DNA from: an uncultured Gammaproteobacteria bacterium
Lineage (GTDB): Bacteria > Patescibacteriota > Microgenomatia > Levybacterales > UBA12049
Reading direction: 5' to 3'
Assembly: GCA_964637955.1 (NCBI GenBank)
Contig: CAZWXQ010000002.1
Coordinates: forward strand, 7,782-71,781
Length of the DNA: 64,000 nt
Below, piece after piece: positions 1 to 64,000 of the stretch; position 1 is the stretch's first letter, and each line of letters starts with the position of its first letter. The translations under genes were made by a program, and so were the position numbers. The notes beneath the pieces were generated by a model. It made no database searches. It worked only from the letters and a program-made list of their open reading frames with translations, and was not told the origin of the DNA.

Positions 1-44
1 GGAATAAAATAGGCAGGGAAGCCTATTTAGCAGAAAAAGGAATT

Positions 45-278
45 ATGGAGGATAAAAAAGCTGGTACTGCGCAGCTTACTTTATCTGATTGGCGTGTTGA
101 AGCTCAGTGGAGAGTTAGAACAGAAGAAGTTTTACAAGCTTTGTTTCCAGAGCAGTTAAGAGCAGATCATTTTGGAACACCTTCCGCTATGGATGGGTGG
201 AGCCAGCAGGGTCTATTTGAAGCTTTTGGAGTTATTATTACACCACCGGGAGTAGAACGTGATATTTTTGCAAAATAG
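45..278 (+). CDS. hypothetical protein (frame stays open to window start; may be 5'-truncated)
   Basis: ORF track; no in-frame stop between window start and ATG at 45; no recognisable motif. Confidence 0.3.
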   Translation: MEDKKAGTAQLTLSDWRVEAQWRVRTEEVLQALFPEQLRADHFGTPSAMDGWSQQGLFEAFGVIITPPGVERDIFAK

Positions 279-334
279 TAAGAGTATAAATTATTGCTTC
301 AAGAGCCTCAAATACGATATAATTACGCTTACAA

Positions 335-406
335 GGATCGGTAGTTCACTGGTAGAACGCTTCACTGATAATGAAGAAGTAGATGGTCCGATTCCATCCC
401 GATCCA
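335..406 (+). tRNA. tRNA-Ile (anticodon GAT)
   Basis: Hand-folded cloverleaf: acceptor GGATCGG/CCGATCC, D-stem GTTC/GAAC, anticodon stem CTTCA/TGAAG with loop CTGATAA (GAT at 367-369), T-arm GATGG-TCCGATT-CCATC, discriminator A; no encoded CCA. Confidence 0.8.
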
Positions 407-430
407 CATTTTTAAATCTGCTCCAGATTT

Positions 431-1030
431 ATGCCAAGAAATCCAGAACAACTTCTGCCAGGCATTCCATTATTGGAGCGTGCTGATCTGTTAAAGAAAG
501 TACCATCTCCTTTCAGCCCACCTTGGCTTGAACCGACAGAAATTCCTATCCATCCTGCAGTTATGGATTCTGATTTTTTATTTACTCCTGAATTTGCAAA
601 GACGGTAATGGAGTCTTTGCCGGAAGCGATATTGGAAGATGAAAGAGTTATGGGAGAAGTGTTTGGAAAAGGACCTTTTGCAGCTTTATACAGAGATGAA
701 TCTTATAGAGAAAATATTGCAAATGTTGCAAATAAAATAAGGATTTCCGTTGAATCAAATCTTTTTTGGGTAGATGTTATTAATCATCCTAATGCAGCAA
801 ATATAAGAATAGATGCAAGAAATGGTAAGCAAGCCAGTTTATTTTCAAATCCAAATCATCCGATGCCTATGGTGAAGCAGTTGGCTTACAGAAAAAATGT
901 TGAAGAGCCATATATGTATACTTGGTTAAGAAATAATACTGCAAATGTTAGTTTGGTAGAAGCATTGGGGCTTAGAAATGTTGCAATTCAAGTAAATAAT
1001 TTGGGTCTTCAAAGAGTGGGTCAAGTTTAA
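431..1030 (+). CDS. hypothetical protein
   Basis: ORF track; no recognisable family motif; true start may be an internal Met. Confidence 0.35.
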   Translation: MPRNPEQLLPGIPLLERADLLKKVPSPFSPPWLEPTEIPIHPAVMDSDFLFTPEFAKTVMESLPEAILEDERVMGEVFGKGPFAALYRDESYRENIANVANKIRISVESNLFWVDVINHPNAANIRIDARNGKQASLFSNPNHPMPMVKQLAYRKNVEEPYMYTWLRNNTANVSLVEALGLRNVAIQVNNLGLQRVGQV

Positions 1031-1587
1031 TTTTTTTCTATTGCAAATAGAATAAAATAATTATAGTTACATAAGGTTTTGGACGTTACGTTTTCAAATT
1101 TAAAGCTTGATAGCCCCTGATCAGCTCTTTTGTATCCTATTCCTACATTTCGGTATCCTGAAGGAGCTATTAATGAAAAAGTATTGCAATTTGCTGAAGA
1201 GGAAATAGAGTCAAACATCTTCGAACAAAAATTATGTGTTGGGGCTTTTCCTGTTCGATTAAATTTCAATCCATTTACTTTATATTGATAATCAGATTGA
1301 AAGCAGTTATTTCCATTTCCGTAGGTAACATTTATCCCGTATTTTCTATCATTATTTGCACTTGAGACAGCTTGTATATCAGTGTTTAAATTAACTGTAA
1401 CTCGACCTTGAGAATTGCTTTGAGTTTGTGCTGCGAGAACAGATTCCGTATTCCCACTTTTGACATTTTTTTGATGATAGGGGGAGTGTAATGCTAGAGG
1501 TACTGCAACCATAATCGCAATTGCAGAAAAAACAACAAATAATTTTTTATTGCTGGTTGTTTTACTGTTAGCTTTCTTATTGCTCAC
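1027..1587 (-). CDS. hypothetical secreted/membrane-anchored protein
   Basis: N-terminal Lys-rich segment followed by hydrophobic helix (LFVVFSAIAIMVAVPLAL); Asn/Ser-rich mature part. Confidence 0.4.
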   Translation of the reverse strand: MSNKKANSKTTSNKKLFVVFSAIAIMVAVPLALHSPYHQKNVKSGNTESVLAAQTQSNSQGRVTVNLNTDIQAVSSANNDRKYGINVTYGNGNNCFQSDYQYKVNGLKFNRTGKAPTHNFCSKMFDSISSSANCNTFSLIAPSGYRNVGIGYKRADQGLSSFKFENVTSKTLCNYNYFILFAIEKN

Positions 1588-1640
1588 TATAAATAATTTA
1601 ATGCTAAATTTTTTAATATGTCAAGTTTGATTTTGATCTA

Positions 1641-1668
1641 TTGTAAATAAAATCTTCTTTTGTATAAT
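1641..1668 (+). promoter_or_regulatory. sigma70-like promoter TTGTAA-N16-TATAAT, 6 nt before purC ATG (leaderless)
   Basis: TTGTAA 1641-1646, TATAAT 1663-1668, ATG 1675. Confidence 0.5.
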
Positions 1669-1674
1669 TTTTCC

Positions 1675-2673
1675 ATGGCAGGCAAAGCGCCAAAAAATAA
1701 TTCAAAAGATGCTCCCTCAGAAAACTACGCAAGAGGTTTAAAAAGTATTGAAATTCCACAGCTCGGAGAAGCAAAAAGGGGAAAAGTCAGAGACAGTTGG
1801 ATAATTGGCGATAAGCGAGTAATGGTTACCACTGATAGAACTTCTGCATACGATCGGGCTATTTGCACTGTGCCGGGAAAAGGAGCTGTTCTAAATAAGC
1901 TTTCTGAATTTTGGTTTCAAGAAACAGCGGATATTATTCCAAATCATGTGATCAGTGTTCCTCATCCAAATGTTTTAGTTGCAAGGCAAGCAAAAAGAAC
2001 CTTGCCAGTTGAGTTAGTTCTGCGAAGATATATGGCAAAAAGTTCCTCTCCTACTTCTGTGTTTAGCCAATATAAAGAAGGAAAAAGAATTATTTATGGA
2101 ATTAAATTCCCAGATGAACTCGTCCCAAACCAAGAATTTCCTATGGGAACTATAGTTACTCCTACCACGAAAGCTGAATATGGAAAGCGTGATTTGCCTT
2201 TGACAGATGCAGAGGCTAAGAAAATTGTCGACAGCGAGAATGGAAAAGGAACATGGAAAAAAGTAGTTAAAGCAGCGCTCCAGATATTTGAAAGAGGACG
2301 CGAAAGAGCAGCGAAGGCGGGTTTGATTCTCGTAGATACTAAGTATGAATTTGGAATAGATCTAGATGATAAGCTTATGTTAATCGACGAGGTGCATACA
2401 CCTGATTCTTCCAGATATTGGCTTTCAGATACTTATCAAAAACGGTTTAAGTCTGGGGAAACGCCAGATACATTTGATAAAGAAATTCTAAGAAGATGGC
2501 TTTCTGAAAATGGATTTGAAGGAAATGGAGATGTTCCTAAAGTAGATCCAAAAGTAATTGATCAAATGTCAGAAGCTTATAAGGTGCCATATAAAAAATT
2601 AGCAGGCAAAAAACTTAAGGAATCTCCGGTTGATTCAAAAACCATAATAGATTCGATCGCGAACTATATATAG
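1675..2673 (+). CDS. purC: phosphoribosylaminoimidazole-succinocarboxamide (SAICAR) synthase, long form
   Basis: LILVDTKYEFG signature and overall PurC similarity; ORF-track start 1660 lies inside the promoter, ATG 1675 (MAGKAPK) preferred. Confidence 0.85.
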   Translation: MAGKAPKNNSKDAPSENYARGLKSIEIPQLGEAKRGKVRDSWIIGDKRVMVTTDRTSAYDRAICTVPGKGAVLNKLSEFWFQETADIIPNHVISVPHPNVLVARQAKRTLPVELVLRRYMAKSSSPTSVFSQYKEGKRIIYGIKFPDELVPNQEFPMGTIVTPTTKAEYGKRDLPLTDAEAKKIVDSENGKGTWKKVVKAALQIFERGRERAAKAGLILVDTKYEFGIDLDDKLMLIDEVHTPDSSRYWLSDTYQKRFKSGETPDTFDKEILRRWLSENGFEGNGDVPKVDPKVIDQMSEAYKVPYKKLAGKKLKESPVDSKTIIDSIANYI

Positions 2674-3807
2674 ATGAGTGCTAAAAATAGAATTGGAATT
2701 ATAGGAGGCGGACAGTTGGGAAGAATGATGACAGTTGAAGCGCTCCGCATGGGTTTTACGGTGACTGTAGTTGATCCCACTCCAAATTGTCCGGCAGCGC
2801 AAGTTGGTGCTAAGCAAATCCTTGCTGCGCTAACCGATGAAGAAGCTGCAAAGCGCCTTGCGAAAGAATCTGATTTCCTCACTTTTGAAATTGAGCACAT
2901 AAATACCCAAGTTTTAATAGATCTTAGAAAAAAAGGAGTTAAAATAAATCCTTCACCTGAAACTCTGGAAACCATAAAAGATAAATTAAAACAAAAAATA
3001 TTTCTTAAAGATGCTGGAATTCCCGTGGCGCCTTTTATGGAAATTAAGGATGAAGAAAGTATTCTTAAAGCTGCAAAAGAATTTGGGTATCCGATGATTT
3101 TGAAAACTAGATTTGGAGGATATGATGGAAGAGGAAATGCTGTAGTTAAAAATGCTAAGTCTATTCAGCCAGCGCTTGAATTGTTTGGAGATAAGCCAGT
3201 TTATGTTGAAAAAAATGTAGACTTTATAAAAGAGCTGGCTGTCATGGTGGCAAGAAGTCTTTCGGGGGAAATAGTGCTTTATCCAGTGGTAGAGACAATT
3301 CATAAAAATAATATTTGCCACACAGTTTTAGCTCCAGCTCCTATCAATCCAAAAAGCCGAAAACAGGCAGAAAAATTGGCAATCAAGACTATGGAAAAAC
3401 TTGGTGGCGGCGGAGTTTTTGGGGTAGAAATGTTTTTAACAAGCGCTGGAAAAGTAGTCGTAAATGAAATAGCTCCAAGAGTCCATAATTCTGGGCACTA
3501 TACCACAGAGGCGTGTATAACTTCTCAATTTGAGCAACATATACGGGCAATTGTAGGCCTTCCATTAGGAGAAGCTGAAATGGTGGTTCCTGCTTCTGTT
3601 ATGGTAAATATTTTGGGAGACAGAAAAGGAAATGCAGAAGTTACAGGTCTGGATAAATCTCTTAAAGTTCCTAGAGCATCAATTCATATATATGGAAAAG
3701 CAGAAACCAAACCTGAGCGAAAAATGGGACATGTCACAGTTACCGCAAAAAGTCTTACCACAGCAAGAAAAAATGCAAAACTAGCGAGAGAAAGGATTTC
3801 GATTTAA
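2674..3807 (+). CDS. purK: N5-carboxyaminoimidazole ribonucleotide synthase (ATP-grasp)
   Basis: N-terminal [13 protein letters not shown] Rossmann/ATP-grasp motif, PurK-like length and order purC-purK-purE. Confidence 0.85.
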
Positions 3808-3808
3808 G

Positions 3809-4357
3809 ATGGCAAAGAAAACATTGAAATTAAAGAATCCTGTCGTAGGAGTAATTATGGGATCGGATTCAGATTTAGAAGCGATGATGGGTGCGGTTAA
3901 TATGTTAAATCAAGTAGAAATTCCGCATGAAGTTAGGATAATTTCTGCACATAGAACTCCTGACGCTATGACAAATTATGCTAAATCAGCGCGCGGTAGA
4001 GGACTTAAGGTAATTATCGCAGCAGCTGGTGGATCAGCCCATCTTCAAGGGATGACTGCTGCCAATACAATTTTGCCTGTAGTTGGAGTCCCGATATCAA
4101 GCAGGCATTGGAGTGGGCAAGATTCGCTATTATCGGTTGTGGAAATGCCAAATGGTGTTCCAGTGGCTACTGTTGGAATTAACAAATCGGAAAATGCTGC
4201 ACTTTTAGCAGCTCAAATTTTGGCAACTTCAAATGAAGAAATTGCTCTAAAGTTAGAAAATTTGAGAGAAAAAAGAGCAAAAAAAGTTAGTATAGCTGAC
4301 AAGCAAATTTCACTCCAAGGAGTACAAGCATATATTGATAAATTGAAAAAAAGTTAG
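3809..4357 (+). CDS. purE: N5-CAIR mutase
   Basis: [10 protein letters not shown]...AHRTPD...AAGGSAHL...PVVGVP classic PurE motifs. Confidence 0.9.
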
Positions 4358-4459
4358 ATTATTCCCAGCCCCTCGTTTTATTGAGCCTCTTCTTTTATAG
4401 GAGTCAATAGCAGTGAAATAGAAGGTTGACATTTGAGGCTAAGTGAGCCACTATAAGTA

Positions 4460-5380
4460 GTGATAGTGGATAGCGAATTTTCACGAAAAAAGCTTCTGGT
4501 TTTTGGAGCACTGCTTCTTGTGGTGTTGGCTATTCCTGTAACTCTCTACACCGCATTAAATCTTAATAATAAAACAGAAACTAGATCTCAAGCTGCAGAA
4601 GTTCTTGAAGACACTGTTATTGTTGCCATAAATGGTGAACAGATTAAAAAATCAGATATCAGAAAAATTGCAGAAGAGCAGAATGACCCTTCGTCAGTTG
4701 ATCAACAAGCTTTAGCTGATGCTTTAGATACTCTCATTGAAAGAAAAATTTTAGATAAAGCTGCAAATGATTTAAACATTACACCAGATCAGGCAAGACT
4801 TGCTAAATTTGAAGATGATGGCCTATCAGAAACAGAAGCAAAGTACGAAGCTTTAAGAGAGCAAGTGATTCTAAATGCTGTTAATTCAATTGAGATAATT
4901 ACAATTGGCTTCTGGAATCCTCCTACTGTGGGTGTTGCTGCTTTAAGCGTTGATGAACAGAATGATGCTGCCACTCAGCTTTCAGCAGGAACGACTGCTC
5001 TTGACGAAATAGAATCAGGATTAAACGCGGGAGATGATCCTTTGGAAATAGCAGATGCTATTAATGCTGATAATCCTGAGCTTAGAGCCGTTCTCGCTGT
5101 TAATGGATATATAGTAGGATCTTTAAATCAGGAAGATAGAGCTTTCGCAAGCCAGCCTATTATTGAGGAGTACGGAGATACAGCATTTGATGCTCAAACG
5201 AGAGATGCCATTTTTAATACTGCAAAAAATTCTATTAAAAAAATCTCAAATACTTCGGAAAATAGAGGAGGCATGGTGGTTAAAGTTGTTGAAAAAGGAG
5301 ATATAAATGGATCAAGCTCTTATGATAGTTGGTTAACTGAGCAAAAAGCCAGCTCAGTCCAACAAGTTAATTCATTATGA
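4460..5380 (+). CDS. membrane-anchored hypothetical protein (possible SurA-N/PrsA-like chaperone-type region)
   Basis: N-terminal TM anchor LLVFGALLLVVLAIPVTLY; AINGEQIKKSDIRK segment weakly resembles SurA_N; first gene of 3-gene + strand surface operon (4-nt overlap with next gene). Confidence 0.35.
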   Translation: MIVDSEFSRKKLLVFGALLLVVLAIPVTLYTALNLNNKTETRSQAAEVLEDTVIVAINGEQIKKSDIRKIAEEQNDPSSVDQQALADALDTLIERKILDKAANDLNITPDQARLAKFEDDGLSETEAKYEALREQVILNAVNSIEIITIGFWNPPTVGVAALSVDEQNDAATQLSAGTTALDEIESGLNAGDDPLEIADAINADNPELRAVLAVNGYIVGSLNQEDRAFASQPIIEEYGDTAFDAQTRDAIFNTAKNSIKKISNTSENRGGMVVKVVEKGDINGSSSYDSWLTEQKASSVQQVNSL

Positions 5381-6132
5381 AATACATGAAAGTTTTAGTA
5401 ATTTTTGCAGCGGTTTTTATAGCAGCATTTTTAGTGGTTCAGAAGAATAAGACTATGGCGGCAGAGCAGTCATTTATCCCAAATTGTTTGGGAATTTCAG
5501 GAAAGTTTTATGCAAATAAAACCTGGAAAGGTGGCTACATTATGGTTGGTTGCGCAGGAGACGATGGTGGAGCAGTAAATCAAAATCCAAACAGATGGTG
5601 TAAGGGTCAAGTTCAAAAAGTGTATCCTGGAAAACCTTTCAGACTCACAAAATGTTCATGTTTTGGTAAAGAAGGATGTCTAAAAATCGGTAAAGAGTTG
5701 TCTTTATCAACCACCCTAAATGCTAACAGGAAATATGCAATTTCAGTTGTTAAAAGAATTGATGAGATGCCTCAATTTAAAAATAATGGTTGCAGAATTA
5801 ATAAGATAGGCCAAATGTGTGGAACAAATACTATGATAATTAAGCCTAGAATTAAGATCACTTGTGATGTGCCTACCGGTACTCCAACCAGAACCAAAAC
5901 TCCTACTCCGACTGGAGGAGTATGTCCAGTTCCAGATAAGGTTCAAAATGTAAAAGTTACATGTCCAAGCTGTTCGACTTCAAGTTCGAATTCGAATTCA
6001 ACTACTACGACAACCACATTAACAACAACAGATAATGTTTCTCCTTCTCCTGAAGTTACTCCAACAATAACTGTAGCGCCAAGTGAGGCATTAACATCGA
6101 CGCCAACGCCAACAGTGGAGCCGACAAACTAA
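5377..6132 (+). CDS. secreted Cys-rich protein with C-terminal Thr/Pro-rich linker
   Basis: Signal peptide MKVLVIFAAVFIAAFLVV; >12 Cys; C-terminal TPTRTKTPTPTGG...TTTTTTLTTT...TPTPTVEPTN low-complexity linker. Confidence 0.4.
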   Translation: MKYMKVLVIFAAVFIAAFLVVQKNKTMAAEQSFIPNCLGISGKFYANKTWKGGYIMVGCAGDDGGAVNQNPNRWCKGQVQKVYPGKPFRLTKCSCFGKEGCLKIGKELSLSTTLNANRKYAISVVKRIDEMPQFKNNGCRINKIGQMCGTNTMIIKPRIKITCDVPTGTPTRTKTPTPTGGVCPVPDKVQNVKVTCPSCSTSSSNSNSTTTTTTLTTTDNVSPSPEVTPTITVAPSEALTSTPTPTVEPTN

Positions 6133-6133
6133 T

Positions 6134-7249
6134 ATGAATATAAATAAATGGTCAACAAATAAAAAGTTATTGGCAATTTTAGGAATAGTACTTATTATTG
6201 GTGGAATTATTACTACTATTCTTATAGTTCAAAAAAGACAGGATGGAAGAGCTAAAGCTGAAAAATCTACTACGCTTTCACTTACGCCAGCAACTCAGTC
6301 AGTCCCAAGCGATGGAAATACGAGTCTTGATATAAATATTGATCCAGGTAAAAACCAGGTTAATTTAGTAAAGATAACTTTGAAATATGATAAAGATAGA
6401 TTTATCGTACTTGCTAATCAATTTACTCTTAATTCTGATTCAGGTATGACCATTCTTAACGGACCTGTTGTGTCTGAAGGAAGCTTTTCAGTTGTATTAG
6501 GAACCGGGAGTGATCCGACAAAAGTTATTCAAAGCGTCCAAAAGCTTGGAAAATTAGATTTGCATGTTAAAGCTACAGCACCGCTTGGATCTTCTGAGGT
6601 TTCCTTTGATTATGCACAGACTGAGGTTCGCTCAATTCAAGCTAATGATGCGTTTAACGAAAATGTATTATCTAGCGCTACACCTGCAACTATAACTATT
6701 GAAGCAGTCTGTCGGCCAAATATCTCTACTTGTTCTTGGGACGAGCTTGAAGGAGCTTCTTCATATCATTATGTAATTACAAATGTTACTGATAAAGTTG
6801 AATTTTCTAAAGGGGACACTACCGAAAATTCTATTGATTTTACTTCCATTCCTGGAAAAAATTATAAATGTGAAGTTACAGCAAAAAATTCTTGTGGTGG
6901 AGTTGGGGAGGCTGGAGTTGCGAATAATACTTGCGCGCTTCCGTCTCAATCGCCTACACCTACCACGCCTGGAAATACATCAACGCCAACTCCAACTCCT
7001 ACGAATGGTCCTTCTAGTACACCTACTCCTACGACACCAGGATCATCTGTAACGCCCACGCCTACAACACCTGGTGTAACCTCAACGCCCACGCCTACAT
7101 CTTCTATTATAAGCTCTCCTACGCCGACCAGTGAGTTTGGGGTTAGTCCTATTCCTTCGCTTCCACCGACTGGAAATCCAGTAGTGCTTGGTGGCGTCGT
7201 AGGGGCATTGTTTATAATTATCGGAGGAATAGCACTTTTACTTCTATAA
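6134..7249 (+). CDS. cell-surface cohesin-like domain protein with FN3-like module, PT-linker and C-terminal LPPTG sortase-type sorting signal
   Basis: N-terminal TM/signal; region VNLVKITLKYDKDRFIVL...GKLDLHVKATAPLGSSEVSFD resembles cohesin beta-sandwich motifs; CSWDELEGASSYHYVITNV FN3-like; PT repeats; ends SLPPTGNPVVLGGVVGALFIIIGGIALLLL. Confidence 0.5.
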   Translation: MNINKWSTNKKLLAILGIVLIIGGIITTILIVQKRQDGRAKAEKSTTLSLTPATQSVPSDGNTSLDINIDPGKNQVNLVKITLKYDKDRFIVLANQFTLNSDSGMTILNGPVVSEGSFSVVLGTGSDPTKVIQSVQKLGKLDLHVKATAPLGSSEVSFDYAQTEVRSIQANDAFNENVLSSATPATITIEAVCRPNISTCSWDELEGASSYHYVITNVTDKVEFSKGDTTENSIDFTSIPGKNYKCEVTAKNSCGGVGEAGVANNTCALPSQSPTPTTPGNTSTPTPTPTNGPSSTPTPTTPGSSVTPTPTTPGVTSTPTPTSSIISSPTPTSEFGVSPIPSLPPTGNPVVLGGVVGALFIIIGGIALLLL

Positions 7250-7301
7250 AATCTGCAATAGCTATTATTCGATTCTTGATTCAGTGAGCATAATTCGGGT
7301 T

Positions 7302-8849
7302 CTAGATTATATTTAGAGGAGGAACTTTTTGGTCGATTCCTAAAAATGTTTCAACGTCTTGTCTAGAAATATTTACAAGTTCTTCTTTTTTCTTATCTTC
7401 TGGACAGAATTGTTTGTAAAGAGTAGGAAGCATGACTGTAATAAAATCGTTTAAAGGAATAGATTTGGTTGCCTCGATAACTTTTTTAATATTTGCTGGA
7501 TCTTGATAAAGATACATATCAAGTGCAGTTGCTGAGACTCTTTCGCCGTTATGTTCAAGAAATGCTAAATGTGGTCTATATAATATGAAGTCATCAGTTA
7601 TGCTCGCATTTGCATCATTTGCTGATTTTTCATCTCCAACTTCCTTCATCATTTCTATGTATTTTTCCTTCATTTCAGTAAGATAAGATGTTTGACTTGG
7701 GCCTCCTCCTAAGATCAGGCCGTAATAAAAGGAAAGTACGGTAAATGTTAGAAGTAGACTTGGAATTATTTCTTTATTTAAAATCGCCTTCTCAATGTCT
7801 TTTGGTGTAAGAGTTAATTCATAATTTTTATTTTTATTAACTAATTTATTTCCTTCACGTTGTAATTGAAATCTCATTCCATCATCCTTTGAGTATCCCC
7901 AGAAAAGAAATGTTCCTGATGCTTTATCAGCACTAATTGAGCCTGTAACTCCGTTAAAATATTTTTCTATTAGATCAAGATAGGATGAATTAAATATGAA
8001 CTTATGTACAGGAGTTTCCTGGTTTAGATGATATCTCAGAAGCAAGTTTAATAGAATTTTTTCTTGAGAAAGCATAATGTAATTAGGAATTTGGCTTTCT
8101 TTGAATGAGGGGAATAGTTTTCTCCAAAGATAATAATTAACTATAGTTAATTGGTCTGAGTAATCAGCTCCAGTCATTGCATGTGGATTGCTAAAGATAG
8201 AAGTGGTTAATTTATCTAAGATTTGTTTATGCTCATCGCTTAAATTAGATTCTCGTCTAACGTTCTCAATTTTACTTCGCATCTCCTTTATTTCGCTTGC
8301 GCTATAAGGTGCGCTATACATAACAGTTTGAGGATCTTTTGATCTGCTGAAGAATGAAATATTGTTGTCAATGATTTGATCATCTTTGAAAGTATGGAAT
8401 TGAAATCCTCTTGAGAAAGATAAAACATTATCATATGAAGCATTTGTGCATGAAAGAATAATTACGTTAAAAAATCTTGGATCAACATTATTAAACATTG
8501 ACAGAGCTTGACTAAGTCCTGCATTTAAAGTTTGTGCAGTTCCGAGCGGGGCAGTGTGTTCAGCTGTAGATAGGCTATCATTTTTCTTTAATTGATTTTT
8601 TACCTCTGAGGCTACAGTGCTACCTAAAAGCCTTGAAGTTTCAGAAGTAACTACATCGATTATTTCATTTTTTCTTTCATTAAAATCTTTATGAAGATTT
8701 ACTCTATTTTTTTTCTTTACATAATCAAAGTAGGAAAGTTGCCCATAAGTTTCTTTAATTTTTTTAATTTGAGGACGGCTTAAGAAAATACTTTTTTCCA
8801 TCTCTTCGAGCCTTAAAGATGTCACTTTATTGTTGTTTGAGTTCTTCAT
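7302..8849 (-). CDS. hypothetical protein (515 aa)
   Basis: ORF track; no recognisable motif. Confidence 0.4.
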   Translation of the reverse strand: MKNSNNNKVTSLRLEEMEKSIFLSRPQIKKIKETYGQLSYFDYVKKKNRVNLHKDFNERKNEIIDVVTSETSRLLGSTVASEVKNQLKKNDSLSTAEHTAPLGTAQTLNAGLSQALSMFNNVDPRFFNVIILSCTNASYDNVLSFSRGFQFHTFKDDQIIDNNISFFSRSKDPQTVMYSAPYSASEIKEMRSKIENVRRESNLSDEHKQILDKLTTSIFSNPHAMTGADYSDQLTIVNYYLWRKLFPSFKESQIPNYIMLSQEKILLNLLLRYHLNQETPVHKFIFNSSYLDLIEKYFNGVTGSISADKASGTFLFWGYSKDDGMRFQLQREGNKLVNKNKNYELTLTPKDIEKAILNKEIIPSLLLTFTVLSFYYGLILGGGPSQTSYLTEMKEKYIEMMKEVGDEKSANDANASITDDFILYRPHLAFLEHNGERVSATALDMYLYQDPANIKKVIEATKSIPLNDFITVMLPTLYKQFCPEDKKKEELVNISRQDVETFLGIDQKVPPLNII

Positions 8850-8983
8850 AATTTAGGGGTAAATTAATTATATTTTTTTGCGGAATTTGCTAGTTTATTT
8901 ATTCTTATAAATCTTGGCATAATTTAAAAAAACCTCGTATATTATAGTATTTTTTGGCCTAAAAGTATATATACGACATATGC

Positions 8984-9011
8984 TTGACAAATGCGTAAAA
9001 TACGCTATAAT
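8984..9011 (+). promoter_or_regulatory. sigma70-like promoter TTGACA-N16-TATAAT driving the tRNA-like gene
   Basis: TTGACA 8984-8989, TATAAT 9006-9011, tRNA-like 5' end at 9025. Confidence 0.55.
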
Positions 9012-9024
9012 TCACTCAATATTT

Positions 9025-9115
9025 GGAGGGGTCGCATAGCTGGCCTATTGCACCCAACCGTTTACGGGAAAGTTTCTGCTTCGCAGAAGCGTACGTTCGA
9101 ATCGTACCCCCTCCG
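9025..9115 (+). tRNA. class-II (long variable arm) tRNA-like gene; anticodon arm non-canonical, identity unresolved
   Basis: Acceptor GGAGGGG/CCCCTCC, T-arm GTACG-TTCGAAT-CGTAC, variable-arm hairpin TTTCTGC-TTCG-GCAGAAG, 3-bp D-stem GCA/TGC; but anticodon region CCC-AACCGTTTAC-GGG gives only 3-bp stem/10-nt loop by eye. Confidence 0.45.
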
Positions 9116-9827
9116 CAAATATTCTTGAAGATCTTCTTTAAAGAATAAAAAATTTTATATTTATACCCCTTTAGATCCTCAACCTTAAATTTTATCATTT
9201 TCAAAGTTTGTATTATTCAAAAATAAGAAATGGAGAATGGAGATAACAATTTTGTATTCTAGTCTACCGTATAGATCAAGAAAGAATCGTCATATACATT
9301 TGCATTTTTTCTAATGGGGCTCTTACTTGAAAATATCTATAATCATCAAGTTTCATAAGAAATTTATTTTCATCTCTCCTTTTAACTACAAAAATTACAT
9401 CGTCAGACTTATTTGATTCTATTCTTTTAGCTGCTATTGAGCTATAAATAGGTGAGCTATCGCCTCCGGTTGTGAATTGCCAAATCTAGTATTCGCGTCC
9501 ATGTGTAGCAGGTGATGTAGGCATTTCTTCTACCTTAAATTCGAAATTTATTGGGTTATGACAATTATTTACTAATTTTAATTTACCATACATCTGCATC
9601 AATTTTTTAGAAGAATCTACAATAAAGAGCGAAGGTTTATTATGACATCCTGAGGTGTTTGATTGAGTGGTGGTTTTATTTTGAAGAGCGAACGTTGTTG
9701 CAAGTAATCCAGGGGAAGCTGCTTAAATAACTACTATGTTAAAAAATGATTTTGAGCTAAAGCCGGAATATTTTCTTTTTGCCATTATTTATATAGTAAG
9801 CAGATTGTTTTTGTATTGTCAAATATT

Positions 9828-12650
9828 TTAATCTCCCTGCTTTGTAGAAAGTTCTCTTAGAAATAAGTTGTAATCATCCTGATTAATTTTTCCATCATCG
9901 CTTAAATCAGCTCGAGTTTTTTTCGAAGCATCGCTGCAGTTTTTTGCCGGCAAAAGGTCGCTGTAGCAGTCAGTTATTATGCTAAAGTCTAGAGAATTTA
10001 GTTTATTGTCTAGATTTGAATCACCAATTGTTAATGAAACATTTGGAGCTTGATTTAAAGCATTTTTGGTAATAGTGGGAATTCCCGTTAGCTGTCTTTT
10101 AAGATATTTGTCGATTTTTACTTTAATCGTATAAGGGCTAGTTGGGAGAATGGAGGGAATAGTAACGTCTCCTGAAAAATCACCCGTAGAAGGATTGTAG
10201 GATACGTTTCCTTGACTAGTGCCTACAAGGCTTCCTGAAAAATCAAATAGTTCAACTGTGATTACTCTTACAGCAGTGAGAGGATTTGGATTTCCAGGAG
10301 CGTTTGGATTTGAGTTATCTCCACCTCGACCAATTCCATGAAGTTTTACACTTGGAAAATGGAGAATTGTTGTGCCTGGAATTGGGGTAGGAATATTTGT
10401 CACTGGAGCACTCGTAAGAATTGGCATAGGACTAGGAGATGGGGTTGGGGTTTTAGTCGGAGTTGGAGATTTTGACGGCGTTGGTGTTTGGGTAACTGGA
10501 TTTGCAGCTTCGATACTATAGCTAACTTGTTTTGTTTTGCTAAATGTTGAGTTAGCACTATTTTCAACAGTAATTTTGGTTAAATATGGGTTCTGATCAG
10601 CGGTAGCGTTTAATGCTGGAGAAGTTACATCTAAAACTACTGTTGTTTGTGCACCTGAAGCCAGCGTAACGCTTGTTCGTCCAAATATAGCTGTCCAGTC
10701 TTCTGGTGGGACACTATTTAAATCAAATGTAGCATCAGGACAGGTAGAGGAGTTGTTGTTTTTTATGGTGATTGAATATCTTACTTTTTCTCCCATTGAT
10801 CCACTAAGCGCAGGTTCTGCAATGATTAAAGAAGGGTCCAATTTTTCACAGGGAGGTGGGCCAATGATAACGCTAAGCGTAACAGACTCCGTATCATGTG
10901 ATAACTGTTTTATAGTGACATCGTTCCTAGTATCAGAAAATGTCATATTGTCTTTAAATGTGGTGTTTAAAAGTCCTCCTCGTCCTGAGCTGTCTGTTTT
11001 ATCTACATCAATAAGATATGTTTGTTTTGTTCTCCATTCATCAGAAATTCCTCCGCCTTCATTAGTCATAGCAGGAGGATTTAAGTCAGAAATTCTAAGA
11101 AGAGCGCCTTCATAAAGTGAAGTTGGACCACCTCCGTCGCCATTATTTTTACTTTTATAATCAAGATAATAATTCCCGCCGTCAGTTGGGCGATCTATTA
11201 TTAGTGTTTGAACTTGATTTGATCTGTTTTTGGAGCCTGAATAGAGGGTATATGTTCCGCTAGTAGTTATGGTTTTTTTATTTGTGCTTGGGAGCCAACC
11301 TAAAAGAATTTTGTTTTTTACATTTGTATGTGAATGATAGTCCCATGCGCCTCCTATGAGATCAAATCTATCGCCATATCTGTAGAGAGTACAACTTCCA
11401 AATGAAGATATTTGTTTTGAACCGCATAAAAAAGCATGTGCATGGGAGAGTCCTAAGCTATGACCAACTTCATGGGCCAAAATTCCTGAATAAAACTTAA
11501 TTGCTGATGCTCCGTCAAGGGGTCCATGGTCGAAGCTATTTAGTCCATCATAATCTCCGTTTAGGAAATGAATTGGTTGAACTATGTTATCTCCAGGAAT
11601 GCCATAGGTAATAGCATTCCAATTGCAGTAGGGACCTACTGTTTCCTGATCATCAATAGAGGGGAAGACATAAGCTCTTATATTATAATCAGCAAAAGTT
11701 TTTCCTCTGCTTGTTGCGATAGGTTTTACCAAATCATTTATGGCTTTTTTAAAGCCTTTGGCGGCCTCTGTTTCTTCATAAATATCGCAAACATCGCGTC
11801 TTGTGTATCCTGGAAGATCGATCCATCCATATACATCATTTATGTCTCCTTGTATCGTGACATTTCCCATAGTCGCATCATTTATGTAATTGGCAACAGA
11901 ATTGGGAGCGCTGAAGTAGATTGTTTCGAGCTGCTGCTTAGTGAAGTTGTCAGTTACATCTGAATCGTCATTTTTAAAATTTACCATAATAACAGCAAGT
12001 TTATTAACTCCCGATGTATTTATTCCCAGAACATCTTGACCTGGTAGAAAATTGATATTTCTTGTCTGAAGATTTTCCTTCCCGATTTTAATTGGAACTA
12101 AAACATTGTCAATTAAATATCCTTCAATTTTTGCACGTCCATCAAAATCAGGTTCAAGACCTTCTCTTATGTAAAGCTCATATGTTCCTGTGCTGTTGCC
12201 TTCAGAGTCGACTGTTTGAAAAATAAGAGTAGGGACTTTAGAGTTATTTTTATTTTTCCTTTTAGGATTATGTTCCTCAACAATCTCTTCAGAGATTACT
12301 CCATTAAGTTCCACTTTTTCTTCAATATTTTTTTGAGCATTAACAGGAAGAGTATTTTTAATATCTTTTGGAATTACTATCAACAGAAATTTTTCAGGAT
12401 CATTTTTGGCAAGAGCTTTCATTTTATCTTTTCTTTTTGAAGAAGCGATAATTTTACCCGTATTGTCCGATTTATTAGAAAGAAGATCTTTCGACAATTC
12501 GCTGACATCATCGCTTAAATCAGCTCGACTTCGTAAATCATTTACATGATCTTTTGAAAGGACAATTATTGCAATTGATGTGAGTATTAAGAGGATTGAA
12601 AAGATTCCAATAGCTGCTCTTTTCCTGGAAAAAGATGTACTACTATTCAT
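9828..12650 (-). CDS. secreted/membrane-anchored metzincin-type zinc metalloprotease with PT-linker and C-terminal dockerin-like module
   Basis: N-terminal TM anchor; HEVGHSLGLSH (HExxHxxGxxH, residues 393-403, nt 11444-11474); domain NATFDLNSVPPEDW...; PT linker TQTPTPSKSPTPTKTPTPSPSP; C-terminal DSNLDNKLNSLD-FSII and DLSDDGKINQDD-YNLFL Ca-loop/helix repeats (D/N at 1,3,5,9,12). Confidence 0.6.
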   Translation of the reverse strand: MNSSTSFSRKRAAIGIFSILLILTSIAIIVLSKDHVNDLRSRADLSDDVSELSKDLLSNKSDNTGKIIASSKRKDKMKALAKNDPEKFLLIVIPKDIKNTLPVNAQKNIEEKVELNGVISEEIVEEHNPKRKNKNNSKVPTLIFQTVDSEGNSTGTYELYIREGLEPDFDGRAKIEGYLIDNVLVPIKIGKENLQTRNINFLPGQDVLGINTSGVNKLAVIMVNFKNDDSDVTDNFTKQQLETIYFSAPNSVANYINDATMGNVTIQGDINDVYGWIDLPGYTRRDVCDIYEETEAAKGFKKAINDLVKPIATSRGKTFADYNIRAYVFPSIDDQETVGPYCNWNAITYGIPGDNIVQPIHFLNGDYDGLNSFDHGPLDGASAIKFYSGILAHEVGHSLGLSHAHAFLCGSKQISSFGSCTLYRYGDRFDLIGGAWDYHSHTNVKNKILLGWLPSTNKKTITTSGTYTLYSGSKNRSNQVQTLIIDRPTDGGNYYLDYKSKNNGDGGGPTSLYEGALLRISDLNPPAMTNEGGGISDEWRTKQTYLIDVDKTDSSGRGGLLNTTFKDNMTFSDTRNDVTIKQLSHDTESVTLSVIIGPPPCEKLDPSLIIAEPALSGSMGEKVRYSITIKNNNSSTCPDATFDLNSVPPEDWTAIFGRTSVTLASGAQTTVVLDVTSPALNATADQNPYLTKITVENSANSTFSKTKQVSYSIEAANPVTQTPTPSKSPTPTKTPTPSPSPMPILTSAPVTNIPTPIPGTTILHFPSVKLHGIGRGGDNSNPNAPGNPNPLTAVRVITVELFDFSGSLVGTSQGNVSYNPSTGDFSGDVTIPSILPTSPYTIKVKIDKYLKRQLTGIPTITKNALNQAPNVSLTIGDSNLDNKLNSLDFSIITDCYSDLLPAKNCSDASKKTRADLSDDGKINQDDYNLFLRELSTKQGD

Positions 12651-13283
12651 TTACTGCGAAATAACTTGATTTGTCGGAGAAGGAGATAACGTGTCTTCTG
12701 AAGGAAGGTTCTCAATATAGCCTGAGACCATATCTTTTAGTACTGATTTATCTGTGCCAGAAGCTTGAATGGAAGTTTTAGGTAAAAAATTAATTTGAGC
12801 AGGGGAGCTTCCTGTTTTCGTAAATGTGATAACCGCAACGGTTCCTTTTCCTTGTTTTCCTTTTTGATTTGGTTTCATACCGCTCCAAAATTTAATTCTA
12901 CTATCTGCTGGAGTAATAATTTTTTGTTTTACATCAGCATCAGCGAAAAAGTTACCAGGCTTTATATCAATTATATTTATAAGTTTTGGATCGTAGCTCA
13001 TTTCTAGTTGTGCGAATGTGACCATGTTATTATTTGTATCTATATTTACATCTACTTCATATGCGCCAGATGAAGTGCTAGGTCTAACATCTTCAGAAAA
13101 CATAAGGCTGGTTTGGGCAACATCTTTAGCGACGTTTTCGGATGCTGTAGGTTTATAAAAAGTATTTTTTGCAGTCAGACTTACTACCAAAAGAATCACG
13201 GTAACAATTACAAGGACGGCAACGAGAAGCCAAGTCTTGTTCATTTTTGCTTTCGGTTGTTGTTGGTTTGGGACATTTTCCAT
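12651..13283 (-). CDS. membrane-anchored cohesin-domain protein
   Basis: N-terminal signal-anchor WLLVAVLVIVTVILLVVSL; LEMSYDPKLINIIDIKPGNFF and GTVAVITFTKTGSSPAQINF closely match type-I cohesin motifs (cf. C. thermocellum CipA FVYSYDPNVLEIIEIKPGELI / ATIVAKVKSGAPNGLSVIKF from memory). Confidence 0.55.
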   Translation of the reverse strand: MENVPNQQQPKAKMNKTWLLVAVLVIVTVILLVVSLTAKNTFYKPTASENVAKDVAQTSLMFSEDVRPSTSSGAYEVDVNIDTNNNMVTFAQLEMSYDPKLINIIDIKPGNFFADADVKQKIITPADSRIKFWSGMKPNQKGKQGKGTVAVITFTKTGSSPAQINFLPKTSIQASGTDKSVLKDMVSGYIENLPSEDTLSPSPTNQVISQ

Positions 13284-13287
13284 ATTT

Positions 13288-16026
13288 TTACAGTGGAAGC
13301 TGTGAACCTCCTTGATTTGCTACTTCTTTTAGCCAAAGCGTAAAGTCATCTTCATCAACTATTCCATTATCGTCTAAATCTGCATACGTTTGATAGTTGG
13401 GATTTACATCACAAGCTGATCTGTCCTGAGAGTAGATAGAGCAGCTCACTAAAATATTGTAGTCGTTTAAGTCTAAATTATTGTTTGATCTATCTATTTT
13501 ATTTATATCTCCAGTTATCATATCTAAAGTTTGGGCTGTTTTATTCATTCCCCGAGTTAAGGTAACAGATCCAGGTAGTTGACCTCTGAGAACCTGAGGG
13601 CCCTCAACGTAAACATTATAAATTCCTGATTGGAAATTATCGCCAAAACTTAGTGCTCCTTCAAACTTTCCACTTGCAGGATTATAGGTGACTGTATGGT
13701 CTTGAAATACATCTGCAGGGGTATTACTTGCGGCATTATACATTCTGACAGTTAAATTTCTGTTGGCACGTTCCGGATTTTTATTTCCACCGATTGGAGT
13801 TCTGGCAGTAGTTCCAATTCCGTCAATTCCAATAATTAAATTTAGATTTGTTTGCCCTGGAATACTAGTGATTGTTGGTGGATTACTAATTACGGGTTCC
13901 TCACTAATGGTTGGATCCTGGCTGATAACTGGGTCATTACTTATAACAGGATCTTGGCTAATGGTTGGATCAATAGCCTGTACATCATAAGTTACGTTCT
14001 CAGATATAAGAGGGCCATTTGTTCTTTGAATGTTAACTGTGAAGGTGGCGGGTCCATTCTCTGCATTATTAGGAGAGCTGACTGACATGGTAGTGCTTTT
14101 TGTATTTCCAGGTGCTATGTCTAGTGAATCTTTTTCAAGAGTAGAATCCCATCCGATAACACCAATTTTACTTATGTCAAAAGTGGCGTTATCACACTGC
14201 GCAGTATCATTATTTTTAATTTCAATGGTGAAATCTTTTTTGTCTCCTGCATTTCCACTTCTGGAATTTGGCTTTACATCTAGAGTTGGTCTATTTTTAA
14301 CACAAGTTGGAGCTGGGTCAGGAGTTGGATCTGTTCCGCCACCGCCTGATCCTCCTCCAGAAGGCTTAGTAGTCTTGTAGGCGTCTGTTTGGAAGTTATT
14401 GCCTTCATTCGATTCTGAGATATTTCCTACTGAATCAACAAAAACAGAAGCAATATAATCGCCCGCATTTGGCCTTGGCATATTGGTAAAGTGACTAGAT
14501 AAAGGTATCTCTTCATTCGGAGACACTACTTGCGTTACTGTCCAGGTTTTAGTAGCTCCACCGTCCCTATTAATTACTTTAACCTGAAAATCACCTGTGA
14601 TTTGTGCATTTCCAATATTTTTAATTTTTACAATTGGGTCAGATGTTCCTGTATCAACTCCGCCTGGAAATGTGAATGCTGAAACTACGAGATCTCTTGT
14701 GGCTGCTGGTTGTGTTTCTATCTTTTTAATTCCAAAATGAACAGTTCCACTCGCTCCTAAATCAATATTGGCTCCATCAGCAGTAGGATTGTTTGTTATG
14801 TTTTCTGAAGGAATTAAGTAATTTAGCTTTGTTGAGGCATAACCAGAAGGTATTAATAATTTTACTGTAATTTTATTTGCATTCGTTTTTGTTGTAACAG
14901 AATAATTATTTCCGTTCTTTGTGCTTGCGTCACCCGCAGCCTGCACAGTGTATGGGCTAGTGAAAAGTGCTTCAGTGCCATTTTTTTTACCATCATTCGC
15001 TGTTCCTCCTCCCGCACCATTATCTATAAAGACATATCCAGTGAATGAGAGTGTTTTCGTAGAACTAATTGGTGCGCATTCATTTGAAGAGTTGCAATTT
15101 CCAGATCTACATACTTGAGATTCCGGGGCAGAACAGTCTTGAGTTGTTGCTACCTCTCTGCAGTCAGTGTAATTTGGTTTTGTGGTCAGAGTTTTAGTTT
15201 GAGTTCCTGATCCTGGGCCACATGTTCCGCCATCTGGTTTAGGTATGCTGTTTTTTGCCTTACAAGTGCCTAATTTTGCACCAGCTGTGCAGTTCGGAAT
15301 AATAGAACATTTATGAGTATCTGTATTGCAAGTTTTGTCTGTTCCACAACCTCCGCAGGCTAAGCTAGTTCCACCAACGGTGAATGTTCCACAATAATTA
15401 TTTGCATTACAAAGACTATTTTTATATGTTGTTAAGTCTGAACATTTATCGGTGGTGGGTGCGCAGTATTTAAAATTTGGATTTGATGAACATTGGCTAT
15501 TAGAGGTACATTTTATGCAGTTAGTTGAAACATTTTCGTCGCAGTAAGATCTTAGACCAAATTGTACACTTCTGTCACCTCTGGTAATGTCAAAGCTGGT
15601 AGTTGTGCCTTTTTTTGTAACTGGCGAACTGGAAGGATTATCATAGAATATGTGAGTATAATTAAGTGTTCTATTTGGAGCAGTAATTTTTACTCTATAA
15701 TAATCTTCGCCAAGTTCATATAAGTCTGGGTCATTAGGTTTTAGGGTAATTGGAATTTCGAGTATAGATCCTGAACAGCTAGTCTGCGATGTTTTAGTGA
15801 GAGTTCTTGTTCCGCTTGCATCAGTTACCTGGACAGTAAAACTGCCATTATAGCAAGAATCTCCGTCTCTGCGACCATTAATATTGTAGTCGCTGTTACC
15901 GTTATCATCTACAAGCGTGGCAACATTAAGCCTGTAATTTGCTGCATGTGCTTTTTGAGGAATAATTAGAGATGCTAAGCTAAATAATAGAGGAAATAAC
16001 AATAGAGCAATAGTAATTTTTTTCAC
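13288..16026 (-). CDS. giant secreted adhesin-like protein: Cys-rich repeats, CARDB-like domain, DPxIS tandem repeats, C-terminal dockerin-like module
   Basis: Signal peptide MKKITIALLLFPLLFSLASLIIPQKAHA; >40 Cys in EGF-like spacing; CARDB-like DLVVSAFTFPGG...IKNIGNAQITGDFQVKV...VDSVGNISESNEGNN; C-terminal DLDDNGIVDEDD-FTLWLKEV (perfect Ca-loop) preceded by degenerate repeat DINKIDRSNNNLDLNDYNILV. Confidence 0.55.
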   Translation of the reverse strand: MKKITIALLLFPLLFSLASLIIPQKAHAANYRLNVATLVDDNGNSDYNINGRRDGDSCYNGSFTVQVTDASGTRTLTKTSQTSCSGSILEIPITLKPNDPDLYELGEDYYRVKITAPNRTLNYTHIFYDNPSSSPVTKKGTTTSFDITRGDRSVQFGLRSYCDENVSTNCIKCTSNSQCSSNPNFKYCAPTTDKCSDLTTYKNSLCNANNYCGTFTVGGTSLACGGCGTDKTCNTDTHKCSIIPNCTAGAKLGTCKAKNSIPKPDGGTCGPGSGTQTKTLTTKPNYTDCREVATTQDCSAPESQVCRSGNCNSSNECAPISSTKTLSFTGYVFIDNGAGGGTANDGKKNGTEALFTSPYTVQAAGDASTKNGNNYSVTTKTNANKITVKLLIPSGYASTKLNYLIPSENITNNPTADGANIDLGASGTVHFGIKKIETQPAATRDLVVSAFTFPGGVDTGTSDPIVKIKNIGNAQITGDFQVKVINRDGGATKTWTVTQVVSPNEEIPLSSHFTNMPRPNAGDYIASVFVDSVGNISESNEGNNFQTDAYKTTKPSGGGSGGGGTDPTPDPAPTCVKNRPTLDVKPNSRSGNAGDKKDFTIEIKNNDTAQCDNATFDISKIGVIGWDSTLEKDSLDIAPGNTKSTTMSVSSPNNAENGPATFTVNIQRTNGPLISENVTYDVQAIDPTISQDPVISNDPVISQDPTISEEPVISNPPTITSIPGQTNLNLIIGIDGIGTTARTPIGGNKNPERANRNLTVRMYNAASNTPADVFQDHTVTYNPASGKFEGALSFGDNFQSGIYNVYVEGPQVLRGQLPGSVTLTRGMNKTAQTLDMITGDINKIDRSNNNLDLNDYNILVSCSIYSQDRSACDVNPNYQTYADLDDNGIVDEDDFTLWLKEVANQGGSQLPL
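13864..13971 (-). repeat. six tandem 18-bp repeats encoding DP(T/V)IS(Q/N/E) inside the adhesin gene
   Basis: Visible tandem periodicity in DNA and protein (DPTISQ DPVISN DPVISQ DPTISE EPVISN PPTITS). Confidence 0.6.
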
Positions 16027-16134
16027 AATAAAATAGCTATAGAATCAGCGTATAACAAGGCTAGTAAAGTGTCAAGTGCGTGAAAAATTGCTTGTTGAAA
16101 TAGTCGTAAATTAATTGTTAATATAGCTTGATAA

Positions 16135-16704
16135 ATGATACTTTCAGATCGAGATATAAAAAAAGCATTAAAAGAAAAGAGGATTGTGATTTCACCGCTT
16201 CCTGATTTTAAAACTCAGCTTGGTAGTTGTTCGATAGATCTTAGGCTTGGAGATACTTTTAGAGTATTTGAACATAGTAAACACTCCTACATAGATCCTT
16301 CAAAAAAAGATTTTAGTAATGAAATTACGCGTGAGATAAAACTTAAGAAAAATGATTCATTTATGATGCAGCCAGGTGATTTTGTTCTCGCAGTTACTCT
16401 AGAAAAAGTTACAATCCCAGCTGATCTTATGGGTAGACTTGAGGGTCGTTCATCTCTTGGTCGCCTTGGAATTGTGGTTCATAGTACGGCTTCTATTTTC
16501 GATCCTGGTTGGGATGGGAATCCAGTTTTGGAGCTTGGAAATTTGGGACGCATGGCAGTGTCTCTTAAAGTAGGAATGAGAATTTGTGCTATGACTTTTG
16601 AAGAATTAACGAGCCCAGCTGAAACACCTTACACAAATAAAAAATTTGCCAAATATAAATTTCAGGACAGTCCAGTTGAATCAAGAATACATGAAGAGAA
16701 ATAA
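16135..16704 (+). CDS. dcd: dCTP deaminase
   Basis: Near-collinear similarity to Dcd (MILSDRDIKKAL, IDLRLG, GRSSLGRLG, FDPGWDGNPVLE, AKYKFQ C-terminus). Confidence 0.8.
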   Translation: MILSDRDIKKALKEKRIVISPLPDFKTQLGSCSIDLRLGDTFRVFEHSKHSYIDPSKKDFSNEITREIKLKKNDSFMMQPGDFVLAVTLEKVTIPADLMGRLEGRSSLGRLGIVVHSTASIFDPGWDGNPVLELGNLGRMAVSLKVGMRICAMTFEELTSPAETPYTNKKFAKYKFQDSPVESRIHEEK

Positions 16705-16795
16705 TTTTCAATTTGAAATTTTAAATTTTTAATGAAATCCAAATAATTTAATTTTAAATTTTGAAACATTGAAAACTAAGAATTAAAATTAAATC

Positions 16796-17491
16796 ATGAA
16801 ACAGGACGTAGAGTACGAAGTAAAATTTAAACAAACCTTAAAAAGAAATCCTCATAAAGGTTTGTATGTAGCTTTCGAAGGAATTGATGGAGCAGGGAAA
16901 AGTGTTCAAGTAGAGCTTTTAGAAAAATATCTCAATAAGGTCGGTAAGAAAAGTCTTATTACATTCCAACCAAGAAGAGATGGTCCTGTAGGGAAGCTCA
17001 TTAATGATATTCTTCAGGGAAATGTAAAAGTTCCATCTGTTTCACTTCAATATCTTTTTACTGCAGACAGAATTATTGATCACCTAAATCATATAGAGCC
17101 AGCACTTAAAGAGGGAAAAGTGGTAATTTCTCACAGATGTATGTGGAGCAATTTGCCATACGGGCTTTTAGATAAGCAGCTAGTAGATTATGAATCTGAC
17201 GAAGCTAGAATTATTGATGTAGCACACGGGCTTTTTTCTCACTATAATCAATTTATAATACCTGATCTGACTTTCTATCTTAAGATTTCTGCGAAAATTG
17301 GAGTAGAAAGACTTGAAAAGAGACACGCGGGGCTTGAGATGTACGAGAAGAAAGGTAAGATGGAAAAAGTCGCAAAAGGATATGAGTGGGAAATTAATAG
17401 ATTTCCTGATGAATTTATAACGATTGATGGGGAAGAAGCGCCTGAAAATGTTTCAAGAGAAGTTATAAAACACGTTGAAAAATATTTATGA
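16796..17491 (+). CDS. thymidylate-kinase-family P-loop kinase, paralog 1
   Basis: P-loop FEGIDGAGKS, DR(I)ID motif after YLFTADR, paralogous to next gene. Confidence 0.6.
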   Translation: MKQDVEYEVKFKQTLKRNPHKGLYVAFEGIDGAGKSVQVELLEKYLNKVGKKSLITFQPRRDGPVGKLINDILQGNVKVPSVSLQYLFTADRIIDHLNHIEPALKEGKVVISHRCMWSNLPYGLLDKQLVDYESDEARIIDVAHGLFSHYNQFIIPDLTFYLKISAKIGVERLEKRHAGLEMYEKKGKMEKVAKGYEWEINRFPDEFITIDGEEAPENVSREVIKHVEKYL

Positions 17492-18162
17492 GTAAAACAT
17501 ATCACGTAGAATTTGATCTTGATTTTAGGAGAAATGAATTTCCAGGAAAATTTATAGTTCTTGAGGGAATTGAGGCATCTGGAAAAACGACTCAGGCAAA
17601 TATTCTGGAACAGAAATTTCCTGGAGCATTCCATACGAAAAATCCTACTTCGAGTAATGAGATTGGGAAATTTGTTCGAGAAAGAGTTCTCGGAGGGAAA
17701 ACTGATATCCCACCGGTAGCATATCAATATTTGTTCGCGGCGGACAGAGAAATTGATCAGCAGAAAGTTATTGAAAATTTGAAAAAGGGTGTAACTGTAA
17801 TTTCTGATAGATATTTTTGGTCAAGTGTGGCATATGGAATTTCAGATCGAAGCGGAACAGATTATGAGAATTTTGAGGAGGTTTCAGTGGTATCGCTTAG
17901 TCTTCTTTCTATGTATCACCAATTTATCATTCCTGATCTTACAATTTATCTGGACGTTTCACTTGAAGAGTCTTTAAAGCGCATGGAAGGATCAGAGAAG
18001 CACACTGAAATTTATGATAATCATGAGACAAATGTAAAAGTGAAAAAAGGTTATGATTGGTTAATACAGAAATTTCCTGAAGAATTTAGTATAGTTGATG
18101 CAAATAGAAGTGAAGAAGAAGTAACTCATGAAATTCTAAAATTAGTTGAAGGAATTAGTTAG
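17488..18162 (+). CDS. thymidylate-kinase-family P-loop kinase, paralog 2
   Basis: P-loop LEGIEASGKT, YLFAADREID, HQFIIPDLTIYLDVS, KKGYDWLIQKFPEEF all parallel paralog 1; 4-nt overlap with it. Confidence 0.6.
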   Translation: MSKTYHVEFDLDFRRNEFPGKFIVLEGIEASGKTTQANILEQKFPGAFHTKNPTSSNEIGKFVRERVLGGKTDIPPVAYQYLFAADREIDQQKVIENLKKGVTVISDRYFWSSVAYGISDRSGTDYENFEEVSVVSLSLLSMYHQFIIPDLTIYLDVSLEESLKRMEGSEKHTEIYDNHETNVKVKKGYDWLIQKFPEEFSIVDANRSEEEVTHEILKLVEGIS

Positions 18163-18230
18163 TAATTTAAAATTTGAAATTCTAAATTTGAAATGAATTT
18201 TAAATATTAAAAATTAAAAAATTAAGTATC

Positions 18231-18304
18231 GAATGTCGCCGCTAGAGCGGGATCCCGATTGAAAACTATCATCGGGAAAAATTAAAAATTATAAATTGAA
18301 AATT
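18231..18304 (+). repeat. double-hairpin repeat element copy 1 (CCGCTAGAGCGG + CCCGATTGAAAACTATCATCGGG + AAAATTAAAAATT...)
   Basis: Near-identical to 57936-57990 (reverse orientation) and similar to 28951-28997; hairpins show compensatory changes. Confidence 0.6.
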
Positions 18305-18331
18305 TGAAAGAGATTCTGAATCAAGTTCAGA

Positions 18332-18880
18332 ATGACAACTATGATTATTGCACCAAAAGAATTACTTAAATTAGTTAAAAAAGATAAATTAGTTGAAAAT
18401 TTATCCGAGCGAGAACTTACAAATCCTGAAGGTGCTGGATTTGATCTGCGACTTGGTGAGGTTTTTAAAATTTCCGGAAAAGCTTTTCTAGGAGAAACCC
18501 ACAGGCAAACTCCTGATATCGAGTCGATAAAAGTATGGGATCCAAAGAAATTGAGCTCAATCAAGATTAAACCTGGAGATTTTTATCTGGTTAAAACCAT
18601 CGAAAAAATAAATTTGCCTCTCGATCTTTCAGCTGTAATTATTCCTAGGACCACAACTTTCAGATCTGGTCTCTTTATTCGAACCGGACCAATTCAGCCG
18701 GGGTATAGTGGAGAACTTACATTTGGTCTGAAAAATGAAGGTCCAGTGACAGTAGAAATCGAAATGGGAGCTAGGTTTGTCCATCTTATTTTCCACGAGA
18801 TAAAAGGAACGGGTGCTAAATACCGCGGCCAATGGCAAGGCGGCCGAGTTAGCGCAACCAAAAGAGAGAAGCAAGTCTAA
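18332..18880 (+). CDS. dCTP deaminase/dUTPase-superfamily protein (second Dcd-like paralog)
   Basis: GFDLRLG, IQPGYSGELTFGLKNEG, FVHLIFHEI parallel Dcd motifs but sequence diverged from dcd at 16135. Confidence 0.55.
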   Translation: MTTMIIAPKELLKLVKKDKLVENLSERELTNPEGAGFDLRLGEVFKISGKAFLGETHRQTPDIESIKVWDPKKLSSIKIKPGDFYLVKTIEKINLPLDLSAVIIPRTTTFRSGLFIRTGPIQPGYSGELTFGLKNEGPVTVEIEMGARFVHLIFHEIKGTGAKYRGQWQGGRVSATKREKQV

Positions 18881-18899
18881 GTGGTGCTATAATTGCCGA

Positions 18900-19280
18900 A
18901 TGTCAGAAAGAATATTGTATTCAGGTGAATATCAACATGAAGCAGGCCCAAATTATTCTGTATTAGGTCTTGCTAGTGCTGGGGGAGCAAATGCCTTGAA
19001 GGATCACACTTTTGTTGGAGATGCGTTATCTGTAGCAGGATATGAAGAAACTCATGAAGTTACTGGCTATCCAATAGCTGTGTATAGAGTTCAGATTGAA
19101 GGAGTTGAAGGTTTAATATATGTTAAGTCCGATGGGCATGTTCCAGAAGGTGTGGATTTGCCCGATCAAGTAGTTGTTTATGAGCAGCTCACTCAAGGAG
19201 CGTACCCCATAGGGCAGCTGTGGTGGAGACCAGAAGAAAATTTTAATCAACACTTTACTCCACTAGAAACACAAGTCTAA
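18900..19280 (+). CDS. hypothetical protein (ORF-track start 18813; ATG at 18900 MSERILY more plausible)
   Basis: ORF track; no motif. Confidence 0.3.
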   Translation: MSERILYSGEYQHEAGPNYSVLGLASAGGANALKDHTFVGDALSVAGYEETHEVTGYPIAVYRVQIEGVEGLIYVKSDGHVPEGVDLPDQVVVYEQLTQGAYPIGQLWWRPEENFNQHFTPLETQV

Positions 19281-19281
19281 A

Positions 19282-19623
19282 ATGAAAAAAATTACAAAAA
19301 TAAATTTACGGGAAATTCCACTTGAGGATGCACATGGAGGATCAGGTAAGAAACAGGTTTTAATCAATTCTGATCATCTTGAAAGCGCTCATTGGGACGG
19401 ATTTACAAAGGGATATCTGCAGGCTGGAGGAGAATTTGATTGGCATAGTCATGAAAATATCGATGAAGTATTTATAGTTATTTCAGGAGAGGGAATCTTT
19501 AGAAACGGCGATGAAAGTACTACTTACGAAAGAGACGATGTTGTTCGAATTCCTGCAAATTCAAAGCATAAAATAGAAGCGGCAACTGATAGTGAATTTT
19601 ACTTCGTGAGAGTTAAAGTTTAG
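19282..19623 (+). CDS. cupin-domain protein
   Basis: Two-His cupin motif region DWHSHENIDEVFIVISGEG and small beta-barrel size. Confidence 0.55.
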   Translation: MKKITKINLREIPLEDAHGGSGKKQVLINSDHLESAHWDGFTKGYLQAGGEFDWHSHENIDEVFIVISGEGIFRNGDESTTYERDDVVRIPANSKHKIEAATDSEFYFVRVKV

Positions 19624-19768
19624 CTTCGTCATTCTGTTGTATTTAGAATAAGCGGATTCTGGATGCTTCGCACCAGAATGACGGAAAGAATTGACCAAAA
19701 TGACGAGGGGTTTGATAATGTTCGTCATTCTGGTAAGCGAAGAATGAGCGCATCCAGAATCATCTGAT
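19624..19768. repeat. cluster of hairpin-forming repeats (ATTCTGG...CCAGAATGACG units, both orientations) upstream of GIY-YIG gene
   Basis: 19655-19684 GATTCTGGATGCTTCGCACCAGAATGACGG; 19723-19761 reverse-orientation copy; partial copy 19624-19636. Confidence 0.6.
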
Positions 19769-20056
19769 ATGAAAAAAGGAGGCTACGTTTATATAATGGC
19801 AAATAGCCGACCTACTTTATATACGGGCGTGACTAATGATTTGGTCAGAAGAGTTTTTGAGCATAAGAATAATTTAGTTCAAGGTTTTACTGCAAAATAT
19901 AATTTACACAAGCTTGTTTATTATGAAGTTTTTGAAGCAATTGAACAGGCAATAATTCGCGAGAAGCAAATAAAAGATATGGACAGAAAAGATAAATTGA
20001 CTATGATTTCTAAGTTTAATCCTGAATTTAGAGATTTATATTCCGAGATTAGATAG
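19769..20056 (+). CDS. small GIY-YIG nuclease-family protein
   Basis: GYVYIM...[16 protein letters not shown] matches GIY-YIG (UvrC-N-like) signature, 95 aa. Confidence 0.7.
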
Positions 20057-20160
20057 CAATTGATTCTGGTCAAGCCAGAATGACGAAAGTTAATTTCGTA
20101 AGCGATGATTCTGGATGCTTTGCACCAGAATGACGTAAAAATAAACCTGAATGACGAAAA
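20057..20160. repeat. hairpin repeats downstream of GIY-YIG gene (direct copies of upstream unit)
   Basis: 20062-20085 GATTCTGGTCAAGCCAGAATGACG; 20107-20135 GATTCTGGATGCTTTGCACCAGAATGACG; AATGACG again at 20151. Confidence 0.6.
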
Positions 20161-20221
20161 ACTTTGATATATTTTGATTGGGTTGCAAAATGCTTCTAAA
20201 AAACATATAAATTAGGTTGTA

Positions 20222-21199
20222 ATGGCAGTGAAACACCCCGAACAACAATATTTAGACATAGGAGCAGAAATCCTCAAAGACGGCATCAAACAAAAAGACC
20301 GCGGAACTGGAGTCACTACTTATTCTCTTTTTGGTCGAAAATCTGAGTATGATTTATCAGAAGGTTTTCCGATGCTTACCACGAAAAGAGTTTATTGGAA
20401 TGGGGTCGTTCAAGAGCTTTATTGGTTTTTTTCAGGTCAAACCAACATCAAATATCTCGTTGATCACGATGTTCATATTTGGGATGACTATCCATATAAA
20501 ATCTTTAAAGAAAAAAATCCAAAGTCCAAGATGACTAAGGATCAGTTTATAGAAAAAATAAAAACAGATAAAAAATTCGCGAAGGATAATGGAGAACTTC
20601 CTCGCATTTATGGAGAAATGTGGAGAAAATGGCCAACTCGCAAAAAGGGAAAGACAGTTGACCAACTTCAGTGGATAGTGGATGAGGTAAAAGCAGATCC
20701 AAATGCCCATAATCTGATCGTAAATTCATGGAATCCAGAGTATCTTTATTCGATGGCAGATAAGAAGGACGCAAGTCGATTTCCAATTTGTCATAACATG
20801 TATCAGGTAAGTAATCGTGGTGGTAGCCTTGATTTGATTTTATATCAAAGAAGTTGTGACTATTTCCTTGGAGTACCATTTAATATAGCTAGTTATTCAC
20901 TTCTTTGTGTAGTTCTGGCAAACATTCTTGGCTTGAAGCCAGGCAAATTCATTCACATGTATGGGGATATTCATATTTACGAAAATCACATAGATCAGGT
21001 AAAAGAAGAGCTAAAAAGAAAGCCAAATCCATTTCCGAAAGTTAAGTTAAATGGAAAATTAAAAAAGCTTGATGATTTTAAGCCTGAAATGGTGGAACTG
21101 ATTGGCTACAATCCTCACAAAACTATAAAAGCAGAGCTTACTGTCGCCGGTGGATTTTTTGAGGAGAAGAAAAAGAAAAAAACTTCTAGGAAAAAATGA
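20222..21199 (+). CDS. thyA: thymidylate synthase (ThyA family, with enlarged insert)
   Basis: Collinear with ThyA: LTTKR, catalytic Cys in FPICH, YQRSCD, FLGVPFNIASY, SWN(P) Asn retained (dUMP-type). Confidence 0.8.
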   Translation: MAVKHPEQQYLDIGAEILKDGIKQKDRGTGVTTYSLFGRKSEYDLSEGFPMLTTKRVYWNGVVQELYWFFSGQTNIKYLVDHDVHIWDDYPYKIFKEKNPKSKMTKDQFIEKIKTDKKFAKDNGELPRIYGEMWRKWPTRKKGKTVDQLQWIVDEVKADPNAHNLIVNSWNPEYLYSMADKKDASRFPICHNMYQVSNRGGSLDLILYQRSCDYFLGVPFNIASYSLLCVVLANILGLKPGKFIHMYGDIHIYENHIDQVKEELKRKPNPFPKVKLNGKLKKLDDFKPEMVELIGYNPHKTIKAELTVAGGFFEEKKKKKTSRKK

Positions 21200-21552
21200 G
21201 AATCTATCTTAGCCACTCTAGGAAATTTGATTTTAAAAAAGAATTATATGAGCCGCTAGAAAATTCAGGTCTAAATATCGATTTTATTTTCCCTCACAAG
21301 AAGTCTGAAACATCATTTGATACAAGGTCGCTTTTTATAAACGATAAACCAGACCTAGTTTTAGCAGAAGTTTCAAATCCTTCGCTTGGGGTAGGAATTG
21401 AGATTGGGTGGGCGAACGACGCTGAGATTAAAATAGTCTGTATTTATAAGAATGGTTCTAAGATCTCCGAATCATTGAAAATGGTTTCAAAAACATTTAT
21501 TGAATATTTAGATAGTAAAGATTTAATTGAAAAACTTAAAAAATATGAGTGA
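21196..21552 (+). CDS. nucleoside 2-deoxyribosyltransferase/DNPH1(Rcl)-family protein
   Basis: GVGIEIGWA resembles NDT catalytic-Glu motif GLGMELGYA; size 118 aa; 4-nt overlap with thyA. Confidence 0.5.
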   Translation: MRIYLSHSRKFDFKKELYEPLENSGLNIDFIFPHKKSETSFDTRSLFINDKPDLVLAEVSNPSLGVGIEIGWANDAEIKIVCIYKNGSKISESLKMVSKTFIEYLDSKDLIEKLKKYE

Positions 21553-22015
21553 TTCTGAAAAGACAAAGTCTGCTGAGATTCCCAAGACCAGATCGGTTGG
21601 AATCCTAGTAATTAAAGACGATAAAGTACTTCTTGTAGAGCATAAAGAGGCTGCGGGTCATCCGACTGGAATGTGGGGCTTGCCTTCTGGTAGACCAGAC
21701 TTCGACGAAGAAGAAGATGTGGATGTGGCAATTAGAGAGCTTGGTCAGGAGACAGGGCTCGTGGTAACAAGGGATGATTTACATGTATTTCCTGGCAGTT
21801 ATTATGAAGCTGCGCTGCCAAGAAAAGATGGTTCAATAATAGACTTTACATGGCAAGTATTTAATGTTTCAAATTTCACCGGAGATTTGCGTCCAAGCGA
21901 AGAAACAAATCCCTATTGGAAGACCATGGAGGAAATGAGAGAGCTAGATCGAAATGGAAATTTACTACCAAATACTATTAATGCAGCAGAAGCAGGAATG
22001 AGGAAAAATGTTTAA
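21527..22015 (+). CDS. Nudix hydrolase
   Basis: Nudix box GRPDFDEEEDVDVAIRELGQETGL (Gx5Ex7REUxEExGU). Confidence 0.7.
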   Translation: MKNLKNMSDSEKTKSAEIPKTRSVGILVIKDDKVLLVEHKEAAGHPTGMWGLPSGRPDFDEEEDVDVAIRELGQETGLVVTRDDLHVFPGSYYEAALPRKDGSIIDFTWQVFNVSNFTGDLRPSEETNPYWKTMEEMRELDRNGNLLPNTINAAEAGMRKNV

Positions 22016-22475
22016 CCACGCCCCAAAAGATTACGAGTGTCCACTGTGTTTGATAGTGAACGGGAAAGATAATCCTGATCGTTTTGCCAAAGCTTCTGAC
22101 ATTTTTTATAAAGATGAATTTGTAACAGGATTTATAGGAGGAAAATGGTGGGATGCAAATAAAGGTGTTACTTTAGTAATTCCAAATAAACATTTTGAAA
22201 ATATTTATGATATTGATGAAGACTATGGACATAAAGTTTTTGATTTTTCAAAGAAACTGGCATTAGCTCTTAAGCAAGTTTATAAATGTGATGGAGTTTC
22301 GATTCGTCAGCATAATGAACCATCAGGAAATCAGGACGCTTGGCATTATCATGTTCATGTCACGCCAAGATATAAGGGGGATAATCTGTACATAAATAAT
22401 GATAAAAAGTATTGGGTAACAGCAGAAGAAAGAAAACCATATGTCGAAAAATTAAAGGAATATTTTAATAAATGA
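22008..22475 (+). CDS. HIT-like (histidine triad) family protein
   Basis: WHYHVHV histidine-triad-like motif near C-terminus. Confidence 0.5.
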   Translation: MFNHAPKDYECPLCLIVNGKDNPDRFAKASDIFYKDEFVTGFIGGKWWDANKGVTLVIPNKHFENIYDIDEDYGHKVFDFSKKLALALKQVYKCDGVSIRQHNEPSGNQDAWHYHVHVTPRYKGDNLYINNDKKYWVTAEERKPYVEKLKEYFNK

Positions 22476-22918
22476 GCGCTGAAACGACGCCAGATAATAG
22501 AATAAAGCAGCCACCAGTTGATCGGATAAATATACTTCTGAATGGTACTACTTCGGATTTACTGAATGAAGACTTTCAAAGATATATGCTTTTTGATCCT
22601 GAGAATAGAATTCAAGAAGTATGGGTAAGAAAATTAGTTTTGGGTGAACCTAGAGCTGAGCTGAATCCAGTAGAGCAAAGGAGAGTTGATGAGGATACAA
22701 GAAGGATTGTTATTATCGAAAAGGATGGGGAATCTGAGTCAGGTAAAGTTTGGCATACAGGAATTGCGCAGAGCTCTCCTCCAAAAGTAACAGAGGTGGC
22801 AACTTATTTGTCTGGACTAACTGATGTTGCCGTTTATGATGTGTATGAAGATTTACAAGAAGTGGTAGTAGATACACTTTATTCCGCTCAGGAGTCTGTT
22901 CATCAGAAGTCGAAATAG
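22472..22918 (+). CDS. hypothetical protein
   Basis: ORF track only. Confidence 0.35.
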   Translation: MSAETTPDNRIKQPPVDRINILLNGTTSDLLNEDFQRYMLFDPENRIQEVWVRKLVLGEPRAELNPVEQRRVDEDTRRIVIIEKDGESESGKVWHTGIAQSSPPKVTEVATYLSGLTDVAVYDVYEDLQEVVVDTLYSAQESVHQKSK

Positions 22919-23162
22919 TTGAAATTAACCTTGATTTGTAGGGATTTGTGAACCAAAAAATTCTCCTAAATTTTTTCTAAATTCTTCAGCGGCGGGTAGA
23001 ATAGTTTATTTTATTAGAACTAAAATTTAAAAATAAAAAAACTAATCTACATAATATATATTCTTCTCGCTTCATTTATTAACAAAAATTATGCAAAATG
23101 AAGCTCGGGATAAACTAAATTATTTGAAAACCTGAGCTTAAGGAGTATATAATCAAAAAATC

Positions 23163-23882
23163 ATGCAAGATAGCGGGAGAATAATTTTCGAAACAGCAAG
23201 GGAGATGGAACTTGAGCCCATGCTTTTGACAGGCTATGGATTGTTTAAAATTACAAAAAATGGAAAAGATATATATTTTTTCCATGGGACTAGTTATTTG
23301 AATAGTGCGATCGCAAGTTATTTAGCCCGGAATAAACATGCGACGCGGAAAGTTTTGGAAGTAAATAATCTTCCAAATATTCCTTATGCTTTGCCTGAAA
23401 CCCATGAAGAGGCACTCTCTTTTTTAAGAGAGCATAAAGTCATAATGGTTAAGCCAACTCATGGAGATAATTCTATTGGAGTTAAGCAAATTAGCAGTGA
23501 AGAAGAATTAGCAGGTTTAGATTTATCAGATTCTATAATTGAGAAGTTTATTGATGGCACTGAGTACCGAACATTGTTTTTGGATGGGGAAATAATCGCG
23601 TTTCACAAGTATATTCATGATTTTAAGATAAAAGGAGTTAAAAGGATTTCCTATGAACGCGATAATTGGGATAAAGAGATGGTAGAAATTGCTCTTAAAG
23701 CTGCGAAAGCGCTGGGTCTGGGATTTGCATCTGTGGATTTTATAAAAGCCCCTGATGGAAAATTATACATCTTAGAAATTAATAGTTCCACTGGGCTTTG
23801 GCGATTCCATCATCCAGATGAGGGCCCCGCAGTGAATGTTTCAAAACTTCTAATTGAGTCGACAATTAAAAATAACTCTTAA
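23163..23882 (+). CDS. ATP-grasp family ligase (RimK/glutathione-synthetase-like)
   Basis: C-terminal KLYILEINSS and VIMVKPTHGDNSIGV ATP-grasp signatures; promoter-like TTGAAA...GAGTATATAAT upstream. Confidence 0.55.
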   Translation: MQDSGRIIFETAREMELEPMLLTGYGLFKITKNGKDIYFFHGTSYLNSAIASYLARNKHATRKVLEVNNLPNIPYALPETHEEALSFLREHKVIMVKPTHGDNSIGVKQISSEEELAGLDLSDSIIEKFIDGTEYRTLFLDGEIIAFHKYIHDFKIKGVKRISYERDNWDKEMVEIALKAAKALGLGFASVDFIKAPDGKLYILEINSSTGLWRFHHPDEGPAVNVSKLLIESTIKNNS

Positions 23883-24477
23883 TAAAATCATCAAATACTA
23901 TTTTTCCATTTGTTCCAAATTCCTCGTCTGCTTCAGGATGAAATTGAACTCCCCAAATCGGTTTGGTTTCATGTTTGATAATTTCAATTCCATCACTAGA
24001 ACTAGCAACTGAAATTAAGGGTGACTTTACATAGGACACTGACCAGTTGTGGCTATTAAATACATTTAAATCATGATCATTATATTTGATTTTCATTATT
24101 CCACGTCTCCTTTTGGTGAGTCTTTTATATCGCACTGGAGAATAGGCTCGTACTATTAATTGTATTCCTAAGCAAATGCCAAATATTGGTATATTTGAAC
24201 TTTTAATTAATCCCAGCTCGTATTTAATTATCTTTTTTTGAGAAAAAGCAGTTGCAATTTTTCCACCCGAAAGCACAATTAAATCGTAATTTTTAGAATC
24301 TTTTTCAGAAATATCCTCGACATCAAGGGTGGTAATTTCAAAGTCTTTTAACATATCCTCAGTTTGTTTTATTCTCTTTGTCTTGTTATTTATGAGGAGG
24401 ACTTTCATTTTTAAAGTATATATTAATTTAAAATTTTTGAAATCTTCCGTCAGGAATTGCGAATCTTTTAAAACCAA
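23866..24477 (-). CDS. class I glutamine amidotransferase-like protein
   Basis: IFGICLGIQL (catalytic Cys) and VQFHPE (His/Glu) GATase1 motifs. Confidence 0.7.
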   Translation of the reverse strand: MVLKDSQFLTEDFKNFKLIYTLKMKVLLINNKTKRIKQTEDMLKDFEITTLDVEDISEKDSKNYDLIVLSGGKIATAFSQKKIIKYELGLIKSSNIPIFGICLGIQLIVRAYSPVRYKRLTKRRRGIMKIKYNDHDLNVFNSHNWSVSYVKSPLISVASSSDGIEIIKHETKPIWGVQFHPEADEEFGTNGKIVFDDFIKSYF

Positions 24478-24949
24478 TAGGATTTGTATTATAGATCAAA
24501 TTTTGTAAATCTGAATTAATAGGTGAAATTTTTATATTATCAATTTTAACAAATCTTTCATTCATGCCTGGAGAATGTATAAATTGATGTTTATTTAAAA
24601 CTATTCCCATATGTTTTGGTGCCTGTCCCTTTTTGCTAAAAAATATTAGGTCCCCAGGCCTATGGAGTCCAAAATGCACGAGAATGCCGAATTTATCAAA
24701 ATATTCATTTGTACGTCTAATTTCGGGTGGGACCTCTACGCCAGTTTTGGCAAGAATAAAACTTACAAAACCAGAACAATCAAAACCTTCTTCAGGACTC
24801 ATTCCACCTAATCGATCGCTGTATTTTGAAGACGGATAATTTAGCCATTTCAACGCTTCTGTAACTTGTGGGCCCGCTACCGATTCGTTTACACAGTAAG
24901 CTTCATTTTTGGGAAACTGCTTGATTGGTCCATAATCAATTTCTATCAT
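24428..24949 (-). CDS. NlpC/P60 (C40) family peptidase
   Basis: FDCSGFVSF catalytic Cys context and HMGIV...IHSP His motifs. Confidence 0.7.
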   Translation of the reverse strand: MIEIDYGPIKQFPKNEAYCVNESVAGPQVTEALKWLNYPSSKYSDRLGGMSPEEGFDCSGFVSFILAKTGVEVPPEIRRTNEYFDKFGILVHFGLHRPGDLIFFSKKGQAPKHMGIVLNKHQFIHSPGMNERFVKIDNIKISPINSDLQNLIYNTNPIGFKRFAIPDGRFQKF

Positions 24950-25815
24950 CTGTACATCATTCCTAATTGTCTTTCAATTTCAAAAAGTTCTTGTTGGAGA
25001 TCGCATGCTCGGGAGTTGAATCTCGTAGTAGAAAGAGCTGCAAATGCTTCGCCTAAAACTCCTCTATTCTTCTCATTTGCGGCAACTTGAAATAAACTTT
25101 TTTCATCAAGAAGGAAGGGAAGTAGAATTGAAAAAGTAGGATCATTTATGAAAACATCTGCTCCTTCTTCTACTTTTTGTCTCCATGCATGCGCACCAAA
25201 TCCTATGAATAAATCAGTTTCGCTACTCGCATCAAGTTCTGAAACTCCGTCACCAACGATTGCAATTTTAGATCCGAGTCTGCCTTGTGCTTTGAGATCT
25301 TTAATTACTTGGCGTTTTCCGTCACTTTTCCAAAGAGGAATTGAAGTATCAAATCCAATGTATTTTCTATAGTTTTCGAAAAATAATTTATTTGTATAAA
25401 TATTTTCCATCGGGATGCCTAAGAATCTGCCTAAAAATCTGGCTGGAAAATCAAAACCACCAGATAGTAAATGAATATTCACACCGTTTTCTTGCAAGAT
25501 CTCCACTGTTTTTGAAGAGTCATGGGTCATATCGATCGTATAATATGCAGCTACGGTAATCAGATCTTCAAATGTAGGATTAATAATCTCCAGACGCCTT
25601 GCGAAAATATCCTCAAGTGGAATTCTCCCTTCCATGGCTGCACATGTAAGATTTGTTATCTGATCTTCAACTCCTCTAATTCTTGCTAGCATATCTATTC
25701 CTTCAAAAGAAGCAAGACAGCTATCAATATCAATTAAAACATCGCTATATGTAGTGCTCTTTAATGGCTCACGATTTTCAGGTATTAAATTGGTTTCAAA
25801 AATATTTTCTTTCAT
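24946..25815 (-). CDS. HAD-superfamily hydrolase, phosphoserine-phosphatase-like
   Basis: IDIDSCL (DxDx[T/S/C]) motif I and VGDGVSELDASSETD motif IV region. Confidence 0.5.
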   Translation of the reverse strand: MKENIFETNLIPENREPLKSTTYSDVLIDIDSCLASFEGIDMLARIRGVEDQITNLTCAAMEGRIPLEDIFARRLEIINPTFEDLITVAAYYTIDMTHDSSKTVEILQENGVNIHLLSGGFDFPARFLGRFLGIPMENIYTNKLFFENYRKYIGFDTSIPLWKSDGKRQVIKDLKAQGRLGSKIAIVGDGVSELDASSETDLFIGFGAHAWRQKVEEGADVFINDPTFSILLPFLLDEKSLFQVAANEKNRGVLGEAFAALSTTRFNSRACDLQQELFEIERQLGMMYR

Positions 25816-25860
25816 GGAATTAAATTTGGGGTTTATTTACTCAAAAGAGGAAAGAGGCAA

Positions 25861-25884
25861 TAAAAAACCTCCCGGCTGGGAGGT
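25861..25884 (-). terminator. intrinsic terminator-like hairpin (minus orientation): CCTCCC-AGCC-GGGAGG followed by U-run
   Basis: Plus strand AAAAAACCTCCCGGCTGGGAGG; U-tract only on minus strand. Confidence 0.4.
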
Positions 25885-25997
25885 AAACACATTAAAACTC
25901 CTCAGCCCAGATTATAGGGAGGAATTTGGTGAATAATTATTATAAACGTCAACTCTGCTGTTCATTTCAAAAATTAGTTTAACTTAGCAAAAAAGGT

Positions 25998-26026
25998 TTG
26001 TCAATATATTTTTTTGGTGTTACACT
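25998..26026 (+). promoter_or_regulatory. sigma70-like promoter TTGTCA-N17-TACACT, 7 nt before folA ATG (leaderless)
   Basis: TTGTCA 25998-26003, TACACT 26021-26026, ATG 26034. Confidence 0.45.
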
Positions 26027-26033
26027 AAGTCCT

Positions 26034-26537
26034 ATGATTAGTTTAATTGCCGCTATGGATGCCAAACGGGGAATAGGAAAAGATAATTCCATTCCTTGGC
26101 ATATTTCAGAAGATTTTAAGAGATTAAAGAAAATTACATCGGGTCATCCCATCATTATGGGAAGAAAGACATATGAATCACTTGGTAAGCCTCTTTCAGA
26201 TAGAACCAATATAATAATTTCTAGAAATCCTGCGAGATTTCATCAGCTTGTTGAGGATTCGAATAATTTTGTTTCGTGCAATTCTTTGGAAGAAGCCGTA
26301 AATATTGCTAATAAATCAGATGGAAAAGATGAAATATTTATTTTTGGCGGAGGACAGATTTTTACAGAAGCTCTGGAAAAAGGAATCGTAGATAAACTTT
26401 ATCTGACAATTATCGAAGGGGAATATGAATCAGATACTTTTTTCCCGGATTACGTTAGCGCGGGCTTTAAAATTGTTAGCGAAGAAAAGCATGATAACGG
26501 AAAATATAAATTTAAATTTGTAAATCTGGAGCGTTAA
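26034..26537 (+). CDS. folA: dihydrofolate reductase
   Basis: MISLIAAMDAKRGIGKDNSIPW...HPIIMGRKTYESLG DHFR signature; ORF-track start 25998 is a TTG inside the promoter. Confidence 0.8.
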   Translation: MISLIAAMDAKRGIGKDNSIPWHISEDFKRLKKITSGHPIIMGRKTYESLGKPLSDRTNIIISRNPARFHQLVEDSNNFVSCNSLEEAVNIANKSDGKDEIFIFGGGQIFTEALEKGIVDKLYLTIIEGEYESDTFFPDYVSAGFKIVSEEKHDNGKYKFKFVNLER

Positions 26538-26551
26538 TTCTTGATTGATAA

Positions 26552-27478
26552 TTAGCCTACAGCTTGATTTGTATTGCCTGAGGCGTAAGTAAGGGTTTCA
26601 CTTCTCATTTGAAATTCTGCAGATCCAGGGAGAATTAAGGGCTTTTTTACGACTGCTCCATAACTAGGTCCTTCATCTTCAAATCTATCAGCTACTTGAT
26701 CGAGAGTTAAATCGCTTGTATCAATCCACCAATCAAATACTAAAAGACCGTTTGGTCTAACAGATGTTCTACTGAACGGATTTCTTCCAACTTTTATGTA
26801 ATCTCTGTGTTGTTTTAGTCGAGACCAATCTAAAACGTCTTTTTCTTGTCTATTTCTTACTGAGTCTGCAACTGCGCCTCTATTAGGCTCTTTAAAAAGT
26901 ATAATTTCTCCTTCTCTGAGTCCTTCGCCATTATTCAATCTTTCTTGTTGATTTTGCCACTCTGAAAGTGCTGCTTGGTAAGCTCTTTCGTATCTTACTT
27001 CTGCCTCGGCCCAGAGAAGAAGTGAGATTGCTGGAATTCTGGTTGGTTCACGCATTTCAGAGCTTTGTCTTCGTCTTCTTCGTGCATGAATCTGTTGATC
27101 AATCACATCTCTTGCCTCTGCGAGTATGTGGGCTGCAAGTCTTGTTTCATAAAGCATGGTTTCGTCAACTGTTAATCCTTGTACTTTAACGAGTTGATCT
27201 GCATCAAAATTTTTTTGCTTAAATAATTTATTCCTTAAGCTACTTGATTCAGAGCCTCCGCCTCTTCTCATGAACTCTTCTTTTCCATTGTACACAGTCC
27301 ATCCGTGTCGCTCATGTAGAGCTTCCACTAATAATCCTTTTCCAGCCCAGGATGGACCAGAAATCATGACTGTTTTTGCCAAGCTAAGTCTATCTCGTTC
27401 AGGATTTGTCGCTAATTCTGCTTCTGATTGAGAGACTGATGTAATATCTCTTGATGCATCGTGTTCGATAGCGGTCAT
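26552..27478 (-). CDS. hypothetical P-loop protein, Arg-rich, GC-richer than surroundings
   Basis: ISGPSWAGKG Walker-A-like motif; HARRRRRQ; composition differs by eye. Confidence 0.35.
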   Translation of the reverse strand: MTAIEHDASRDITSVSQSEAELATNPERDRLSLAKTVMISGPSWAGKGLLVEALHERHGWTVYNGKEEFMRRGGGSESSSLRNKLFKQKNFDADQLVKVQGLTVDETMLYETRLAAHILAEARDVIDQQIHARRRRRQSSEMREPTRIPAISLLLWAEAEVRYERAYQAALSEWQNQQERLNNGEGLREGEIILFKEPNRGAVADSVRNRQEKDVLDWSRLKQHRDYIKVGRNPFSRTSVRPNGLLVFDWWIDTSDLTLDQVADRFEDEGPSYGAVVKKPLILPGSAEFQMRSETLTYASGNTNQAVG

Positions 27479-27614
27479 ATTAACCGTATATTATAGGACT
27501 TTTAGCCTCGAATAACAAGTTTCATTTGTAAGAAATTTGTATGAGTAAGTTTAGGCTGTTATAAATGCATTTTTCTCTAGTTGAAAAGTAATTTTAAAGA
27601 TTGTAATATAAATT

Positions 27615-28829
27615 ATGGAGCCTAAGAAAAACCTCTTTGTAAAAAGCTTAACCTTCGATGATATTCTACTTTTACCCGGATTTGCTGGATTTGATAGATC
27701 AGAAATTAATCTAGAAACCAATCTCACAAAAAAAATTAAACTAAAAATTCCATTGATTTCATCTCCAATGGATACAGTAACCGAATCGGATTTGGCGATT
27801 GCTTTAGGAGAGGTTGGAGGAATTGGAATTATTCATAGAAATCTTACGATTGAGGCTCAAGCTAATGAAGTAAAAAAAGTTCTTAAGAAGAATTTTCAAG
27901 TTGGTGCTGCAGTTGGTGCAGGTAAAGGTTTTGAAGAGCGCGTAAGCGCTCTTTTTCATGCTGGAGTTAGCGTAATTGTTTTAGATAGCGCACATGGGTG
28001 GAGTATTCAAATTCTAAATGCACTTAAGTTTATAAAAAAGAAATATCCGAAAATGCAAGTCATAGCTGGAAATGTTGCCACATATGACGGTGCAAAGGCA
28101 TTGATTGATGCTGGGGTAGATTCTCTTCGGGTAGGTATGGGACCTGGGGCCATTTGTACTACCAGAATCGTATCTGGAATGGGTGTTCCTCAAGTATCTG
28201 CAATCCTTGAAACTGTGAGAGCAGGGAAAAAATATGGAGTCCCAGTCATCGCAGATGGAGGCATAAAATACTCGGGAGACATGGTTAAGGCGCTCGCGCT
28301 AGGTGCATCGAGCTGCATGATGGGAAGCTTTTTCGCAAGCGCACGAGAAGCCCCGGGAGAAGTAATAAGGTTGAGGCGTGCATTCGTGCCTCATCGTTTT
28401 CAGAGCATCTTAGGTAGTAAAAAGCATCTCATAGATGATGGAAAAGCTAAAAAACAGTCTCAAATAATTGTAGCTCCGGATTCAGAAGAAGATGTTTTTG
28501 AATTTAAACAATATCGAGGTATGGGTTCAGTTGGTGCGATGGAAAAAGGAGCAGGAATTAAATCAGAAGGAGAGTTTCATGGGAAGAGTTATAAAGATAA
28601 GGTTTTAATAGCAGAAGGAGTGGAAGGTTTGGTACCAATTAAAGGAAGCGTAAAAGAGATTGCTGACCAGGCTATAGGTGGAATTAAATCAGGCATGTAT
28701 TATATTGGAGCGAAAAATCTGAAAGAGCTTTCGAAAGTGGCCAAATTTACGCAGATAACCCAAGCTTCTCTTCAGGAATCGCATCCACATGATGTTCTCA
28801 TAACAAATACAGGGGAAAACTATCACTAG
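27615..28829 (+). CDS. guaB: IMP dehydrogenase (short form lacking CBS subdomain)
   Basis: Active-site loop [27 protein letters not shown]; 404 aa. Confidence 0.85.
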
Positions 28830-28950
28830 ATGCCATTTATCAAATATGATTTATTATTTACCATTTAAATTTTCAATTTGAAATTTGAAATTTTAATCAA
28901 ATCTAAATGTTTAAACTTTTAAAATTAACTTATTGAAAATTTAATGTTAA

Positions 28951-28997
28951 CGTTAAAGCGGGATCCCGACTGAAAACTATCAGTGGGGAAAATTAAG
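28951..28997 (+). repeat. double-hairpin repeat element copy 2
   Basis: AGCGGGATCCCGACTGAAAACTATCAGTGGGGAAAATTAAG; same family as 18231 and 57936. Confidence 0.55.
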
Positions 28998-29022
28998 AAT
29001 CTTGAAAATTTAAAATTAATTT

Positions 29023-30591
29023 ATGATTTATGTAATTGATTTTGGTGGACAAACTGCACATCTTATTACGAGAAGATTGAAAGACTTGGGAGTAGAATCT
29101 CAGCTCATAGATCCAGATCACGCAATTGAAATTTGTTTAAATGAAAAGCCCTTCGGCTCCGCTCAGGACTCACCTTCGGGATCGCCTGCTGGAATTATTT
29201 TTTCAGGTGGGCCTGCATCTGTTTATGAGAGTGACGCACCCACGATTGATAAAAAGATTTTTAATTTAGATATTCCAAGTTTAGATATTTGTTATGGGCT
29301 TCAGCTAAGATCACATCTTTTGGGTGGCAAGGTAGAATCTGGACAAAAGGAATATGGACCAGTTCGTATTGAATTAAGAAGCAAGAATTATGAATCAAGA
29401 ATTACGAAAGGGTTGCCAAAAGAGTTTACTGTTTGGATGAGTCACGGAGATAGTGTTTTATCCATGCCAGAAGAATTTGAAATTCTTGGTTCAAGTGATA
29501 GCGTCAAATATGCGTTTGTAGCAGATGAAAAAAATAAAAGATATGGATTACAGTTTCATCCGGAAGTTGAGCACACGGAGTTTGGGAATGAAATCTTAAC
29601 TAATTTTATAGAAATTTGTGGAATAAAAAAGAAACAACTTGTGATAAATCCTGAAGAAATTATTGAGAATATCAAGAAAAGCGTAGGGGATTCACATGTA
29701 ATTGGAGCTGTATCTGGTGGAGTGGATTCGACTGTTGCCGGAACACTCGTAGCAAAAGCGATAGGGAATAGATTCACTCCAATTTTCGTAGATAACGGTT
29801 TAATGAGAGAGGATGCAGAAGGAACTGTTGAGAAGGTATTTAAAGAGCATGGAGTCAGGCCAATAATTGTGCGAGTAGAAGATGAAATGCTGGAAAAGTT
29901 AAAGGGAGTCACAGACTCAGAGAAAAAGAGAAAAATTATTGGAGCATTTTATATTGAAATATTTGAAAGAGAATTAGCAAAGCTTGTAGGAAGCGATAGT
30001 CAAATAAAATTTTTACTTCAAGGAACAATTTATTCTGATGTTATTGAGTCAAAAGGAAGTAAGCATGCACATAATATTAAATCTCATCATAATGTAGGTG
30101 GACTTCCAGATGAAATGAAGCTAGAGCTACTTGAGCCACTCCGAGAGCTTTATAAAGATGAAGTCCGGGAATTGGGTAGGAAGCTGGGTTTGGAAGAGGA
30201 AATAATTATGAAGCAGCCATTCCCTGGCCCTGGATTTGGAATAAGAATTAGGGGGGAGGTTACACGAGATCGTTTAGCCCAAGAAAAACAGGCTGATAAA
30301 ATTGTTTTAGAAGAGCTTGGAAAAGCTAATTGGCTTTCTAAAGTTTTTATTTCATTTCCCGTGATGACAGATGCATACTCAACAGCAGTAAAAGGGGATG
30401 GGAGATCATTTAGCGAAGTTATAGCCTTAAGAATAATTGAATCGAAGGATATTATGTCAACGACTTGGTCCAAGCTTCCGTATGATTTACTTCAAAAAAT
30501 TTCATCCAGATTAGTCAATGAAGTTCCAAATGTTAGCCGCGTAGTATATGATATTACTTCAAAGCCTCCAGCCACAATGGAGTGGGAGTGA
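29023..30591 (+). CDS. guaA: GMP synthase (glutamine-hydrolysing)
   Basis: N-terminal GATase (ICYGLQ, QFHPEV) and ATP-PPase SGGVDSTV; full length 522 aa. Confidence 0.9.
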   Translation: MIYVIDFGGQTAHLITRRLKDLGVESQLIDPDHAIEICLNEKPFGSAQDSPSGSPAGIIFSGGPASVYESDAPTIDKKIFNLDIPSLDICYGLQLRSHLLGGKVESGQKEYGPVRIELRSKNYESRITKGLPKEFTVWMSHGDSVLSMPEEFEILGSSDSVKYAFVADEKNKRYGLQFHPEVEHTEFGNEILTNFIEICGIKKKQLVINPEEIIENIKKSVGDSHVIGAVSGGVDSTVAGTLVAKAIGNRFTPIFVDNGLMREDAEGTVEKVFKEHGVRPIIVRVEDEMLEKLKGVTDSEKKRKIIGAFYIEIFERELAKLVGSDSQIKFLLQGTIYSDVIESKGSKHAHNIKSHHNVGGLPDEMKLELLEPLRELYKDEVRELGRKLGLEEEIIMKQPFPGPGFGIRIRGEVTRDRLAQEKQADKIVLEELGKANWLSKVFISFPVMTDAYSTAVKGDGRSFSEVIALRIIESKDIMSTTWSKLPYDLLQKISSRLVNEVPNVSRVVYDITSKPPATMEWE

Positions 30592-30723
30592 AACAAATTT
30601 TCAATTTTAAATTCACAATTTTCAATGAAAGAATCAATTTATAAATTTTAAACATTTAGAATTGAAATAAAATTTCAAAGTTCAAATTTAAAATTAGTCT
30701 TTTTACAAGTTGTAATGAAAAAA

Positions 30724-30978
30724 TTATTTCTTATATTTAAGTTTTAGGAAGAGAATTATTCCGCTAAGAATTAGTTGGATAAAGTTTGTCGCAATTAGAG
30801 GTCCACTTTTTATAAAGTATCCATAGACGAGCCAAAGAATACTGTTAATAAAGTTTAATATTGATGTTGTTTCAGAAACATCACGAAGTTTTTTAGTTTT
30901 TATAGCATCATATGCTTGAGGGAATAAGACAACTGCATTAACAATCGAGCCAGCCCAACCAATAATTTCAGGATTCAT
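30724..30978 (-). CDS. SemiSWEET/PQ-loop family small membrane transporter
   Basis: 84 aa, three TM helices, FPQAYDAIKTKK PQ-loop motif. Confidence 0.55.
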   Translation of the reverse strand: MNPEIIGWAGSIVNAVVLFPQAYDAIKTKKLRDVSETTSILNFINSILWLVYGYFIKSGPLIATNFIQLILSGIILFLKLKYKK

Positions 30979-31059
30979 ATAACCAGCTTTTCAGATAAAA
31001 TGCTTGTTGTCAATTTGCCCGTTGCAAAGGCCCAAACCATTTACTATACTCGGTAAGAA

Positions 31060-32382
31060 TTGATGTTAAATTTAAAGAAAACTGACCCTCAAATTTTTAA
31101 ACTAGTTAAAGCGGAAGAAGATCGCCAGCGAACTGTCCTCGAAATGATCCCCTCAGAAAATTATACCTCCCAAGCAGTCCTTGAAACACTTGGTACAGTT
31201 CTTAATAACAAGTATTCTGAAGGTTATCCAGGCCGTCGTTATTATCAGGGAAACGCAGTTGCAGATGGCGTTGAGACAATGGCTATTGACCGGGCTAAGA
31301 AATTATTTGGCGTACCGTTTGTAAATGTTCAGGCTCTTTCCGGAGCTCCAGCTAACTCCGCAGCAGAAATGGCAGTATTAAAACCAGGGGAAACTCTTAT
31401 GGGTTTAAGTCTTCCATTTGGAGGTCACTTAACTCATGGTGCACCTAAGACTTTTTCGTCTACTTTTTTCCGAGCAGTACAGTACGAACTAGATGAAAAA
31501 GGTGATTTTGATTTTGATGCCATATTGAAGCTTGCGAAAAAAGAAAAACCAAAGCTTATTATTTGTGGATTTACTGCATATCCAAAAATTGTGAATTTTA
31601 AAAAGTTTGCAGAGGTCGCTGATGCAGTAGGGGCATATCTAATGGCAGATATTTCCCACATCGCAGGACTAGTCGCGACAGGAGTCCATCCAAGTCCAGT
31701 AAAGTATGCACACATAGTTACAACCACCACTCATAAAACCCTGCGGGGTCCAAGAGGAGCGATAATTATGGTGACAGATAAGGGTCTTAAAAAGGATCCG
31801 GATCTTGGAAAAAAGATTGACAGTGCGATAATTCCAGGGCTTCAGGGAGGACCACATGATAATCAGACTGCGGCAATTGCGGTAGCGCTTAAAGAGGCGA
31901 GTGCTCCTTCATTTAAAAAATATGCTAATCAAATTGTCTTGAATTCTAAGGCTTTAGCAAAAGAATTGAACAAATTTGGATATGATTTAATTTCAGGAGG
32001 AAGTGAGAATCATTTGATTCTTATCGACCTTCGAAATAAAAATGTAGACGGAGCAACGGCTGCTATTGCTCTTGAAGTAGCAGGGATTGTTTTAAATAAA
32101 AACGGAGTTCCATTTGATGATAGTCCACCACTTTGGCCGGCAGGAATAAGGCTTGGAACACCTGCGATTACGACCCGCGGACTTAAAGAAAAAGACATGA
32201 TAAAAGTTGCCAATTGGATGAATGACGCCATAACAGAAGTCATGGGGAAAAAAGTTCCAACAGATAAAGAAGAGAGATCAGTTTATTGGAAAAAGTTTAA
32301 AGTAGAAGTTTGGAAGAACAAGAAATTGTTAGCGATTGGCGCGGAAGTAAAAGCTTTTACCAAAAAATACCCCATATATTAA
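31060..32382 (+). CDS. glyA: serine hydroxymethyltransferase
   Basis: GGHLTHG, TTTTHKTLRGPRGA (PLP-Lys) signatures. Confidence 0.9.
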   Translation: MMLNLKKTDPQIFKLVKAEEDRQRTVLEMIPSENYTSQAVLETLGTVLNNKYSEGYPGRRYYQGNAVADGVETMAIDRAKKLFGVPFVNVQALSGAPANSAAEMAVLKPGETLMGLSLPFGGHLTHGAPKTFSSTFFRAVQYELDEKGDFDFDAILKLAKKEKPKLIICGFTAYPKIVNFKKFAEVADAVGAYLMADISHIAGLVATGVHPSPVKYAHIVTTTTHKTLRGPRGAIIMVTDKGLKKDPDLGKKIDSAIIPGLQGGPHDNQTAAIAVALKEASAPSFKKYANQIVLNSKALAKELNKFGYDLISGGSENHLILIDLRNKNVDGATAAIALEVAGIVLNKNGVPFDDSPPLWPAGIRLGTPAITTRGLKEKDMIKVANWMNDAITEVMGKKVPTDKEERSVYWKKFKVEVWKNKKLLAIGAEVKAFTKKYPIY

Positions 32383-33399
32383 TTGTTGCAATTAATATTT
32401 CAAAATGATATTTTGCCACTTATGGGTATCTCAGAACAAAGTAGAGGATCAGTTAAAGACTGGAGAAGAATTGATGGAGTTGGAGAGCCAACATCTGTTC
32501 CAAGAGGCTTAGTTGAAACTTCTCATAGAGCCCTTGGATACGCTGTCCAAAGACAACTTCAAGCTCAAAAAGACGGAGAATTTGAAGGTTTTTCTAAAGC
32601 CCCCTTAAGATATTTTGCAGGACATCCACTATATACTGAAATTTTTGCAGATGCGAAATCAGTACTACTTTCTAATGAAAATATAACAGGAATACCAGAT
32701 GGAGAATTTAGTGAAGAGGAATTTAGAGAGAGTCTTAGAGCAAGGATCGTAGAGGCTTTGGGTTATGGTATTCTTTCTTCCCGTCAGAGATCAGGAGAAA
32801 AAGCAGTTATTTCGCCAGATGAAACTCTTCAGTTTTATAAAAGCTTAAATCCTAGATATGGATATAAAAGAATTTATTTGCAAACTACTCTTGATGGTAT
32901 TTCCGTTCCAGACGGAATCACGATTGATCCCAAAGCAGGAAAAGTTAAAGATATTTTGGATTACACAATTAATTTAGCAGGTAAGTCAAGGTCACAAATA
33001 GATATTGAAATTGGTAATATTGGTAGAATGAATAATAAATATTTTGAAGGAACAAAATTTAAATTGGTTGCGCCACTGCAAAAAAGATCCCAAGAAACAA
33101 ATGGAAAATTGAAAGGAATCACTATAACCGATCTTCCTTTTTCAGTCCAGGATGTTTTTGATTTGGAATCTAAAATGTATGGTGAATTATTAGATAATCT
33201 TGGATTTGTGGCAACGCCGGAAGATATAGCTGCCCAGATTCACAGGCAGGAAGTTGCGTTGAGAATGCTTGTAAAAGCGCATCAAAGCAACAGGGGATAT
33301 GTTTTAGATCCAACATGGGCAGAGTATGGAGTGAAGAGGCAGATGCAGGGTGCGGAAGTGCAATTACCTGAAGGTATTGAAGTTTTGCTTCGAGGCTGA
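32383..33399 (+). CDS. hypothetical protein
   Basis: ORF track only; start may be Met at MGISEQ. Confidence 0.35.
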   Translation: MLQLIFQNDILPLMGISEQSRGSVKDWRRIDGVGEPTSVPRGLVETSHRALGYAVQRQLQAQKDGEFEGFSKAPLRYFAGHPLYTEIFADAKSVLLSNENITGIPDGEFSEEEFRESLRARIVEALGYGILSSRQRSGEKAVISPDETLQFYKSLNPRYGYKRIYLQTTLDGISVPDGITIDPKAGKVKDILDYTINLAGKSRSQIDIEIGNIGRMNNKYFEGTKFKLVAPLQKRSQETNGKLKGITITDLPFSVQDVFDLESKMYGELLDNLGFVATPEDIAAQIHRQEVALRMLVKAHQSNRGYVLDPTWAEYGVKRQMQGAEVQLPEGIEVLLRG

Positions 33400-33490
33400 T
33401 ATAATACCAATCATCACTCACATTAGGACATGTGTTTCTGAGATTTTTTTAATCCTCGTCCTGATGGCGGTATAAGAAACACAAAATTTT

Positions 33491-34372
33491 ATGAAAAATA
33501 TTACCCTTGAAGAATTATTGGAAGCTGGATGTCATTTTGGACATCAAGTTTCTCGTAGTAATCCAAAATCTAGAGATTTCGTTTTTGAAGCTCGTGATGG
33601 AATTCATATTATCGATCTCGCAAAAACTAAAGAAGGACTTGAAGAAGCTGGAAAGTTCATTAAGTCAGTTGCACAAAACCCATCCACAAACATCGTTATC
33701 GTAGGAACTAAAAGACAAACTCAAGAAGTATTAAAAAAAGAATTAGAGAGAGTTACGAAAGAAATCTCTGGTGAAAATGGAATTTTCTATGTTACTAATA
33801 AATGGATAGGTGGACTTCTAACCAACTTCTCAGAAGTGTCAAAAAACTTTAAAAAACTCAGTGACCTTATTCATAACCTAAACACACCAAGCGCGCAAGA
33901 AGGATATACCAAAAAAGAAATCGGCGGATGGAGCAAGGAAAGAGATAAGCTCGAATCATTTTATGGTGGAGTTTATAAGCTTAATAAAGTTCCTGATGTT
34001 TTATTTATTATCGATTCACATCTTGAGCATTTGGCTGTAGACGAAGCAAATAAAATGAAAGTTCCAACTGTAGCAATTACTGATACTAACTCTGACCCAG
34101 CACTCGTAACATATCCAATTCCAGCAAATGATGATGCTGTGGGGAGTTTGGAACTTATTATTGGTTATATTCTTGATGCTTGGAAAGAGGGAAGAAATTC
34201 TGTAAAAATAGAAAAGCCTAAAGAAGAAAAAAAGCCAGAAGTTAATAAAGTTAAAGCCGGCGCATCAGCTCAAGAAGAGTTAGCGCAAGCACTTAAAGAA
34301 GAAAAGAAGAAGCAAGAACCAGGAATCAAGAATAAAGAAGAGGTTGAGAAGAAAATAGGAAAGAAGGATTAA
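33491..34372 (+). CDS. rpsB: 30S ribosomal protein S2 with Lys/Glu-rich C-terminal extension
   Basis: LEAGCHFGHQ, IHIIDL signatures of S2. Confidence 0.9.
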   Translation: MKNITLEELLEAGCHFGHQVSRSNPKSRDFVFEARDGIHIIDLAKTKEGLEEAGKFIKSVAQNPSTNIVIVGTKRQTQEVLKKELERVTKEISGENGIFYVTNKWIGGLLTNFSEVSKNFKKLSDLIHNLNTPSAQEGYTKKEIGGWSKERDKLESFYGGVYKLNKVPDVLFIIDSHLEHLAVDEANKMKVPTVAITDTNSDPALVTYPIPANDDAVGSLELIIGYILDAWKEGRNSVKIEKPKEEKKPEVNKVKAGASAQEELAQALKEEKKKQEPGIKNKEEVEKKIGKKD

Positions 34373-34475
34373 TTTTCAATTTTAAATTAGAAATTTTTAA
34401 TCAAATCTAAATTTTTAACTATCTAATATTTAAAATTCATTGAAAATTAAAAACTAAAAATTTTAAAATAATATT

Positions 34476-34928
34476 ATGGCAATTGATGTAAATTTAATAA
34501 AACAACTTAGAGAGGAAACCCAAGCTTCTATCGCAGACTGCAGAAAAGCATTAGAAGAGTCAGAAGGAGATTATAAAAAAGCTCAGGAATGGCTCAGAAA
34601 AAGAGGAGCAGAAATCGCTGAGAAAAAGAAAGAAAGGGAAACCGCAGAGGGTGTAGTAGAATCTTATGTTCATGGAAATGGAAAGATTGGCGTAATCGTT
34701 TCTGTTCTTTGCGAGACAGACTTTGTAGCTAGAACTGATGAATTTAAAAAGCTTGCACATGAAATCGCGATGCAAATCTCAGCCATGAATCCAAAAGATG
34801 TAGATGCTCTACTTGCGCAGGAATATATCAGAGATTCAAAGTTAACAATAAATGATCTTATTAAAGAAGCTATTGGAAAAATTGGAGAAAATATAAAAGT
34901 TCGCGAGTTTTCTCGAATTGAGTTATAA
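34476..34928 (+). CDS. tsf: elongation factor Ts (short 150-aa form)
   Basis: LREETQASIADCRKALEESEGDYKKAQEWLRKRG UBA-like N-terminus and VLCETDFVARTDEF core. Confidence 0.8.
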   Translation: MAIDVNLIKQLREETQASIADCRKALEESEGDYKKAQEWLRKRGAEIAEKKKERETAEGVVESYVHGNGKIGVIVSVLCETDFVARTDEFKKLAHEIAMQISAMNPKDVDALLAQEYIRDSKLTINDLIKEAIGKIGENIKVREFSRIEL

Positions 34929-34975
34929 TTAGTGTATCTTTCTGACTTTGCCAGCAGGATAATAAATTAAAAATT

Positions 34976-35527
34976 ATGAATCCAAACCTCATATCTGAAA
35001 CAAGAGAGCACATGAAAAAAGCTCTAGAAATTTTAGCTTCAGATTTAGCCACCATCCGCACAGGAAAAGCAGCACCGGCACTTGTTGAAAATATTTCAGT
35101 TATGGTTTATGGGGGCACGACTAAGCTTAGGATTATGGAACTAGCAACTGTTTCGGCTGCTGATGCATCAAGTCTGGTTATCACTCCATTTGATGCTTCA
35201 ATCACTGAAGAAATTCGAAAAGGCATAATGGAATCAGGTTCTGGATTAAATCCATCTTCTGACGGGCAAGTAATTCGTATAAATATTCCGCCACTTTCAG
35301 AAGAGCGTCGAAAAGAACTGATTCACATGATGCATCAAAAACTTGAACAAGGGCATGTAATGATAAGGCAGCTTAGGCATGAAGCTATGGATGATCTTAA
35401 AAAAGGAGAGCTCCCAGAAGATGAAAATGACAGACTAGAAAAAGAAATACAGAAAGCTACAGATGATTTTACGCAGGAAATTGACGCCCTCGGAAAGAAA
35501 AAAGAAGAAGAACTAATGCAGATCTAA
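34976..35527 (+). CDS. frr: ribosome recycling factor
   Basis: LATIRTGKAAPALVENISV...ITPFDAS RRF signature. Confidence 0.85.
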   Translation: MNPNLISETREHMKKALEILASDLATIRTGKAAPALVENISVMVYGGTTKLRIMELATVSAADASSLVITPFDASITEEIRKGIMESGSGLNPSSDGQVIRINIPPLSEERRKELIHMMHQKLEQGHVMIRQLRHEAMDDLKKGELPEDENDRLEKEIQKATDDFTQEIDALGKKKEEELMQI

Positions 35528-35599
35528 TCCTATTATAATTCTCCAATAGCTAACCTATAATATTGACAATAATATATCATTCTGTTAATATTCTCCTTT

Positions 35600-36403
35600 A
35601 TGAGTTTCGAACAAGGTCCAAATAATAAATTTACTCAAGCAGCTGATGCATTAAAAGCATCTCAAATAACTGCTGAACATAATAAGAGGTCTGCAGCAGA
35701 GGCTGCTAGGGAACTAGAAAGAACAAGAAAAGACAGAATAATTGCAGAAAGACAGGCTAATATTGATAGGCTTTTGGAGAATGGAGTATTGTCTTTATTT
35801 GTTGAAGCTGCAAAGGGAATTAGAGAAATATATCCTGATGTTCAAGTTCACCTGACTGTTCCTGATGGTGATGAATTCAGCTCCTCGCCATTAAAAGTTC
35901 CCTCAATGGGAGTTGCGCTTTTATTTGATTTTAAAAGAGAGTCGAAAGGAAATGTTTCTTATACTCGTATAGGAGCTACAGACTATGGAAAAGGAGCTGG
36001 TTTTCAGCTAAATTATGGTAGCGAGCTAGCTGTTGCAGGTGAAAGGCCATTTAACTCAACTCGGAAAGTAGTTAAATTAGAACCAATAGTTGAAGTTTCT
36101 TCTTTAATTTATCAAGAGAAGAATTTAGAACCAAAAGCTCTTGTATCAAAACTGCTTCACAAGCCAACAAAGATTCCGCAGGAAAGTGTCCCAATGCCTG
36201 GCTATGATTATTTTGAATATACAGATGAAGGATTAGTTGAGGCTGCAGATGTAGTTGCTGATTTGATTGAAAGTGGTGATGCAAGTAAATTAAGAGCCAC
36301 TTCTTTTTCACCTAGGCATGGTTTAACGGGTATGAAAGATCTTCTTATGCATGATAGTGCAACTAAAGGATTTTATAGTCATATTTCAGTTCCCTTAGAG
36401 TAA
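35600..36403 (+). CDS. hypothetical protein
   Basis: ORF track only. Confidence 0.35.
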   Translation: MSFEQGPNNKFTQAADALKASQITAEHNKRSAAEAARELERTRKDRIIAERQANIDRLLENGVLSLFVEAAKGIREIYPDVQVHLTVPDGDEFSSSPLKVPSMGVALLFDFKRESKGNVSYTRIGATDYGKGAGFQLNYGSELAVAGERPFNSTRKVVKLEPIVEVSSLIYQEKNLEPKALVSKLLHKPTKIPQESVPMPGYDYFEYTDEGLVEAADVVADLIESGDASKLRATSFSPRHGLTGMKDLLMHDSATKGFYSHISVPLE

Positions 36404-36473
36404 TAGCTATTAGCTTCTAATCTTAATATAGTCTTCAATATTTTCCTATCTTCTGTTATACTTTTATATCAGT

Positions 36474-37583
36474 ATGCTGCTTACTATTATTGTCTTCTTA
36501 GTCATCCTCACTGTTCTTGTTCTCATTCATGAGCTTGGTCATTTTATTACTGCAAAAATTTTTGGAATTAAAGTAGAAGAATTTGGGTTGGGATTTCCGC
36601 CTAGGGTTTTTGGAAAGAAAAAAGGCGAGACTCTTTATTCGATAAATGCACTTCCTATTGGGGGTTTTGTAAAACTTTATGGTGAAGATGATGCTGGTGG
36701 AGGAAAAATATCTAAAGGAAAAAAAATAGAAAAAGATCCAGATTTAGATCGAGCATTTTTTGCAAAGCCAATTTGGCAAAGAATTGTTGTGGTGACTGCA
36801 GGGGTAGCCATGAATTTTCTTTTGGCAGTAATTATAGCGACCTATTTATTTACCTCTCAGGGGCTCCCTACAGACAATAAAAGCGTACTTATTACTCAAG
36901 TTGCTAAGAATACGCCTGCTGCCGTAGCAGGACTTAGGGCTGGAGATGCAATCGTAAGTATTGATGGACATGAAGTAGCGGATCCATCAAGCCTTATTGC
37001 TGTAACTAAAGATAAACTAGGAAAAGAAGTAACACTTATTGTGCTTCGAGAAGGAAATGAGATTCCACTTAAGATTACCCCTCGAGTAAATGCGCCAAAA
37101 GGAGAAGGAGCGATGGGTGTTGCGATAGAGCAAAATATTACTTTCCAGAAGTATCCATTTCCTCAGAGCATCTATTACGGCACTAAGCAAGCTGCCCATG
37201 ATTCAGTTCTTGTGGTAACAGGATTTGTGGACATGATTAAGACAATATTTACTAAGCAAACAATCCCAGAAGGAGTAGCTGGTCCTGTTGGAATGGCTCA
37301 ACTCACTGGTGAATTTGTAAAAATAGGACCTGATGCGGTTTTGTCGCTCGTTTATATGCTTAGTTTGAGCTTGGCGGTTCTTAATATTCTTCCAATTCCA
37401 GCGCTTGATGGGGGAAGACTGTTCTTTATTTTGATTGAGTTATTTACCAGACGAAAGGTAAATGCCAAATATGAAGCTTATGCACACATGGTGGGAATCG
37501 TGGTACTTCTTACTTTCCTTGTTTTTATATCTTATAAAGATATTTTGAGAATCATTAGTGGACAGTCAATTATTCCGCAGTAA
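36474..37583 (+). CDS. rseP: RIP metalloprotease RseP (M50 site-2 protease with PDZ domain)
   Basis: HELGHFITAK (HExxH), PDZ-like middle, LNILPIPALDGG M50 motif. Confidence 0.8.
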   Translation: MLLTIIVFLVILTVLVLIHELGHFITAKIFGIKVEEFGLGFPPRVFGKKKGETLYSINALPIGGFVKLYGEDDAGGGKISKGKKIEKDPDLDRAFFAKPIWQRIVVVTAGVAMNFLLAVIIATYLFTSQGLPTDNKSVLITQVAKNTPAAVAGLRAGDAIVSIDGHEVADPSSLIAVTKDKLGKEVTLIVLREGNEIPLKITPRVNAPKGEGAMGVAIEQNITFQKYPFPQSIYYGTKQAAHDSVLVVTGFVDMIKTIFTKQTIPEGVAGPVGMAQLTGEFVKIGPDAVLSLVYMLSLSLAVLNILPIPALDGGRLFFILIELFTRRKVNAKYEAYAHMVGIVVLLTFLVFISYKDILRIISGQSIIPQ

Positions 37584-37658
37584 TAAATTATTCTTCGTGT
37601 GAATTAAATGAGTCGAGAAGTTATCGACTTCGCTCGAACAATAAATTTAAAATAAATT

Positions 37659-38066
37659 ATGAGAGTTCAAAAAACAGAAGAAGAGTGGAAAAAAATTCTT
37701 ACTCCTGAAGAATATGAAGTTCTAAGAAATAAAGGGACTGAGGCTCGTGGTGGAAAATATTTTAATTCTGACGAAGATGGAATGTACTCATGTGCTGCGT
37801 GCGGCCATGAACTGTTCTCGAGCGACGCCAAGTTTGAATTAGATAAAGATGATCCAAATTATGGATGGCCTAGTTTTGATCAGCCCGCAAATCGCGAAAA
37901 TGTTGAACTAGTTGATGATAACAGGTACGGAATGCATAGAACTGAAGTGATTTGTAAAAATTGTGGATCTCATCTCGGACATCTATTTGATGATGGGCCG
38001 GTAGAAACAACTGGAGAGCATTATTGCATAAATTCCTGCGCTCTTAAGTTTCATCCCGAAAAATAA
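37659..38066 (+). CDS. msrB: peptide methionine-(R)-S-oxide reductase
   Basis: Two CxxC pairs and CINSCAL/GWPSF MsrB signature. Confidence 0.85.
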   Translation: MRVQKTEEEWKKILTPEEYEVLRNKGTEARGGKYFNSDEDGMYSCAACGHELFSSDAKFELDKDDPNYGWPSFDQPANRENVELVDDNRYGMHRTEVICKNCGSHLGHLFDDGPVETTGEHYCINSCALKFHPEK

Positions 38067-38165
38067 CCCTCCCAATAGATATAAAACTACAGAGAGGGTA
38101 TTATCTTTCTAATTAATTAGCAAGATAAAATGATTTTTTCTTATGAATAAAATAAAAGCCATGTA

Positions 38166-38194
38166 TTAACAATGTAATATTCCTCTGATATACT
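38166..38194 (+). promoter_or_regulatory. sigma70-like promoter TTAACA-N17-TATACT, 7 nt before pgl ATG (leaderless)
   Basis: TTAACA 38166-38171, TATACT 38189-38194, ATG 38202. Confidence 0.45.
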
Positions 38195-38201
38195 TTCTCA
38201 C

Positions 38202-38939
38202 ATGGATAGGCAGAGCCTAATAGGTTTAAATCATTATAAAAATAAGGATAATATTCTTGTGATTGAGACTGCTACGGCCCAAAAAGCCAATGAAACAGTT
38301 TCTGAAATTCTTGAAAAATATTCTGATTTTAAAACAGCATTATTTCTTTCAGGAGGAAGTACTCCAAAAAAACTTTATGAACAATTTGCAAATGAAAAGA
38401 AGCTAAAAGCTGGAGCAGTGGGGCAAATTGATGAGAGGTTCGGCTCAAAAAATCATAAGAAATCAAATGAAGTTATGATCTCAAACACAGGTTTGATTCA
38501 ATATTTTGAAGATCAAAATATCCGTTTTTATCCAATCTTGCAAGAAGATTTGGATATTGAGGATACCACTCGTCAGTATGATGAGGCTTTGCGTTTTATA
38601 ATTAAATATTTTCCAAAAAGTGTAGGAATCTTAGGAATTGGTGAAGATGGGCATACGGCTGGAATTCCTGCAATCCCAGAAATAGCTCTAAAAATGCTTG
38701 ATGATCAAAGTGAGCTTGTGGATTTTTATGAAGCCGATAAGTATGGAGCAAGAATTACTATGAATTTTCATGCACTTTCAATGCTGGATCTGATTATAGT
38801 TTTAGCTTTAGGTCAGGAAAAAAGAGAAACGCTCTCACAAATGTTTAAAGAAGGAATTGTTGATGATTTTCCTGCAAGATATTATTTACGTCCTGGAATT
38901 GCGGAGAAAACAATAATAATTACTGATCAGATCGTGTAG
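38202..38939 (+). CDS. pgl: 6-phosphogluconolactonase
   Basis: LSGGSTP and GIGEDGHTAGIP motifs of Pgl/NagB fold; pathway context with zwf and gnd. Confidence 0.7.
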   Translation: MDRQSLIGLNHYKNKDNILVIETATAQKANETVSEILEKYSDFKTALFLSGGSTPKKLYEQFANEKKLKAGAVGQIDERFGSKNHKKSNEVMISNTGLIQYFEDQNIRFYPILQEDLDIEDTTRQYDEALRFIIKYFPKSVGILGIGEDGHTAGIPAIPEIALKMLDDQSELVDFYEADKYGARITMNFHALSMLDLIIVLALGQEKRETLSQMFKEGIVDDFPARYYLRPGIAEKTIIITDQIV

Positions 38940-38968
38940 GTTTAATCTTAAGTCTAAATATTTGTTTT

Positions 38969-39529
38969 TTACTCTTCTGTTAGTGAAGCTGTAAGTAAAT
39001 TTCCAACTATGCTTATTCCGTAGGAGACCCATAAGGGATGATTCTTTTTTTGTGATGCAACTTTTTTTGGTTGATCAGTTTCAGGGTCTAAAACAGTATG
39101 ATGGCCAAAATATGTAATTTTATTTATCCCTGGATTAATATTTAATACTTGCAAATCATTTCCGGTACTTGCTTGTACTTCTTCAATTTGACCGCTTTCT
39201 CCTCGTCTGAATCTTAGTTCCCAAAGAGTTCTTCTGGGCTCAGTTTCATTTGGATAGAGTGGGCTAAGTCCGTTTAAATTCACCATAAAAATTGCTTCCT
39301 GGAAATTAGTTCCGGGAGCAATATAAGCCTCTTTTAAAAGTTCAAGTTGTTGTTTTCCCCAGTCTGCGGTAACCTCAGGATCCATTTCTAAATCTTCATG
39401 AATTACATCCCAAGGTCTTAATAATTGTTGAATTGTATATTCAGGAAGTTTGGTAATTAGTCTTTTAGAGTCTAGTAAGCCTAAGTCTTCTTGCGTGGCG
39501 CCTCCGCCTGGTAATCTATCTGTTGACAT
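38969..39529 (-). CDS. hypothetical protein with N-terminal LPGGGATQEDL motif
   Basis: ORF track; shares N-terminal ~25-aa motif with gene at 40040-41134; own promoter. Confidence 0.4.
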   Translation of the reverse strand: MSTDRLPGGGATQEDLGLLDSKRLITKLPEYTIQQLLRPWDVIHEDLEMDPEVTADWGKQQLELLKEAYIAPGTNFQEAIFMVNLNGLSPLYPNETEPRRTLWELRFRRGESGQIEEVQASTGNDLQVLNINPGINKITYFGHHTVLDPETDQPKKVASQKKNHPLWVSYGISIVGNLLTASLTEE

Positions 39530-39536
39530 AAAGGGT

Positions 39537-39565
39537 ACTATACTCTTTGAGGTTTATATAGTCAA
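39537..39565 (-). promoter_or_regulatory. promoter TTGACT-N17-TATAGT, 7 nt before ATG (leaderless)
   Basis: Minus-strand reading TCTTGACTATATAAACCTCAAAGAGTATAGTACCCTTTATG. Confidence 0.55.
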
Positions 39566-40002
39566 GAATGAGCAGGGTTATTTGACAGGGATCTAATTTC
39601 TTCGAGCGCCTGGGAAATTCTTTCAGCTGCTATATCTGTATTTGTTTCAGGAAGTCCTGTTTCTAGGTTTAACCATTGAACCTGAGAGGGAATTGTGGCT
39701 TTCACTTCCTTACCATCAACCTCTTTTTTCCCAAGTCTGCTTTGAACTATGCTAAAAACTTCAAGAGTTCCATCATGATGTGTAAATCTTGAGAATCTTA
39801 CACCTTTTCTGTTTAAAATATATGGATCCACTAGCCAGCCAGAGTCTGACTTAGGATCGCCAATTACTGCGCTTGTTGCGCTTCTTAATGCAGGAAATGC
39901 CCGAATGGTTCGGATTCCATTTCTTACAACTTTTCCTCTTTGATAATCTGATAAGACAATTGGCTCTCTTTGAATTTCGCTATGTGGATTTTCTGCTGAC
40001 AT
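39562..40002 (-). CDS. hypothetical protein (146 aa)
   Basis: ORF track; own promoter. Confidence 0.4.
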   Translation of the reverse strand: MSAENPHSEIQREPIVLSDYQRGKVVRNGIRTIRAFPALRSATSAVIGDPKSDSGWLVDPYILNRKGVRFSRFTHHDGTLEVFSIVQSRLGKKEVDGKEVKATIPSQVQWLNLETGLPETNTDIAAERISQALEEIRSLSNNPAHS

Positions 40003-40010
40003 AATGGGTT

Positions 40011-40039
40011 AATATACTCTTTAAGGCTTAAGCTGTCAA
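40011..40039 (-). promoter_or_regulatory. promoter TTGACA-N17-TATATT, 8 nt before ATG (leaderless)
   Basis: Minus-strand reading ATTGACAGCTTAAGCCTTAAAGAGTATATTAACCCATTATG. Confidence 0.55.
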
Positions 40040-41134
40040 TTATTGTTCAAGCATTGGGAAGTGTGCGTCTAATAGATCATCAAGTCTACTTAAAGCTACA
40101 TCTCCTGTAACAGGTTTTAATGGATCTGAGTCAACGCCCAAAATCCATGAATCTACAAAGGGTCCCTTAAAAGCCAAATCGTCCCATTCTGGGCGAGGAA
40201 TCGTGTCAAAGCCAAAGCCAATAGAATGGTAGTCATGTTCGTCAGGCCCATCGATAGATAAACTTACCCTCCATAAATCAGGATATATATTATCACCATT
40301 ATAAATTGTTAATTTTATTCCATCCCTTAATTGTAATTCAGCAAATGAGATGAATACATTTGGATTTAAAATTCCATCAATTCTAGCTTTTCTTAGAAGT
40401 AGAATGTCATGTTCAACTTTCATGGAATCCTTTTTTGCCTGGATAGCATCTGATTCTTCTTTCTTTTTTCTCTCCATCTCATCGGCAGCTTCTTGTCCAA
40501 ATAGATAAACTGCACCTTCGTAATCAGACATTCTTCCGACTACGGCTTTGGTTTTTGAAGGATCATCTGGAAAGTCCTTTTTCGGTATAGACTCCATCAT
40601 TGCAACTCCACCTCTTTTCGGTGGCTTGGGTTGGCCAAGGCGAATATCCAGATCACGACCGATTTTTTCATCAATTGTTAAATCCCTTTGCCAAGTAGAG
40701 TCACCAATAAGTGATTCAGTTCTTGCTGCGAAACCCTCTCGATTTCCATTCGCATCTAGCCTTACTCCGAAGTTTGCAGATATTTTTCGTATACCGTTTT
40801 CTCTGTCGGGTGTTATCCGTTCTTTATCTTCTAGATTCATTGTCCAAATATCTGGATTTGTAGGATCAGGAATGTATCTTAATATTGTATCATCGTCCGA
40901 TGATTCAGGATCAGATCTTAAATGAAATTCAGCTGATAGAACACGTGAAGGATCTTGGAAAAGTTTAGTTCTTAATAAATTTATTCTCGCAATAAATTCT
41001 TCACCCAATATGGGTTCAGTTCTCAATCTGTCCTTTCTGCTTCTTAAGTCAGTTGCAAAATCCTTAGAGCCTAATACTGATTGCGCGTCATCAGGTGTCG
41101 CTCCGCCACCTGGAACTGCATCTTTTCTTGTCAT
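40040..41134 (-). CDS. hypothetical protein (364 aa) with N-terminal VPGGGATPDD motif
   Basis: ORF track; N-terminal motif shared with 38969-39529 gene; own promoter. Confidence 0.4.
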   Translation of the reverse strand: MTRKDAVPGGGATPDDAQSVLGSKDFATDLRSRKDRLRTEPILGEEFIARINLLRTKLFQDPSRVLSAEFHLRSDPESSDDDTILRYIPDPTNPDIWTMNLEDKERITPDRENGIRKISANFGVRLDANGNREGFAARTESLIGDSTWQRDLTIDEKIGRDLDIRLGQPKPPKRGGVAMMESIPKKDFPDDPSKTKAVVGRMSDYEGAVYLFGQEAADEMERKKKEESDAIQAKKDSMKVEHDILLLRKARIDGILNPNVFISFAELQLRDGIKLTIYNGDNIYPDLWRVSLSIDGPDEHDYHSIGFGFDTIPRPEWDDLAFKGPFVDSWILGVDSDPLKPVTGDVALSRLDDLLDAHFPMLEQ

Positions 41135-41142
41135 AAGAGCGT

Positions 41143-41171
41143 AATATACTCTTTGAAGTTTGGTTAGTCAA
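41143..41171 (-). promoter_or_regulatory. promoter TTGACT-N17-TATATT, 8 nt before ATG (leaderless); overlaps divergent zwf promoter
   Basis: Minus-strand reading TCTTGACTAACCAAACTTCAAAGAGTATATTACGCTCTTATG. Confidence 0.55.
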
Positions 41172-41181
41172 GAACTATAAT
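41153..41181 (+). promoter_or_regulatory. zwf promoter TTGAAG-N17-TATAAT, 7 nt before ATG at 41189
   Basis: TTGAAG 41153-41158, TATAAT 41176-41181 (overlaps ORF-track start 41180). Confidence 0.45.
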
Positions 41182-41188
41182 GGTTGTT

Positions 41189-42640
41189 ATGTCAGAATCT
41201 CCGCAGGTATTTAAAGATCTCAAAAGCCCATTTATTTTGGTAATCTTCGGAGCTACAGGAGATCTTGCTCAAAACAAATTAATTCCTGGACTTTTTTCTC
41301 TATATTTAAATAATCAGCTTCCAACAGAATTTTATATTATTGGTTTTTCAAGGCGCAAACTTTCGCACTTCGAATTTCATGAGCATTTAAAAAAAGAACA
41401 AACACACGAAAAATGGGTGGAATTTACTTCACACATTCTTTATCAATCAGGAAGTTTTGAAAAGGAAGAAGGATACTTGGAGTTAGGTAAACAGCTCGTC
41501 GAAATAGATGAGAAATTGGGTGCTTGTGTCGCGAGATTTTTCTACTTGGCAACTCCACCAGATCATTATGAAAGCATTTTGGAAAAATTGGTCTCCACGA
41601 AACTTTCAGAAGGTTGTTCAGATGAAGATCATAGCAGTAAGTGGACTCGCGTAATTCTTGAGAAGCCATTTGGAAAAGATCTTGAGACCGCAAGGCAACT
41701 TGATTTGCGACTTTCCGAATACTTTGAGGAAAAACAGATTTTTCGCGTAGATCATTATCTTGGAAAAGAAACTGTTCAAAATATGCTGGCATTTAGATTT
41801 GCCAATGGAATTTTTGAGCCTGTTTGGAATAACACTCTTATTGATCATGTTCAGATTAGCTGGGGAGAGACAAAAGGAATTGGTAATAGGGGAAATTTTT
41901 TTGAGGGGATAGGGATACTTCGAGATTTTCTTCAAAATCATGTTATGCAGCTCATAGCCGCTGTAGCTATGGAGCAGCCGAGAAGCTTTACAAAAGAAGA
42001 TCTTCGTGACGCAAGAGCAGAAGTTATAAAATCTATAAGACTGGATGGGAATTCACAAGTAGTTAGAGGTCAGTACGATGGTTATAAATCAGAAGAAGAT
42101 GTCGATCCCAATTCAACTACGGAGACTTTTGTGGCAACTAAATTATTTATTGATACTCCTAGGTTTGAAGGAGTACCTTTTTATTTGCGAGTGGGTAAAA
42201 AAATGCCAAAAGATTTAGTTGAAATTTCAGTAGTTTTTGTTCAGACATGTCATATTTTATTTAAAGAGTTCGGATGCCCCGAGATCGGAAACGTTATCAC
42301 ATTTAGAATCCAACCGAATGAAGGAATTTCGCTTCGATTCATCGCTAAAAAGCCTGGAGCCAAGCTAGGGCTCGAATCGGTGGACATGAAATTTAATTAT
42401 AAAGAGAGTTTTGGTACACGTGGCCTTGAAGCTTATGAAAAGATTTTATTAGATATCTTTTCAGGAGATCAGATGTTATTTAATAGGTCTGATGAGCTCG
42501 ATAGCAGTTGGAGTTTAATTTCAGAAGTCCTAAGCAAATGGGAGACAGCAGCAGAGCCCGTAAAAGTTTATGCTCCTGGAACCTGGGGTCCAGAAGAGGC
42601 AAATAAATTAATTGAAAATGACGGCCGGTATTGGTTATAA
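41189..42640 (+). CDS. zwf: glucose-6-phosphate 1-dehydrogenase
   Basis: FGATGDLA NADP motif, RVDHYLGKE active-site motif; start 41189 (MSESPQ) preferred over 41180 which lies in the -10 box. Confidence 0.85.
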   Translation: MSESPQVFKDLKSPFILVIFGATGDLAQNKLIPGLFSLYLNNQLPTEFYIIGFSRRKLSHFEFHEHLKKEQTHEKWVEFTSHILYQSGSFEKEEGYLELGKQLVEIDEKLGACVARFFYLATPPDHYESILEKLVSTKLSEGCSDEDHSSKWTRVILEKPFGKDLETARQLDLRLSEYFEEKQIFRVDHYLGKETVQNMLAFRFANGIFEPVWNNTLIDHVQISWGETKGIGNRGNFFEGIGILRDFLQNHVMQLIAAVAMEQPRSFTKEDLRDARAEVIKSIRLDGNSQVVRGQYDGYKSEEDVDPNSTTETFVATKLFIDTPRFEGVPFYLRVGKKMPKDLVEISVVFVQTCHILFKEFGCPEIGNVITFRIQPNEGISLRFIAKKPGAKLGLESVDMKFNYKESFGTRGLEAYEKILLDIFSGDQMLFNRSDELDSSWSLISEVLSKWETAAEPVKVYAPGTWGPEEANKLIENDGRYWL

Positions 42641-42795
42641 AAAGATTTATGAATTATGATTTACGATTTATGAATATTAATGTAGAATATTAAATAATTC
42701 TAAGATTTGAATTTCTTATTTACATTTATGGTTACGATAAGTTTTGATGATTTCAATCCATGCGTCGCTAAAGCTTTGCAGGATTTCAGATTTTT

Positions 42796-43149
42796 ATGAA
42801 TACAATTACATTTGATGACTTCAAAAAAATAAAAATCCTGATGGGGAAGATTACAGCGTGTGAAAGAGTAGAAAATGCTGATAAACTTCTTAAGCTTCAG
42901 ATTGACTTCGGTCCTATTGATGAAGGATCTGAAGAGCGAATGACTAGGCAGATTGTCTCTGGAATCGCAGAAAGTTATTCGCCAGAAGAGTTGGTAGGTA
43001 AAACCTTACCATTTATTGTAAATTTAGAATATCGAAAATTCAAAGGTGAAGAGTCTCAAGGAATGCTTATGGCTACGGGCACAGGAAGTGACAATGTGGT
43101 ACTTCTCGAACCAAACCGCGAAATCGCTCCAGGAAGTGAAGTTATTTAG
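42796..43149 (+). CDS. tRNA-binding domain protein (CsaA/Trbp111/EMAP-II-like)
   Basis: KLLKLQIDFG...RQIVSGI...LVGKTLPFIVNLEYRKFKGEESQGMLM OB-fold tRNA-binding signature. Confidence 0.65.
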   Translation: MNTITFDDFKKIKILMGKITACERVENADKLLKLQIDFGPIDEGSEERMTRQIVSGIAESYSPEELVGKTLPFIVNLEYRKFKGEESQGMLMATGTGSDNVVLLEPNREIAPGSEVI

Positions 43150-43766
43150 TTTAATTTAAAGCGTTTTATTGTTCCCGTTACGGTACCAAATTTTCCCAAA
43201 TAGCCCAAAATTATTTCACTTGCTGTAAATTCTGCAGGCTCGTTTTCTCCTAGAAATTCTAAAGTTTTTTCAATATTTTCAGGATTAACTGCTGTCAGGG
43301 AAATGTGAGGGATATATCTTTGATTCAGCCACATTGATCCATAATTATTTATTTCATTTGCATAATCTTCGCCTAAATCGGCAAGTTTTTCTATGCCAGG
43401 AATAATTAAACCCTCCCTTAAATCATTACACTTTTCCATAGCTTTTTTTTGAAGAGAAGCCATGGGTTCTAATTCTTCACTATTCCACCATACATTTCCT
43501 TGGGGAGTTGCCCAAAAGCCTTTCATTTTCATTTGAAAAGGTTTTATTTCTTTTAGCATTTCCTCAATTTTACTTTCGATTTTTTCAATATTTTTTGTAG
43601 GATAATGTGCCTGGTAGATAGTTAAATGTGGAAGTAGATCTGCTTCGTTTAAAACAAAATTTGTAGGTAAATTGTTGTTCAGTTTTTTACTTAATTCAAT
43701 TGCTTTTAGTCTTGTATTCTGATCAGGGAGAAGTGCTATATTTAAGGAAACAGAATCGTTTTGCAT
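43146..43766 (-). CDS. 2H phosphoesterase superfamily protein (LigT-like)
   Basis: Two H-x-T/S-x motifs (PHLTIYQ and PHISLTA) with appropriate spacing. Confidence 0.5.
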   Translation of the reverse strand: MQNDSVSLNIALLPDQNTRLKAIELSKKLNNNLPTNFVLNEADLLPHLTIYQAHYPTKNIEKIESKIEEMLKEIKPFQMKMKGFWATPQGNVWWNSEELEPMASLQKKAMEKCNDLREGLIIPGIEKLADLGEDYANEINNYGSMWLNQRYIPHISLTAVNPENIEKTLEFLGENEPAEFTASEIILGYLGKFGTVTGTIKRFKLN

Positions 43767-43796
43767 TTATCCAAGTTTAGCATCATGATTTTAAAA

Positions 43797-44657
43797 TCAC
43801 AATGCAATTAAGATAGTTCCGAGAACCATGACAGAAGCGCCGATAAATTTATGTTTTATATTTTTTTCTTTAAGAAATACTGCACCGATTACTATAGTGA
43901 AAAGAGCAGAAAGTCTAAATATGGCAACAGCATAACCTACATTTGTAAGTGAGAAAGCGCTCATTGCCGCAAATTGAGCAATAGTTGTCATAAATCCTAT
44001 AAATAAAAGCATATGCAGATTTTTTTTCGTAAAATTTGTAGTTTCTTTCCTAAATAAAATCGGAGAAAGTATAATGAATATCATCGCACCTTCAATAAGA
44101 GGTACAGCTATAGGTGCGCTTGGAGTTGTTTGAAGTAGAGCACCTTTTTGAAAAACAGGAGTGATTCCCCATAATAAATTGGTAATTAAAAAAAGTTGAA
44201 CGCCACGGTTGGAGAAGAGATTAATGAAAGGTTTCATGTATCCGTGTTTTATATCTTTTAAATTTATTAAATAAGAACCAAGGACTATCACAAAAATTCC
44301 TGCAAGTTTTATAGGGGTGGGTTTTTCTCCCAAAAGAATCCATGCAAAAATTAAAGTAAAGACTGGGTTAAAAGCTGAAATTGGTGCAAGAAGTGAGATT
44401 TCGGAAATTTCCAAGGCTTTATAGTATATAAATGCAGCAATTATATCTATAAATGAAGCAAAGAAAAGGAATTTGAAGAATTCAAAAGTTAGAGAAGGAA
44501 CGCCAGTTATTATTAGAGTAGCAAGCATAAAAGGTAGAGCTATCCCAACAGTAACGACCAGAAAAACAATTGGACTTACTTCTTTTAGAAATCTTTTTGA
44601 AAGGAACATAGCGACGGAGGCCCAGAATGCAAAAATTAATGAATATGAAATCCACAT
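43797..44657 (-). CDS. EamA/DMT-family membrane transporter
   Basis: ~10 predicted TM helices, duplicated EamA-like halves (GEKPTPIKLAGIFVIVLGSYLI). Confidence 0.55.
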   Translation of the reverse strand: MWISYSLIFAFWASVAMFLSKRFLKEVSPIVFLVVTVGIALPFMLATLIITGVPSLTFEFFKFLFFASFIDIIAAFIYYKALEISEISLLAPISAFNPVFTLIFAWILLGEKPTPIKLAGIFVIVLGSYLINLKDIKHGYMKPFINLFSNRGVQLFLITNLLWGITPVFQKGALLQTTPSAPIAVPLIEGAMIFIILSPILFRKETTNFTKKNLHMLLFIGFMTTIAQFAAMSAFSLTNVGYAVAIFRLSALFTIVIGAVFLKEKNIKHKFIGASVMVLGTILIAL

Positions 44658-44714
44658 ATATTTATCATAGCAATTATCAATAACAGGAGTTTTTATTTGA
44701 AGAAGCTGGACTAA

Positions 44715-45392
44715 TTAAATAGATGATGAGGGGATTCTGGCTATAGCTTTTGTCTGGTCAAATGGTTCGAGTCCAATTTGTCTAACGGCCAGTCCTTGAT
44801 CATCATTTATGTCTGTCATCAATCCTTTTGATCCACTAATAGTTAGCATGTCAGATATGAGAATTACGGAGGTTTGTCTTTGAGGCTCAGGAATTTCTAC
44901 TTGGAGCCCACTAACAGTTTCAAAAAAGTCTGTAGTCCAAAAGTATTCAGGTTTTGGAGAATCAGATGGCTGGGTTCTTCTGAAGAAAAGTACTTTTGAG
45001 GGGTCAATCCCTTTTTCGCGTATATAATCTAAATTAATTATTGCTCCAGTTTCAGATCTTCTTCTTACACCATTTTGATGAAGTGATGCAGGATCATCGA
45101 TCGTAGCTTCTCCTGAGAAAAATCCCGCGTTACGTTTCAAGTCATTAAAAGCTGAAGAGTTTTTTATAATTTCTTTTAAATTGGTTTCATTCATCCCTGC
45201 ACTTACTAGTGCTTCAAAGAGTTTTGCATCTTCAAAATACATCGCTACTCTTGGATCTAAATCAACGCCTTCTTGAATGAGCTCATCGATTAGTCTCATT
45301 GCAGAAGGACTTTTTCTTTCTTTCGCGCCAATTAACATTCCGCCCGGGATTTTTGGAGGTAAATCACCACTTTCCATAATTGGATTATACAT
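44715..45392 (-). CDS. hypothetical protein
   Basis: ORF track only. Confidence 0.35.
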   Translation of the reverse strand: MYNPIMESGDLPPKIPGGMLIGAKERKSPSAMRLIDELIQEGVDLDPRVAMYFEDAKLFEALVSAGMNETNLKEIIKNSSAFNDLKRNAGFFSGEATIDDPASLHQNGVRRRSETGAIINLDYIREKGIDPSKVLFFRRTQPSDSPKPEYFWTTDFFETVSGLQVEIPEPQRQTSVILISDMLTISGSKGLMTDINDDQGLAVRQIGLEPFDQTKAIARIPSSSI

Positions 45393-45414
45393 TAAAAATT
45401 GATAGACTTAAAAA

Positions 45415-46341
45415 ATGCAAATTGGATTTATTGGTCTTGGAAAAATGGGAAGTAGGATGGCGGGAAAGCTTTTGAATGAATACGATTTGATCGTTTGGAA
45501 TCGAAATGCAGAAGCAATTTCAAATTTCAAATTTCAAACTTCAAATTCAGGACAAGAAAATAAAGTTAATTTTGCTCAAACGATTCAGGAATTAATTAAT
45601 AAATTAGAAAAACCAAGAATTATATGGATTATGGTAAGTCATCAGGCAGTTGATGAAGTTCTTTCAGAGGTTAAGAAATATGTTTCCCCAGGAGATGTTG
45701 TGATTGACGGTGGAAATTCAAATTATAAAGATACAGATAAAAGGTTTGAAGAATTTGAAAAACTTGGCATTAGCTTTCTTGGAGCTGGAACGAGTGGGGG
45801 AATCAAGGCTTCGGAAAATGGATTTCCATTTATGGTGGGGGGAAGTCGTAAAGGTTATGATTTGATTTCTCCAGTTTTGGATAGTTTGTCCAAGCCTGGT
45901 GGTGGGCATGCATATTTTGGGAAAGGCGGAGCAGGGCATTTCGTAAAAATGATCCACAACGGTGTGGAATATGGAATGATGCAGAGTATAGGCGAAGGAT
46001 TTGAGGTTTTGGAAAAATCAGAATATGAAATAAATTTATCTGAAGTGGCAAGTCTTTGGACAAAAGGAACAATTGTCTCTGGATTTCTAATGGATCGATC
46101 TGCGGAAATGCTTGCTCAGGATCCCAAGCTTGAATCATTTAAAGGTGCAGTTGCCAGAAGTGGAGAAGGCGATTGGACTCTGGAGGTCGCCAGGGAAGAA
46201 AAAGTAATGGTTCCGTCGATGGGTGTGGCTGTGGATTACAGAAAAAAGTCTGAAGAAAGTGTTCAGCTCCAAAATTCCATGACTGCAAGAGTATTAAATG
46301 CGCTTCGAAAAAGCTTCGGCGGCCACGAGATTAAGAAGTAG
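45415..46341 (+). CDS. gnd: 6-phosphogluconate dehydrogenase (decarboxylating), short ~300-aa form
   Basis: MQIGFIGLGKMGSRMA NAD(P)-binding N-terminus, VIDGGNSNYKDT, GAGTSGG motifs. Confidence 0.75.
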   Translation: MQIGFIGLGKMGSRMAGKLLNEYDLIVWNRNAEAISNFKFQTSNSGQENKVNFAQTIQELINKLEKPRIIWIMVSHQAVDEVLSEVKKYVSPGDVVIDGGNSNYKDTDKRFEEFEKLGISFLGAGTSGGIKASENGFPFMVGGSRKGYDLISPVLDSLSKPGGGHAYFGKGGAGHFVKMIHNGVEYGMMQSIGEGFEVLEKSEYEINLSEVASLWTKGTIVSGFLMDRSAEMLAQDPKLESFKGAVARSGEGDWTLEVAREEKVMVPSMGVAVDYRKKSEESVQLQNSMTARVLNALRKSFGGHEIKK

Positions 46342-46699
46342 ACTCAGCCATATAGGTTATGGCAACTTTTGAAGATCCGATTGCTTTAAATGCCAAGCCC
46401 ATGATTTGGTCCATTCTTAATTGAGGCTCTAGTTTTCTTATTTCTTGAATTCTCCGTTTGCCAATAGATATCATGCTTCTGTCATTTCTATCCATTGCTA
46501 TAGAATCTGGATCCTCAAGCATAATGTGAACATTTAATGCTTGTGACCATCCGATTGCACTTAATTCTGAAGGATTACTATAGATTGCAGCATGACCAAT
46601 TAAATCTCCGAGATCATCTTTGACCTGTACAAATTCATATGAAGGTTCTTCTGATCTATCGATAATATCAATTATTGGAATCAATATATTTCTTTCCAC
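46331..46699 (-). CDS. hypothetical protein
   Basis: ORF track only. Confidence 0.3.
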   Translation of the reverse strand: MERNILIPIIDIIDRSEEPSYEFVQVKDDLGDLIGHAAIYSNPSELSAIGWSQALNVHIMLEDPDSIAMDRNDRSMISIGKRRIQEIRKLEPQLRMDQIMGLAFKAIGSSKVAITYMAESTS

Positions 46700-46862
46700 A
46701 AATATGAGATTATACTCTGGTTTTAAGAATTATGCTATACTCTTCTTTAGCTTCTGGCTAAAGAATTTGAAATTTTTATTAAAATTAAAATGTTTTAATT
46801 TTTAAACATTAAATTATTGAAAATTCAATGAAAATTAAAAATTATAAATTGAAAATTTAATT

Positions 46863-48116
46863 ATGAGATATAGTACATTTTTTCCAAAAAGTAATAAGAG
46901 GGAATTTAAAGATGATTTGTCTGTAAATGCAGTTCTGTTAGTAAAAGCTGGCTATGTGGATCAGCTAATGGCTGGAAGCTATACACTTCTTCCACTGGGT
47001 TTTCGTGTAATTGAAAAACTAAAAGACATAATGCGCGAGGAATTGAATCCCACAGGAGCGCAGGAAATGTTAATGCCTCTTCTTCATCCAAAAGAGATTT
47101 GGGATCAGACTGGTCGTTGGAGTGATCCAGATGTAAAGGAAATCATGTACCAGTTTAAAGACACGCGTGATAAAGAGTTTGGTTTATCTTTTACTCATGA
47201 GGAAATAGTAATGCACACACTTGGTAAATATGTTCAAAGTTATAAAGATTTGCCTGCTAAGATTTATCATTTCTCTACCAAATTTAGAAATGAACCTAGA
47301 GCCAAATCGGGAGTTCTAAGAGGTAGAGAGTTTATGATGAAAGATCTTTATTCCGCCCACGTTTCAGAAGAAGACATGTATGAATATTACAATCAAGTCA
47401 AAGATGTTTATCCTAGAATTTTCAAAAGAATGGGATTGGATTCCATTACTGTTGAGGCTTCAGGGGGAGTATTTACAAAGGATAATTCACATGAGTTTCA
47501 AGTGGCTTCAGAGGTTGGAGAGGATACTATTTACATTTGTAACAGCGATGGTCATGATTGTGATTGTAGATTTGCACAGAACAAGGAAATCTATCAAGGA
47601 GCAGAAGGTGACAAATGTCCACAATGTGATGATTGCAGAGTAAAGGCGGTAAAATCTATTGAAGTTGGAAATATATTTCCTCTTGGCACAAAATATTCTG
47701 AAAAAATGAACGTTTTATATACGGATAATGAGGGCGATAAAAAGCCAATTTGGTTTGCATCTTATGGAATTGGTCCAACAAGAATTATGGGAACACTTGT
47801 AGAGTTATTTCATGATGAAAAAGGAATCATATGGCCAAAAAGTGTTTCACCATTCCAGGTTTATCTTGTAAGCTTAGGTCGAGATGAAAAGGCAAGTGAG
47901 ATTGAGAAAAAGCTTGAAGAGGCAGGAATTGAGGTTCTTTTTGATGATAGAGATGCTTCGGCTGGGGGAAAGTTTGCAAATGCAGATCTTCTTGGTTTCC
48001 CATATCGCTTGGTAGTTTCAGAAAAAACAGGAGATAAAATAGAATTTAAAGAAAGAACCTCAACGGATATTGAATTATTAAGTCTCGAGGAGATTCTAAA
48101 TAAAATCTCTAACTAA
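46863..48116 (+). CDS. proS: prolyl-tRNA synthetase, bacterial-type core lacking INS editing domain, with Cys-rich insert
   Basis: Class-II motifs (FRNEPRAKSGVLRGREFMMKD, GIGPTR), YTLLPLGFRV N-terminus collinear with bacterial ProS; 417 aa; insert CNSDGHDCDC...CPQCDDC. Confidence 0.85.
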   Translation: MRYSTFFPKSNKREFKDDLSVNAVLLVKAGYVDQLMAGSYTLLPLGFRVIEKLKDIMREELNPTGAQEMLMPLLHPKEIWDQTGRWSDPDVKEIMYQFKDTRDKEFGLSFTHEEIVMHTLGKYVQSYKDLPAKIYHFSTKFRNEPRAKSGVLRGREFMMKDLYSAHVSEEDMYEYYNQVKDVYPRIFKRMGLDSITVEASGGVFTKDNSHEFQVASEVGEDTIYICNSDGHDCDCRFAQNKEIYQGAEGDKCPQCDDCRVKAVKSIEVGNIFPLGTKYSEKMNVLYTDNEGDKKPIWFASYGIGPTRIMGTLVELFHDEKGIIWPKSVSPFQVYLVSLGRDEKASEIEKKLEEAGIEVLFDDRDASAGGKFANADLLGFPYRLVVSEKTGDKIEFKERTSTDIELLSLEEILNKISN

Positions 48117-48729
48117 AACTAGGAAGAAAAGGTAATTGAACCTTAAATAAGTAGACCCACACAAAAGTATAAGCCACAAGTAGTAATACAATTCCCAAGC
48201 CAATCATTACAGGCATCAGGTGAAGTCCACCTTTTTTAACTGGAGTAGTTCCTACATTCTTGCCACTATCTGTTGCGTTAAACGCTACAGTTGAGTTAAC
48301 ACCAGGAATCGCATTTGAGGGAGTACTAGTTAGCGCAGAAGGTTGAGCGGGCGCGACTGTCGTGGGTGTTGGTTCTGGCATTGCAGGTTGGGGCATCGGT
48401 TCTGGTGCAGGAGCAGGCGGTGGCGTTTCGACAGGAGGTGCTGGAGGGGGAGGAGGAGTTGGATTAAAGGCAGGCTGTGGAGCGGGTTCGGGCATTGCAG
48501 GTTGAGGAGCTGGCGTAGGATTTGACGCATATGGATTTTGATATGGATTTGAGTTTTGAGGTTGCGGATTTTGGACAGGTTGTTGAAATGGATTAGGCAA
48601 TGCAGGATCAGGATTAGCTGGTGGGGGAGGCATTCCTGGTTGTTGAGGATTTCCAGAGCCAGTAGTGCCCATAACACGGTTATAGGCATCCTGAAGCTTG
48701 GGATCAAGATTGGACAGTTTGGGATCCAT
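48109..48729 (-). CDS. proline-rich protein with C-terminal TM anchor
   Basis: PxP-rich low complexity; C-terminal LHLMPVMIGLGIVLLLVAYTFVWVYLF. Confidence 0.4.
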   Translation of the reverse strand: MDPKLSNLDPKLQDAYNRVMGTTGSGNPQQPGMPPPPANPDPALPNPFQQPVQNPQPQNSNPYQNPYASNPTPAPQPAMPEPAPQPAFNPTPPPPPAPPVETPPPAPAPEPMPQPAMPEPTPTTVAPAQPSALTSTPSNAIPGVNSTVAFNATDSGKNVGTTPVKKGGLHLMPVMIGLGIVLLLVAYTFVWVYLFKVQLPFLPSFS

Positions 48730-48920
48730 CCCGTTTAAAAGCAGGTCGCGATCTGCTTCAGTCTCCTTTCATATATGGTTTTTAATACTTTCATATAATT
48801 GTAATGTTTATTATCAATCTCTAATCGCGATCGCGGCTTTTAACGGGATCCTTTGATACTCTATTATTCTTATTATTCGGTTTAAAGTCAACTATAACTT
48901 ACTGTGATTTTCTAAGAAGT

Positions 48921-50000
48921 TTAGTCCTCTGCGCGCATTTTTTCGGCAATAGGAATCGAAGTTTTTCGTAAATCGCCAATATCTTTGACTGCTTTTGTTG
49001 CAGCTTTCATGTGATCTTTTAGATTGTGTGGCGCTCCGGGATGAGTTCTTTCATGTATCATTATTGAGCCTGACCTATGCATTTTTCGCATCTTCTCATG
49101 TTTCAAATCAATTAAATTTTCCGCAGAATCATACTGCGCGAATGCTAGCTCTGCTGTTTTGGCACCCATTTGAGATTTAGGAGAATTAAAATGCCACCAT
49201 TCTGGAGAATATGGTTCAAAACCAGCGCTATGCATGATGTGATATAGAAGTCTTCTGTTCTCTAAGGCTTCTTGTTCATCTGGGTTCAGAGGTCTTTCTC
49301 TTGTCAACTGCTCAAAATAATCTAATGATGCTTGGGTACCACCAAAATCATATGCTGTTCCAAAATTAAGTAATTCACTATTTTGAGACAATAATTTTAT
49401 TCTTTCCATTTCAAGCGCATATTGCGTTTTCCAATCATATGAATTTGGATTGATTTTTAAATTAATATCTCTTAGTCTTGTTGCAATTTCGGGAGATAAT
49501 TTTATGATTGCAAGATCAACTGAGCCGCCAGTATTATGCGGAGAAGGTTTTTTAGGATCCAAGGAGGGAAGAGAAACATATTTTTGTGCATGTTCGGATA
49601 ATTTATCTTCGGAGTATTCAGGATGCCTTTCTCTTAGAGATTTTAAAAAATTATTATAGAATGATTGTTGAACATCTATCGGTCTAAAAGCATCAAAAAC
49701 AACTAGTTTCATATTCATGGGTAAATATAGCTGTGCAACACGAAGTCTATCAGCTACGTCATCCCTTACAAATTGCGTAAGAAGCGATCCCTGAATTTCT
49801 CCCGTTGAATACGGTGATGATTGTCGCTCTCCCATATAAATAGAATCAGTAAAAATATCCCAATACTGGGAAAAAGGTCCAAGAGGAACAAGTCCCTCGG
49901 AATTTGGAATAATTGAGATTTCTTTCCATCCTACAACTGGTGGAAGTTCTGGGATTGGAATCTGCTTATAATCAATATCTTTAATAAGTTGTTCTGTCAT
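48921..50000 (-). CDS. M15-family D-Ala-D-Ala dipeptidase (VanX/DdpX-like) with N-terminal extension
   Basis: SPHNTGGSVDLAI (SxHxxGxAxD) and PEWWHFN (EWWH) motifs. Confidence 0.65.
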   Translation of the reverse strand: MTEQLIKDIDYKQIPIPELPPVVGWKEISIIPNSEGLVPLGPFSQYWDIFTDSIYMGERQSSPYSTGEIQGSLLTQFVRDDVADRLRVAQLYLPMNMKLVVFDAFRPIDVQQSFYNNFLKSLRERHPEYSEDKLSEHAQKYVSLPSLDPKKPSPHNTGGSVDLAIIKLSPEIATRLRDINLKINPNSYDWKTQYALEMERIKLLSQNSELLNFGTAYDFGGTQASLDYFEQLTRERPLNPDEQEALENRRLLYHIMHSAGFEPYSPEWWHFNSPKSQMGAKTAELAFAQYDSAENLIDLKHEKMRKMHRSGSIMIHERTHPGAPHNLKDHMKAATKAVKDIGDLRKTSIPIAEKMRAED

Positions 50001-50002
50001 GG

Positions 50003-50890
50003 TTATTTTGCGTTCATAATTAATATGTTTATTAATTCCTTAAAACTTATTCCGGCAGCAAGTGCCGCTTTTGGCATAAGACTTTTTTCTGTTAATCCGG
50101 GTATCGTGTTTGCTTCTAGGGCATAAGGAATGCCATCTGCATATATAAAATCTATCCTTGAATAAGTGCCAAAGTTGAAATGTTTGTGAATAAATAATGC
50201 AATTTCTTGGGCTTGTTTTTGCTTATTTTTAGGAACACTTGGGGCATAAGGAATCTCCTTAGTATTCGTATACTTATTTTTATAACTAAACCATTCGCCA
50301 TTGGGTGGAATTATTTCAATAACGGGTAAAGGTTTATTGTTCAATATTCCAACAGTAAATTCTACTCCTTTAATATATTTTTCTACATAAATTTTGAAAT
50401 TTGAATTTAATAATCTTTGTGTATTTTTGTCATCCAGATTTTTATTTGATAATAAAATCTGAACTTCAAGGGATGATCCTCCATGAGATGCTTTTAATAC
50501 GCAAGGAAATCCAAATTCTTCAATATCTTTTTCAGTTTTTATTTTTCGCCAATCTGATGTTGGTAAGTTATTTTTGGATGCAAATTTTTTGAAAGGTATT
50601 TTATACCAACCATTTTTCAATCCTTCATAATCTCTCGTGCCAACAATAGGTTTATTAAGAAGATTTAAAAACTTGTGAAGTTTTCCTCCTTCTCCTTCTT
50701 GTCCATGTAGAATAGGAAAGAGGACATCAAATTCTTTAGAATTTTTTTCAATATTCTCATAACCATATTTAATGTCATAGAGTTTTGTTTTGTGACCTGA
50801 TTTTATTAATCTTTCAGAAACGTTTTTTGCTGATTTTAATGAAATGCTTCTTTCAGGAGCTGTTCCACCAGTAATAATAAAAATTTTCAT
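50003..50890 (-). CDS. ddl: D-alanine--D-alanine ligase
   Basis: KIFIITGGTAPERSISLKSAKNV N-terminus, C-terminal RIDF...LEANTIPGLTEKSL ATP-grasp Ddl motifs. Confidence 0.8.
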   Translation of the reverse strand: MKIFIITGGTAPERSISLKSAKNVSERLIKSGHKTKLYDIKYGYENIEKNSKEFDVLFPILHGQEGEGGKLHKFLNLLNKPIVGTRDYEGLKNGWYKIPFKKFASKNNLPTSDWRKIKTEKDIEEFGFPCVLKASHGGSSLEVQILLSNKNLDDKNTQRLLNSNFKIYVEKYIKGVEFTVGILNNKPLPVIEIIPPNGEWFSYKNKYTNTKEIPYAPSVPKNKQKQAQEIALFIHKHFNFGTYSRIDFIYADGIPYALEANTIPGLTEKSLMPKAALAAGISFKELINILIMNAK

Positions 50891-51034
50891 TCTGTCATTT
50901 TACCTGGTGAATTTGTCTGATTCAAAAAAATGAAAATATTTCTGAGACAGTAGCTTCGTGCTAACTTTAAATTAAACGTATTCCAAAATTACTGGACATT
51001 TATATAATTTTAGGCTAAAATACATCCAATAATT

Positions 51035-51790
51035 ATGGAAAAGATAATTGAAAATACACTTAAGCAGCTTGATCTGTCTCCAAACGAGATTAAGTTTTTT
51101 ATGACTTGTTTTAAAACAGGTACATCTACGGTAAATGAAATTGCCAAACTTGCAAAAATAAAGCGTTCCTCTGCTTATATTATTGCTGAGAGTTTACTTG
51201 AAAAAAAATTTCTGCAGGAAGATTTTAGTCAATACAAAAAAAGAGTAACGGCGAGTGAATCTTCAAGCCTTTTAAGAATGCTGTCTGCAAAACAAAGAAC
51301 TATAGGGAGACAGGAGATTGAGCTGAAAGAGCATTTAGCTGAAGTACAAGTTCTTTATGGAGCTTCGGAGATAAGACCAAGGATTAAAGTATATGATGGA
51401 GTAAATGGATTGGTTCAGATTAAGGAAGATATATTAAGTTCAAAAACGGAAATATTTCTATGGACTAATCAGGAGGCGGAGTCTTCATTTTTTAGCAAAA
51501 ATCATCATGATAAGTTTATAGAAATAAGAAAGAAAAGAGGAATCAAAATTAAAGTCTTGGCTGTAAGAAATAATGAAGGAGAGAAATTGCAAGCTAAAGA
51601 CGAGGAAGATCTGAGAGAAACAAGATTATTGCCTGCAAATATGGAATTTACTTCTGAAACCTATATTTATGATAATAAAATTGCAATTTTAGATTTTAAA
51701 AAAGACATTTTTGGAGCAATAATTGAAAGTGAGCAATTTAGCTTAGCTCAAAAAACGATTTTTAATATTAATTGGAATGCTTTGGTTTGA
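51035..51790 (+). CDS. TrmB-like HTH transcriptional regulator
   Basis: N-terminal LSPNEIKFFMTCFKTGTSTVNEIAKLAKIKRSSAYIIAESL winged-HTH resembling TrmB family. Confidence 0.45.
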   Translation: MEKIIENTLKQLDLSPNEIKFFMTCFKTGTSTVNEIAKLAKIKRSSAYIIAESLLEKKFLQEDFSQYKKRVTASESSSLLRMLSAKQRTIGRQEIELKEHLAEVQVLYGASEIRPRIKVYDGVNGLVQIKEDILSSKTEIFLWTNQEAESSFFSKNHHDKFIEIRKKRGIKIKVLAVRNNEGEKLQAKDEEDLRETRLLPANMEFTSETYIYDNKIAILDFKKDIFGAIIESEQFSLAQKTIFNINWNALV

Positions 51791-51824
51791 AAATTATAGG
51801 TCTTGAGAGTAAAATATTCAATGA

Positions 51825-52583
51825 ATGAGTGAACAACGTGAAGATAGTTCAGCAGTGAGAATTGATCCTGATTATAAAGATCCGGATTTATTGCCATCTC
51901 AAATGAGAATTAAAAGTCTGGCGGATGAAATGCTTGTATTTAAGCCATCAGAATTAGCAGCTTCTGCATTTTTTGATTTGCAAGGAGTTAATCCAAAAAA
52001 GATTCTAGATAGAATTAGAGGAACTTCATTAGCCAATATGCTTTTAGGAGAAGATAATCCACTTTCTGATGATGGAGCACTAGAATACAACTCGAGGATA
52101 GGTCTTTTTGCAAATGATGAAAATTTGACAAGAGTTAGATTAATGGCGCATGGATGGGAATATGATAAGAGAAGACCTGATCCTAAGGGTCCACAACAGA
52201 TACCATTTGATGTTCTTGAATTTCCAGGAGAAAAAGATTGGGGAAGGTCAGTAACTGTATCTTTTATTTATGGTACGAAAAAAAGATATGCTGTCCAATC
52301 TATAAGTAGTACAGCAGGTTCCCAAGAGTTTGGTGAACTACCATCTTTTAGTAGAAAAGCTTATTCACCCGATTTTCAGGAAGAAATGGGAATTAGTGGT
52401 CATAGTGATATTACTAGGAGTTTTGAGAACGAAGAAGAGGCAAATTTCTACTATGATTTAGTAGAGGAGCTATTTGAAGATTGGAAAAAAGAAAATCCAG
52501 ATAGTGTCCATGGAACTAAGCCTAAAGATCTGCCGGATGATTCCGACAAGGAGATTGCGCAATTTCTTGATGCGCTTGAATAA
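51825..52583 (+). CDS. hypothetical acidic protein
   Basis: ORF track only. Confidence 0.35.
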   Translation: MSEQREDSSAVRIDPDYKDPDLLPSQMRIKSLADEMLVFKPSELAASAFFDLQGVNPKKILDRIRGTSLANMLLGEDNPLSDDGALEYNSRIGLFANDENLTRVRLMAHGWEYDKRRPDPKGPQQIPFDVLEFPGEKDWGRSVTVSFIYGTKKRYAVQSISSTAGSQEFGELPSFSRKAYSPDFQEEMGISGHSDITRSFENEEEANFYYDLVEELFEDWKKENPDSVHGTKPKDLPDDSDKEIAQFLDALE

Positions 52584-52641
52584 TCTCAAAAAGAAGAATT
52601 ATTCTCCAATTCTTCCTCAAAATAAGTTATACTTGCTGAAT

Positions 52642-53541
52642 ATGAAAATAATTGTTACACATAATGCTCCAGATTTAGATGCGGTAACTTCTGTTTGGCT
52701 AATTAGAAGATATTTGCCAGGGTGGAATGATGCACAAGTTAAATTCGTCCCTGCAGGACAAAGACTTGAAGGAGCAAAACCTGGTCCAGAAGTAGAAAGT
52801 GTGATTGAAATAATAGGTGAGAATGAAGTAATCCATGTTGATACTGGACTTGGACCGCTTGATCATCATCAAACAAAAAGTGATCAGATTTGCGGAACAA
52901 CACTTACTTGGGACTACGTAAGAGAGAATAGTGATAGTTTTAAGCATCCAGAAGATTCAGATAAGATAGTTGAAAAAGAAGAAGCCATCTCCAGAATAGT
53001 CCAAGTGGTGGTTGAAGATGATCATTTTAAAGAAGTATTCTGGCCTAATCCGAATGCTGATTATTTTGAGTTTTTAGTGCACTCAGTTATTGATGGAATC
53101 AAGCTTGCAAAGCCAGGAGATGATGAATATTGCGTTAATTTTTCAAATGAATGCTTGGATTATATTCTTCATAATTTTGAAAATAAAATTTGGGCGGAAA
53201 AAGAGATTGAAGAAAATTCTACTCAGTTTGAGAGTCATTGGGGGAAAGGAATGGGACTTGAAACTATAAATGATGATGTCATAAAGCTTGCACAAAAATC
53301 AGGCTTTGCAGTAGTGGTACGAAAAGATCCAAGAAAAGGATATGTCAGGATTAAGGCAAGTCCAGCATTTGAGGTAGATCTTACAAATACTTACGAGCAG
53401 CTTAAGAAAATGGATCCAGATGCAACTTGGTTTCTTCATGTGGGAAAAAAAATGCTTTTAAACGGAACCCCAAAAAATCCTAAGATGGTTCCAACCAAGT
53501 TAAGTCTTGATGCTATAATATCTATACTCAAAAAAAATTAA
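52642..53541 (+). CDS. DHH-family phosphoesterase (NrnA-like)
   Basis: THNAPDLDAVTS (motif I/II) and GLGPLDHHQ (DHH); start 52642 (MKIIVTH) chosen to avoid 110-nt overlap of ORF-track start 52474. Confidence 0.6.
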   Translation: MKIIVTHNAPDLDAVTSVWLIRRYLPGWNDAQVKFVPAGQRLEGAKPGPEVESVIEIIGENEVIHVDTGLGPLDHHQTKSDQICGTTLTWDYVRENSDSFKHPEDSDKIVEKEEAISRIVQVVVEDDHFKEVFWPNPNADYFEFLVHSVIDGIKLAKPGDDEYCVNFSNECLDYILHNFENKIWAEKEIEENSTQFESHWGKGMGLETINDDVIKLAQKSGFAVVVRKDPRKGYVRIKASPAFEVDLTNTYEQLKKMDPDATWFLHVGKKMLLNGTPKNPKMVPTKLSLDAIISILKKN

Positions 53542-53559
53542 AATTAAAAATTTAAAATT

Positions 53560-53964
53560 ATGAATGATTGTATATTTTGTAGTGTAATAAGCCAAAAAAT
53601 GCCAGGATATTTTGTTCTTGAAGAAAAAAATGTTGTGGCGTTCCTCGATATTTTTGGTTCCACTGATGGGCACGTTCTTGTAGTTCCAAGAAAACACGGT
53701 AGAACCATTCAGGATTTTAATAAAGAAGAATTAGGTGAGGTAATGGACACGGTTAGAAAAGTTTCTGAGAAGCTTGAAAAAGCGCTTCAAACAGATTCAA
53801 TTTCAATCGGTATAAATCATAAAGAAGAAAAGGGAGTTGCCCATCTTCATGTGCATTTAATTCCAAGATTTAAAAATGATGGAGGATTGGTTTTGCAGAG
53901 TTTAGTTACAAAAGGAATAGTTGAAAATTTAGCCCAAACTGCAGAAATAATCAGCAAAGCCTAA
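53560..53964 (+). CDS. HIT-family hydrolase (Hint-like)
   Basis: VAHLHVHLIPR histidine triad; HVLVVPRKH. Confidence 0.75.
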   Translation: MNDCIFCSVISQKMPGYFVLEEKNVVAFLDIFGSTDGHVLVVPRKHGRTIQDFNKEELGEVMDTVRKVSEKLEKALQTDSISIGINHKEEKGVAHLHVHLIPRFKNDGGLVLQSLVTKGIVENLAQTAEIISKA

Positions 53965-54151
53965 TCTAGATTTGTTTTAGCAAGAAGCTTGTTAAAAAAC
54001 TCTTTTTGAGGTACAATTTAACACGCAATATATAGTATTGACCCGCTTTGAGATCTCTGTTTGGCTTCGTTTGGTACACGCTTCGCAAAGCTCAGCGGTA
54101 AAGAATCTGATTAATAGATTCAATACTTAGATCTTCGATCTAAGTATAACT

Positions 54152-54295
54152 AACTCTAAGCCTCGCACCTGACGGTGCTCGGCAAGAGATTAGTAAAATA
54201 CATTTGACCTAAAGGTCAAAGTATAAGATATTACAATCCCGACAAAATCGGGAAAGTAAATCTAGAATCCCAAGAGCCTTCGGCTTTGGGATAAG
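54152..54295 (+). repeat. copies of structured mini-element (A: CTCTAAGCCTCGCACCTGACGGTGCTCGGCAAGAG; B hairpin ATCCCAAGAGCCTTCGGCTTTGGGAT) in rpsU 5' region
   Basis: A1 54152-54198 and B1 54267-54295 near-identical to 56526-56571 and 56497-56524. Confidence 0.55.
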
Positions 54296-54362
54296 AAAAA
54301 CTAGAACTCGTTTGCTAAGGCAACTCGTTAAGTTTTTCTAATAAGGGGGTGTTTTTATATTT

Positions 54363-54542
54363 ATGGTAGTAGTAAAAAAGTCACCTGGAGACAGTGATGA
54401 CGCATTAATAAGAAAATTTTCAAGAAAAGTTATGTCTGAAGGCATAGTTCAGGAGGCAAAGAGGAGAGAATTTTATCTCAAGCCTTCCTTAGCTCGCAAG
54501 CAAAAAGCAGAAGATGCTAGAAGGGTTAAGAAAGTTTGGTAA
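54363..54542 (+). CDS. rpsU: 30S ribosomal protein S21 (59 aa, below ORF-track cutoff)
   Basis: MVVVKKSPGDSDDALIRKFSRKVMSEGIVQEAKRREFYLKPSLARKQKAEDARRVKKVW resembles S21; preceded by strong SD AAGGGGGTG. Confidence 0.75.
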   Translation: MVVVKKSPGDSDDALIRKFSRKVMSEGIVQEAKRREFYLKPSLARKQKAEDARRVKKVW

Positions 54543-54934
54543 TGCAGGAAAATAATCTAAAAGTTTTAATTTACGTTGAAAGTAGATATAGAATCGACCG
54601 AAAAAGAGTTAGAAATTCACTCGCAAACCTACTTGATCAGCAGGGGATTCATTCACCTGTTGAGGTTTCTGTTGCCATAGTTGGGGACAGAAAAATGAAA
54701 GAGCTTTCTAAGAAATATAAAGGAGAAGATAGAACTCGAAATATTCTTTCATTTTCTTTAAATGAAGGAGAAAAAATGGCCACTCCAGCTGGAATCATGA
54801 GGTTAGGCGATATAGTCATCTCATATCCAATTGCGAGACTAGAAGCAGCAAGAGACGAAATGCTCGTAGATGATAAAATTGATGAACTAGTTCTGCACGG
54901 AATGACACATCTTTTAGGAACTCACCACGAATAA
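54542..54934 (+). CDS. ybeY: rRNA maturation endoribonuclease YbeY
   Basis: C-terminal HGMTHLLGTHHE (H3xH5xH) zinc motif; ATG at 54542 overlaps rpsU stop. Confidence 0.75.
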   Translation: MQENNLKVLIYVESRYRIDRKRVRNSLANLLDQQGIHSPVEVSVAIVGDRKMKELSKKYKGEDRTRNILSFSLNEGEKMATPAGIMRLGDIVISYPIARLEAARDEMLVDDKIDELVLHGMTHLLGTHHE

Positions 54935-55074
54935 ATACTACAAATGCCACAAATTTCAAATATACAAATAAACCAATAAAATTATCATGCACAAAACTGC
55001 GAATTGATGATGTTAAAGATTTGTAGTATCCTTCTTAGACTAGTTGCTAACCGCTGATAACTAATAGCTAAATT

Positions 55075-56505
55075 ATGGTTTTTTACTTAAAATATCGCCC
55101 CAAGAAAATTTCGGATCTAGATAGTAAAGCTTTACAGGAAAAGCTTGAGAATGTACTTAAAGGAAAGCTTCCTGATAATATTCCACATGCTTTTTTATTC
55201 ACTGGACCAAAAGGTCTTGGGAAAACTTCCACAGCGAGAATAGTATCAAAGGTTATTAACTGCACAAATCGAAAAGCCAACGAATTTGAACCGTGCAATA
55301 AGTGTGATTCATGTAAGGCAATTGATGCTGGCGCTAGTCTTGATGTGCTTGAGATAGACGGCGCAAGCAACAGAGGAATTGATGAAATAAGGGATTTGCG
55401 TGAAAAAATTCGACTTGCGCCAGTTAATTCCAAAAAGAAGATTTATATAATTGATGAGGTGCATATGCTTACGACTGAAGCTTTTAATGCTCTTCTTAAG
55501 ACTCTTGAAGAGCCGCCAAGTCACGCAATTTTTATTCTATGTACTACAGAATCACAAAAGATTCCAGAAACCATAGCTTCCAGATGTTTTAATGTGAGAT
55601 TCACAAGGGCAACTGATGATGACTTGGTCCATTCATTTAAAAGAATTTTAAAAGGCGAAGATATAGAAGCTGATGATGGCGCTCTTTTGCAAATTGCTCA
55701 GATGTCTGATGGAAGCTTCAGGGACGGCGCAAAAATTCTTGAGGAAATTTCACTTAATGAGACTCAGATTGATATAAAAACTCTTGAGGATAAATATAAT
55801 TTTCAAACGATAAATAAAAGTCTTACAGATTTGATTGAAAGCTTAAGAAATAAAGATTCTAAGAAGGGAATTGAGATAGTTTCAAATTTAGCAAAAGAAA
55901 ATACTGATTTTAAAATTTTTACAGAAAGCTTAATTGATAAATTACATAAAGAATTGATTTCTCAAGCTGAAGGTGGATCTAGCGAAGTTACTCAAACTCG
56001 AAATTTGATAACTATGCTTGTAAAAAGTCATGTCAGCATAAAATATGCAATTCTTCCTCAACTACCTTTGGAATTAACAATAGTTGAGTGGTGTAGTCAG
56101 GACGAAATCTCAAATCTAAGATCCCAAATCTCAAATATTGAAGAAACGAAAGAAATCTCAAAACCCAAAACCCAAATCCCAAATATTGAAGCAGCAAAAA
56201 AAGATGAAAAGGTAGACTATGGGGAATTTGAAAAGCCACAAAAAAACTCGGGCAAAAAAGCCGGCGGATCTGATAATATATTAGAAAGCATAATAGAGAG
56301 AGTTAAGAAGGACAATTTTTCAGTCGCTGGTGTGCTAAGGGGATGCTCAGTTGAGAAATTTGATGAAAAGACGCTAGTTCTTTCTACGGGATTTGCTTTT
56401 CATAAAGAAAAATTAAGCGATAAAAAAATTATAGAAATGCTTGAGAAGAATTTGAAAGAAATTACAGGAAAGAATATAAAGGTAGAGATTGATTTGTCCC
56501 AATAG
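55075..56505 (+). CDS. dnaX: DNA polymerase III subunit gamma/tau; C-terminus apparently remodelled by insertion
   Basis: LFTGPKGLGKTS Walker A, IYIIDEVHMLT, CNKCDSC zinc module; stop TAG lies within inserted hairpin. Confidence 0.85.
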   Translation: MVFYLKYRPKKISDLDSKALQEKLENVLKGKLPDNIPHAFLFTGPKGLGKTSTARIVSKVINCTNRKANEFEPCNKCDSCKAIDAGASLDVLEIDGASNRGIDEIRDLREKIRLAPVNSKKKIYIIDEVHMLTTEAFNALLKTLEEPPSHAIFILCTTESQKIPETIASRCFNVRFTRATDDDLVHSFKRILKGEDIEADDGALLQIAQMSDGSFRDGAKILEEISLNETQIDIKTLEDKYNFQTINKSLTDLIESLRNKDSKKGIEIVSNLAKENTDFKIFTESLIDKLHKELISQAEGGSSEVTQTRNLITMLVKSHVSIKYAILPQLPLELTIVEWCSQDEISNLRSQISNIEETKEISKPKTQIPNIEAAKKDEKVDYGEFEKPQKNSGKKAGGSDNILESIIERVKKDNFSVAGVLRGCSVEKFDEKTLVLSTGFAFHKEKLSDKKIIEMLEKNLKEITGKNIKVEIDLSQ

Positions 56506-56574
56506 CCTCTGGCTTTGGGATAAGTAACTCTAAGCCTCGCACCTGCGGTGTTCGGCAAGAGATTACTAAAAAGA
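56491..56574 (+). mobile_element. ~85-bp hairpin mini-element (B2+A2) inserted at dnaX 3' end, flanked by 29-bp direct repeats (56461-56490 / 56575-56604)
   Basis: ATTACAGGAAAGAATATAAAGGTAGAGATT duplicated with 1 mismatch either side; removing the insertion restores an in-frame ...KVEITLK-TAA ending. Confidence 0.55.
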
Positions 56575-56750
56575 AATTACTGGAAAGAATATAAAGGTAG
56601 AGATTACGTTAAAGTAATATACAAGTAAATTGAATAATTAACTTGTTAAATGCTCACTAGGCAGGTATGCTTGCCAGTGGTGCATATAAGTAAAACTAAA
56701 ACTCATGCCTTTGGCATTCGTTAAGTTTTACATAAGGAGGTGAATGATAA

Positions 56751-57029
56751 ATGAATAATCCATTTGGACAAATTGGGGAACTAAAGAAAATGAGAGACCA
56801 GGCTATGCAAATCCAAAGACTTTTGGATGCAGAAGAAATGACTGTGGAGAAGCATGGTGTTGAAATCTTGATTACTGGAAGTCAGAAGATTAAAGACATA
56901 AAGACTAATGGTAGAAGCGATAGAGATATAATGGAAGCTGTAAACGAAGCTATTAAAAAGTCTCAAGAAATGGCAGCTAAAAAGCTTGCTTCGCAACAAG
57001 GTGGACTCGGAGGCTTACTAGGTCAGTAA
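56751..57029 (+). CDS. ybaB: nucleoid-associated protein YbaB/EbfC
   Basis: 92 aa, conserved dnaX-ybaB-recR context, strong SD TAAGGAGGTG 8 nt upstream. Confidence 0.8.
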   Translation: MNNPFGQIGELKKMRDQAMQIQRLLDAEEMTVEKHGVEILITGSQKIKDIKTNGRSDRDIMEAVNEAIKKSQEMAAKKLASQQGGLGGLLGQ

Positions 57030-57034
57030 ATTAA

Positions 57035-57934
57035 ATGTTAATTTTTTCCGGAGGATCAAATAAAAAACTAGCTGAAGCTGTTGTGAAAGAGCTTGGCTTA
57101 GAATTGGGAAAGCTTGAAATAATTACTTTCCCTGATAATGAAAATAGAGTTAGAGTTCTGGATAAAGTTCTAGGCGAGGATGTGGTTGTAGTTCAGTCGA
57201 CCGGAATATCTCCAAATCTTTATTACATGGAGCTATTTTTTATCCTCGATTCTCTAAAAAGGAGTGGGGCGAAAACAGTTACTCTTGTGATTCCGTATCT
57301 AGGTTATCAAAGACAAGATCATATTTTCCGTCATGGCGAATCAGTTTCACTTGAGGTGATAATAAAGCTTCTTGAGAGCTTGGGAATTACCAAAGTGATA
57401 TCATTTGATTTTCACTCAATTAAAATTCCGGTTTTATTTAATACTCCAGTTAAGCATCTGACTGCGCTTGAAATCTTTGCTGATAAAATAAATAAAGAAA
57501 CTAAAGATGATTTAGTTTTGGTTTCTCCTGACATGGGAGGGATTGCTAGGATTAAAAAACTCTCAGAGCTTACGAATGGGCTTCCATTTATCTCAATTGA
57601 GAAAAATAGAGATTTGGATACTGGGGTAATAGAATCTGCAAAAATAAATGGGGAAATTAAAAAGCGGGCAATTATTGTGGACGATGTGGTTTCAACTGGG
57701 AGAACTCTAATCGCAGCCTGCGACTTACTTATGAATAATGGAGTAAAAGAAGTTACAGTTATGGCAACACACGCTATTTTTGCAAAAACAGCACCGCTTG
57801 AATTATCAAGATCAGCTATTAAAACTGTTACAGTAACTGATACTCTCAGACTTCCCAAAAATAGAACATTTGAAAAACTTGAGGTGTTATCAGTCGCAAA
57901 GATGATAGCTAAAGAATTAAGAGAAAATTTTTAA
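57035..57934 (+). CDS. prs: ribose-phosphate pyrophosphokinase
   Basis: IIVDDVVSTGRT PRPP-binding motif, LVSPDMGG. Confidence 0.85.
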   Translation: MLIFSGGSNKKLAEAVVKELGLELGKLEIITFPDNENRVRVLDKVLGEDVVVVQSTGISPNLYYMELFFILDSLKRSGAKTVTLVIPYLGYQRQDHIFRHGESVSLEVIIKLLESLGITKVISFDFHSIKIPVLFNTPVKHLTALEIFADKINKETKDDLVLVSPDMGGIARIKKLSELTNGLPFISIEKNRDLDTGVIESAKINGEIKKRAIIVDDVVSTGRTLIAACDLLMNNGVKEVTVMATHAIFAKTAPLELSRSAIKTVTVTDTLRLPKNRTFEKLEVLSVAKMIAKELRENF

Positions 57935-57935
57935 T

Positions 57936-57990
57936 TTTTCCCGCTGATAGTTTTCAGTCGGGATTCCGCTTAAGCGGTGACATTGAATTT
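57936..57990 (-). repeat. double-hairpin repeat element copy 3 (reverse orientation)
   Basis: Reverse complement CAATGTCACCGCTTAAGCGGAATCCCGACTGAAAACTATCAGCGGGAAAAATTAAAAATT matches copy 1 almost base-for-base. Confidence 0.6.
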
Positions 57991-58069
57991 TCAATTACTT
58001 AATGTTTATAAATTAAAACATTGGAGCTTCATTAAAAGTTTAAAATTTTAAATTGAAAATTACATATTC

Positions 58070-58672
58070 ATGAAGATACCTAAAGCTATTCAAGCTACCA
58101 TCGAATCGTTTGAAAAATTGCCGGGGGTTGGTCCAAAAACCGCCCAGAGGCTTACTTTTTATTTGCTTCACGTTCCTCAATACGAACTGGATAAATTTGC
58201 TAAAAATCTGACCGATCTTAAAACAGCTACTGTGATTTGTTCAAATTGTTTTATAGTGGGCGAGAGTGATCCTTGTGAGATTTGTACTGACTCTAATCGT
58301 GATCAGGGAGTGATTTGTGTCGTTGAGGATCCGCTGGATGTTTTGGCTTTTGAGCGAGGGGGAAGATATAAAGGAGCATATCATGTCCTGCATGGCAGGA
58401 TTGACCCACTAAATAACATAGGGCCTGATGAAATTTTTATAAAACAGTTACTTGATAGGATTTCAGAAAATGAAATTACTGAAGTAATTCTCGCGACAAA
58501 TCCTACCATGGAGGGGGAAGCGACAGCGATGTACATCACGAAAGAATTAAAGAGAATGAACGATGAGTTGAAAATAACAAGGATAGGACGCGGACTTCCT
58601 ATCGGAGCAGACATAGAATATGCTGATGAAATTACTCTCCAAAGAGCTATGGAAGGAAGAAGCGAGATCTAG
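58070..58672 (+). CDS. recR: recombination protein RecR
   Basis: HhH LPGVGPKTAQRL, C4 zinc finger CSNC...CEIC, Toprim. Confidence 0.9.
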   Translation: MKIPKAIQATIESFEKLPGVGPKTAQRLTFYLLHVPQYELDKFAKNLTDLKTATVICSNCFIVGESDPCEICTDSNRDQGVICVVEDPLDVLAFERGGRYKGAYHVLHGRIDPLNNIGPDEIFIKQLLDRISENEITEVILATNPTMEGEATAMYITKELKRMNDELKITRIGRGLPIGADIEYADEITLQRAMEGRSEI

Positions 58673-58788
58673 CGATATTTAGCATTTACTATATATCAGT
58701 TATCATTTTTTAGATAAATTTTCGCGCGTAATTTTAAATGGTAAATAATAAATGGTAACTTTTTCTGGTAATCTGATATTCTAGTAGT

Positions 58789-59409
58789 ATGAGTAGAAAC
58801 AGAGTAATTGGTGGTTTTGAAGATGCTTTTGAGAGTGGTTCAAGTTCCGTAGCTACTGCTGTTAAACAGACCGCAAAAGACTTTACAGCATCTGCAAAAG
58901 GTCAAATTACAGGGGGATCGACAGCTTCTTCTCCTGTTTCGCAAAGTCAGCCAAAGCAAGGGGGGGGTTACGGAACAAATGAGCATTCTGCACAGCAGAA
59001 CTCGCAAAGTGCAAATCAATTGGCTAGTCCGAAGTCTGATGAGGAAAGAGAAAAGTTTTTAAGAGATTTGTATGGGGGTGGAGGGCATTCCGAGAAATCA
59101 AATAGCTCACATTCAGACTCTGGTAAAACCGGATTGGTAAAAGGGGCATTGGGGATAGATTCAAATAAGGGTTTGAGTCCTGAAGATGAGGCTAGAAAAA
59201 GTGCGGCTTGGGCAAGATTTCATAATGAAGAATATTATCAGCCGCTAATAAATAGACAAAAGCCTAAAGAGGAGCCAGTGACTGAGAAACTGGAGCGCGA
59301 AAATCAAATGGAAGCAATTGCTGAGCAGAAAAAACAGGATAAAAAGCCAGGCCCACTTTCACAAGTAAAACAAGGAACAGGGGAAAGTGTTGTAGGGGTT
59401 AGTGGATAA
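58789..59409 (+). CDS. hypothetical low-complexity (Gly/Ser/Gln-rich) protein
   Basis: ORF track only. Confidence 0.35.
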   Translation: MSRNRVIGGFEDAFESGSSSVATAVKQTAKDFTASAKGQITGGSTASSPVSQSQPKQGGGYGTNEHSAQQNSQSANQLASPKSDEEREKFLRDLYGGGGHSEKSNSSHSDSGKTGLVKGALGIDSNKGLSPEDEARKSAAWARFHNEEYYQPLINRQKPKEEPVTEKLERENQMEAIAEQKKQDKKPGPLSQVKQGTGESVVGVSG

Positions 59410-59428
59410 TAAAATTAGCACCCTATAG

Positions 59429-60013
59429 TTGATAAATAGCCTCAAATGTGCTAGAATTCACATTCATATGAGCGAAACATATAGAAAAATTCCTGAGTCC
59501 GTTAGAGGGATCTCATTAAAAGATAAACTTGAAATGCGAAGATACAGGCCTGTAATGCAGGCTGCTGATGAAGCATGGGAAAGAATCGGGCCTTTAGTTC
59601 CAACCTGGAATAAGCCAGCTTCACCAGAGCATGATATTGTGCCTCCACAAGGACTTGAAGGATTCCATAAATTAGTTTGGGGACCTGATAATTATCATTT
59701 GGTGCATCAATTAGTCAGTGGTGGGCGATTGGCATCAACTACAATTAAGAGATTTGGGGAAAAACTTGAAATCGTAGATTCAGCTGATGTTAATGGGGTA
59801 CATACATATACAGAATTAGTATTTAACGGAAAACAGTATAGAGGGGGATATTCATGGTTAAACAGAGAGATTGTTAAGGCGCCAGATAGTGCAGTTCTTA
59901 GTAGAATTATTACAACTTTTACTCCATGGAAAGAGCCAAGTGAGCATGTGATTGCAAAAGGGATGATAGGACAAGTTACTATTCCAATGCCTTCAAAAAA
60001 CCGCAGTTTTTAA
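59429..60013 (+). CDS. hypothetical protein
   Basis: ORF track only; start may be Met at MSETYRK (59468). Confidence 0.35.
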   Translation: MINSLKCARIHIHMSETYRKIPESVRGISLKDKLEMRRYRPVMQAADEAWERIGPLVPTWNKPASPEHDIVPPQGLEGFHKLVWGPDNYHLVHQLVSGGRLASTTIKRFGEKLEIVDSADVNGVHTYTELVFNGKQYRGGYSWLNREIVKAPDSAVLSRIITTFTPWKEPSEHVIAKGMIGQVTIPMPSKNRSF

Positions 60014-60079
60014 TTTCTTAAACACAGATTTTTAAAATTATTCAAGCAGTTCGTTTATTTTTGCTGTAAAATAGGGGAG

Positions 60080-61534
60080 ATGAAAATTTATAATACACTT
60101 TCGCATTCTGTTGAAGAAATTTCTCCAATAACTCCAGGAAAGATTGGAATTTACTCATGCGGACCCACAGTTTATGACTATCAGCATATCGGGCATATGA
60201 GGCGATACGTGGGCGATGATATTCTTATCCGAGTTCTTAGGCACAATAATCTTGATGTTCATCATGTTATGAATATAACTGACGTTGGACATCTCGTTTC
60301 TGACGCCGATAGCGGTGAAGACAAGATGGAGAAGGGTGCTAAGAAGTTTGGTCTTTCTGTTTGGGACATCGCAAAGAAATTTGAAGCTCAGTTTACAGAT
60401 TCATGTGCACTCCTAAATATTACTTTGCCAACTGACTTAATGCATGCGACTGATTTTATTCCTGAGCAGATTGATCTAATTAAAAAGCTTGAGGGAAAGG
60501 GATTTACTTATAAAACAACTGATGGAATTTACTTCGATACTTCTAAGTTTGAAAATTACTTTAAACTCTCTCGCCAAAATCCTGAAGAGCTTAAAGCTGG
60601 AGCCAGGGTAGACATGGGAGACAAGAAAAATGTGTCAGATTTTGCTTTATGGAAGTTTAGTTATGAAAATGGAAGATCATTCGACTCCACTCAGGATGAT
60701 TCGGCAACGCGAAGGCAAATGGAGTGGGAAAGTCCTTGGGGAGTTGGGTTTCCTGGCTGGCATATAGAGTGCTCTGCTATGAGCATGAAGGCTCTTGGGG
60801 AATCATTTGATATTCACACTGGAGGAATTGATCACATAAGTATTCACCATACCAACGAAATAGCTCAGGCTGAGGCCGCGACGGATAAGCAGTTTGTAAA
60901 ATATTGGGTTCATCATGCTTTTCTTACTGTGGAAGGAGAAAAAATGAGTAAAAGTATAGGTAATACCTATACCGTAGAAGACGTTAAGGAGAAAGGATTT
61001 GATCCGATGAGTTTACGTTATTTATATCTTCAAACTCATTACAGACAGGAAATGAATTTTACTTGGCAAGCTTTAGAAGCAGCGCAAACTGCATTAAAAA
61101 AGCTCTGGGATGAAGCTCAGGTTTTTGGAGCTTATTCTCAATCAACCCCTGATGACAGAGAACCATCTGATGTTGTAAAGAAAAGATTTGAAGAGTTTGT
61201 TGATTCAATTAATGATGATTTAAATATGCCAAGAGCTTTAGCAGCGCTTCATAGTGGCTTGAAGGAAAAAGAAACAGATTTTGATGTTTTATATTTACTT
61301 GGTAAGACTGATCCAATATTGGGATTAAATTTTATATCGAATGGAAAAAAACTTTGGGAAAATCATGAAGAGAAATTTGGATTACCAAAAGAAGTGAAAG
61401 AGCTTATAAATAAAAGGGAAGAGATGAGAAAAGCAGGAAACTACGGTGAAGCGGATAAGATAAGGAATGAAATTTCAGAATTTGGTTTTACTCTTGAAGA
61501 CTCTCCGACAGGCGTAAAGATCAAGAAAAATTAA
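60080..61534 (+). CDS. cysS: cysteinyl-tRNA synthetase
   Basis: HIGH motif (QHIGHMR), KMSKS, class-I CysRS collinearity; leaderless-type TAAAAT 7 nt upstream. Confidence 0.9.
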   Translation: MKIYNTLSHSVEEISPITPGKIGIYSCGPTVYDYQHIGHMRRYVGDDILIRVLRHNNLDVHHVMNITDVGHLVSDADSGEDKMEKGAKKFGLSVWDIAKKFEAQFTDSCALLNITLPTDLMHATDFIPEQIDLIKKLEGKGFTYKTTDGIYFDTSKFENYFKLSRQNPEELKAGARVDMGDKKNVSDFALWKFSYENGRSFDSTQDDSATRRQMEWESPWGVGFPGWHIECSAMSMKALGESFDIHTGGIDHISIHHTNEIAQAEAATDKQFVKYWVHHAFLTVEGEKMSKSIGNTYTVEDVKEKGFDPMSLRYLYLQTHYRQEMNFTWQALEAAQTALKKLWDEAQVFGAYSQSTPDDREPSDVVKKRFEEFVDSINDDLNMPRALAALHSGLKEKETDFDVLYLLGKTDPILGLNFISNGKKLWENHEEKFGLPKEVKELINKREEMRKAGNYGEADKIRNEISEFGFTLEDSPTGVKIKKN

Positions 61535-61605
61535 TTTTCCCCAGTAAATTTTTTAACCTAAATCTATGGTTGTGATCACGGCTGTATTTTGTTAAAATCC
61601 CGTTC

Positions 61606-64000
61606 ATGTCGCCAGAAATTAGAAATAGTAAGGATCAGGAGCCCAAAGCTACTCAGGTTGAGCAGATACACAGTCAAATAATCTCAGAATTTGAAGATGA
61701 ATTTAGAGTAAAGCCACAAGTTCAATTGGGACTTTTAACTTCCGTTGAAGAGCTCTACATAAAAGAGGCTAAGGGATATTTTTATGAAAGCGATATACGA
61801 GATATAAGAAATGCCGAGTATGATAAACATCTTCAGCATAACTTTGATTATTTGGCTGCTACAAGAGATTTGGAAATTGATTCAGATAGGACAAGACTTA
61901 TTCAAGCGGAAATTGTAGATAAAATGGTGCCAGTTGAAGCAGATATTAAAACGCGTGTCGTAATAATGCGTAAAGGAGAAGGCCCAGAAGTGTTTGCTGC
62001 ACCTGATGGAACAATATTTGTGAGTCAATCAATTCTTAATTTGGTTGATAATTTAGATGAGCTAGCTGCGGTTTTGGGTCATGATATTTCTCATCTTCTT
62101 CTAAAAACCTCTATAAAGATAGCCCAAAAAGAGAGAGAAGAAGAGAGCACTCTTGGTATCTCATGGATGCATGAAGTTTCTTGTGATCAAGTGGCCATAG
62201 CACTTTTAGAAAAAGCTGATTTCAATGCATCAGCTTTTTCTAATGTAATTGAAAAAGTTTCCGAAAGTGGCAGAGATGGAAAAGGAAATAAAGTACAGCA
62301 GTCAGGAACAATGCGAGCTACACAAAGTTTTGCAGGCCTTGGAGTGGTAGATAGAAAAACCAGTTCAAATGAATTTACCCCATTGCCAGATGATTTTAGA
62401 GAGCCTTTTAAGAAAACAAATCTTGAGCTTTTTGAAAGCATTCCAGACTTTCATAGCTTGACACCAGATCATGTAGAGGCTTTTGCGGGAAAATTACATC
62501 CCGAAGATTTGGAGGGAATCTATCAAAAGCTCACTACTAGAAAATTTGATAGAAATAAAAAACAGAGCGTAATGTCAGAAGCAATGCTTACTATGGAAGC
62601 AGAAATAACAAATAGAATTGTGGAGTTAGGATATACAAAAGAGCAGGCTCAATTATTTGAGCTATTTATGAAATATTATCCTTATGATAGGGATACCAAA
62701 GAATTTTACTTTCTAAAAACACCTGCAGATTTTGTAGATTTTTGCGAAGCTTTGCCTGGATTTAATAACAGCGATTTATTTAACAGAATCTATAAAGATG
62801 TATTTAATAAAGAGAGTCTTTGGTTTAATCGCATGAATGATGAAAGAGATGATGTGTTTTCATCATTTGGAGAAAAAAGTTATAAATTTGACGCGGTTGA
62901 ATTTTTCTTTAAAGGAATTGAAAGAGAATTTTATGATATAGATTTGGATCAAGATGGCGAAGGAATTCCAATTGACAGAAAGTCACTGATTGAAGGACTG
63001 CGGAAATTAAGTGAAATTGGAAATTTAGTTTATAACGGATCAGAGGAGACTGAAATAATAATTGCCAGATATGTTTATGATTACTTTTTAAATCTTCCTA
63101 AAAAAGAAAGCAGAGAGATTAATCCCGATGAAATTATGGAATTTCTTGGTGAAGTTAAAGACACAAATGTCTACATAGGTGGATCTCACATCGTTAGATA
63201 TTTGGAGCAAAGTGCTCCTCATGGAGAAGAGCTGAATGAAACAATGCTAGCCTTAATAGCACGAGTAAAAGAATTTTATGGAATAAAACCTCCTAAAGAA
63301 AGAGAAAAAATTAAGTTTGAATTTTCTGATATAGATAAAATTTTTGAGGTTCTTTCGGGAGGAAAAAACGATGGAGATAAGGCTTTTGCTCTAGATAAAT
63401 TTGTTGAATTATTTCTTCATTTTGCCAGGGAGCAGGATTTAGATGTAGAGCAAAGAAAATTATTTGCTGATTATGTACTAAATAAAATTTATGAATTAAA
63501 TTTGGGCACAAATTTCCCAATTTCAGAGTTTTTAAAAGATCCATCAAAATATATTATAAATAGGCTTGATTCTGAAAAATCCGGTGCTGCAAATGTAAAT
63601 TCAGCACACAAATATAAATCAGCTCCTGAGAATAGGGAAATAGATGAGAAATATGTAAAGTTTCACTTAGCCACTTTTTTTTCATCGGTATTTTTCAGAG
63701 AAGACGGAGAAGAATTTTATTCATATCTAAATGATATTTCACAAAGATCAGGAATCGATTTTAGTTCTCTTTCAAAGATCGAGCTTGCCAATTTATGTAG
63801 AAATATATTTTTTATGCAAGATGCAGCTGGAAATTTAGACTCTGATTTCTTTGGAAGTGATGTTGGATTTAAAATTTATAATGGAAATTTTTATTTTAAG
63901 CTTGAGGACTATACCAGGCTTTTTGAAGTGCCTTTTATGAAGGCTTTGGCAGAGTCTGCTTTTGATTTTAGAGCTGATAGTTTTTCAGAATTTATAGATA
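61606..64000 (+). CDS. large protein (>795 aa, 3'-truncated by window end) with N-terminal M48-peptidase-like region carrying HDxxH instead of HExxH
   Basis: Open frame from ATG 61606 to window end (absent from ORF track because no stop); FAAPDGTIFVSQSILNLVDNLDELAAVLGHDISHLL resembles M48 NAFA...ELxAVLxHExxH; HDISH at 62080-62094. Confidence 0.45.
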   Translation, partial: MSPEIRNSKDQEPKATQVEQIHSQIISEFEDEFRVKPQVQLGLLTSVEELYIKEAKGYFYESDIRDIRNAEYDKHLQHNFDYLAATRDLEIDSDRTRLIQAEIVDKMVPVEADIKTRVVIMRKGEGPEVFAAPDGTIFVSQSILNLVDNLDELAAVLGHDISHLLLKTSIKIAQKEREEESTLGISWMHEVSCDQVAIALLEKADFNASAFSNVIEKVSESGRDGKGNKVQQSGTMRATQSFAGLGVVDRKTSSNEFTPLPDDFREPFKKTNLELFESIPDFHSLTPDHVEAFAGKLHPEDLEGIYQKLTTRKFDRNKKQSVMSEAMLTMEAEITNRIVELGYTKEQAQLFELFMKYYPYDRDTKEFYFLKTPADFVDFCEALPGFNNSDLFNRIYKDVFNKESLWFNRMNDERDDVFSSFGEKSYKFDAVEFFFKGIEREFYDIDLDQDGEGIPIDRKSLIEGLRKLSEIGNLVYNGSEETEIIIARYVYDYFLNLPKKESREINPDEIMEFLGEVKDTNVYIGGSHIVRYLEQSAPHGEELNETMLALIARVKEFYGIKPPKEREKIKFEFSDIDKIFEVLSGGKNDGDKAFALDKFVELFLHFAREQDLDVEQRKLFADYVLNKIYELNLGTNFPISEFLKDPSKYIINRLDSEKSGAANVNSAHKYKSAPENREIDEKYVKFHLATFFSSVFFREDGEEFYSYLNDISQRSGIDFSSLSKIELANLCRNIFFMQDAAGNLDSDFFGSDVGFKIYNGNFYFKLEDYTRLFEVPFMKALAESAFDFRADSFSEFID

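Follow-up and report, generated by a model that had tools for sequence, protein, structure and literature searches.

A probable ssn–SRM cassette in a Patescibacteria-like genome: a 95-aa GIY-YIG nuclease gene bracketed by inverted hairpins with an ATTCTGG stem

In a 64-kb stretch of DNA (the whole stretch that was analysed, here called the window), we found a gene for a small GIY-YIG nuclease that lies between a cupin gene (19282–19623) and thyA (20222–21199) and is enclosed by hairpin repeats. We conclude, with a probability of roughly 85%, that the locus is an ssn–SRM cassette, that is, an Ssn-family GIY-YIG gene bracketed by inverted, presumptive cognate hairpins, which is accessory and currently or formerly mobile. 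By its sequence, the locus thus appears to be an Ssn-family nuclease gene with Ssn-related motif (SRM) hairpins, a kind of locus published in 2025. Its contributions are of modest novelty: a host from the Patescibacteria, a hairpin variant with an ATTCTGG stem, a stop codon embedded in the hairpin of relatives, and a comparative picture of exact ends, empty sites and MITE-like hairpin pairs.

The published system is that of SsnA from N. meningitidis (NMV_0044/NMB0047), a 94-aa single-domain GIY-YIG protein that is classed in CDD as cd10448 (GIY-YIG_unchar_3) (Chenal et al., Nat Commun 2025, PMC11893778). SsnA binds the NTS hairpin, CGTCATTCCCGCGMAVGCGGGAATCYRG, solely as ssDNA and places a nick a few nucleotides 5′ of the hairpin; it is inactive on the reverse strand, on dsDNA and on RNA (PMC11893778). 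Within the NTS, the 3 nt preceding the palindrome are the most important for cleavage and the C right after the palindrome is the most important for binding, and Y6, Y17 and E64 are the essential catalytic residues of the enzyme (PMC11893778). Homologs, defined by an E-value below 1e-10 to the meningococcal protein, are found across phyla; 71% of them have a nearby SRM and 42% have an SRM on both sides (PMC11893778). Rickettsia was counted among the SRM-rich genomes, and the Patescibacteria are a phylum without mention in that paper (PMC11893778).

The region from 19624 to 20160 holds a single intact ORF. The preliminary description had identified it as a 95-aa GIY-YIG gene, and this proved right: Pfam family PF01541 (GIY-YIG) covers residues 5–74 with an E-value of 7e-13. 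No other gene lies between the repeats, and Pfam detected no other family; the public gene call has the start of the protein at M10 rather than M1. The AlphaFold2 model of the protein (pLDDT 92.3) is a single compact domain with the GIY-YIG fold, and its nearest solved structures are UPF0213 proteins and Slx1; an Ssn structure was not found in the PDB comparison. The window protein has the same minimal GIY-YIG fold as UPF0213/YhbQ-type proteins (PDB 1zg2 and 1ywl) and Slx1, but the sequence likeness amounts to 22–26 bits, identity in the structural alignment is 29%, and UPF0213 is a separate CDD family. To our knowledge, UPF0213/YhbQ-type proteins have no association with SRM hairpins. The protein has no match in PHROGs, and a search of NCBIfam returned only a sub-threshold hit to TIGR01453 (group I intron endonuclease), with 14.5 bits and a cutoff of 56.05.

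An alignment of Patescibacteria and proteobacterial homologs shows that Y18, R28, H32, E65 and N84 are invariant and that Y8 is nearly so. The predicted catalytic set reads Y8/Y18/E65 in the window protein and Y7/Y18/E65 in the proteobacterial homologs; to judge from the spacing, the latter would be the published Y6/Y17/E64 with each number raised by one. Protein identity is 70–86% across lineages, which indicates strong conservation. The window copy is surrounded by a cluster of genes for dNTP metabolism (tmk, dcd, thyA, a deoxyribosyltransferase-like gene, NUDIX and HIT), and a promoter-like site (TTGACC-17-GATAAT, 19691–19719) is found close upstream of hairpin unit D/E.

We assigned the protein to its family by way of proxies, namely GIY-YIG ORFs that are flanked by the exact published NTS consensus and were taken from scanned viral contigs. 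The contigs with the exact consensus yielded six such ORFs in matching loci. Over its full length, the window protein is 48% identical to the ORF of one of these canonical-NTS loci, L297 (99.8 bits, pairwise E = 3e-34), and 43% identical to that of another, L274 (82 bits, pairwise E = 6e-27); the score against the UPF0213 structures is 26 bits. Locus L274 has the order NTS(+), ORF, NTS(−) and, in a prophage-like contig, has the portal gene on one side and the terminase gene on the other.

The motif CCAGAATGACG, allowing at most one mismatch, occurs seven times in the window, and all seven matches are located within 19627–20156 (∼540 bp). Dinucleotide-preserving shuffles give an expectation of 0.33 ± 0.64 matches, and none of 100 shuffles reaches seven. 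The full palindrome ATTCTGG-N3-30-CCAGAAT is observed four times in the window versus 0.02 expected. The preliminary description had reported hairpin repeats on both sides of the gene; these counts bear this out, and the example units quoted there are correct.

The units comprise four intact hairpins (B, D/E, F and G) and three decayed copies or half-sites (A, C and H; Table 1). On its proper strand, each of the four intact units has the form CGTCAT-TCTGG-loop-CCAGAAT-C, written CGTCATTCTGG...CCAGAATC. The stem is 7 bp long (ATTCTGG/CCAGAAT) and is flanked by non-palindromic CGTC on its 5′ side and C on its 3′ side; the loops are AT-rich and range from 5 to 20 nt. The proximal units D/E and F form an inverted pair on opposite strands, with their CGTCAT ends pointing outward and the gene between them. 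Unit A, which starts 3 nt past the stop codon of the cupin gene, forms a convergent pair with B and matches D/E at 70%. The direct repeats previously noted on both sides of the gene are also real; we place them at 19655–19687 and 20107–20139, with 94% identity over 33 nt. Local duplication or repeated insertion seems to have left behind the extra units B and G as well as the decayed units A, C and H.

Table 1. Coordinates, strands and composition of the gene and hairpin units described in this work
Feature	Coordinates	Strand	Description
ssn-like gene	19769..20056	+	95-aa single-domain GIY-YIG nuclease; predicted catalytic residues Y8, Y18, R28, E65
Unit D/E, proximal upstream SRM hairpin	19723..19761	+ (coding strand)	CGTCATTCTGG-20 nt-CCAGAATC; 3′ end 7 nt before ATG
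Unit F, proximal downstream SRM hairpin	20062..20085	-	CGTCATTCTGGCTTGACCAGAATC; starts 5 nt past stop codon
Unit B, extra SRM hairpin upstream of gene	19655..19683	-	CGTCATTCTGGTGCGAAGCATCCAGAATC
Unit G, extra SRM hairpin downstream of gene	20107..20135	-	94% identical to B
Unit A, decayed SRM	19627..19650	+	CGTCATTCTG-8 nt-AGAATA; 5-bp stem; trailing C changed to A
Unit C, decayed half-site	19695..19705	-	CGTCATTTTGG, without partner arm
Unit H, decayed half-site	20146..20156	-	CGTCATTCAGG, without partner arm
Solo hairpin, same architecture, other stem	18312..18337	-	TGTCATTCTGAA-CTTGA-TTCAGAATC; stem ATTCTGAA

We folded the units as ssDNA and compared the energies with those of shuffled sequences. 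The values are −7.3 kcal/mol (z = −3.7) for unit B, −7.0 kcal/mol (z = −4.0) for unit G and −5.5 kcal/mol (z = −2.5) for unit F. Unit D/E beats its shuffles only marginally (z = −1.8), and its minimum-energy fold makes use of an alternative inner stem. The fold of unit A is weak (−3.5 kcal/mol), and ssDNA folding of units C and H gave no fold.

The window units and the NTS agree in their opening 8 nt (CGTCATTC) and closing 5 nt (GAATC), but the 7-bp stem of the window units is ATTCTGG, whereas that of the NTS is ATTCCCGCG, and the loop differs as well. At the level of the whole locus, the likeness to the Ssn/NTS system consists of a single-domain GIY-YIG protein of ∼95 aa, the Tyr/Tyr/Glu set and a gene bracketed by inverted hairpins; the differences are the Patescibacteria-like host and the lack of genome-wide amplification within the 64 kb. 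A large number of scattered SRM copies marks the genomes of some hosts of the system but is no prerequisite. The published degenerate SRM string, HGTCWYN(0-2)YYVSBRHN(0-5)WNVSBRGN(0-2)RNCYNB, is a search heuristic derived from 29 genomes of four phyla (PMC11893778). It has no match on either strand of the window, since it asks for a stem that is longer and GC-rich and for a loop no longer than 5 nt, while the window stems are 7 bp and the loops AT-rich or long. We regard this failure as a limit of the search heuristic, which does not define function. As the published motif misses the ATTCTGG variant, censuses built on it undercount the family.

Proteins that are 74–86% identical occupy six different gene neighbourhoods, namely cupin/thyA, dcd/thyA, SecF/YqeY, DprA/RNase H, GluRS/Ham1 and peptidase S51/tRNA-editing domain. 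In all five Patescibacteria contexts with DNA, an upstream SRM is located on the coding strand, 3–17 nt before the aligned gene start, and a downstream SRM on the opposite strand overlaps the stop codon or is at most 12 nt away from it. The same SRM–gene–SRM layout is seen in L274 (canonical NTS) and in L191. When the DNA of the five contexts is aligned, similarity starts exactly at (C/T)GTCATTCTGG and stops exactly at CCAGAATGAC(G/A), and the flanks are unrelated. The ends of the conserved block are thus the outer ends of the proximal SRMs, which in the window are D/E on the left and F on the right. No target-site duplication was seen at the cassette ends in the alignment of the five contexts.

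A minimal form of the cassette is present in a groundwater metagenome (L003), whose protein is 86% identical and whose gene order is dcd, upstream unit, gene, downstream unit and thyA; the upstream unit is identical to D/E over 39 nt. In three of the five contexts, the ORF enters the downstream hairpin (...CAG ATT CTG GxC AAx CCA GAA TGA), which gives the protein the tail ...QILDKPE. In the window and in L003, a 15-nt insertion right before the downstream hairpin creates an earlier stop. A gene stop codon inside the downstream hairpin, as found in most of the Patescibacteria relatives, is a further difference from the Ssn/NTS system.

We compared the thyA side of the locus with 80 metagenomic loci whose ThyA is 61–84% identical to that of the window. 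Synteny of tmk, dcd and thyA is common among them, and upstream of thyA none of the 80 has a cassette of the window type, not even the two closest: in L136 (84% ThyA identity), dcd and thyA are separated by a gap of 22 bp, and in L137 (82%), a deaminase gene lies upstream of thyA. The expectation in the preliminary description that the cassette would be present in some relatives and absent from others is therefore borne out. In L151, the cupin gene and thyA overlap by ATGA and the site is empty; compared with L151, the entire 598-bp cupin–thyA intergenic region of the window is an insertion. Between dcd and thyA, locus L191 carries a different ssn gene, which is 50% identical, runs in the opposite orientation and has SRMs with other stems. 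Hence, the cassette of the window is probably an accessory insertion between the cupin gene and thyA that was once, or is currently, mobile.

To follow the ATTCTGG-type hairpin in other genomes, we scanned 185,579 species genomes for ATTCTGG-N3-30-CCAGAATGACG, leaving the base after the palindrome free. The scan returned at least 120 stretches from many phyla, with Acidobacteriaceae, Methylophilaceae, Methylococcales, Ignavibacteriales, Dehalococcoidia, Patescibacteria and others as hosts among the matches listed. A count of the repeat beyond the locus had been proposed at the outset; the repeat recurs in other genomes but not in the remainder of the window, where no ATTCTGG-type copy was found away from the gene. 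The 135 ATTCTGG-type units among the matches listed have a C directly 3′ of the palindrome in 121 cases and a pyrimidine as the next base in 117. These bases fit the “CY” of the NTS, and by this measure ATTCTGG-type hairpins appear to be genuine SRMs.

A tblastn search of the 120 hairpin-bearing genome tiles from the matches listed found a GIY-YIG gene in two, a number that is a lower bound because the tiles are fixed 8-kb blocks; the search mainly shows that most hairpin copies in the tiles are solo. Gene-less convergent SRM pairs are frequent, fifteen of them occurring among the 209 hairpins in the tiles of the matches listed. In one relative, L194, a 72-nt SRM pair forms a clean 24-aa in-frame insertion in dcd, as judged by comparison with the window and with L137. 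The in-frame position of this pair is reminiscent of Rickettsia palindromic elements and of MITE-like repeats; the likeness concerns related loci rather than the window locus and is one of description.

The published homologs suggest how the window protein might act. The hairpins would fold only in ssDNA, for example during replication, repair or the uptake of transforming DNA. The nuclease would bind the folded hairpin, for which it would need the sequence of the stem together with the directly adjoining GTC on the 5′ side and C on the 3′ side, and it would nick the hairpin-bearing strand ∼3 nt 5′ of CGTCAT while sparing the reverse strand, dsDNA and RNA. In the proximal pair, the SRMs occupy opposite strands and their CGTCAT ends face outward, which puts the predicted nicks just outside the cassette: the top strand would be nicked immediately to the left of 19723 and the bottom strand immediately to the right of 20085. 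Mobility is what we infer as the process that placed the cassette. Because the SRMs are inverted and each strand of the minimal cassette has one cleavable site, single-strand excision in the style of IS200/IS605 is not obviously possible, and the missing target duplication and the single cleavable site per strand together argue against a simple IS200/IS605-like mechanism.

The preliminary description had likened the locus to a REP-associated, RAYT-like arrangement, with the flanking hairpins as the substrate of the nuclease. The action on flanking hairpins agrees with the published behaviour of Ssn nucleases (PMC11893778), but the locus is not a RAYT system, because there is no HUH/Y1 transposase between the repeats; RAYT was rejected as a candidate on this ground. 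The authors of the Ssn paper themselves compared NTS–ssnA–NTS with IS elements and REP/RAYT, the IS-like layout being put forward only as a hypothesis (PMC11893778). In common with REP/BIME elements and their RAYT (TnpA-REP), the window locus has a small nuclease gene flanked by inverted hairpin repeats, gene-less pairs are dispersed in genomes, and the hairpin has a conserved non-palindromic tail and would be recognised as ssDNA. The two differ in their nucleases, whose folds and chemistries are unrelated (GIY-YIG here, HUH/Y1 of the IS200/IS605 superfamily there), and in the tail, which is CGTCAT rather than GTAG; a covalent tyrosine intermediate would not be expected here.

As to its role, the cassette could be an autonomous selfish element without a function for the host, whose Ssn nuclease moves the SRM-bounded unit, and gene-less pairs as non-autonomous MITE-like elements, by transposition or homing. 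Being a proposal about role, it can stand together with the biochemistry of the ssn–SRM explanation. We regard it as a contender, though less likely than not. It is supported by a conserved block with sharp ends in six different gene neighbourhoods, by the same site lacking the cassette in relatives (with L151 as an empty site), by the independent ssn cassette of other specificity between dcd and thyA of L191 and by the canonical NTS–ssnA–NTS unit that has portal and terminase genes as its neighbours in a prophage-like contig. The 15 convergent pairs among the 209 hairpins of the matches listed, one clean in-frame insertion into dcd and the IS-like layout remarked on by the authors (PMC11893778) point in the same direction. 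On the other side, the minimal cassette has one cleavable SRM per strand, the five-context alignment displays neither a target-site duplication nor a conserved target, and the 64 kb contain a single copy of the cassette. The strong conservation of the protein (70–86%) would also fit a host function. Furthermore, we know of no strand-transfer activity in single-domain GIY-YIG nucleases.

A bolder form of the selfish-element reading sees the Patescibacteria ssn–SRM cassette as an active mobile element whose mechanism would be of a new class, its driver being a 95-aa GIY-YIG nuclease that recognises ssDNA hairpins; gene-less SRM pairs would be its non-autonomous derivatives and could enter essential genes, dcd for example, in frame. 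We offer this as a tentative proposal and think it somewhat doubtful. The sharp ends, the empty sites and the in-frame insertion of an SRM pair are first comparative hints of real mobility.

Alternatively, in keeping with a proposal made for Neisseria, the cassette may be a domesticated system whose nuclease cuts incoming single-stranded transforming DNA at SRMs and thereby modulates recombination or nucleotide salvage, the flanking copies being a historical footprint. SsnA lowers transformation by NTS-bearing DNA ∼5-fold in N. meningitidis (PMC11893778), the gene adjoins dprA in one relative and the window copy is located within a dNTP-metabolism cluster, all of which are in line with such a role. 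However, a system of this kind needs SRMs across the genome or in donor DNA, and the window has them only around the gene, apart from the variant at 18312. In addition, gene neighbourhoods vary among relatives, and the link to nucleotide metabolism is thus not conserved. We consider domestication rather improbable; with no dispersed copies in the 64 kb, the balance tips toward the selfish-element reading and away from domesticated ssDNA restriction.

A further reading makes the hairpins RNA-level regulators of the GIY-YIG gene or of thyA, be it as terminator, attenuator or 5′ UTR element; a local terminator or attenuator had been named in the preliminary description as the alternative should the repeat prove to be local and the locus identical in all relatives. 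Hairpins do occupy both untranslated regions of the gene, 5′ and 3′, and the promoter-like site at 19691–19719 precedes D/E. However, there is no terminator-like site within 19200–20400, since no stem is followed by a T-run, and an Rfam search of 19000–20700 with a permissive E-value gave chance-level matches only and no family. This oriented motif is also found in gene-less pairs, within a coding sequence and in many phyla, and conserved non-palindromic, strand-specific flanks that point outward on opposite strands make no sense for a single transcript. Finally, characterised homologs do not bind RNA (PMC11893778). A terminator or attenuator was accordingly rejected as a candidate, and we consider RNA-level regulation largely refuted and very improbable.

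Equally little weight attaches to the remaining reading, a classical free-standing homing endonuclease (I-TevI/Seg-like) that cuts the double-stranded thyA-region DNA of relatives without the cassette: the GIY-YIG fold, the presence or absence of the cassette among relatives and the position next to thyA would suit it (phage T4 td carries I-TevI), but the protein has 95 aa in one domain and no DNA-binding module, TIGR01453 scores far below its cutoff, a PHROG match is absent, and relatives of 74–81% identity are found in unrelated neighbourhoods and not beside thyA. The homing-endonuclease cassette that had been suggested at the outset is therefore not of the classical two-domain, double-strand-cutting type, and candidates of the I-TevI, Seg and I-BmoI type were rejected.

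Taken as an ssn–SRM cassette, the locus would bring a member from the Patescibacteria, whose hairpin specificity (the ATTCTGG stem) is distinct, into the Ssn site-specific ssDNA nucleases, a family of interest as a source of tools for manipulating ssDNA. The exact ends, empty sites, gene-less pairs and dcd insertion are comparative data that bear on the question of whether NTS–ssnA–NTS units move. For genome annotation, the cassette accounts for a very common class of “CGTCAT...ATGACG” hairpins as well as for odd C-terminal tails (...QILDKPE) that hairpins contribute to called proteins.

Additionally, the window contains a solo hairpin with the architecture of the cassette units and a different stem (Table 1). 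It is positioned close upstream of dcd and overlaps the first listed ATG of that gene, and the dcd genes of relatives start three codons later. As ssDNA, it folds with −5.6 kcal/mol (z = −2.6), and it is possibly a related SRM of different specificity. Another hairpin match, possibly due to chance, is located at 33531–33570.

The GIY-YIG cassette of the window sits among nucleotide-metabolism genes that are tightly clustered on the same strand, and the dcd–thyA interval into which it falls varies among relatives, holding no gene, a cupin gene or a deaminase gene. In L191, one of the thyA relatives, the spacer between dcd and thyA holds an independent ssn gene on the opposite strand (50% identity), whose flanking Ssn-related motif (SRM) hairpins have other stems (GTCATCCCGAAC..., GTCATGCTGAAC...). 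Here an ssn–SRM type cassette has entered the same spacer in a second insertion event.

In most homologs from Patescibacteria, the last codons of the GIY-YIG gene and its TGA stop lie within the downstream hairpin, giving the C-terminal tail ...QILDKPE (L009, L012 and L222, three homolog-bearing loci). A 15-nt insertion, present in the window and in L003, the relative with the 86%-identical protein, leads to an earlier stop of the reading frame. Hairpins of this class probably contribute to odd or spurious C-terminal tails in many called proteins. At the other end of the gene, the public gene call P0001 (86 aa) begins at M10 of the window protein (region 19769–19798), a start that would cost the first β-strand and the conserved Tyr8. 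Homologs conserve residues 1–9, which favours 19769 as the position of the true start ATG.

Coordinates of SRM-related features and of the host gene cluster.
Locus	Position	Strand	Feature	Remark
Window	17488–22475		Gene cluster	tmk, dcd, 155-aa ORF, cupin, [cassette], thyA, deoxyribosyltransferase-like gene, NUDIX, HIT
Window	18312–18337	−	Solo hairpin, TGTCATTCTGAA-CTTGA-TTCAGAATC	SRM-like architecture; stem differs from cassette SRMs
Window	33531–33570	+	Hairpin GTCAT-ATTTTGGA...TCCAAAAT-C, 20-nt loop	Inside ORF 33491–34372
L191	1288–1660	opposite	ssn gene	Between dcd and thyA
L194	1616–1676		SRM pair	Within dcd
L194	4452–4507		SRM pair	Intergenic spacer
L084	3082–7090		Seven convergent SRM pairs	Within one 8-kb tile
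L274	7785–8165		NTS(+)–ssnA-like ORF (103 aa)–NTS(−)	IMG/VR contig

SRM pairs also occur with no nuclease gene between them. In the thyA relative L194, a convergent pair inside the dcd coding sequence forms a clean 24-aa in-frame insertion, reminiscent of the Rickettsia palindromic elements, and the SRM pairs of this locus behave in a MITE-like manner. The arms of the pairs in L084, a tile of an Ignavibacteriales MAG, often differ in stem, combining ATTCTGG or ATTCTGA with ATTCCGG or ATGCTGAA; therefore, multiple SRM specificities coexist and combine in a single genome. On the viral contig L274, which is prophage-like, a canonical unit with the Neisseria form of the hairpin (NTS) is placed between the genes for the portal and the terminase large subunit, and the scan found canonical NTS to be abundant among viral contigs (at least 120 stretches).

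The solo hairpin of the window occupies the tmk–dcd spacer, and its ATGACA tail contains the ATG listed first for dcd (18332). Since dcd in relatives begins three codons downstream of this ATG, the true start in the window is probably 18341. The hairpin with the 20-nt loop may be either a chance match or an intragenic SRM; 0.4 hairpins of this kind are expected per window by chance.

Follow-up and report, generated by a model that had tools for sequence, protein, structure and literature searches.

Three consecutive minus-strand genes in a 64-kb stretch of DNA (hereafter the window) each stand behind a near-identical promoter module, and two of them share an N-terminal motif. What kind of locus do they form? 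The first-pass annotation took them for individually promoted, leaderless genes of a single lineage, candidates for structural or secreted effector-like proteins. The main feature of the region, absent from that annotation, is a hypervariable slot between zwf and pgl, which these genes occupy.

Promoter modules of the three genes

Gene A (40040-41134, minus strand, 364 aa) is an open reading frame with an N-terminal motif followed by two copies of a domain. Gene B (39562-40002, minus strand, 146 aa) encodes a basic protein without the PGGGAT motif, and gene C (38969-39529, minus strand) a protein of 186 aa with PGGGAT at residues 7-12 (nt 39494-39511). The conserved left flank is zwf, encoding glucose-6-phosphate dehydrogenase (41189-42640, plus strand; Pfam G6PD_N and G6PD_C on an identical contig). 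It is divergent from the island genes, and its true start is 41189, not 41180, as its N-terminus then agrees with those of homologs. The conserved right flank, pgl (6-phosphogluconolactonase family; 38202-38939, plus strand; Pfam Glucosamine_iso and synteny), is convergent with the island. The gaps between the island genes (37 and 32 nt) hold the promoter only, and no terminator-like sites were found between A, B and C. GC content is slightly higher (0.37-0.40, versus a window mean of 0.36), so that the GC enrichment reported earlier stands as a marginal one.

The putative promoter of A spans 41143-41171 on the minus strand (-35 TTGACT, 41166-41171; AAAGAG, 41149-41154; -10 TATATT, 41143-41148) and ends 8 nt from the ATG at 41134. 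That of B (40011-40039, minus strand; -35 TTGACA, 40034-40039; AAAGAG, 40017-40022; -10 TATATT, 40011-40016) lies 8 nt from the ATG at 40002, and its -35 directly abuts the stop codon of A. In front of C (39537-39565, minus strand; -35 TTGACT, 39560-39565; AAAGAG, 39543-39548; -10 TATAGT, 39537-39542; 7 nt to the ATG at 39529), the -35 contains the TGA stop codon of B. All three sites therefore have the layout TTGACW-N11-AAAGAG-TATAKT, 7-8 nt, ATG, with a 17-nt spacer that ends in AAAGAG. Allowing up to two mismatches, the module matches the 64-kb window three times, always in the island (0.03 matches expected; three reached in 0 of 100 shuffles), which confirms the three promoter-led reading frames as the sole sites of this kind. 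They are also the top-scoring sigma-70-like sites within 37500-43000, with 10-11 of 12 hexamer matches, a sequence-based prediction of activity, and an independent repeat finder recovered them as 45-51-nt direct repeats. The spacer has no homopolymer tract suited to phase variation (A3-A4 at most). A role of AAAGAG as a distant Shine-Dalgarno (SD) site on read-through transcripts was considered but dismissed, since the box stops 14-15 nt short of the ATG and would pair poorly with a typical anti-SD.

Leaderless architecture, which had been presented as a property of these three genes, is not peculiar to them. In the window, a TANNNT -10-like hexamer lies 5-9 nt before the start of 29 of 48 unit-initial genes, as compared to 1 of 19 tightly packed genes (Fisher p = 2.6e-5), and SD-like sequences precede just 11 of 67 genes. 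The organism thus appears to start most transcription units with leaderless mRNAs and to use SD sites rarely. Leaderless promoters being the rule here, those of the island genes (7-8 nt from -10 to start; no SD within 4-18 nt) are ordinary. Each cassette probably has its own sigma-70-type promoter, with transcription predicted to start at or beside the ATG; high expression may be expected from the consensus match. Given the leaderless habit and the gaps that hold a promoter only, an uncoupled gene would need its own promoter to be translated. The locus would then be a concrete case of gene organization fitted to leaderless translation, with one promoter per uncoupled gene and a -35 overlapping the upstream stop. 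Nothing bearing on the island locus turned up in literature searches for leaderless genes of CPR bacteria or for Levyibacteria.

The predicted promoter of zwf (41153-41181, plus strand; -35 TTGAAG, 41153-41158; -10 TATAAT, 41176-41181; 7 nt to the ATG at 41189) is interlaced with that of A. Along the plus strand, one reads the A -10, 4 nt, the zwf -35, 7 nt, the A -35, 4 nt, the zwf -10, 7 nt and the zwf ATG. The overlap geometry described earlier, including the 4-nt spacing, was correct; the arrangement, then called face to face, is divergent and interdigitated, not convergent. Upstream of the island -35, relatives conserve ATTATA (the reverse complement of TATAAT). All zwf-adjacent modules have an exact AAAGAG, including 10 of 10 that were not chosen on it, versus about 5 of 14 internal ones; what constrains the box may therefore be zwf regulation and not the island genes. 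RNA polymerases at the A and zwf promoters probably compete, and both promoters would respond to any factor bound at the invariant AAAGAG/CTCTTT box. Together, the interdigitated promoters and the invariant box make a testable regulatory unit joining a central NADPH-producing enzyme to variable genes.

Content and turnover of the zwf-pgl slot

At least 32 non-redundant copies of the module were found, spread over about 15 related contigs, which belong to Candidatus Levyibacteriota and relatives; some of these contigs were collected through the module's own sequence, which biases the sample. Wherever the flanks could be identified, the module has divergent zwf on one side and convergent pgl on the other. 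The relaxed pattern run over genome contigs was too permissive, the matches listed being mostly chance single ones; local tblastn on these contigs recovered at least six related loci. The island-bearing lineage is one group of tiny groundwater bacteria.

The slot measures 0.6-2.2 kb and holds from one to at least four genes, drawn from at least ten sequence families (phmmer); mutual homology between most of these families is not detectable. Read from zwf to pgl, the window has A-B-C. Other loci have A-BL1-CL1 (L001), A-BL3 (L003), XY-B (L005), g1-CL1 (L094) or g1-g2-BL1-CL1 (L114); L023 and L126 contain C only, L125 contains A only, and L127 and L134 carry unique genes. Relatives of C are the sole or first island gene in L023, L126 and L138. 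Homologs of A at 70% and 64% identity conserve synteny, and those of B are 79% and 71% identical, one of them occupying the same slot in L005. Two distant members of the A family (P0009 and P0010) lie outside the zwf-pgl slot, behind leaderless consensus promoters without the AAAGAG box.

Flanking genes are 80-96% identical between loci, and the first island gene falls as low as 33%. Between the window and L125, rseP is 96% identical, pgl 85% and A 33%. For A and B, dN/dS is 0.16-0.20 (0.19 for B), versus 0.05-0.08 for the flanks; the island genes are real and under purifying selection, with dN/dS of about 0.2. Between orthologous loci, dS reaches 0.8-2.1, so that neutral sites have changed heavily or are saturated, and nonetheless the -35, AAAGAG and -10 persist. 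In addition, genomes with zwf genes just 50-65% identical have an almost unchanged internal junction, TTGACAGCCTAAACTTCAAAGAGTATATT, and its conservation does not depend on the frame of the stop codon upstream. A junction of about 30-45 nt (cCTTGACA-gcctaaacttc-AAAGAG-TATATT) is thus selectively kept, while the coding bodies are replaced or diverge rapidly. This turnover pattern suggests diversifying selection, as with proteins that meet phage, hosts or competitors.

Domains and N-terminal peptide of the island proteins

A, B and C gave no match passing threshold in Pfam, NCBIfam, PHROGs, PADLOC or PDB sequences. PADLOC gave no matches at all, and the sole PHROG match was sub-significant (E = 0.0014, a family of unknown function). 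A PDB profile search with the A family and a Pfam search with 10 island proteins of relatives (E <= 0.1) were likewise without matches, and no significant structural or sequence match was found for the 364-aa A protein. Its relatives number two among 5.8 billion proteins, with three remote ones added by profile search, in line with the lineage specificity proposed in the first-pass annotation.

A is a tandem duplication of a domain of about 120 aa with an alpha-beta5-alpha fold, the copies being joined by a long charged helix. The first copy covers residues 40-172 (40619-41017, minus strand; alignment A3 and HMM domain hits), the second residues 235-364 (40043-40432, minus strand; AlphaFold model m2dec377c49ce, pLDDT 82.9, pTM 0.77). 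The duplication is supported by an hhalign probability of 94%, by two HMM matches in each A-family protein and by the confident AlphaFold domain model. Full-length A, modelled from three sequences, gave an unusable pLDDT of 44, and a domain-level alignment was used instead. The A-domain profile also matches the BL1 family over 114 columns (probability 82%). The domain is previously undescribed, with one copy in a sister family.

The PGGGAT motif of A occupies residues 8-13 (41096-41113, minus strand), within a conserved segment, D5-A17. Its sharing with C, noted before, extends over about 57 columns (hhalign probability 79%), and both the motif and the promoter module are conserved in relatives. 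Within the window, PGGGAT is confined to the N-terminal ends of the 364-aa and 186-aa proteins. When the window and nine related loci were translated in all six frames, every match to PG.G[AST][TR] lay in an island gene, 6-7 residues downstream of its start Met. More generally, a peptide M-x-x-D-x-x-P-G-x-G-(A/S)-T-P stands at this fixed position in four to five families. Between A and C, the third positions of the G, A and T codons differ, and the peptide is kept at the protein level despite synonymous change. B and several other island families do not have it. The peptide may be a short motif for docking to, or processing by, a common partner.

The island proteins are soluble, acidic and almost cysteine-free (GRAVY -0.5 to -0.6; 3 cysteines in 6678 residues, versus a background of 0.56-0.75%). 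C ends in a hydrophobic tail, but other members of its family do not conserve it, and a role as membrane anchor was therefore rejected. Structural and interaction studies gain two new objects in the alpha-beta5-alpha domain and the PGGGAT peptide.

Explanations for the island

On balance, we consider it somewhat more probable than not that the locus is a replacement-type flexible island of promoter-bearing cassettes, encoding lineage-specific proteins of which several share an N-terminal recognition peptide. In Levyibacteriota-like CPR bacteria, the three genes would fill such an island, bounded by the divergent zwf and the convergent pgl, as an array of cassettes with a promoter each. In replacement flexible genomic islands, reportedly described by Rodriguez-Valera and colleagues, related strains carry different genes in the same slot between conserved flanks. 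The zwf-pgl island agrees in its fixed position, its conserved flanks and its non-homologous or strongly diverged content, but it is very small, has no glycosyltransferase or surface-polysaccharide genes and has a conserved promoter junction for each gene. Variable multigene families with a conserved 5' expression module are known from Mycoplasma (vlp/vsa) and Borrelia (vsp/vlp). Here too, tandem genes have near-identical promoters and a conserved N-terminal segment before divergent bodies; unlike those families, the island has no signal peptide, lipobox cysteine, phase-variation tract or antigen-type internal repeats. The mycobacterial PE/PPE families combine a fixed-position N-terminal motif with a variable remainder. 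The island peptide is likewise short, fixed relative to the start Met (P-G at residues 7-8) and common to a diversifying multigene family, but this family is far smaller, without PE or PPE domain homology or a nearby ESX locus. CPR bacteria are mostly uncultivated, and a large share of their genes has no known function. A 29-nt promoter junction in a fixed slot is a compact, recognizable marker for pulling the fastest-evolving genes of one CPR lineage from metagenomes, and these genes are the likeliest to reflect dealings with hosts, phage or competitors.

That the promoters resemble each other as a mere trace of recent tandem duplication, with no special function, is very improbable: in its favour, the modules form direct repeats and A, C and BL1 have a common ancestry, but the three window genes have coding bodies too diverged for sequence detection, the variable 11 nt of the spacer differ between module copies, and the hexamers and AAAGAG persist in 32 copies despite dS of at least 0.8 between orthologous loci. 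Another reading makes the cassettes mobile, the 30-45-nt junction being a site-specific recombination site as well as a promoter. Integron, rAID-1 and pdif arrays indeed have short genes, conserved junctions between them and combinations that vary by genome, as the island does, and the same cassette families recur here in differing orders and numbers around a junction that is near-identical between distant genomes in any stop-codon frame. Such arrays differ, in that neither the window nor L005 has an integrase or Xer-type recombinase gene next to the island, no inverted-repeat arms, whether attC- or dif-like, were found in 38900-41250, and the island genes have their own promoters. Furthermore, no A-family relatives were found on viral contigs, none of the 41 viral contigs matching the module pattern encodes an island family, and homologous recombination through conserved flanks and junctions explains the pattern equally well. 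We judge mobility of this kind quite unlikely. Only slightly less so is the bolder idea that TTGACAGCCTAAACTTCAAAGAGTATATT is both promoter and exchange point of a CPR-specific gene-cassette system and D-x-x-P-G-G-G-A-T-P a new targeting or processing signal; if true, the peptide would bring diverse cargo domains to one partner, such as an unrecognized export or host-contact machine of episymbionts.

The invariant zwf-pgl position raises the question of an accessory or regulatory role in the oxidative pentose-phosphate pathway. Actinobacteria and cyanobacteria have, between zwf and pgl, the gene for OpcA, a G6PDH assembly or activator protein. The island genes, which likewise adjoin zwf and pgl, might be functional analogues of OpcA, co-regulated with zwf through the shared promoter region. 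The interdigitated promoters, with AAAGAG invariant exactly there, and the presence of msrB and gnd near the island fit this proposal. However, A, B and C have no OpcA_G6PD_assem or OpcA_G6PD_C domain, even at E <= 1, they are divergent from zwf, non-homologous families occupy the slot from one genome to another, distant A-family members are found away from zwf, and a partner of a conserved enzyme should not drop to 33% identity where zwf is at 83%. Such a role thus seems improbable. Somewhat less so, though still doubtful, is that the proteins are secreted or surface-exposed, effector-like or structural, with the PGGGAT peptide as a new export or maturation signal. A fixed motif common to otherwise different proteins, a hypervariable locus, as is typical of exposed structures, and promoters strongly matching consensus speak for it. 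The earlier proposal of secreted or structural effectors nevertheless found no support in a hydrophobic signal: the N-termini are hydrophilic (MTRKDAVPGGGATPDDAQ, MSTDRLPGGGATQEDL, MSAENPHSEIQREP), without h-region, lipobox, twin-arginine or Cys, just 8-10 residues precede GGG, with none of the hydrophobic pattern of double-glycine leaders, and B has no motif. No ABC or C39 gene was found among the island neighbours (annotated part of the window, L005), and neither the window nor 20 kb of L005 shows secretion genes adjoining the island. Cysteine depletion was rejected as evidence of export, given that proteins bearing a signal are rich in cysteine in this genome (1.7%); the cysteine-free island proteins are therefore unlike its known exported proteins.

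Promoter modules of the island genes

The three island genes A (364 aa, 40040-41134), B (146 aa, 39562-40002) and C (186 aa, 38969-39529) are minus-strand ORFs, each preceded by its own promoter module. The module reads TTGACT-aaccaaacttc-AAAGAG-TATATT for A, TTGACA-gcttaagcctt-AAAGAG-TATATT for B and TTGACT-atataaacctc-AAAGAG-TATAGT for C, with 8, 8 and 7 nt to the ATG, respectively. When up to two mismatches are allowed, the full pattern occurs at these three sites only in 64 kb, as compared to 0.03 expected by chance, and 0/100 shuffles reached three matches. This bears out the first-pass annotation, which had reported near-identical modules before the three genes. The modules are also the top sigma-70-like sites within 37500-43000 and were recovered as 45-51-nt direct repeats by an independent repeat finder. 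The A-B and B-C gaps, of 37 and 32 nt, consist exclusively of promoter sequence: the A stop codon lies directly against the B -35, and the TGA that ends B is contained in the C -35. Nothing resembling a terminator was found between A, B and C. The higher GC content initially noted for the region is correct in direction but slight (0.37-0.40 vs 0.36).

Upstream of A, the divergent gene zwf (glucose-6-phosphate dehydrogenase) has its supported start at 41189 (MSESPQVF...), in agreement with homologs; the mechanical ORF start, 41180, which homologs do not favour, falls within zwf's own -10 hexamer. In plus-strand order, the A -10 (41143-41148) is followed after 4 nt by the zwf -35, TTGAAG (41153-41158), 7 nt later by the A -35 (41166-41171), and after 4 more nt by the zwf -10, TATAAT (41176-41181), itself 7 nt from the zwf ATG. 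These divergent promoters interdigitate, with predicted start points ~54 bp apart, and the 4 nt between A -10 and zwf -35 match the overlap geometry first described. Simultaneous binding of two polymerases is unlikely with such a geometry. The island and zwf promoters would compete, and a common regulator may act on both at the AAAGAG box.

Leaderless organisation extends to the whole genome. Taking as unit-initial those genes that are divergent from the upstream gene, or more than 15 nt from an upstream same-strand gene (n=48), 29 of the 48 in the window have a TANNNT hexamer whose end is 5-9 nt upstream of the start codon, versus 1/19 tightly packed genes (Fisher p = 2.6e-5); at a control offset of 22-26 nt it is found in 5/67 genes. 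SD-like sequences precede only 11/67 genes. Hence, the leaderless architecture ascribed to A, B and C stands, but not as a special trait: one leaderless promoter per gene is the habit of this genome wherever translational coupling is absent. What is specific to the island is the near-perfect promoter consensus and the common spacer. Because translation here would rely on a 5'-terminal AUG, every uncoupled gene would require its own promoter.

Separately, an AT-rich motif, AAATTGAAAATT (at most 1 mismatch), containing a TTGAAA -35-like core, has 22 copies in the window, as compared to 6.1 +/- 2.6 in shuffles (0/100 attain 22). Copies are largely intergenic and on both strands (e.g. 16703-16761, 18279-18304, 28868-29017, 30596-30695, 34371-34382, 46832-46857, 53541-53559 and 57926-58061).

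A fixed slot with variable content

Related contigs were those encoding homologs, together with those from DNA-pattern scans of genomes and metagenomes screened locally. About 15 were obtained among the matches listed; L023 and L094 are labelled Candidatus Levyibacteriota, and several come from 0.1-um groundwater fractions. Four MAG contigs titled 'uncultured Gammaproteobacteria' (L012, L014, L079, L114) carry a Levyibacteriota-type zwf-island-pgl locus, have a GC content of 0.36-0.38 and encode a zwf or pgl 56-70% identical to that of the window; their bins are probably mislabelled or contaminated.

All contigs with identifiable flanks share the same arrangement: zwf (divergent), island, then pgl (6-phosphogluconolactonase family, convergent), with msrB and rseP frequent beyond pgl. 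In zwf to pgl order, the island contains A-B-C in the window, A-BL1-CL1 in L001, A-BL3 in L003, XY-B in L005, g1-CL1 in L012 and L094, g1-g2-BL1-CL1 in L114, C in L023 and L126, A in L125, C-?-CL1 in L138, and unique genes in L127 and L134. In total, phmmer clustering gives at least 10 island gene families. Between the window and L125, identity is 96% for rseP, 85% for pgl and 83% for zwf, but just 33% for A (dN 0.78, vs 0.10 for pgl). The slot is therefore fixed, while its content is combinatorial and changes quickly. Each gene is under purifying selection: A and B have a dN/dS of 0.16-0.20 (0.05-0.08 for the flanks), showing that the genes are real. Turnover could stem from diversifying selection, or from allelic replacement by recombination via the conserved flanks and junctions.

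The promoter-bearing junction is itself conserved. The 32 non-redundant modules collected among the matches listed give the consensus cCTTGACA-gcctaaacttC-AAAGAG-TATATT, with the ATG 7-8 nt further on (11 nt in one case). AAAGAG is exact in 10/10 zwf-adjacent modules not chosen for AAAGAG and in ~5/14 internal modules, the remainder having 1-4 changes. Internal junctions across genomes have TTGACAGCCTAAACTTC in common, whatever the reading frame of the upstream stop codon, and conservation therefore acts at the DNA level. That the similarity of the modules is a neutral trace of recent duplication is highly improbable, since dS is saturated: at the synonymous divergence of 0.8-2.1 measured between orthologous loci, neutral sequence would have lost the module elements. 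Nor is the island likely to be a site-specific cassette system, a reading of low probability given that no recombinase is encoded next to it in the window or L005 and that the region has no palindromic arms.

In two metagenome contigs (L139, 1199-1228; L140, 179-208), a TTGACA...AAAGAGTATATT module is followed by tagagtctgttttttttt in place of the ATG.

Island proteins

A, B and C have no match in Pfam, NCBIfam, PADLOC or the PDB sequence-profile search, and PHROGs gave just two sub-threshold matches, the better with E = 0.0014 and both to functionally uncharacterised families, in keeping with their initial description as unknowns. Ten island proteins from relatives also lacked a significant Pfam match. 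A word-indexed search of 5.8 billion proteins found two relatives of A (70% and 64% identity) and none of C; B has two relatives. A full HMMER profile search, run against 1.84 billion representatives, added three remote relatives of A. The distant A-family members P0009 and P0010 are both encoded elsewhere in their genomes, behind leaderless TTGACA-N17-TATAYT promoters without the AAAGAG box. Island proteins are hydrophilic, mostly acidic and contain 3 Cys in 6678 residues (vs 0.75% in the window proteome). Cysteine depletion was ruled out as a sign of export, signal-bearing proteins of this genome having 1.7% Cys vs 0.56% for soluble ones.

The N-terminal peptide occupies a fixed position. 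When the window and nine loci were translated in all six frames, PG.G[AST][TR] turned up solely 6-7 residues past the start Met of island genes; looser forms (MATDKTTPGTGTPEE, MTADRKPGVAPTP, MANDRTIPGTETP, MTADQLPGQGATS) are found at the N-termini of further families. Between A and C, third positions vary in the motif's Gly, Ala and Thr codons, and selection therefore acts on the peptide. The N-terminal segment first proposed to be common to A and C is supported: hhalign aligns ~57 columns, spanning the motif plus the helix after it, with a probability of 79%. The peptide may dock onto a common partner.

In addition, A contains a new, duplicated domain (residues 40-172 vs 235-364, hhalign probability 94%). 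In A3, a 12-row domain-level alignment of A-family copies, L, W and F-G are invariant, and the derived HMM matches each A-family protein twice. The AlphaFold model on A3 is confident (pLDDT 82.9, pTM 0.77) and has the topology helix, five-stranded antiparallel meander, helix. Structure searches with this model gave nothing significant in the PDB (Foldseek, best E = 0.24) or in BFVD (best E = 0.08). The domain profile aligns to the BL1 family across 114 columns with a probability of 82%; profile comparison detected no relationship to other island families.

The first-pass annotation had suggested secreted effector-like or structural proteins; this found no support, as island proteins have no hydrophobic signal and no secretion genes neighbour the island in the window or in 20 kb of L005. 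On the same grounds, the N-terminal peptide is unlikely to be an export signal. A role as OpcA-like partners of G6PDH is more doubtful still, because there is no domain match and non-homologous families occupy the slot. Overall, the locus is of a known general type, that of flexible islands and of multigene families whose 5' expression module is conserved. What is new is its occurrence in CPR bacteria, a promoter-junction architecture that goes with leaderless translation, the zwf interdigitation and the protein families themselves. The locus has a clear and testable structure.

Other loci of the window and its relatives

In L005, a 287-aa paralog of the XY-family island gene (6602-7465, N-terminus MTDKGVPTPEEA) is located immediately outside the island, flanked by a tRNA-binding-domain gene and the zwf 3' end, with its own leaderless promoter (TTGAAG-N17-TATACT-8 nt-ATG) without AAAGAG. 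In the window, a 267-aa cysteine-free protein without Pfam match is encoded between frr and rseP (35600-36403, plus strand), behind TTGACA-N17-TAATAT-8 nt-ATG. This frr-rseP slot is empty in L005, where an unknown ORF of 745 aa instead separates msrB from rseP; the region looks like a second variable slot.

A conserved unknown protein (44715-45392, minus strand) is encoded divergently from gnd (45415-46341), the third oxidative pentose-phosphate gene; a homolog (227 aa) is found at the equivalent place in L005. A TATAAT within its annotated first codons suggests the second ATG (45377) as the true leaderless start; the product would then begin MESGDLPPKIPGG..., and its D-x-x-P..PGG faintly resembles the island motif. 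Finally, a minus-strand cluster (9828-16026) encodes three signal- or anchor-bearing proteins: one of 912 aa with CARDB/NEW3 domains and 26 Cys, one of 210 aa with a cohesin domain and one of 940 aa with a C-terminal dockerin. Together they suggest that this CPR genome encodes a cell-surface assembly of the cohesin-dockerin type.
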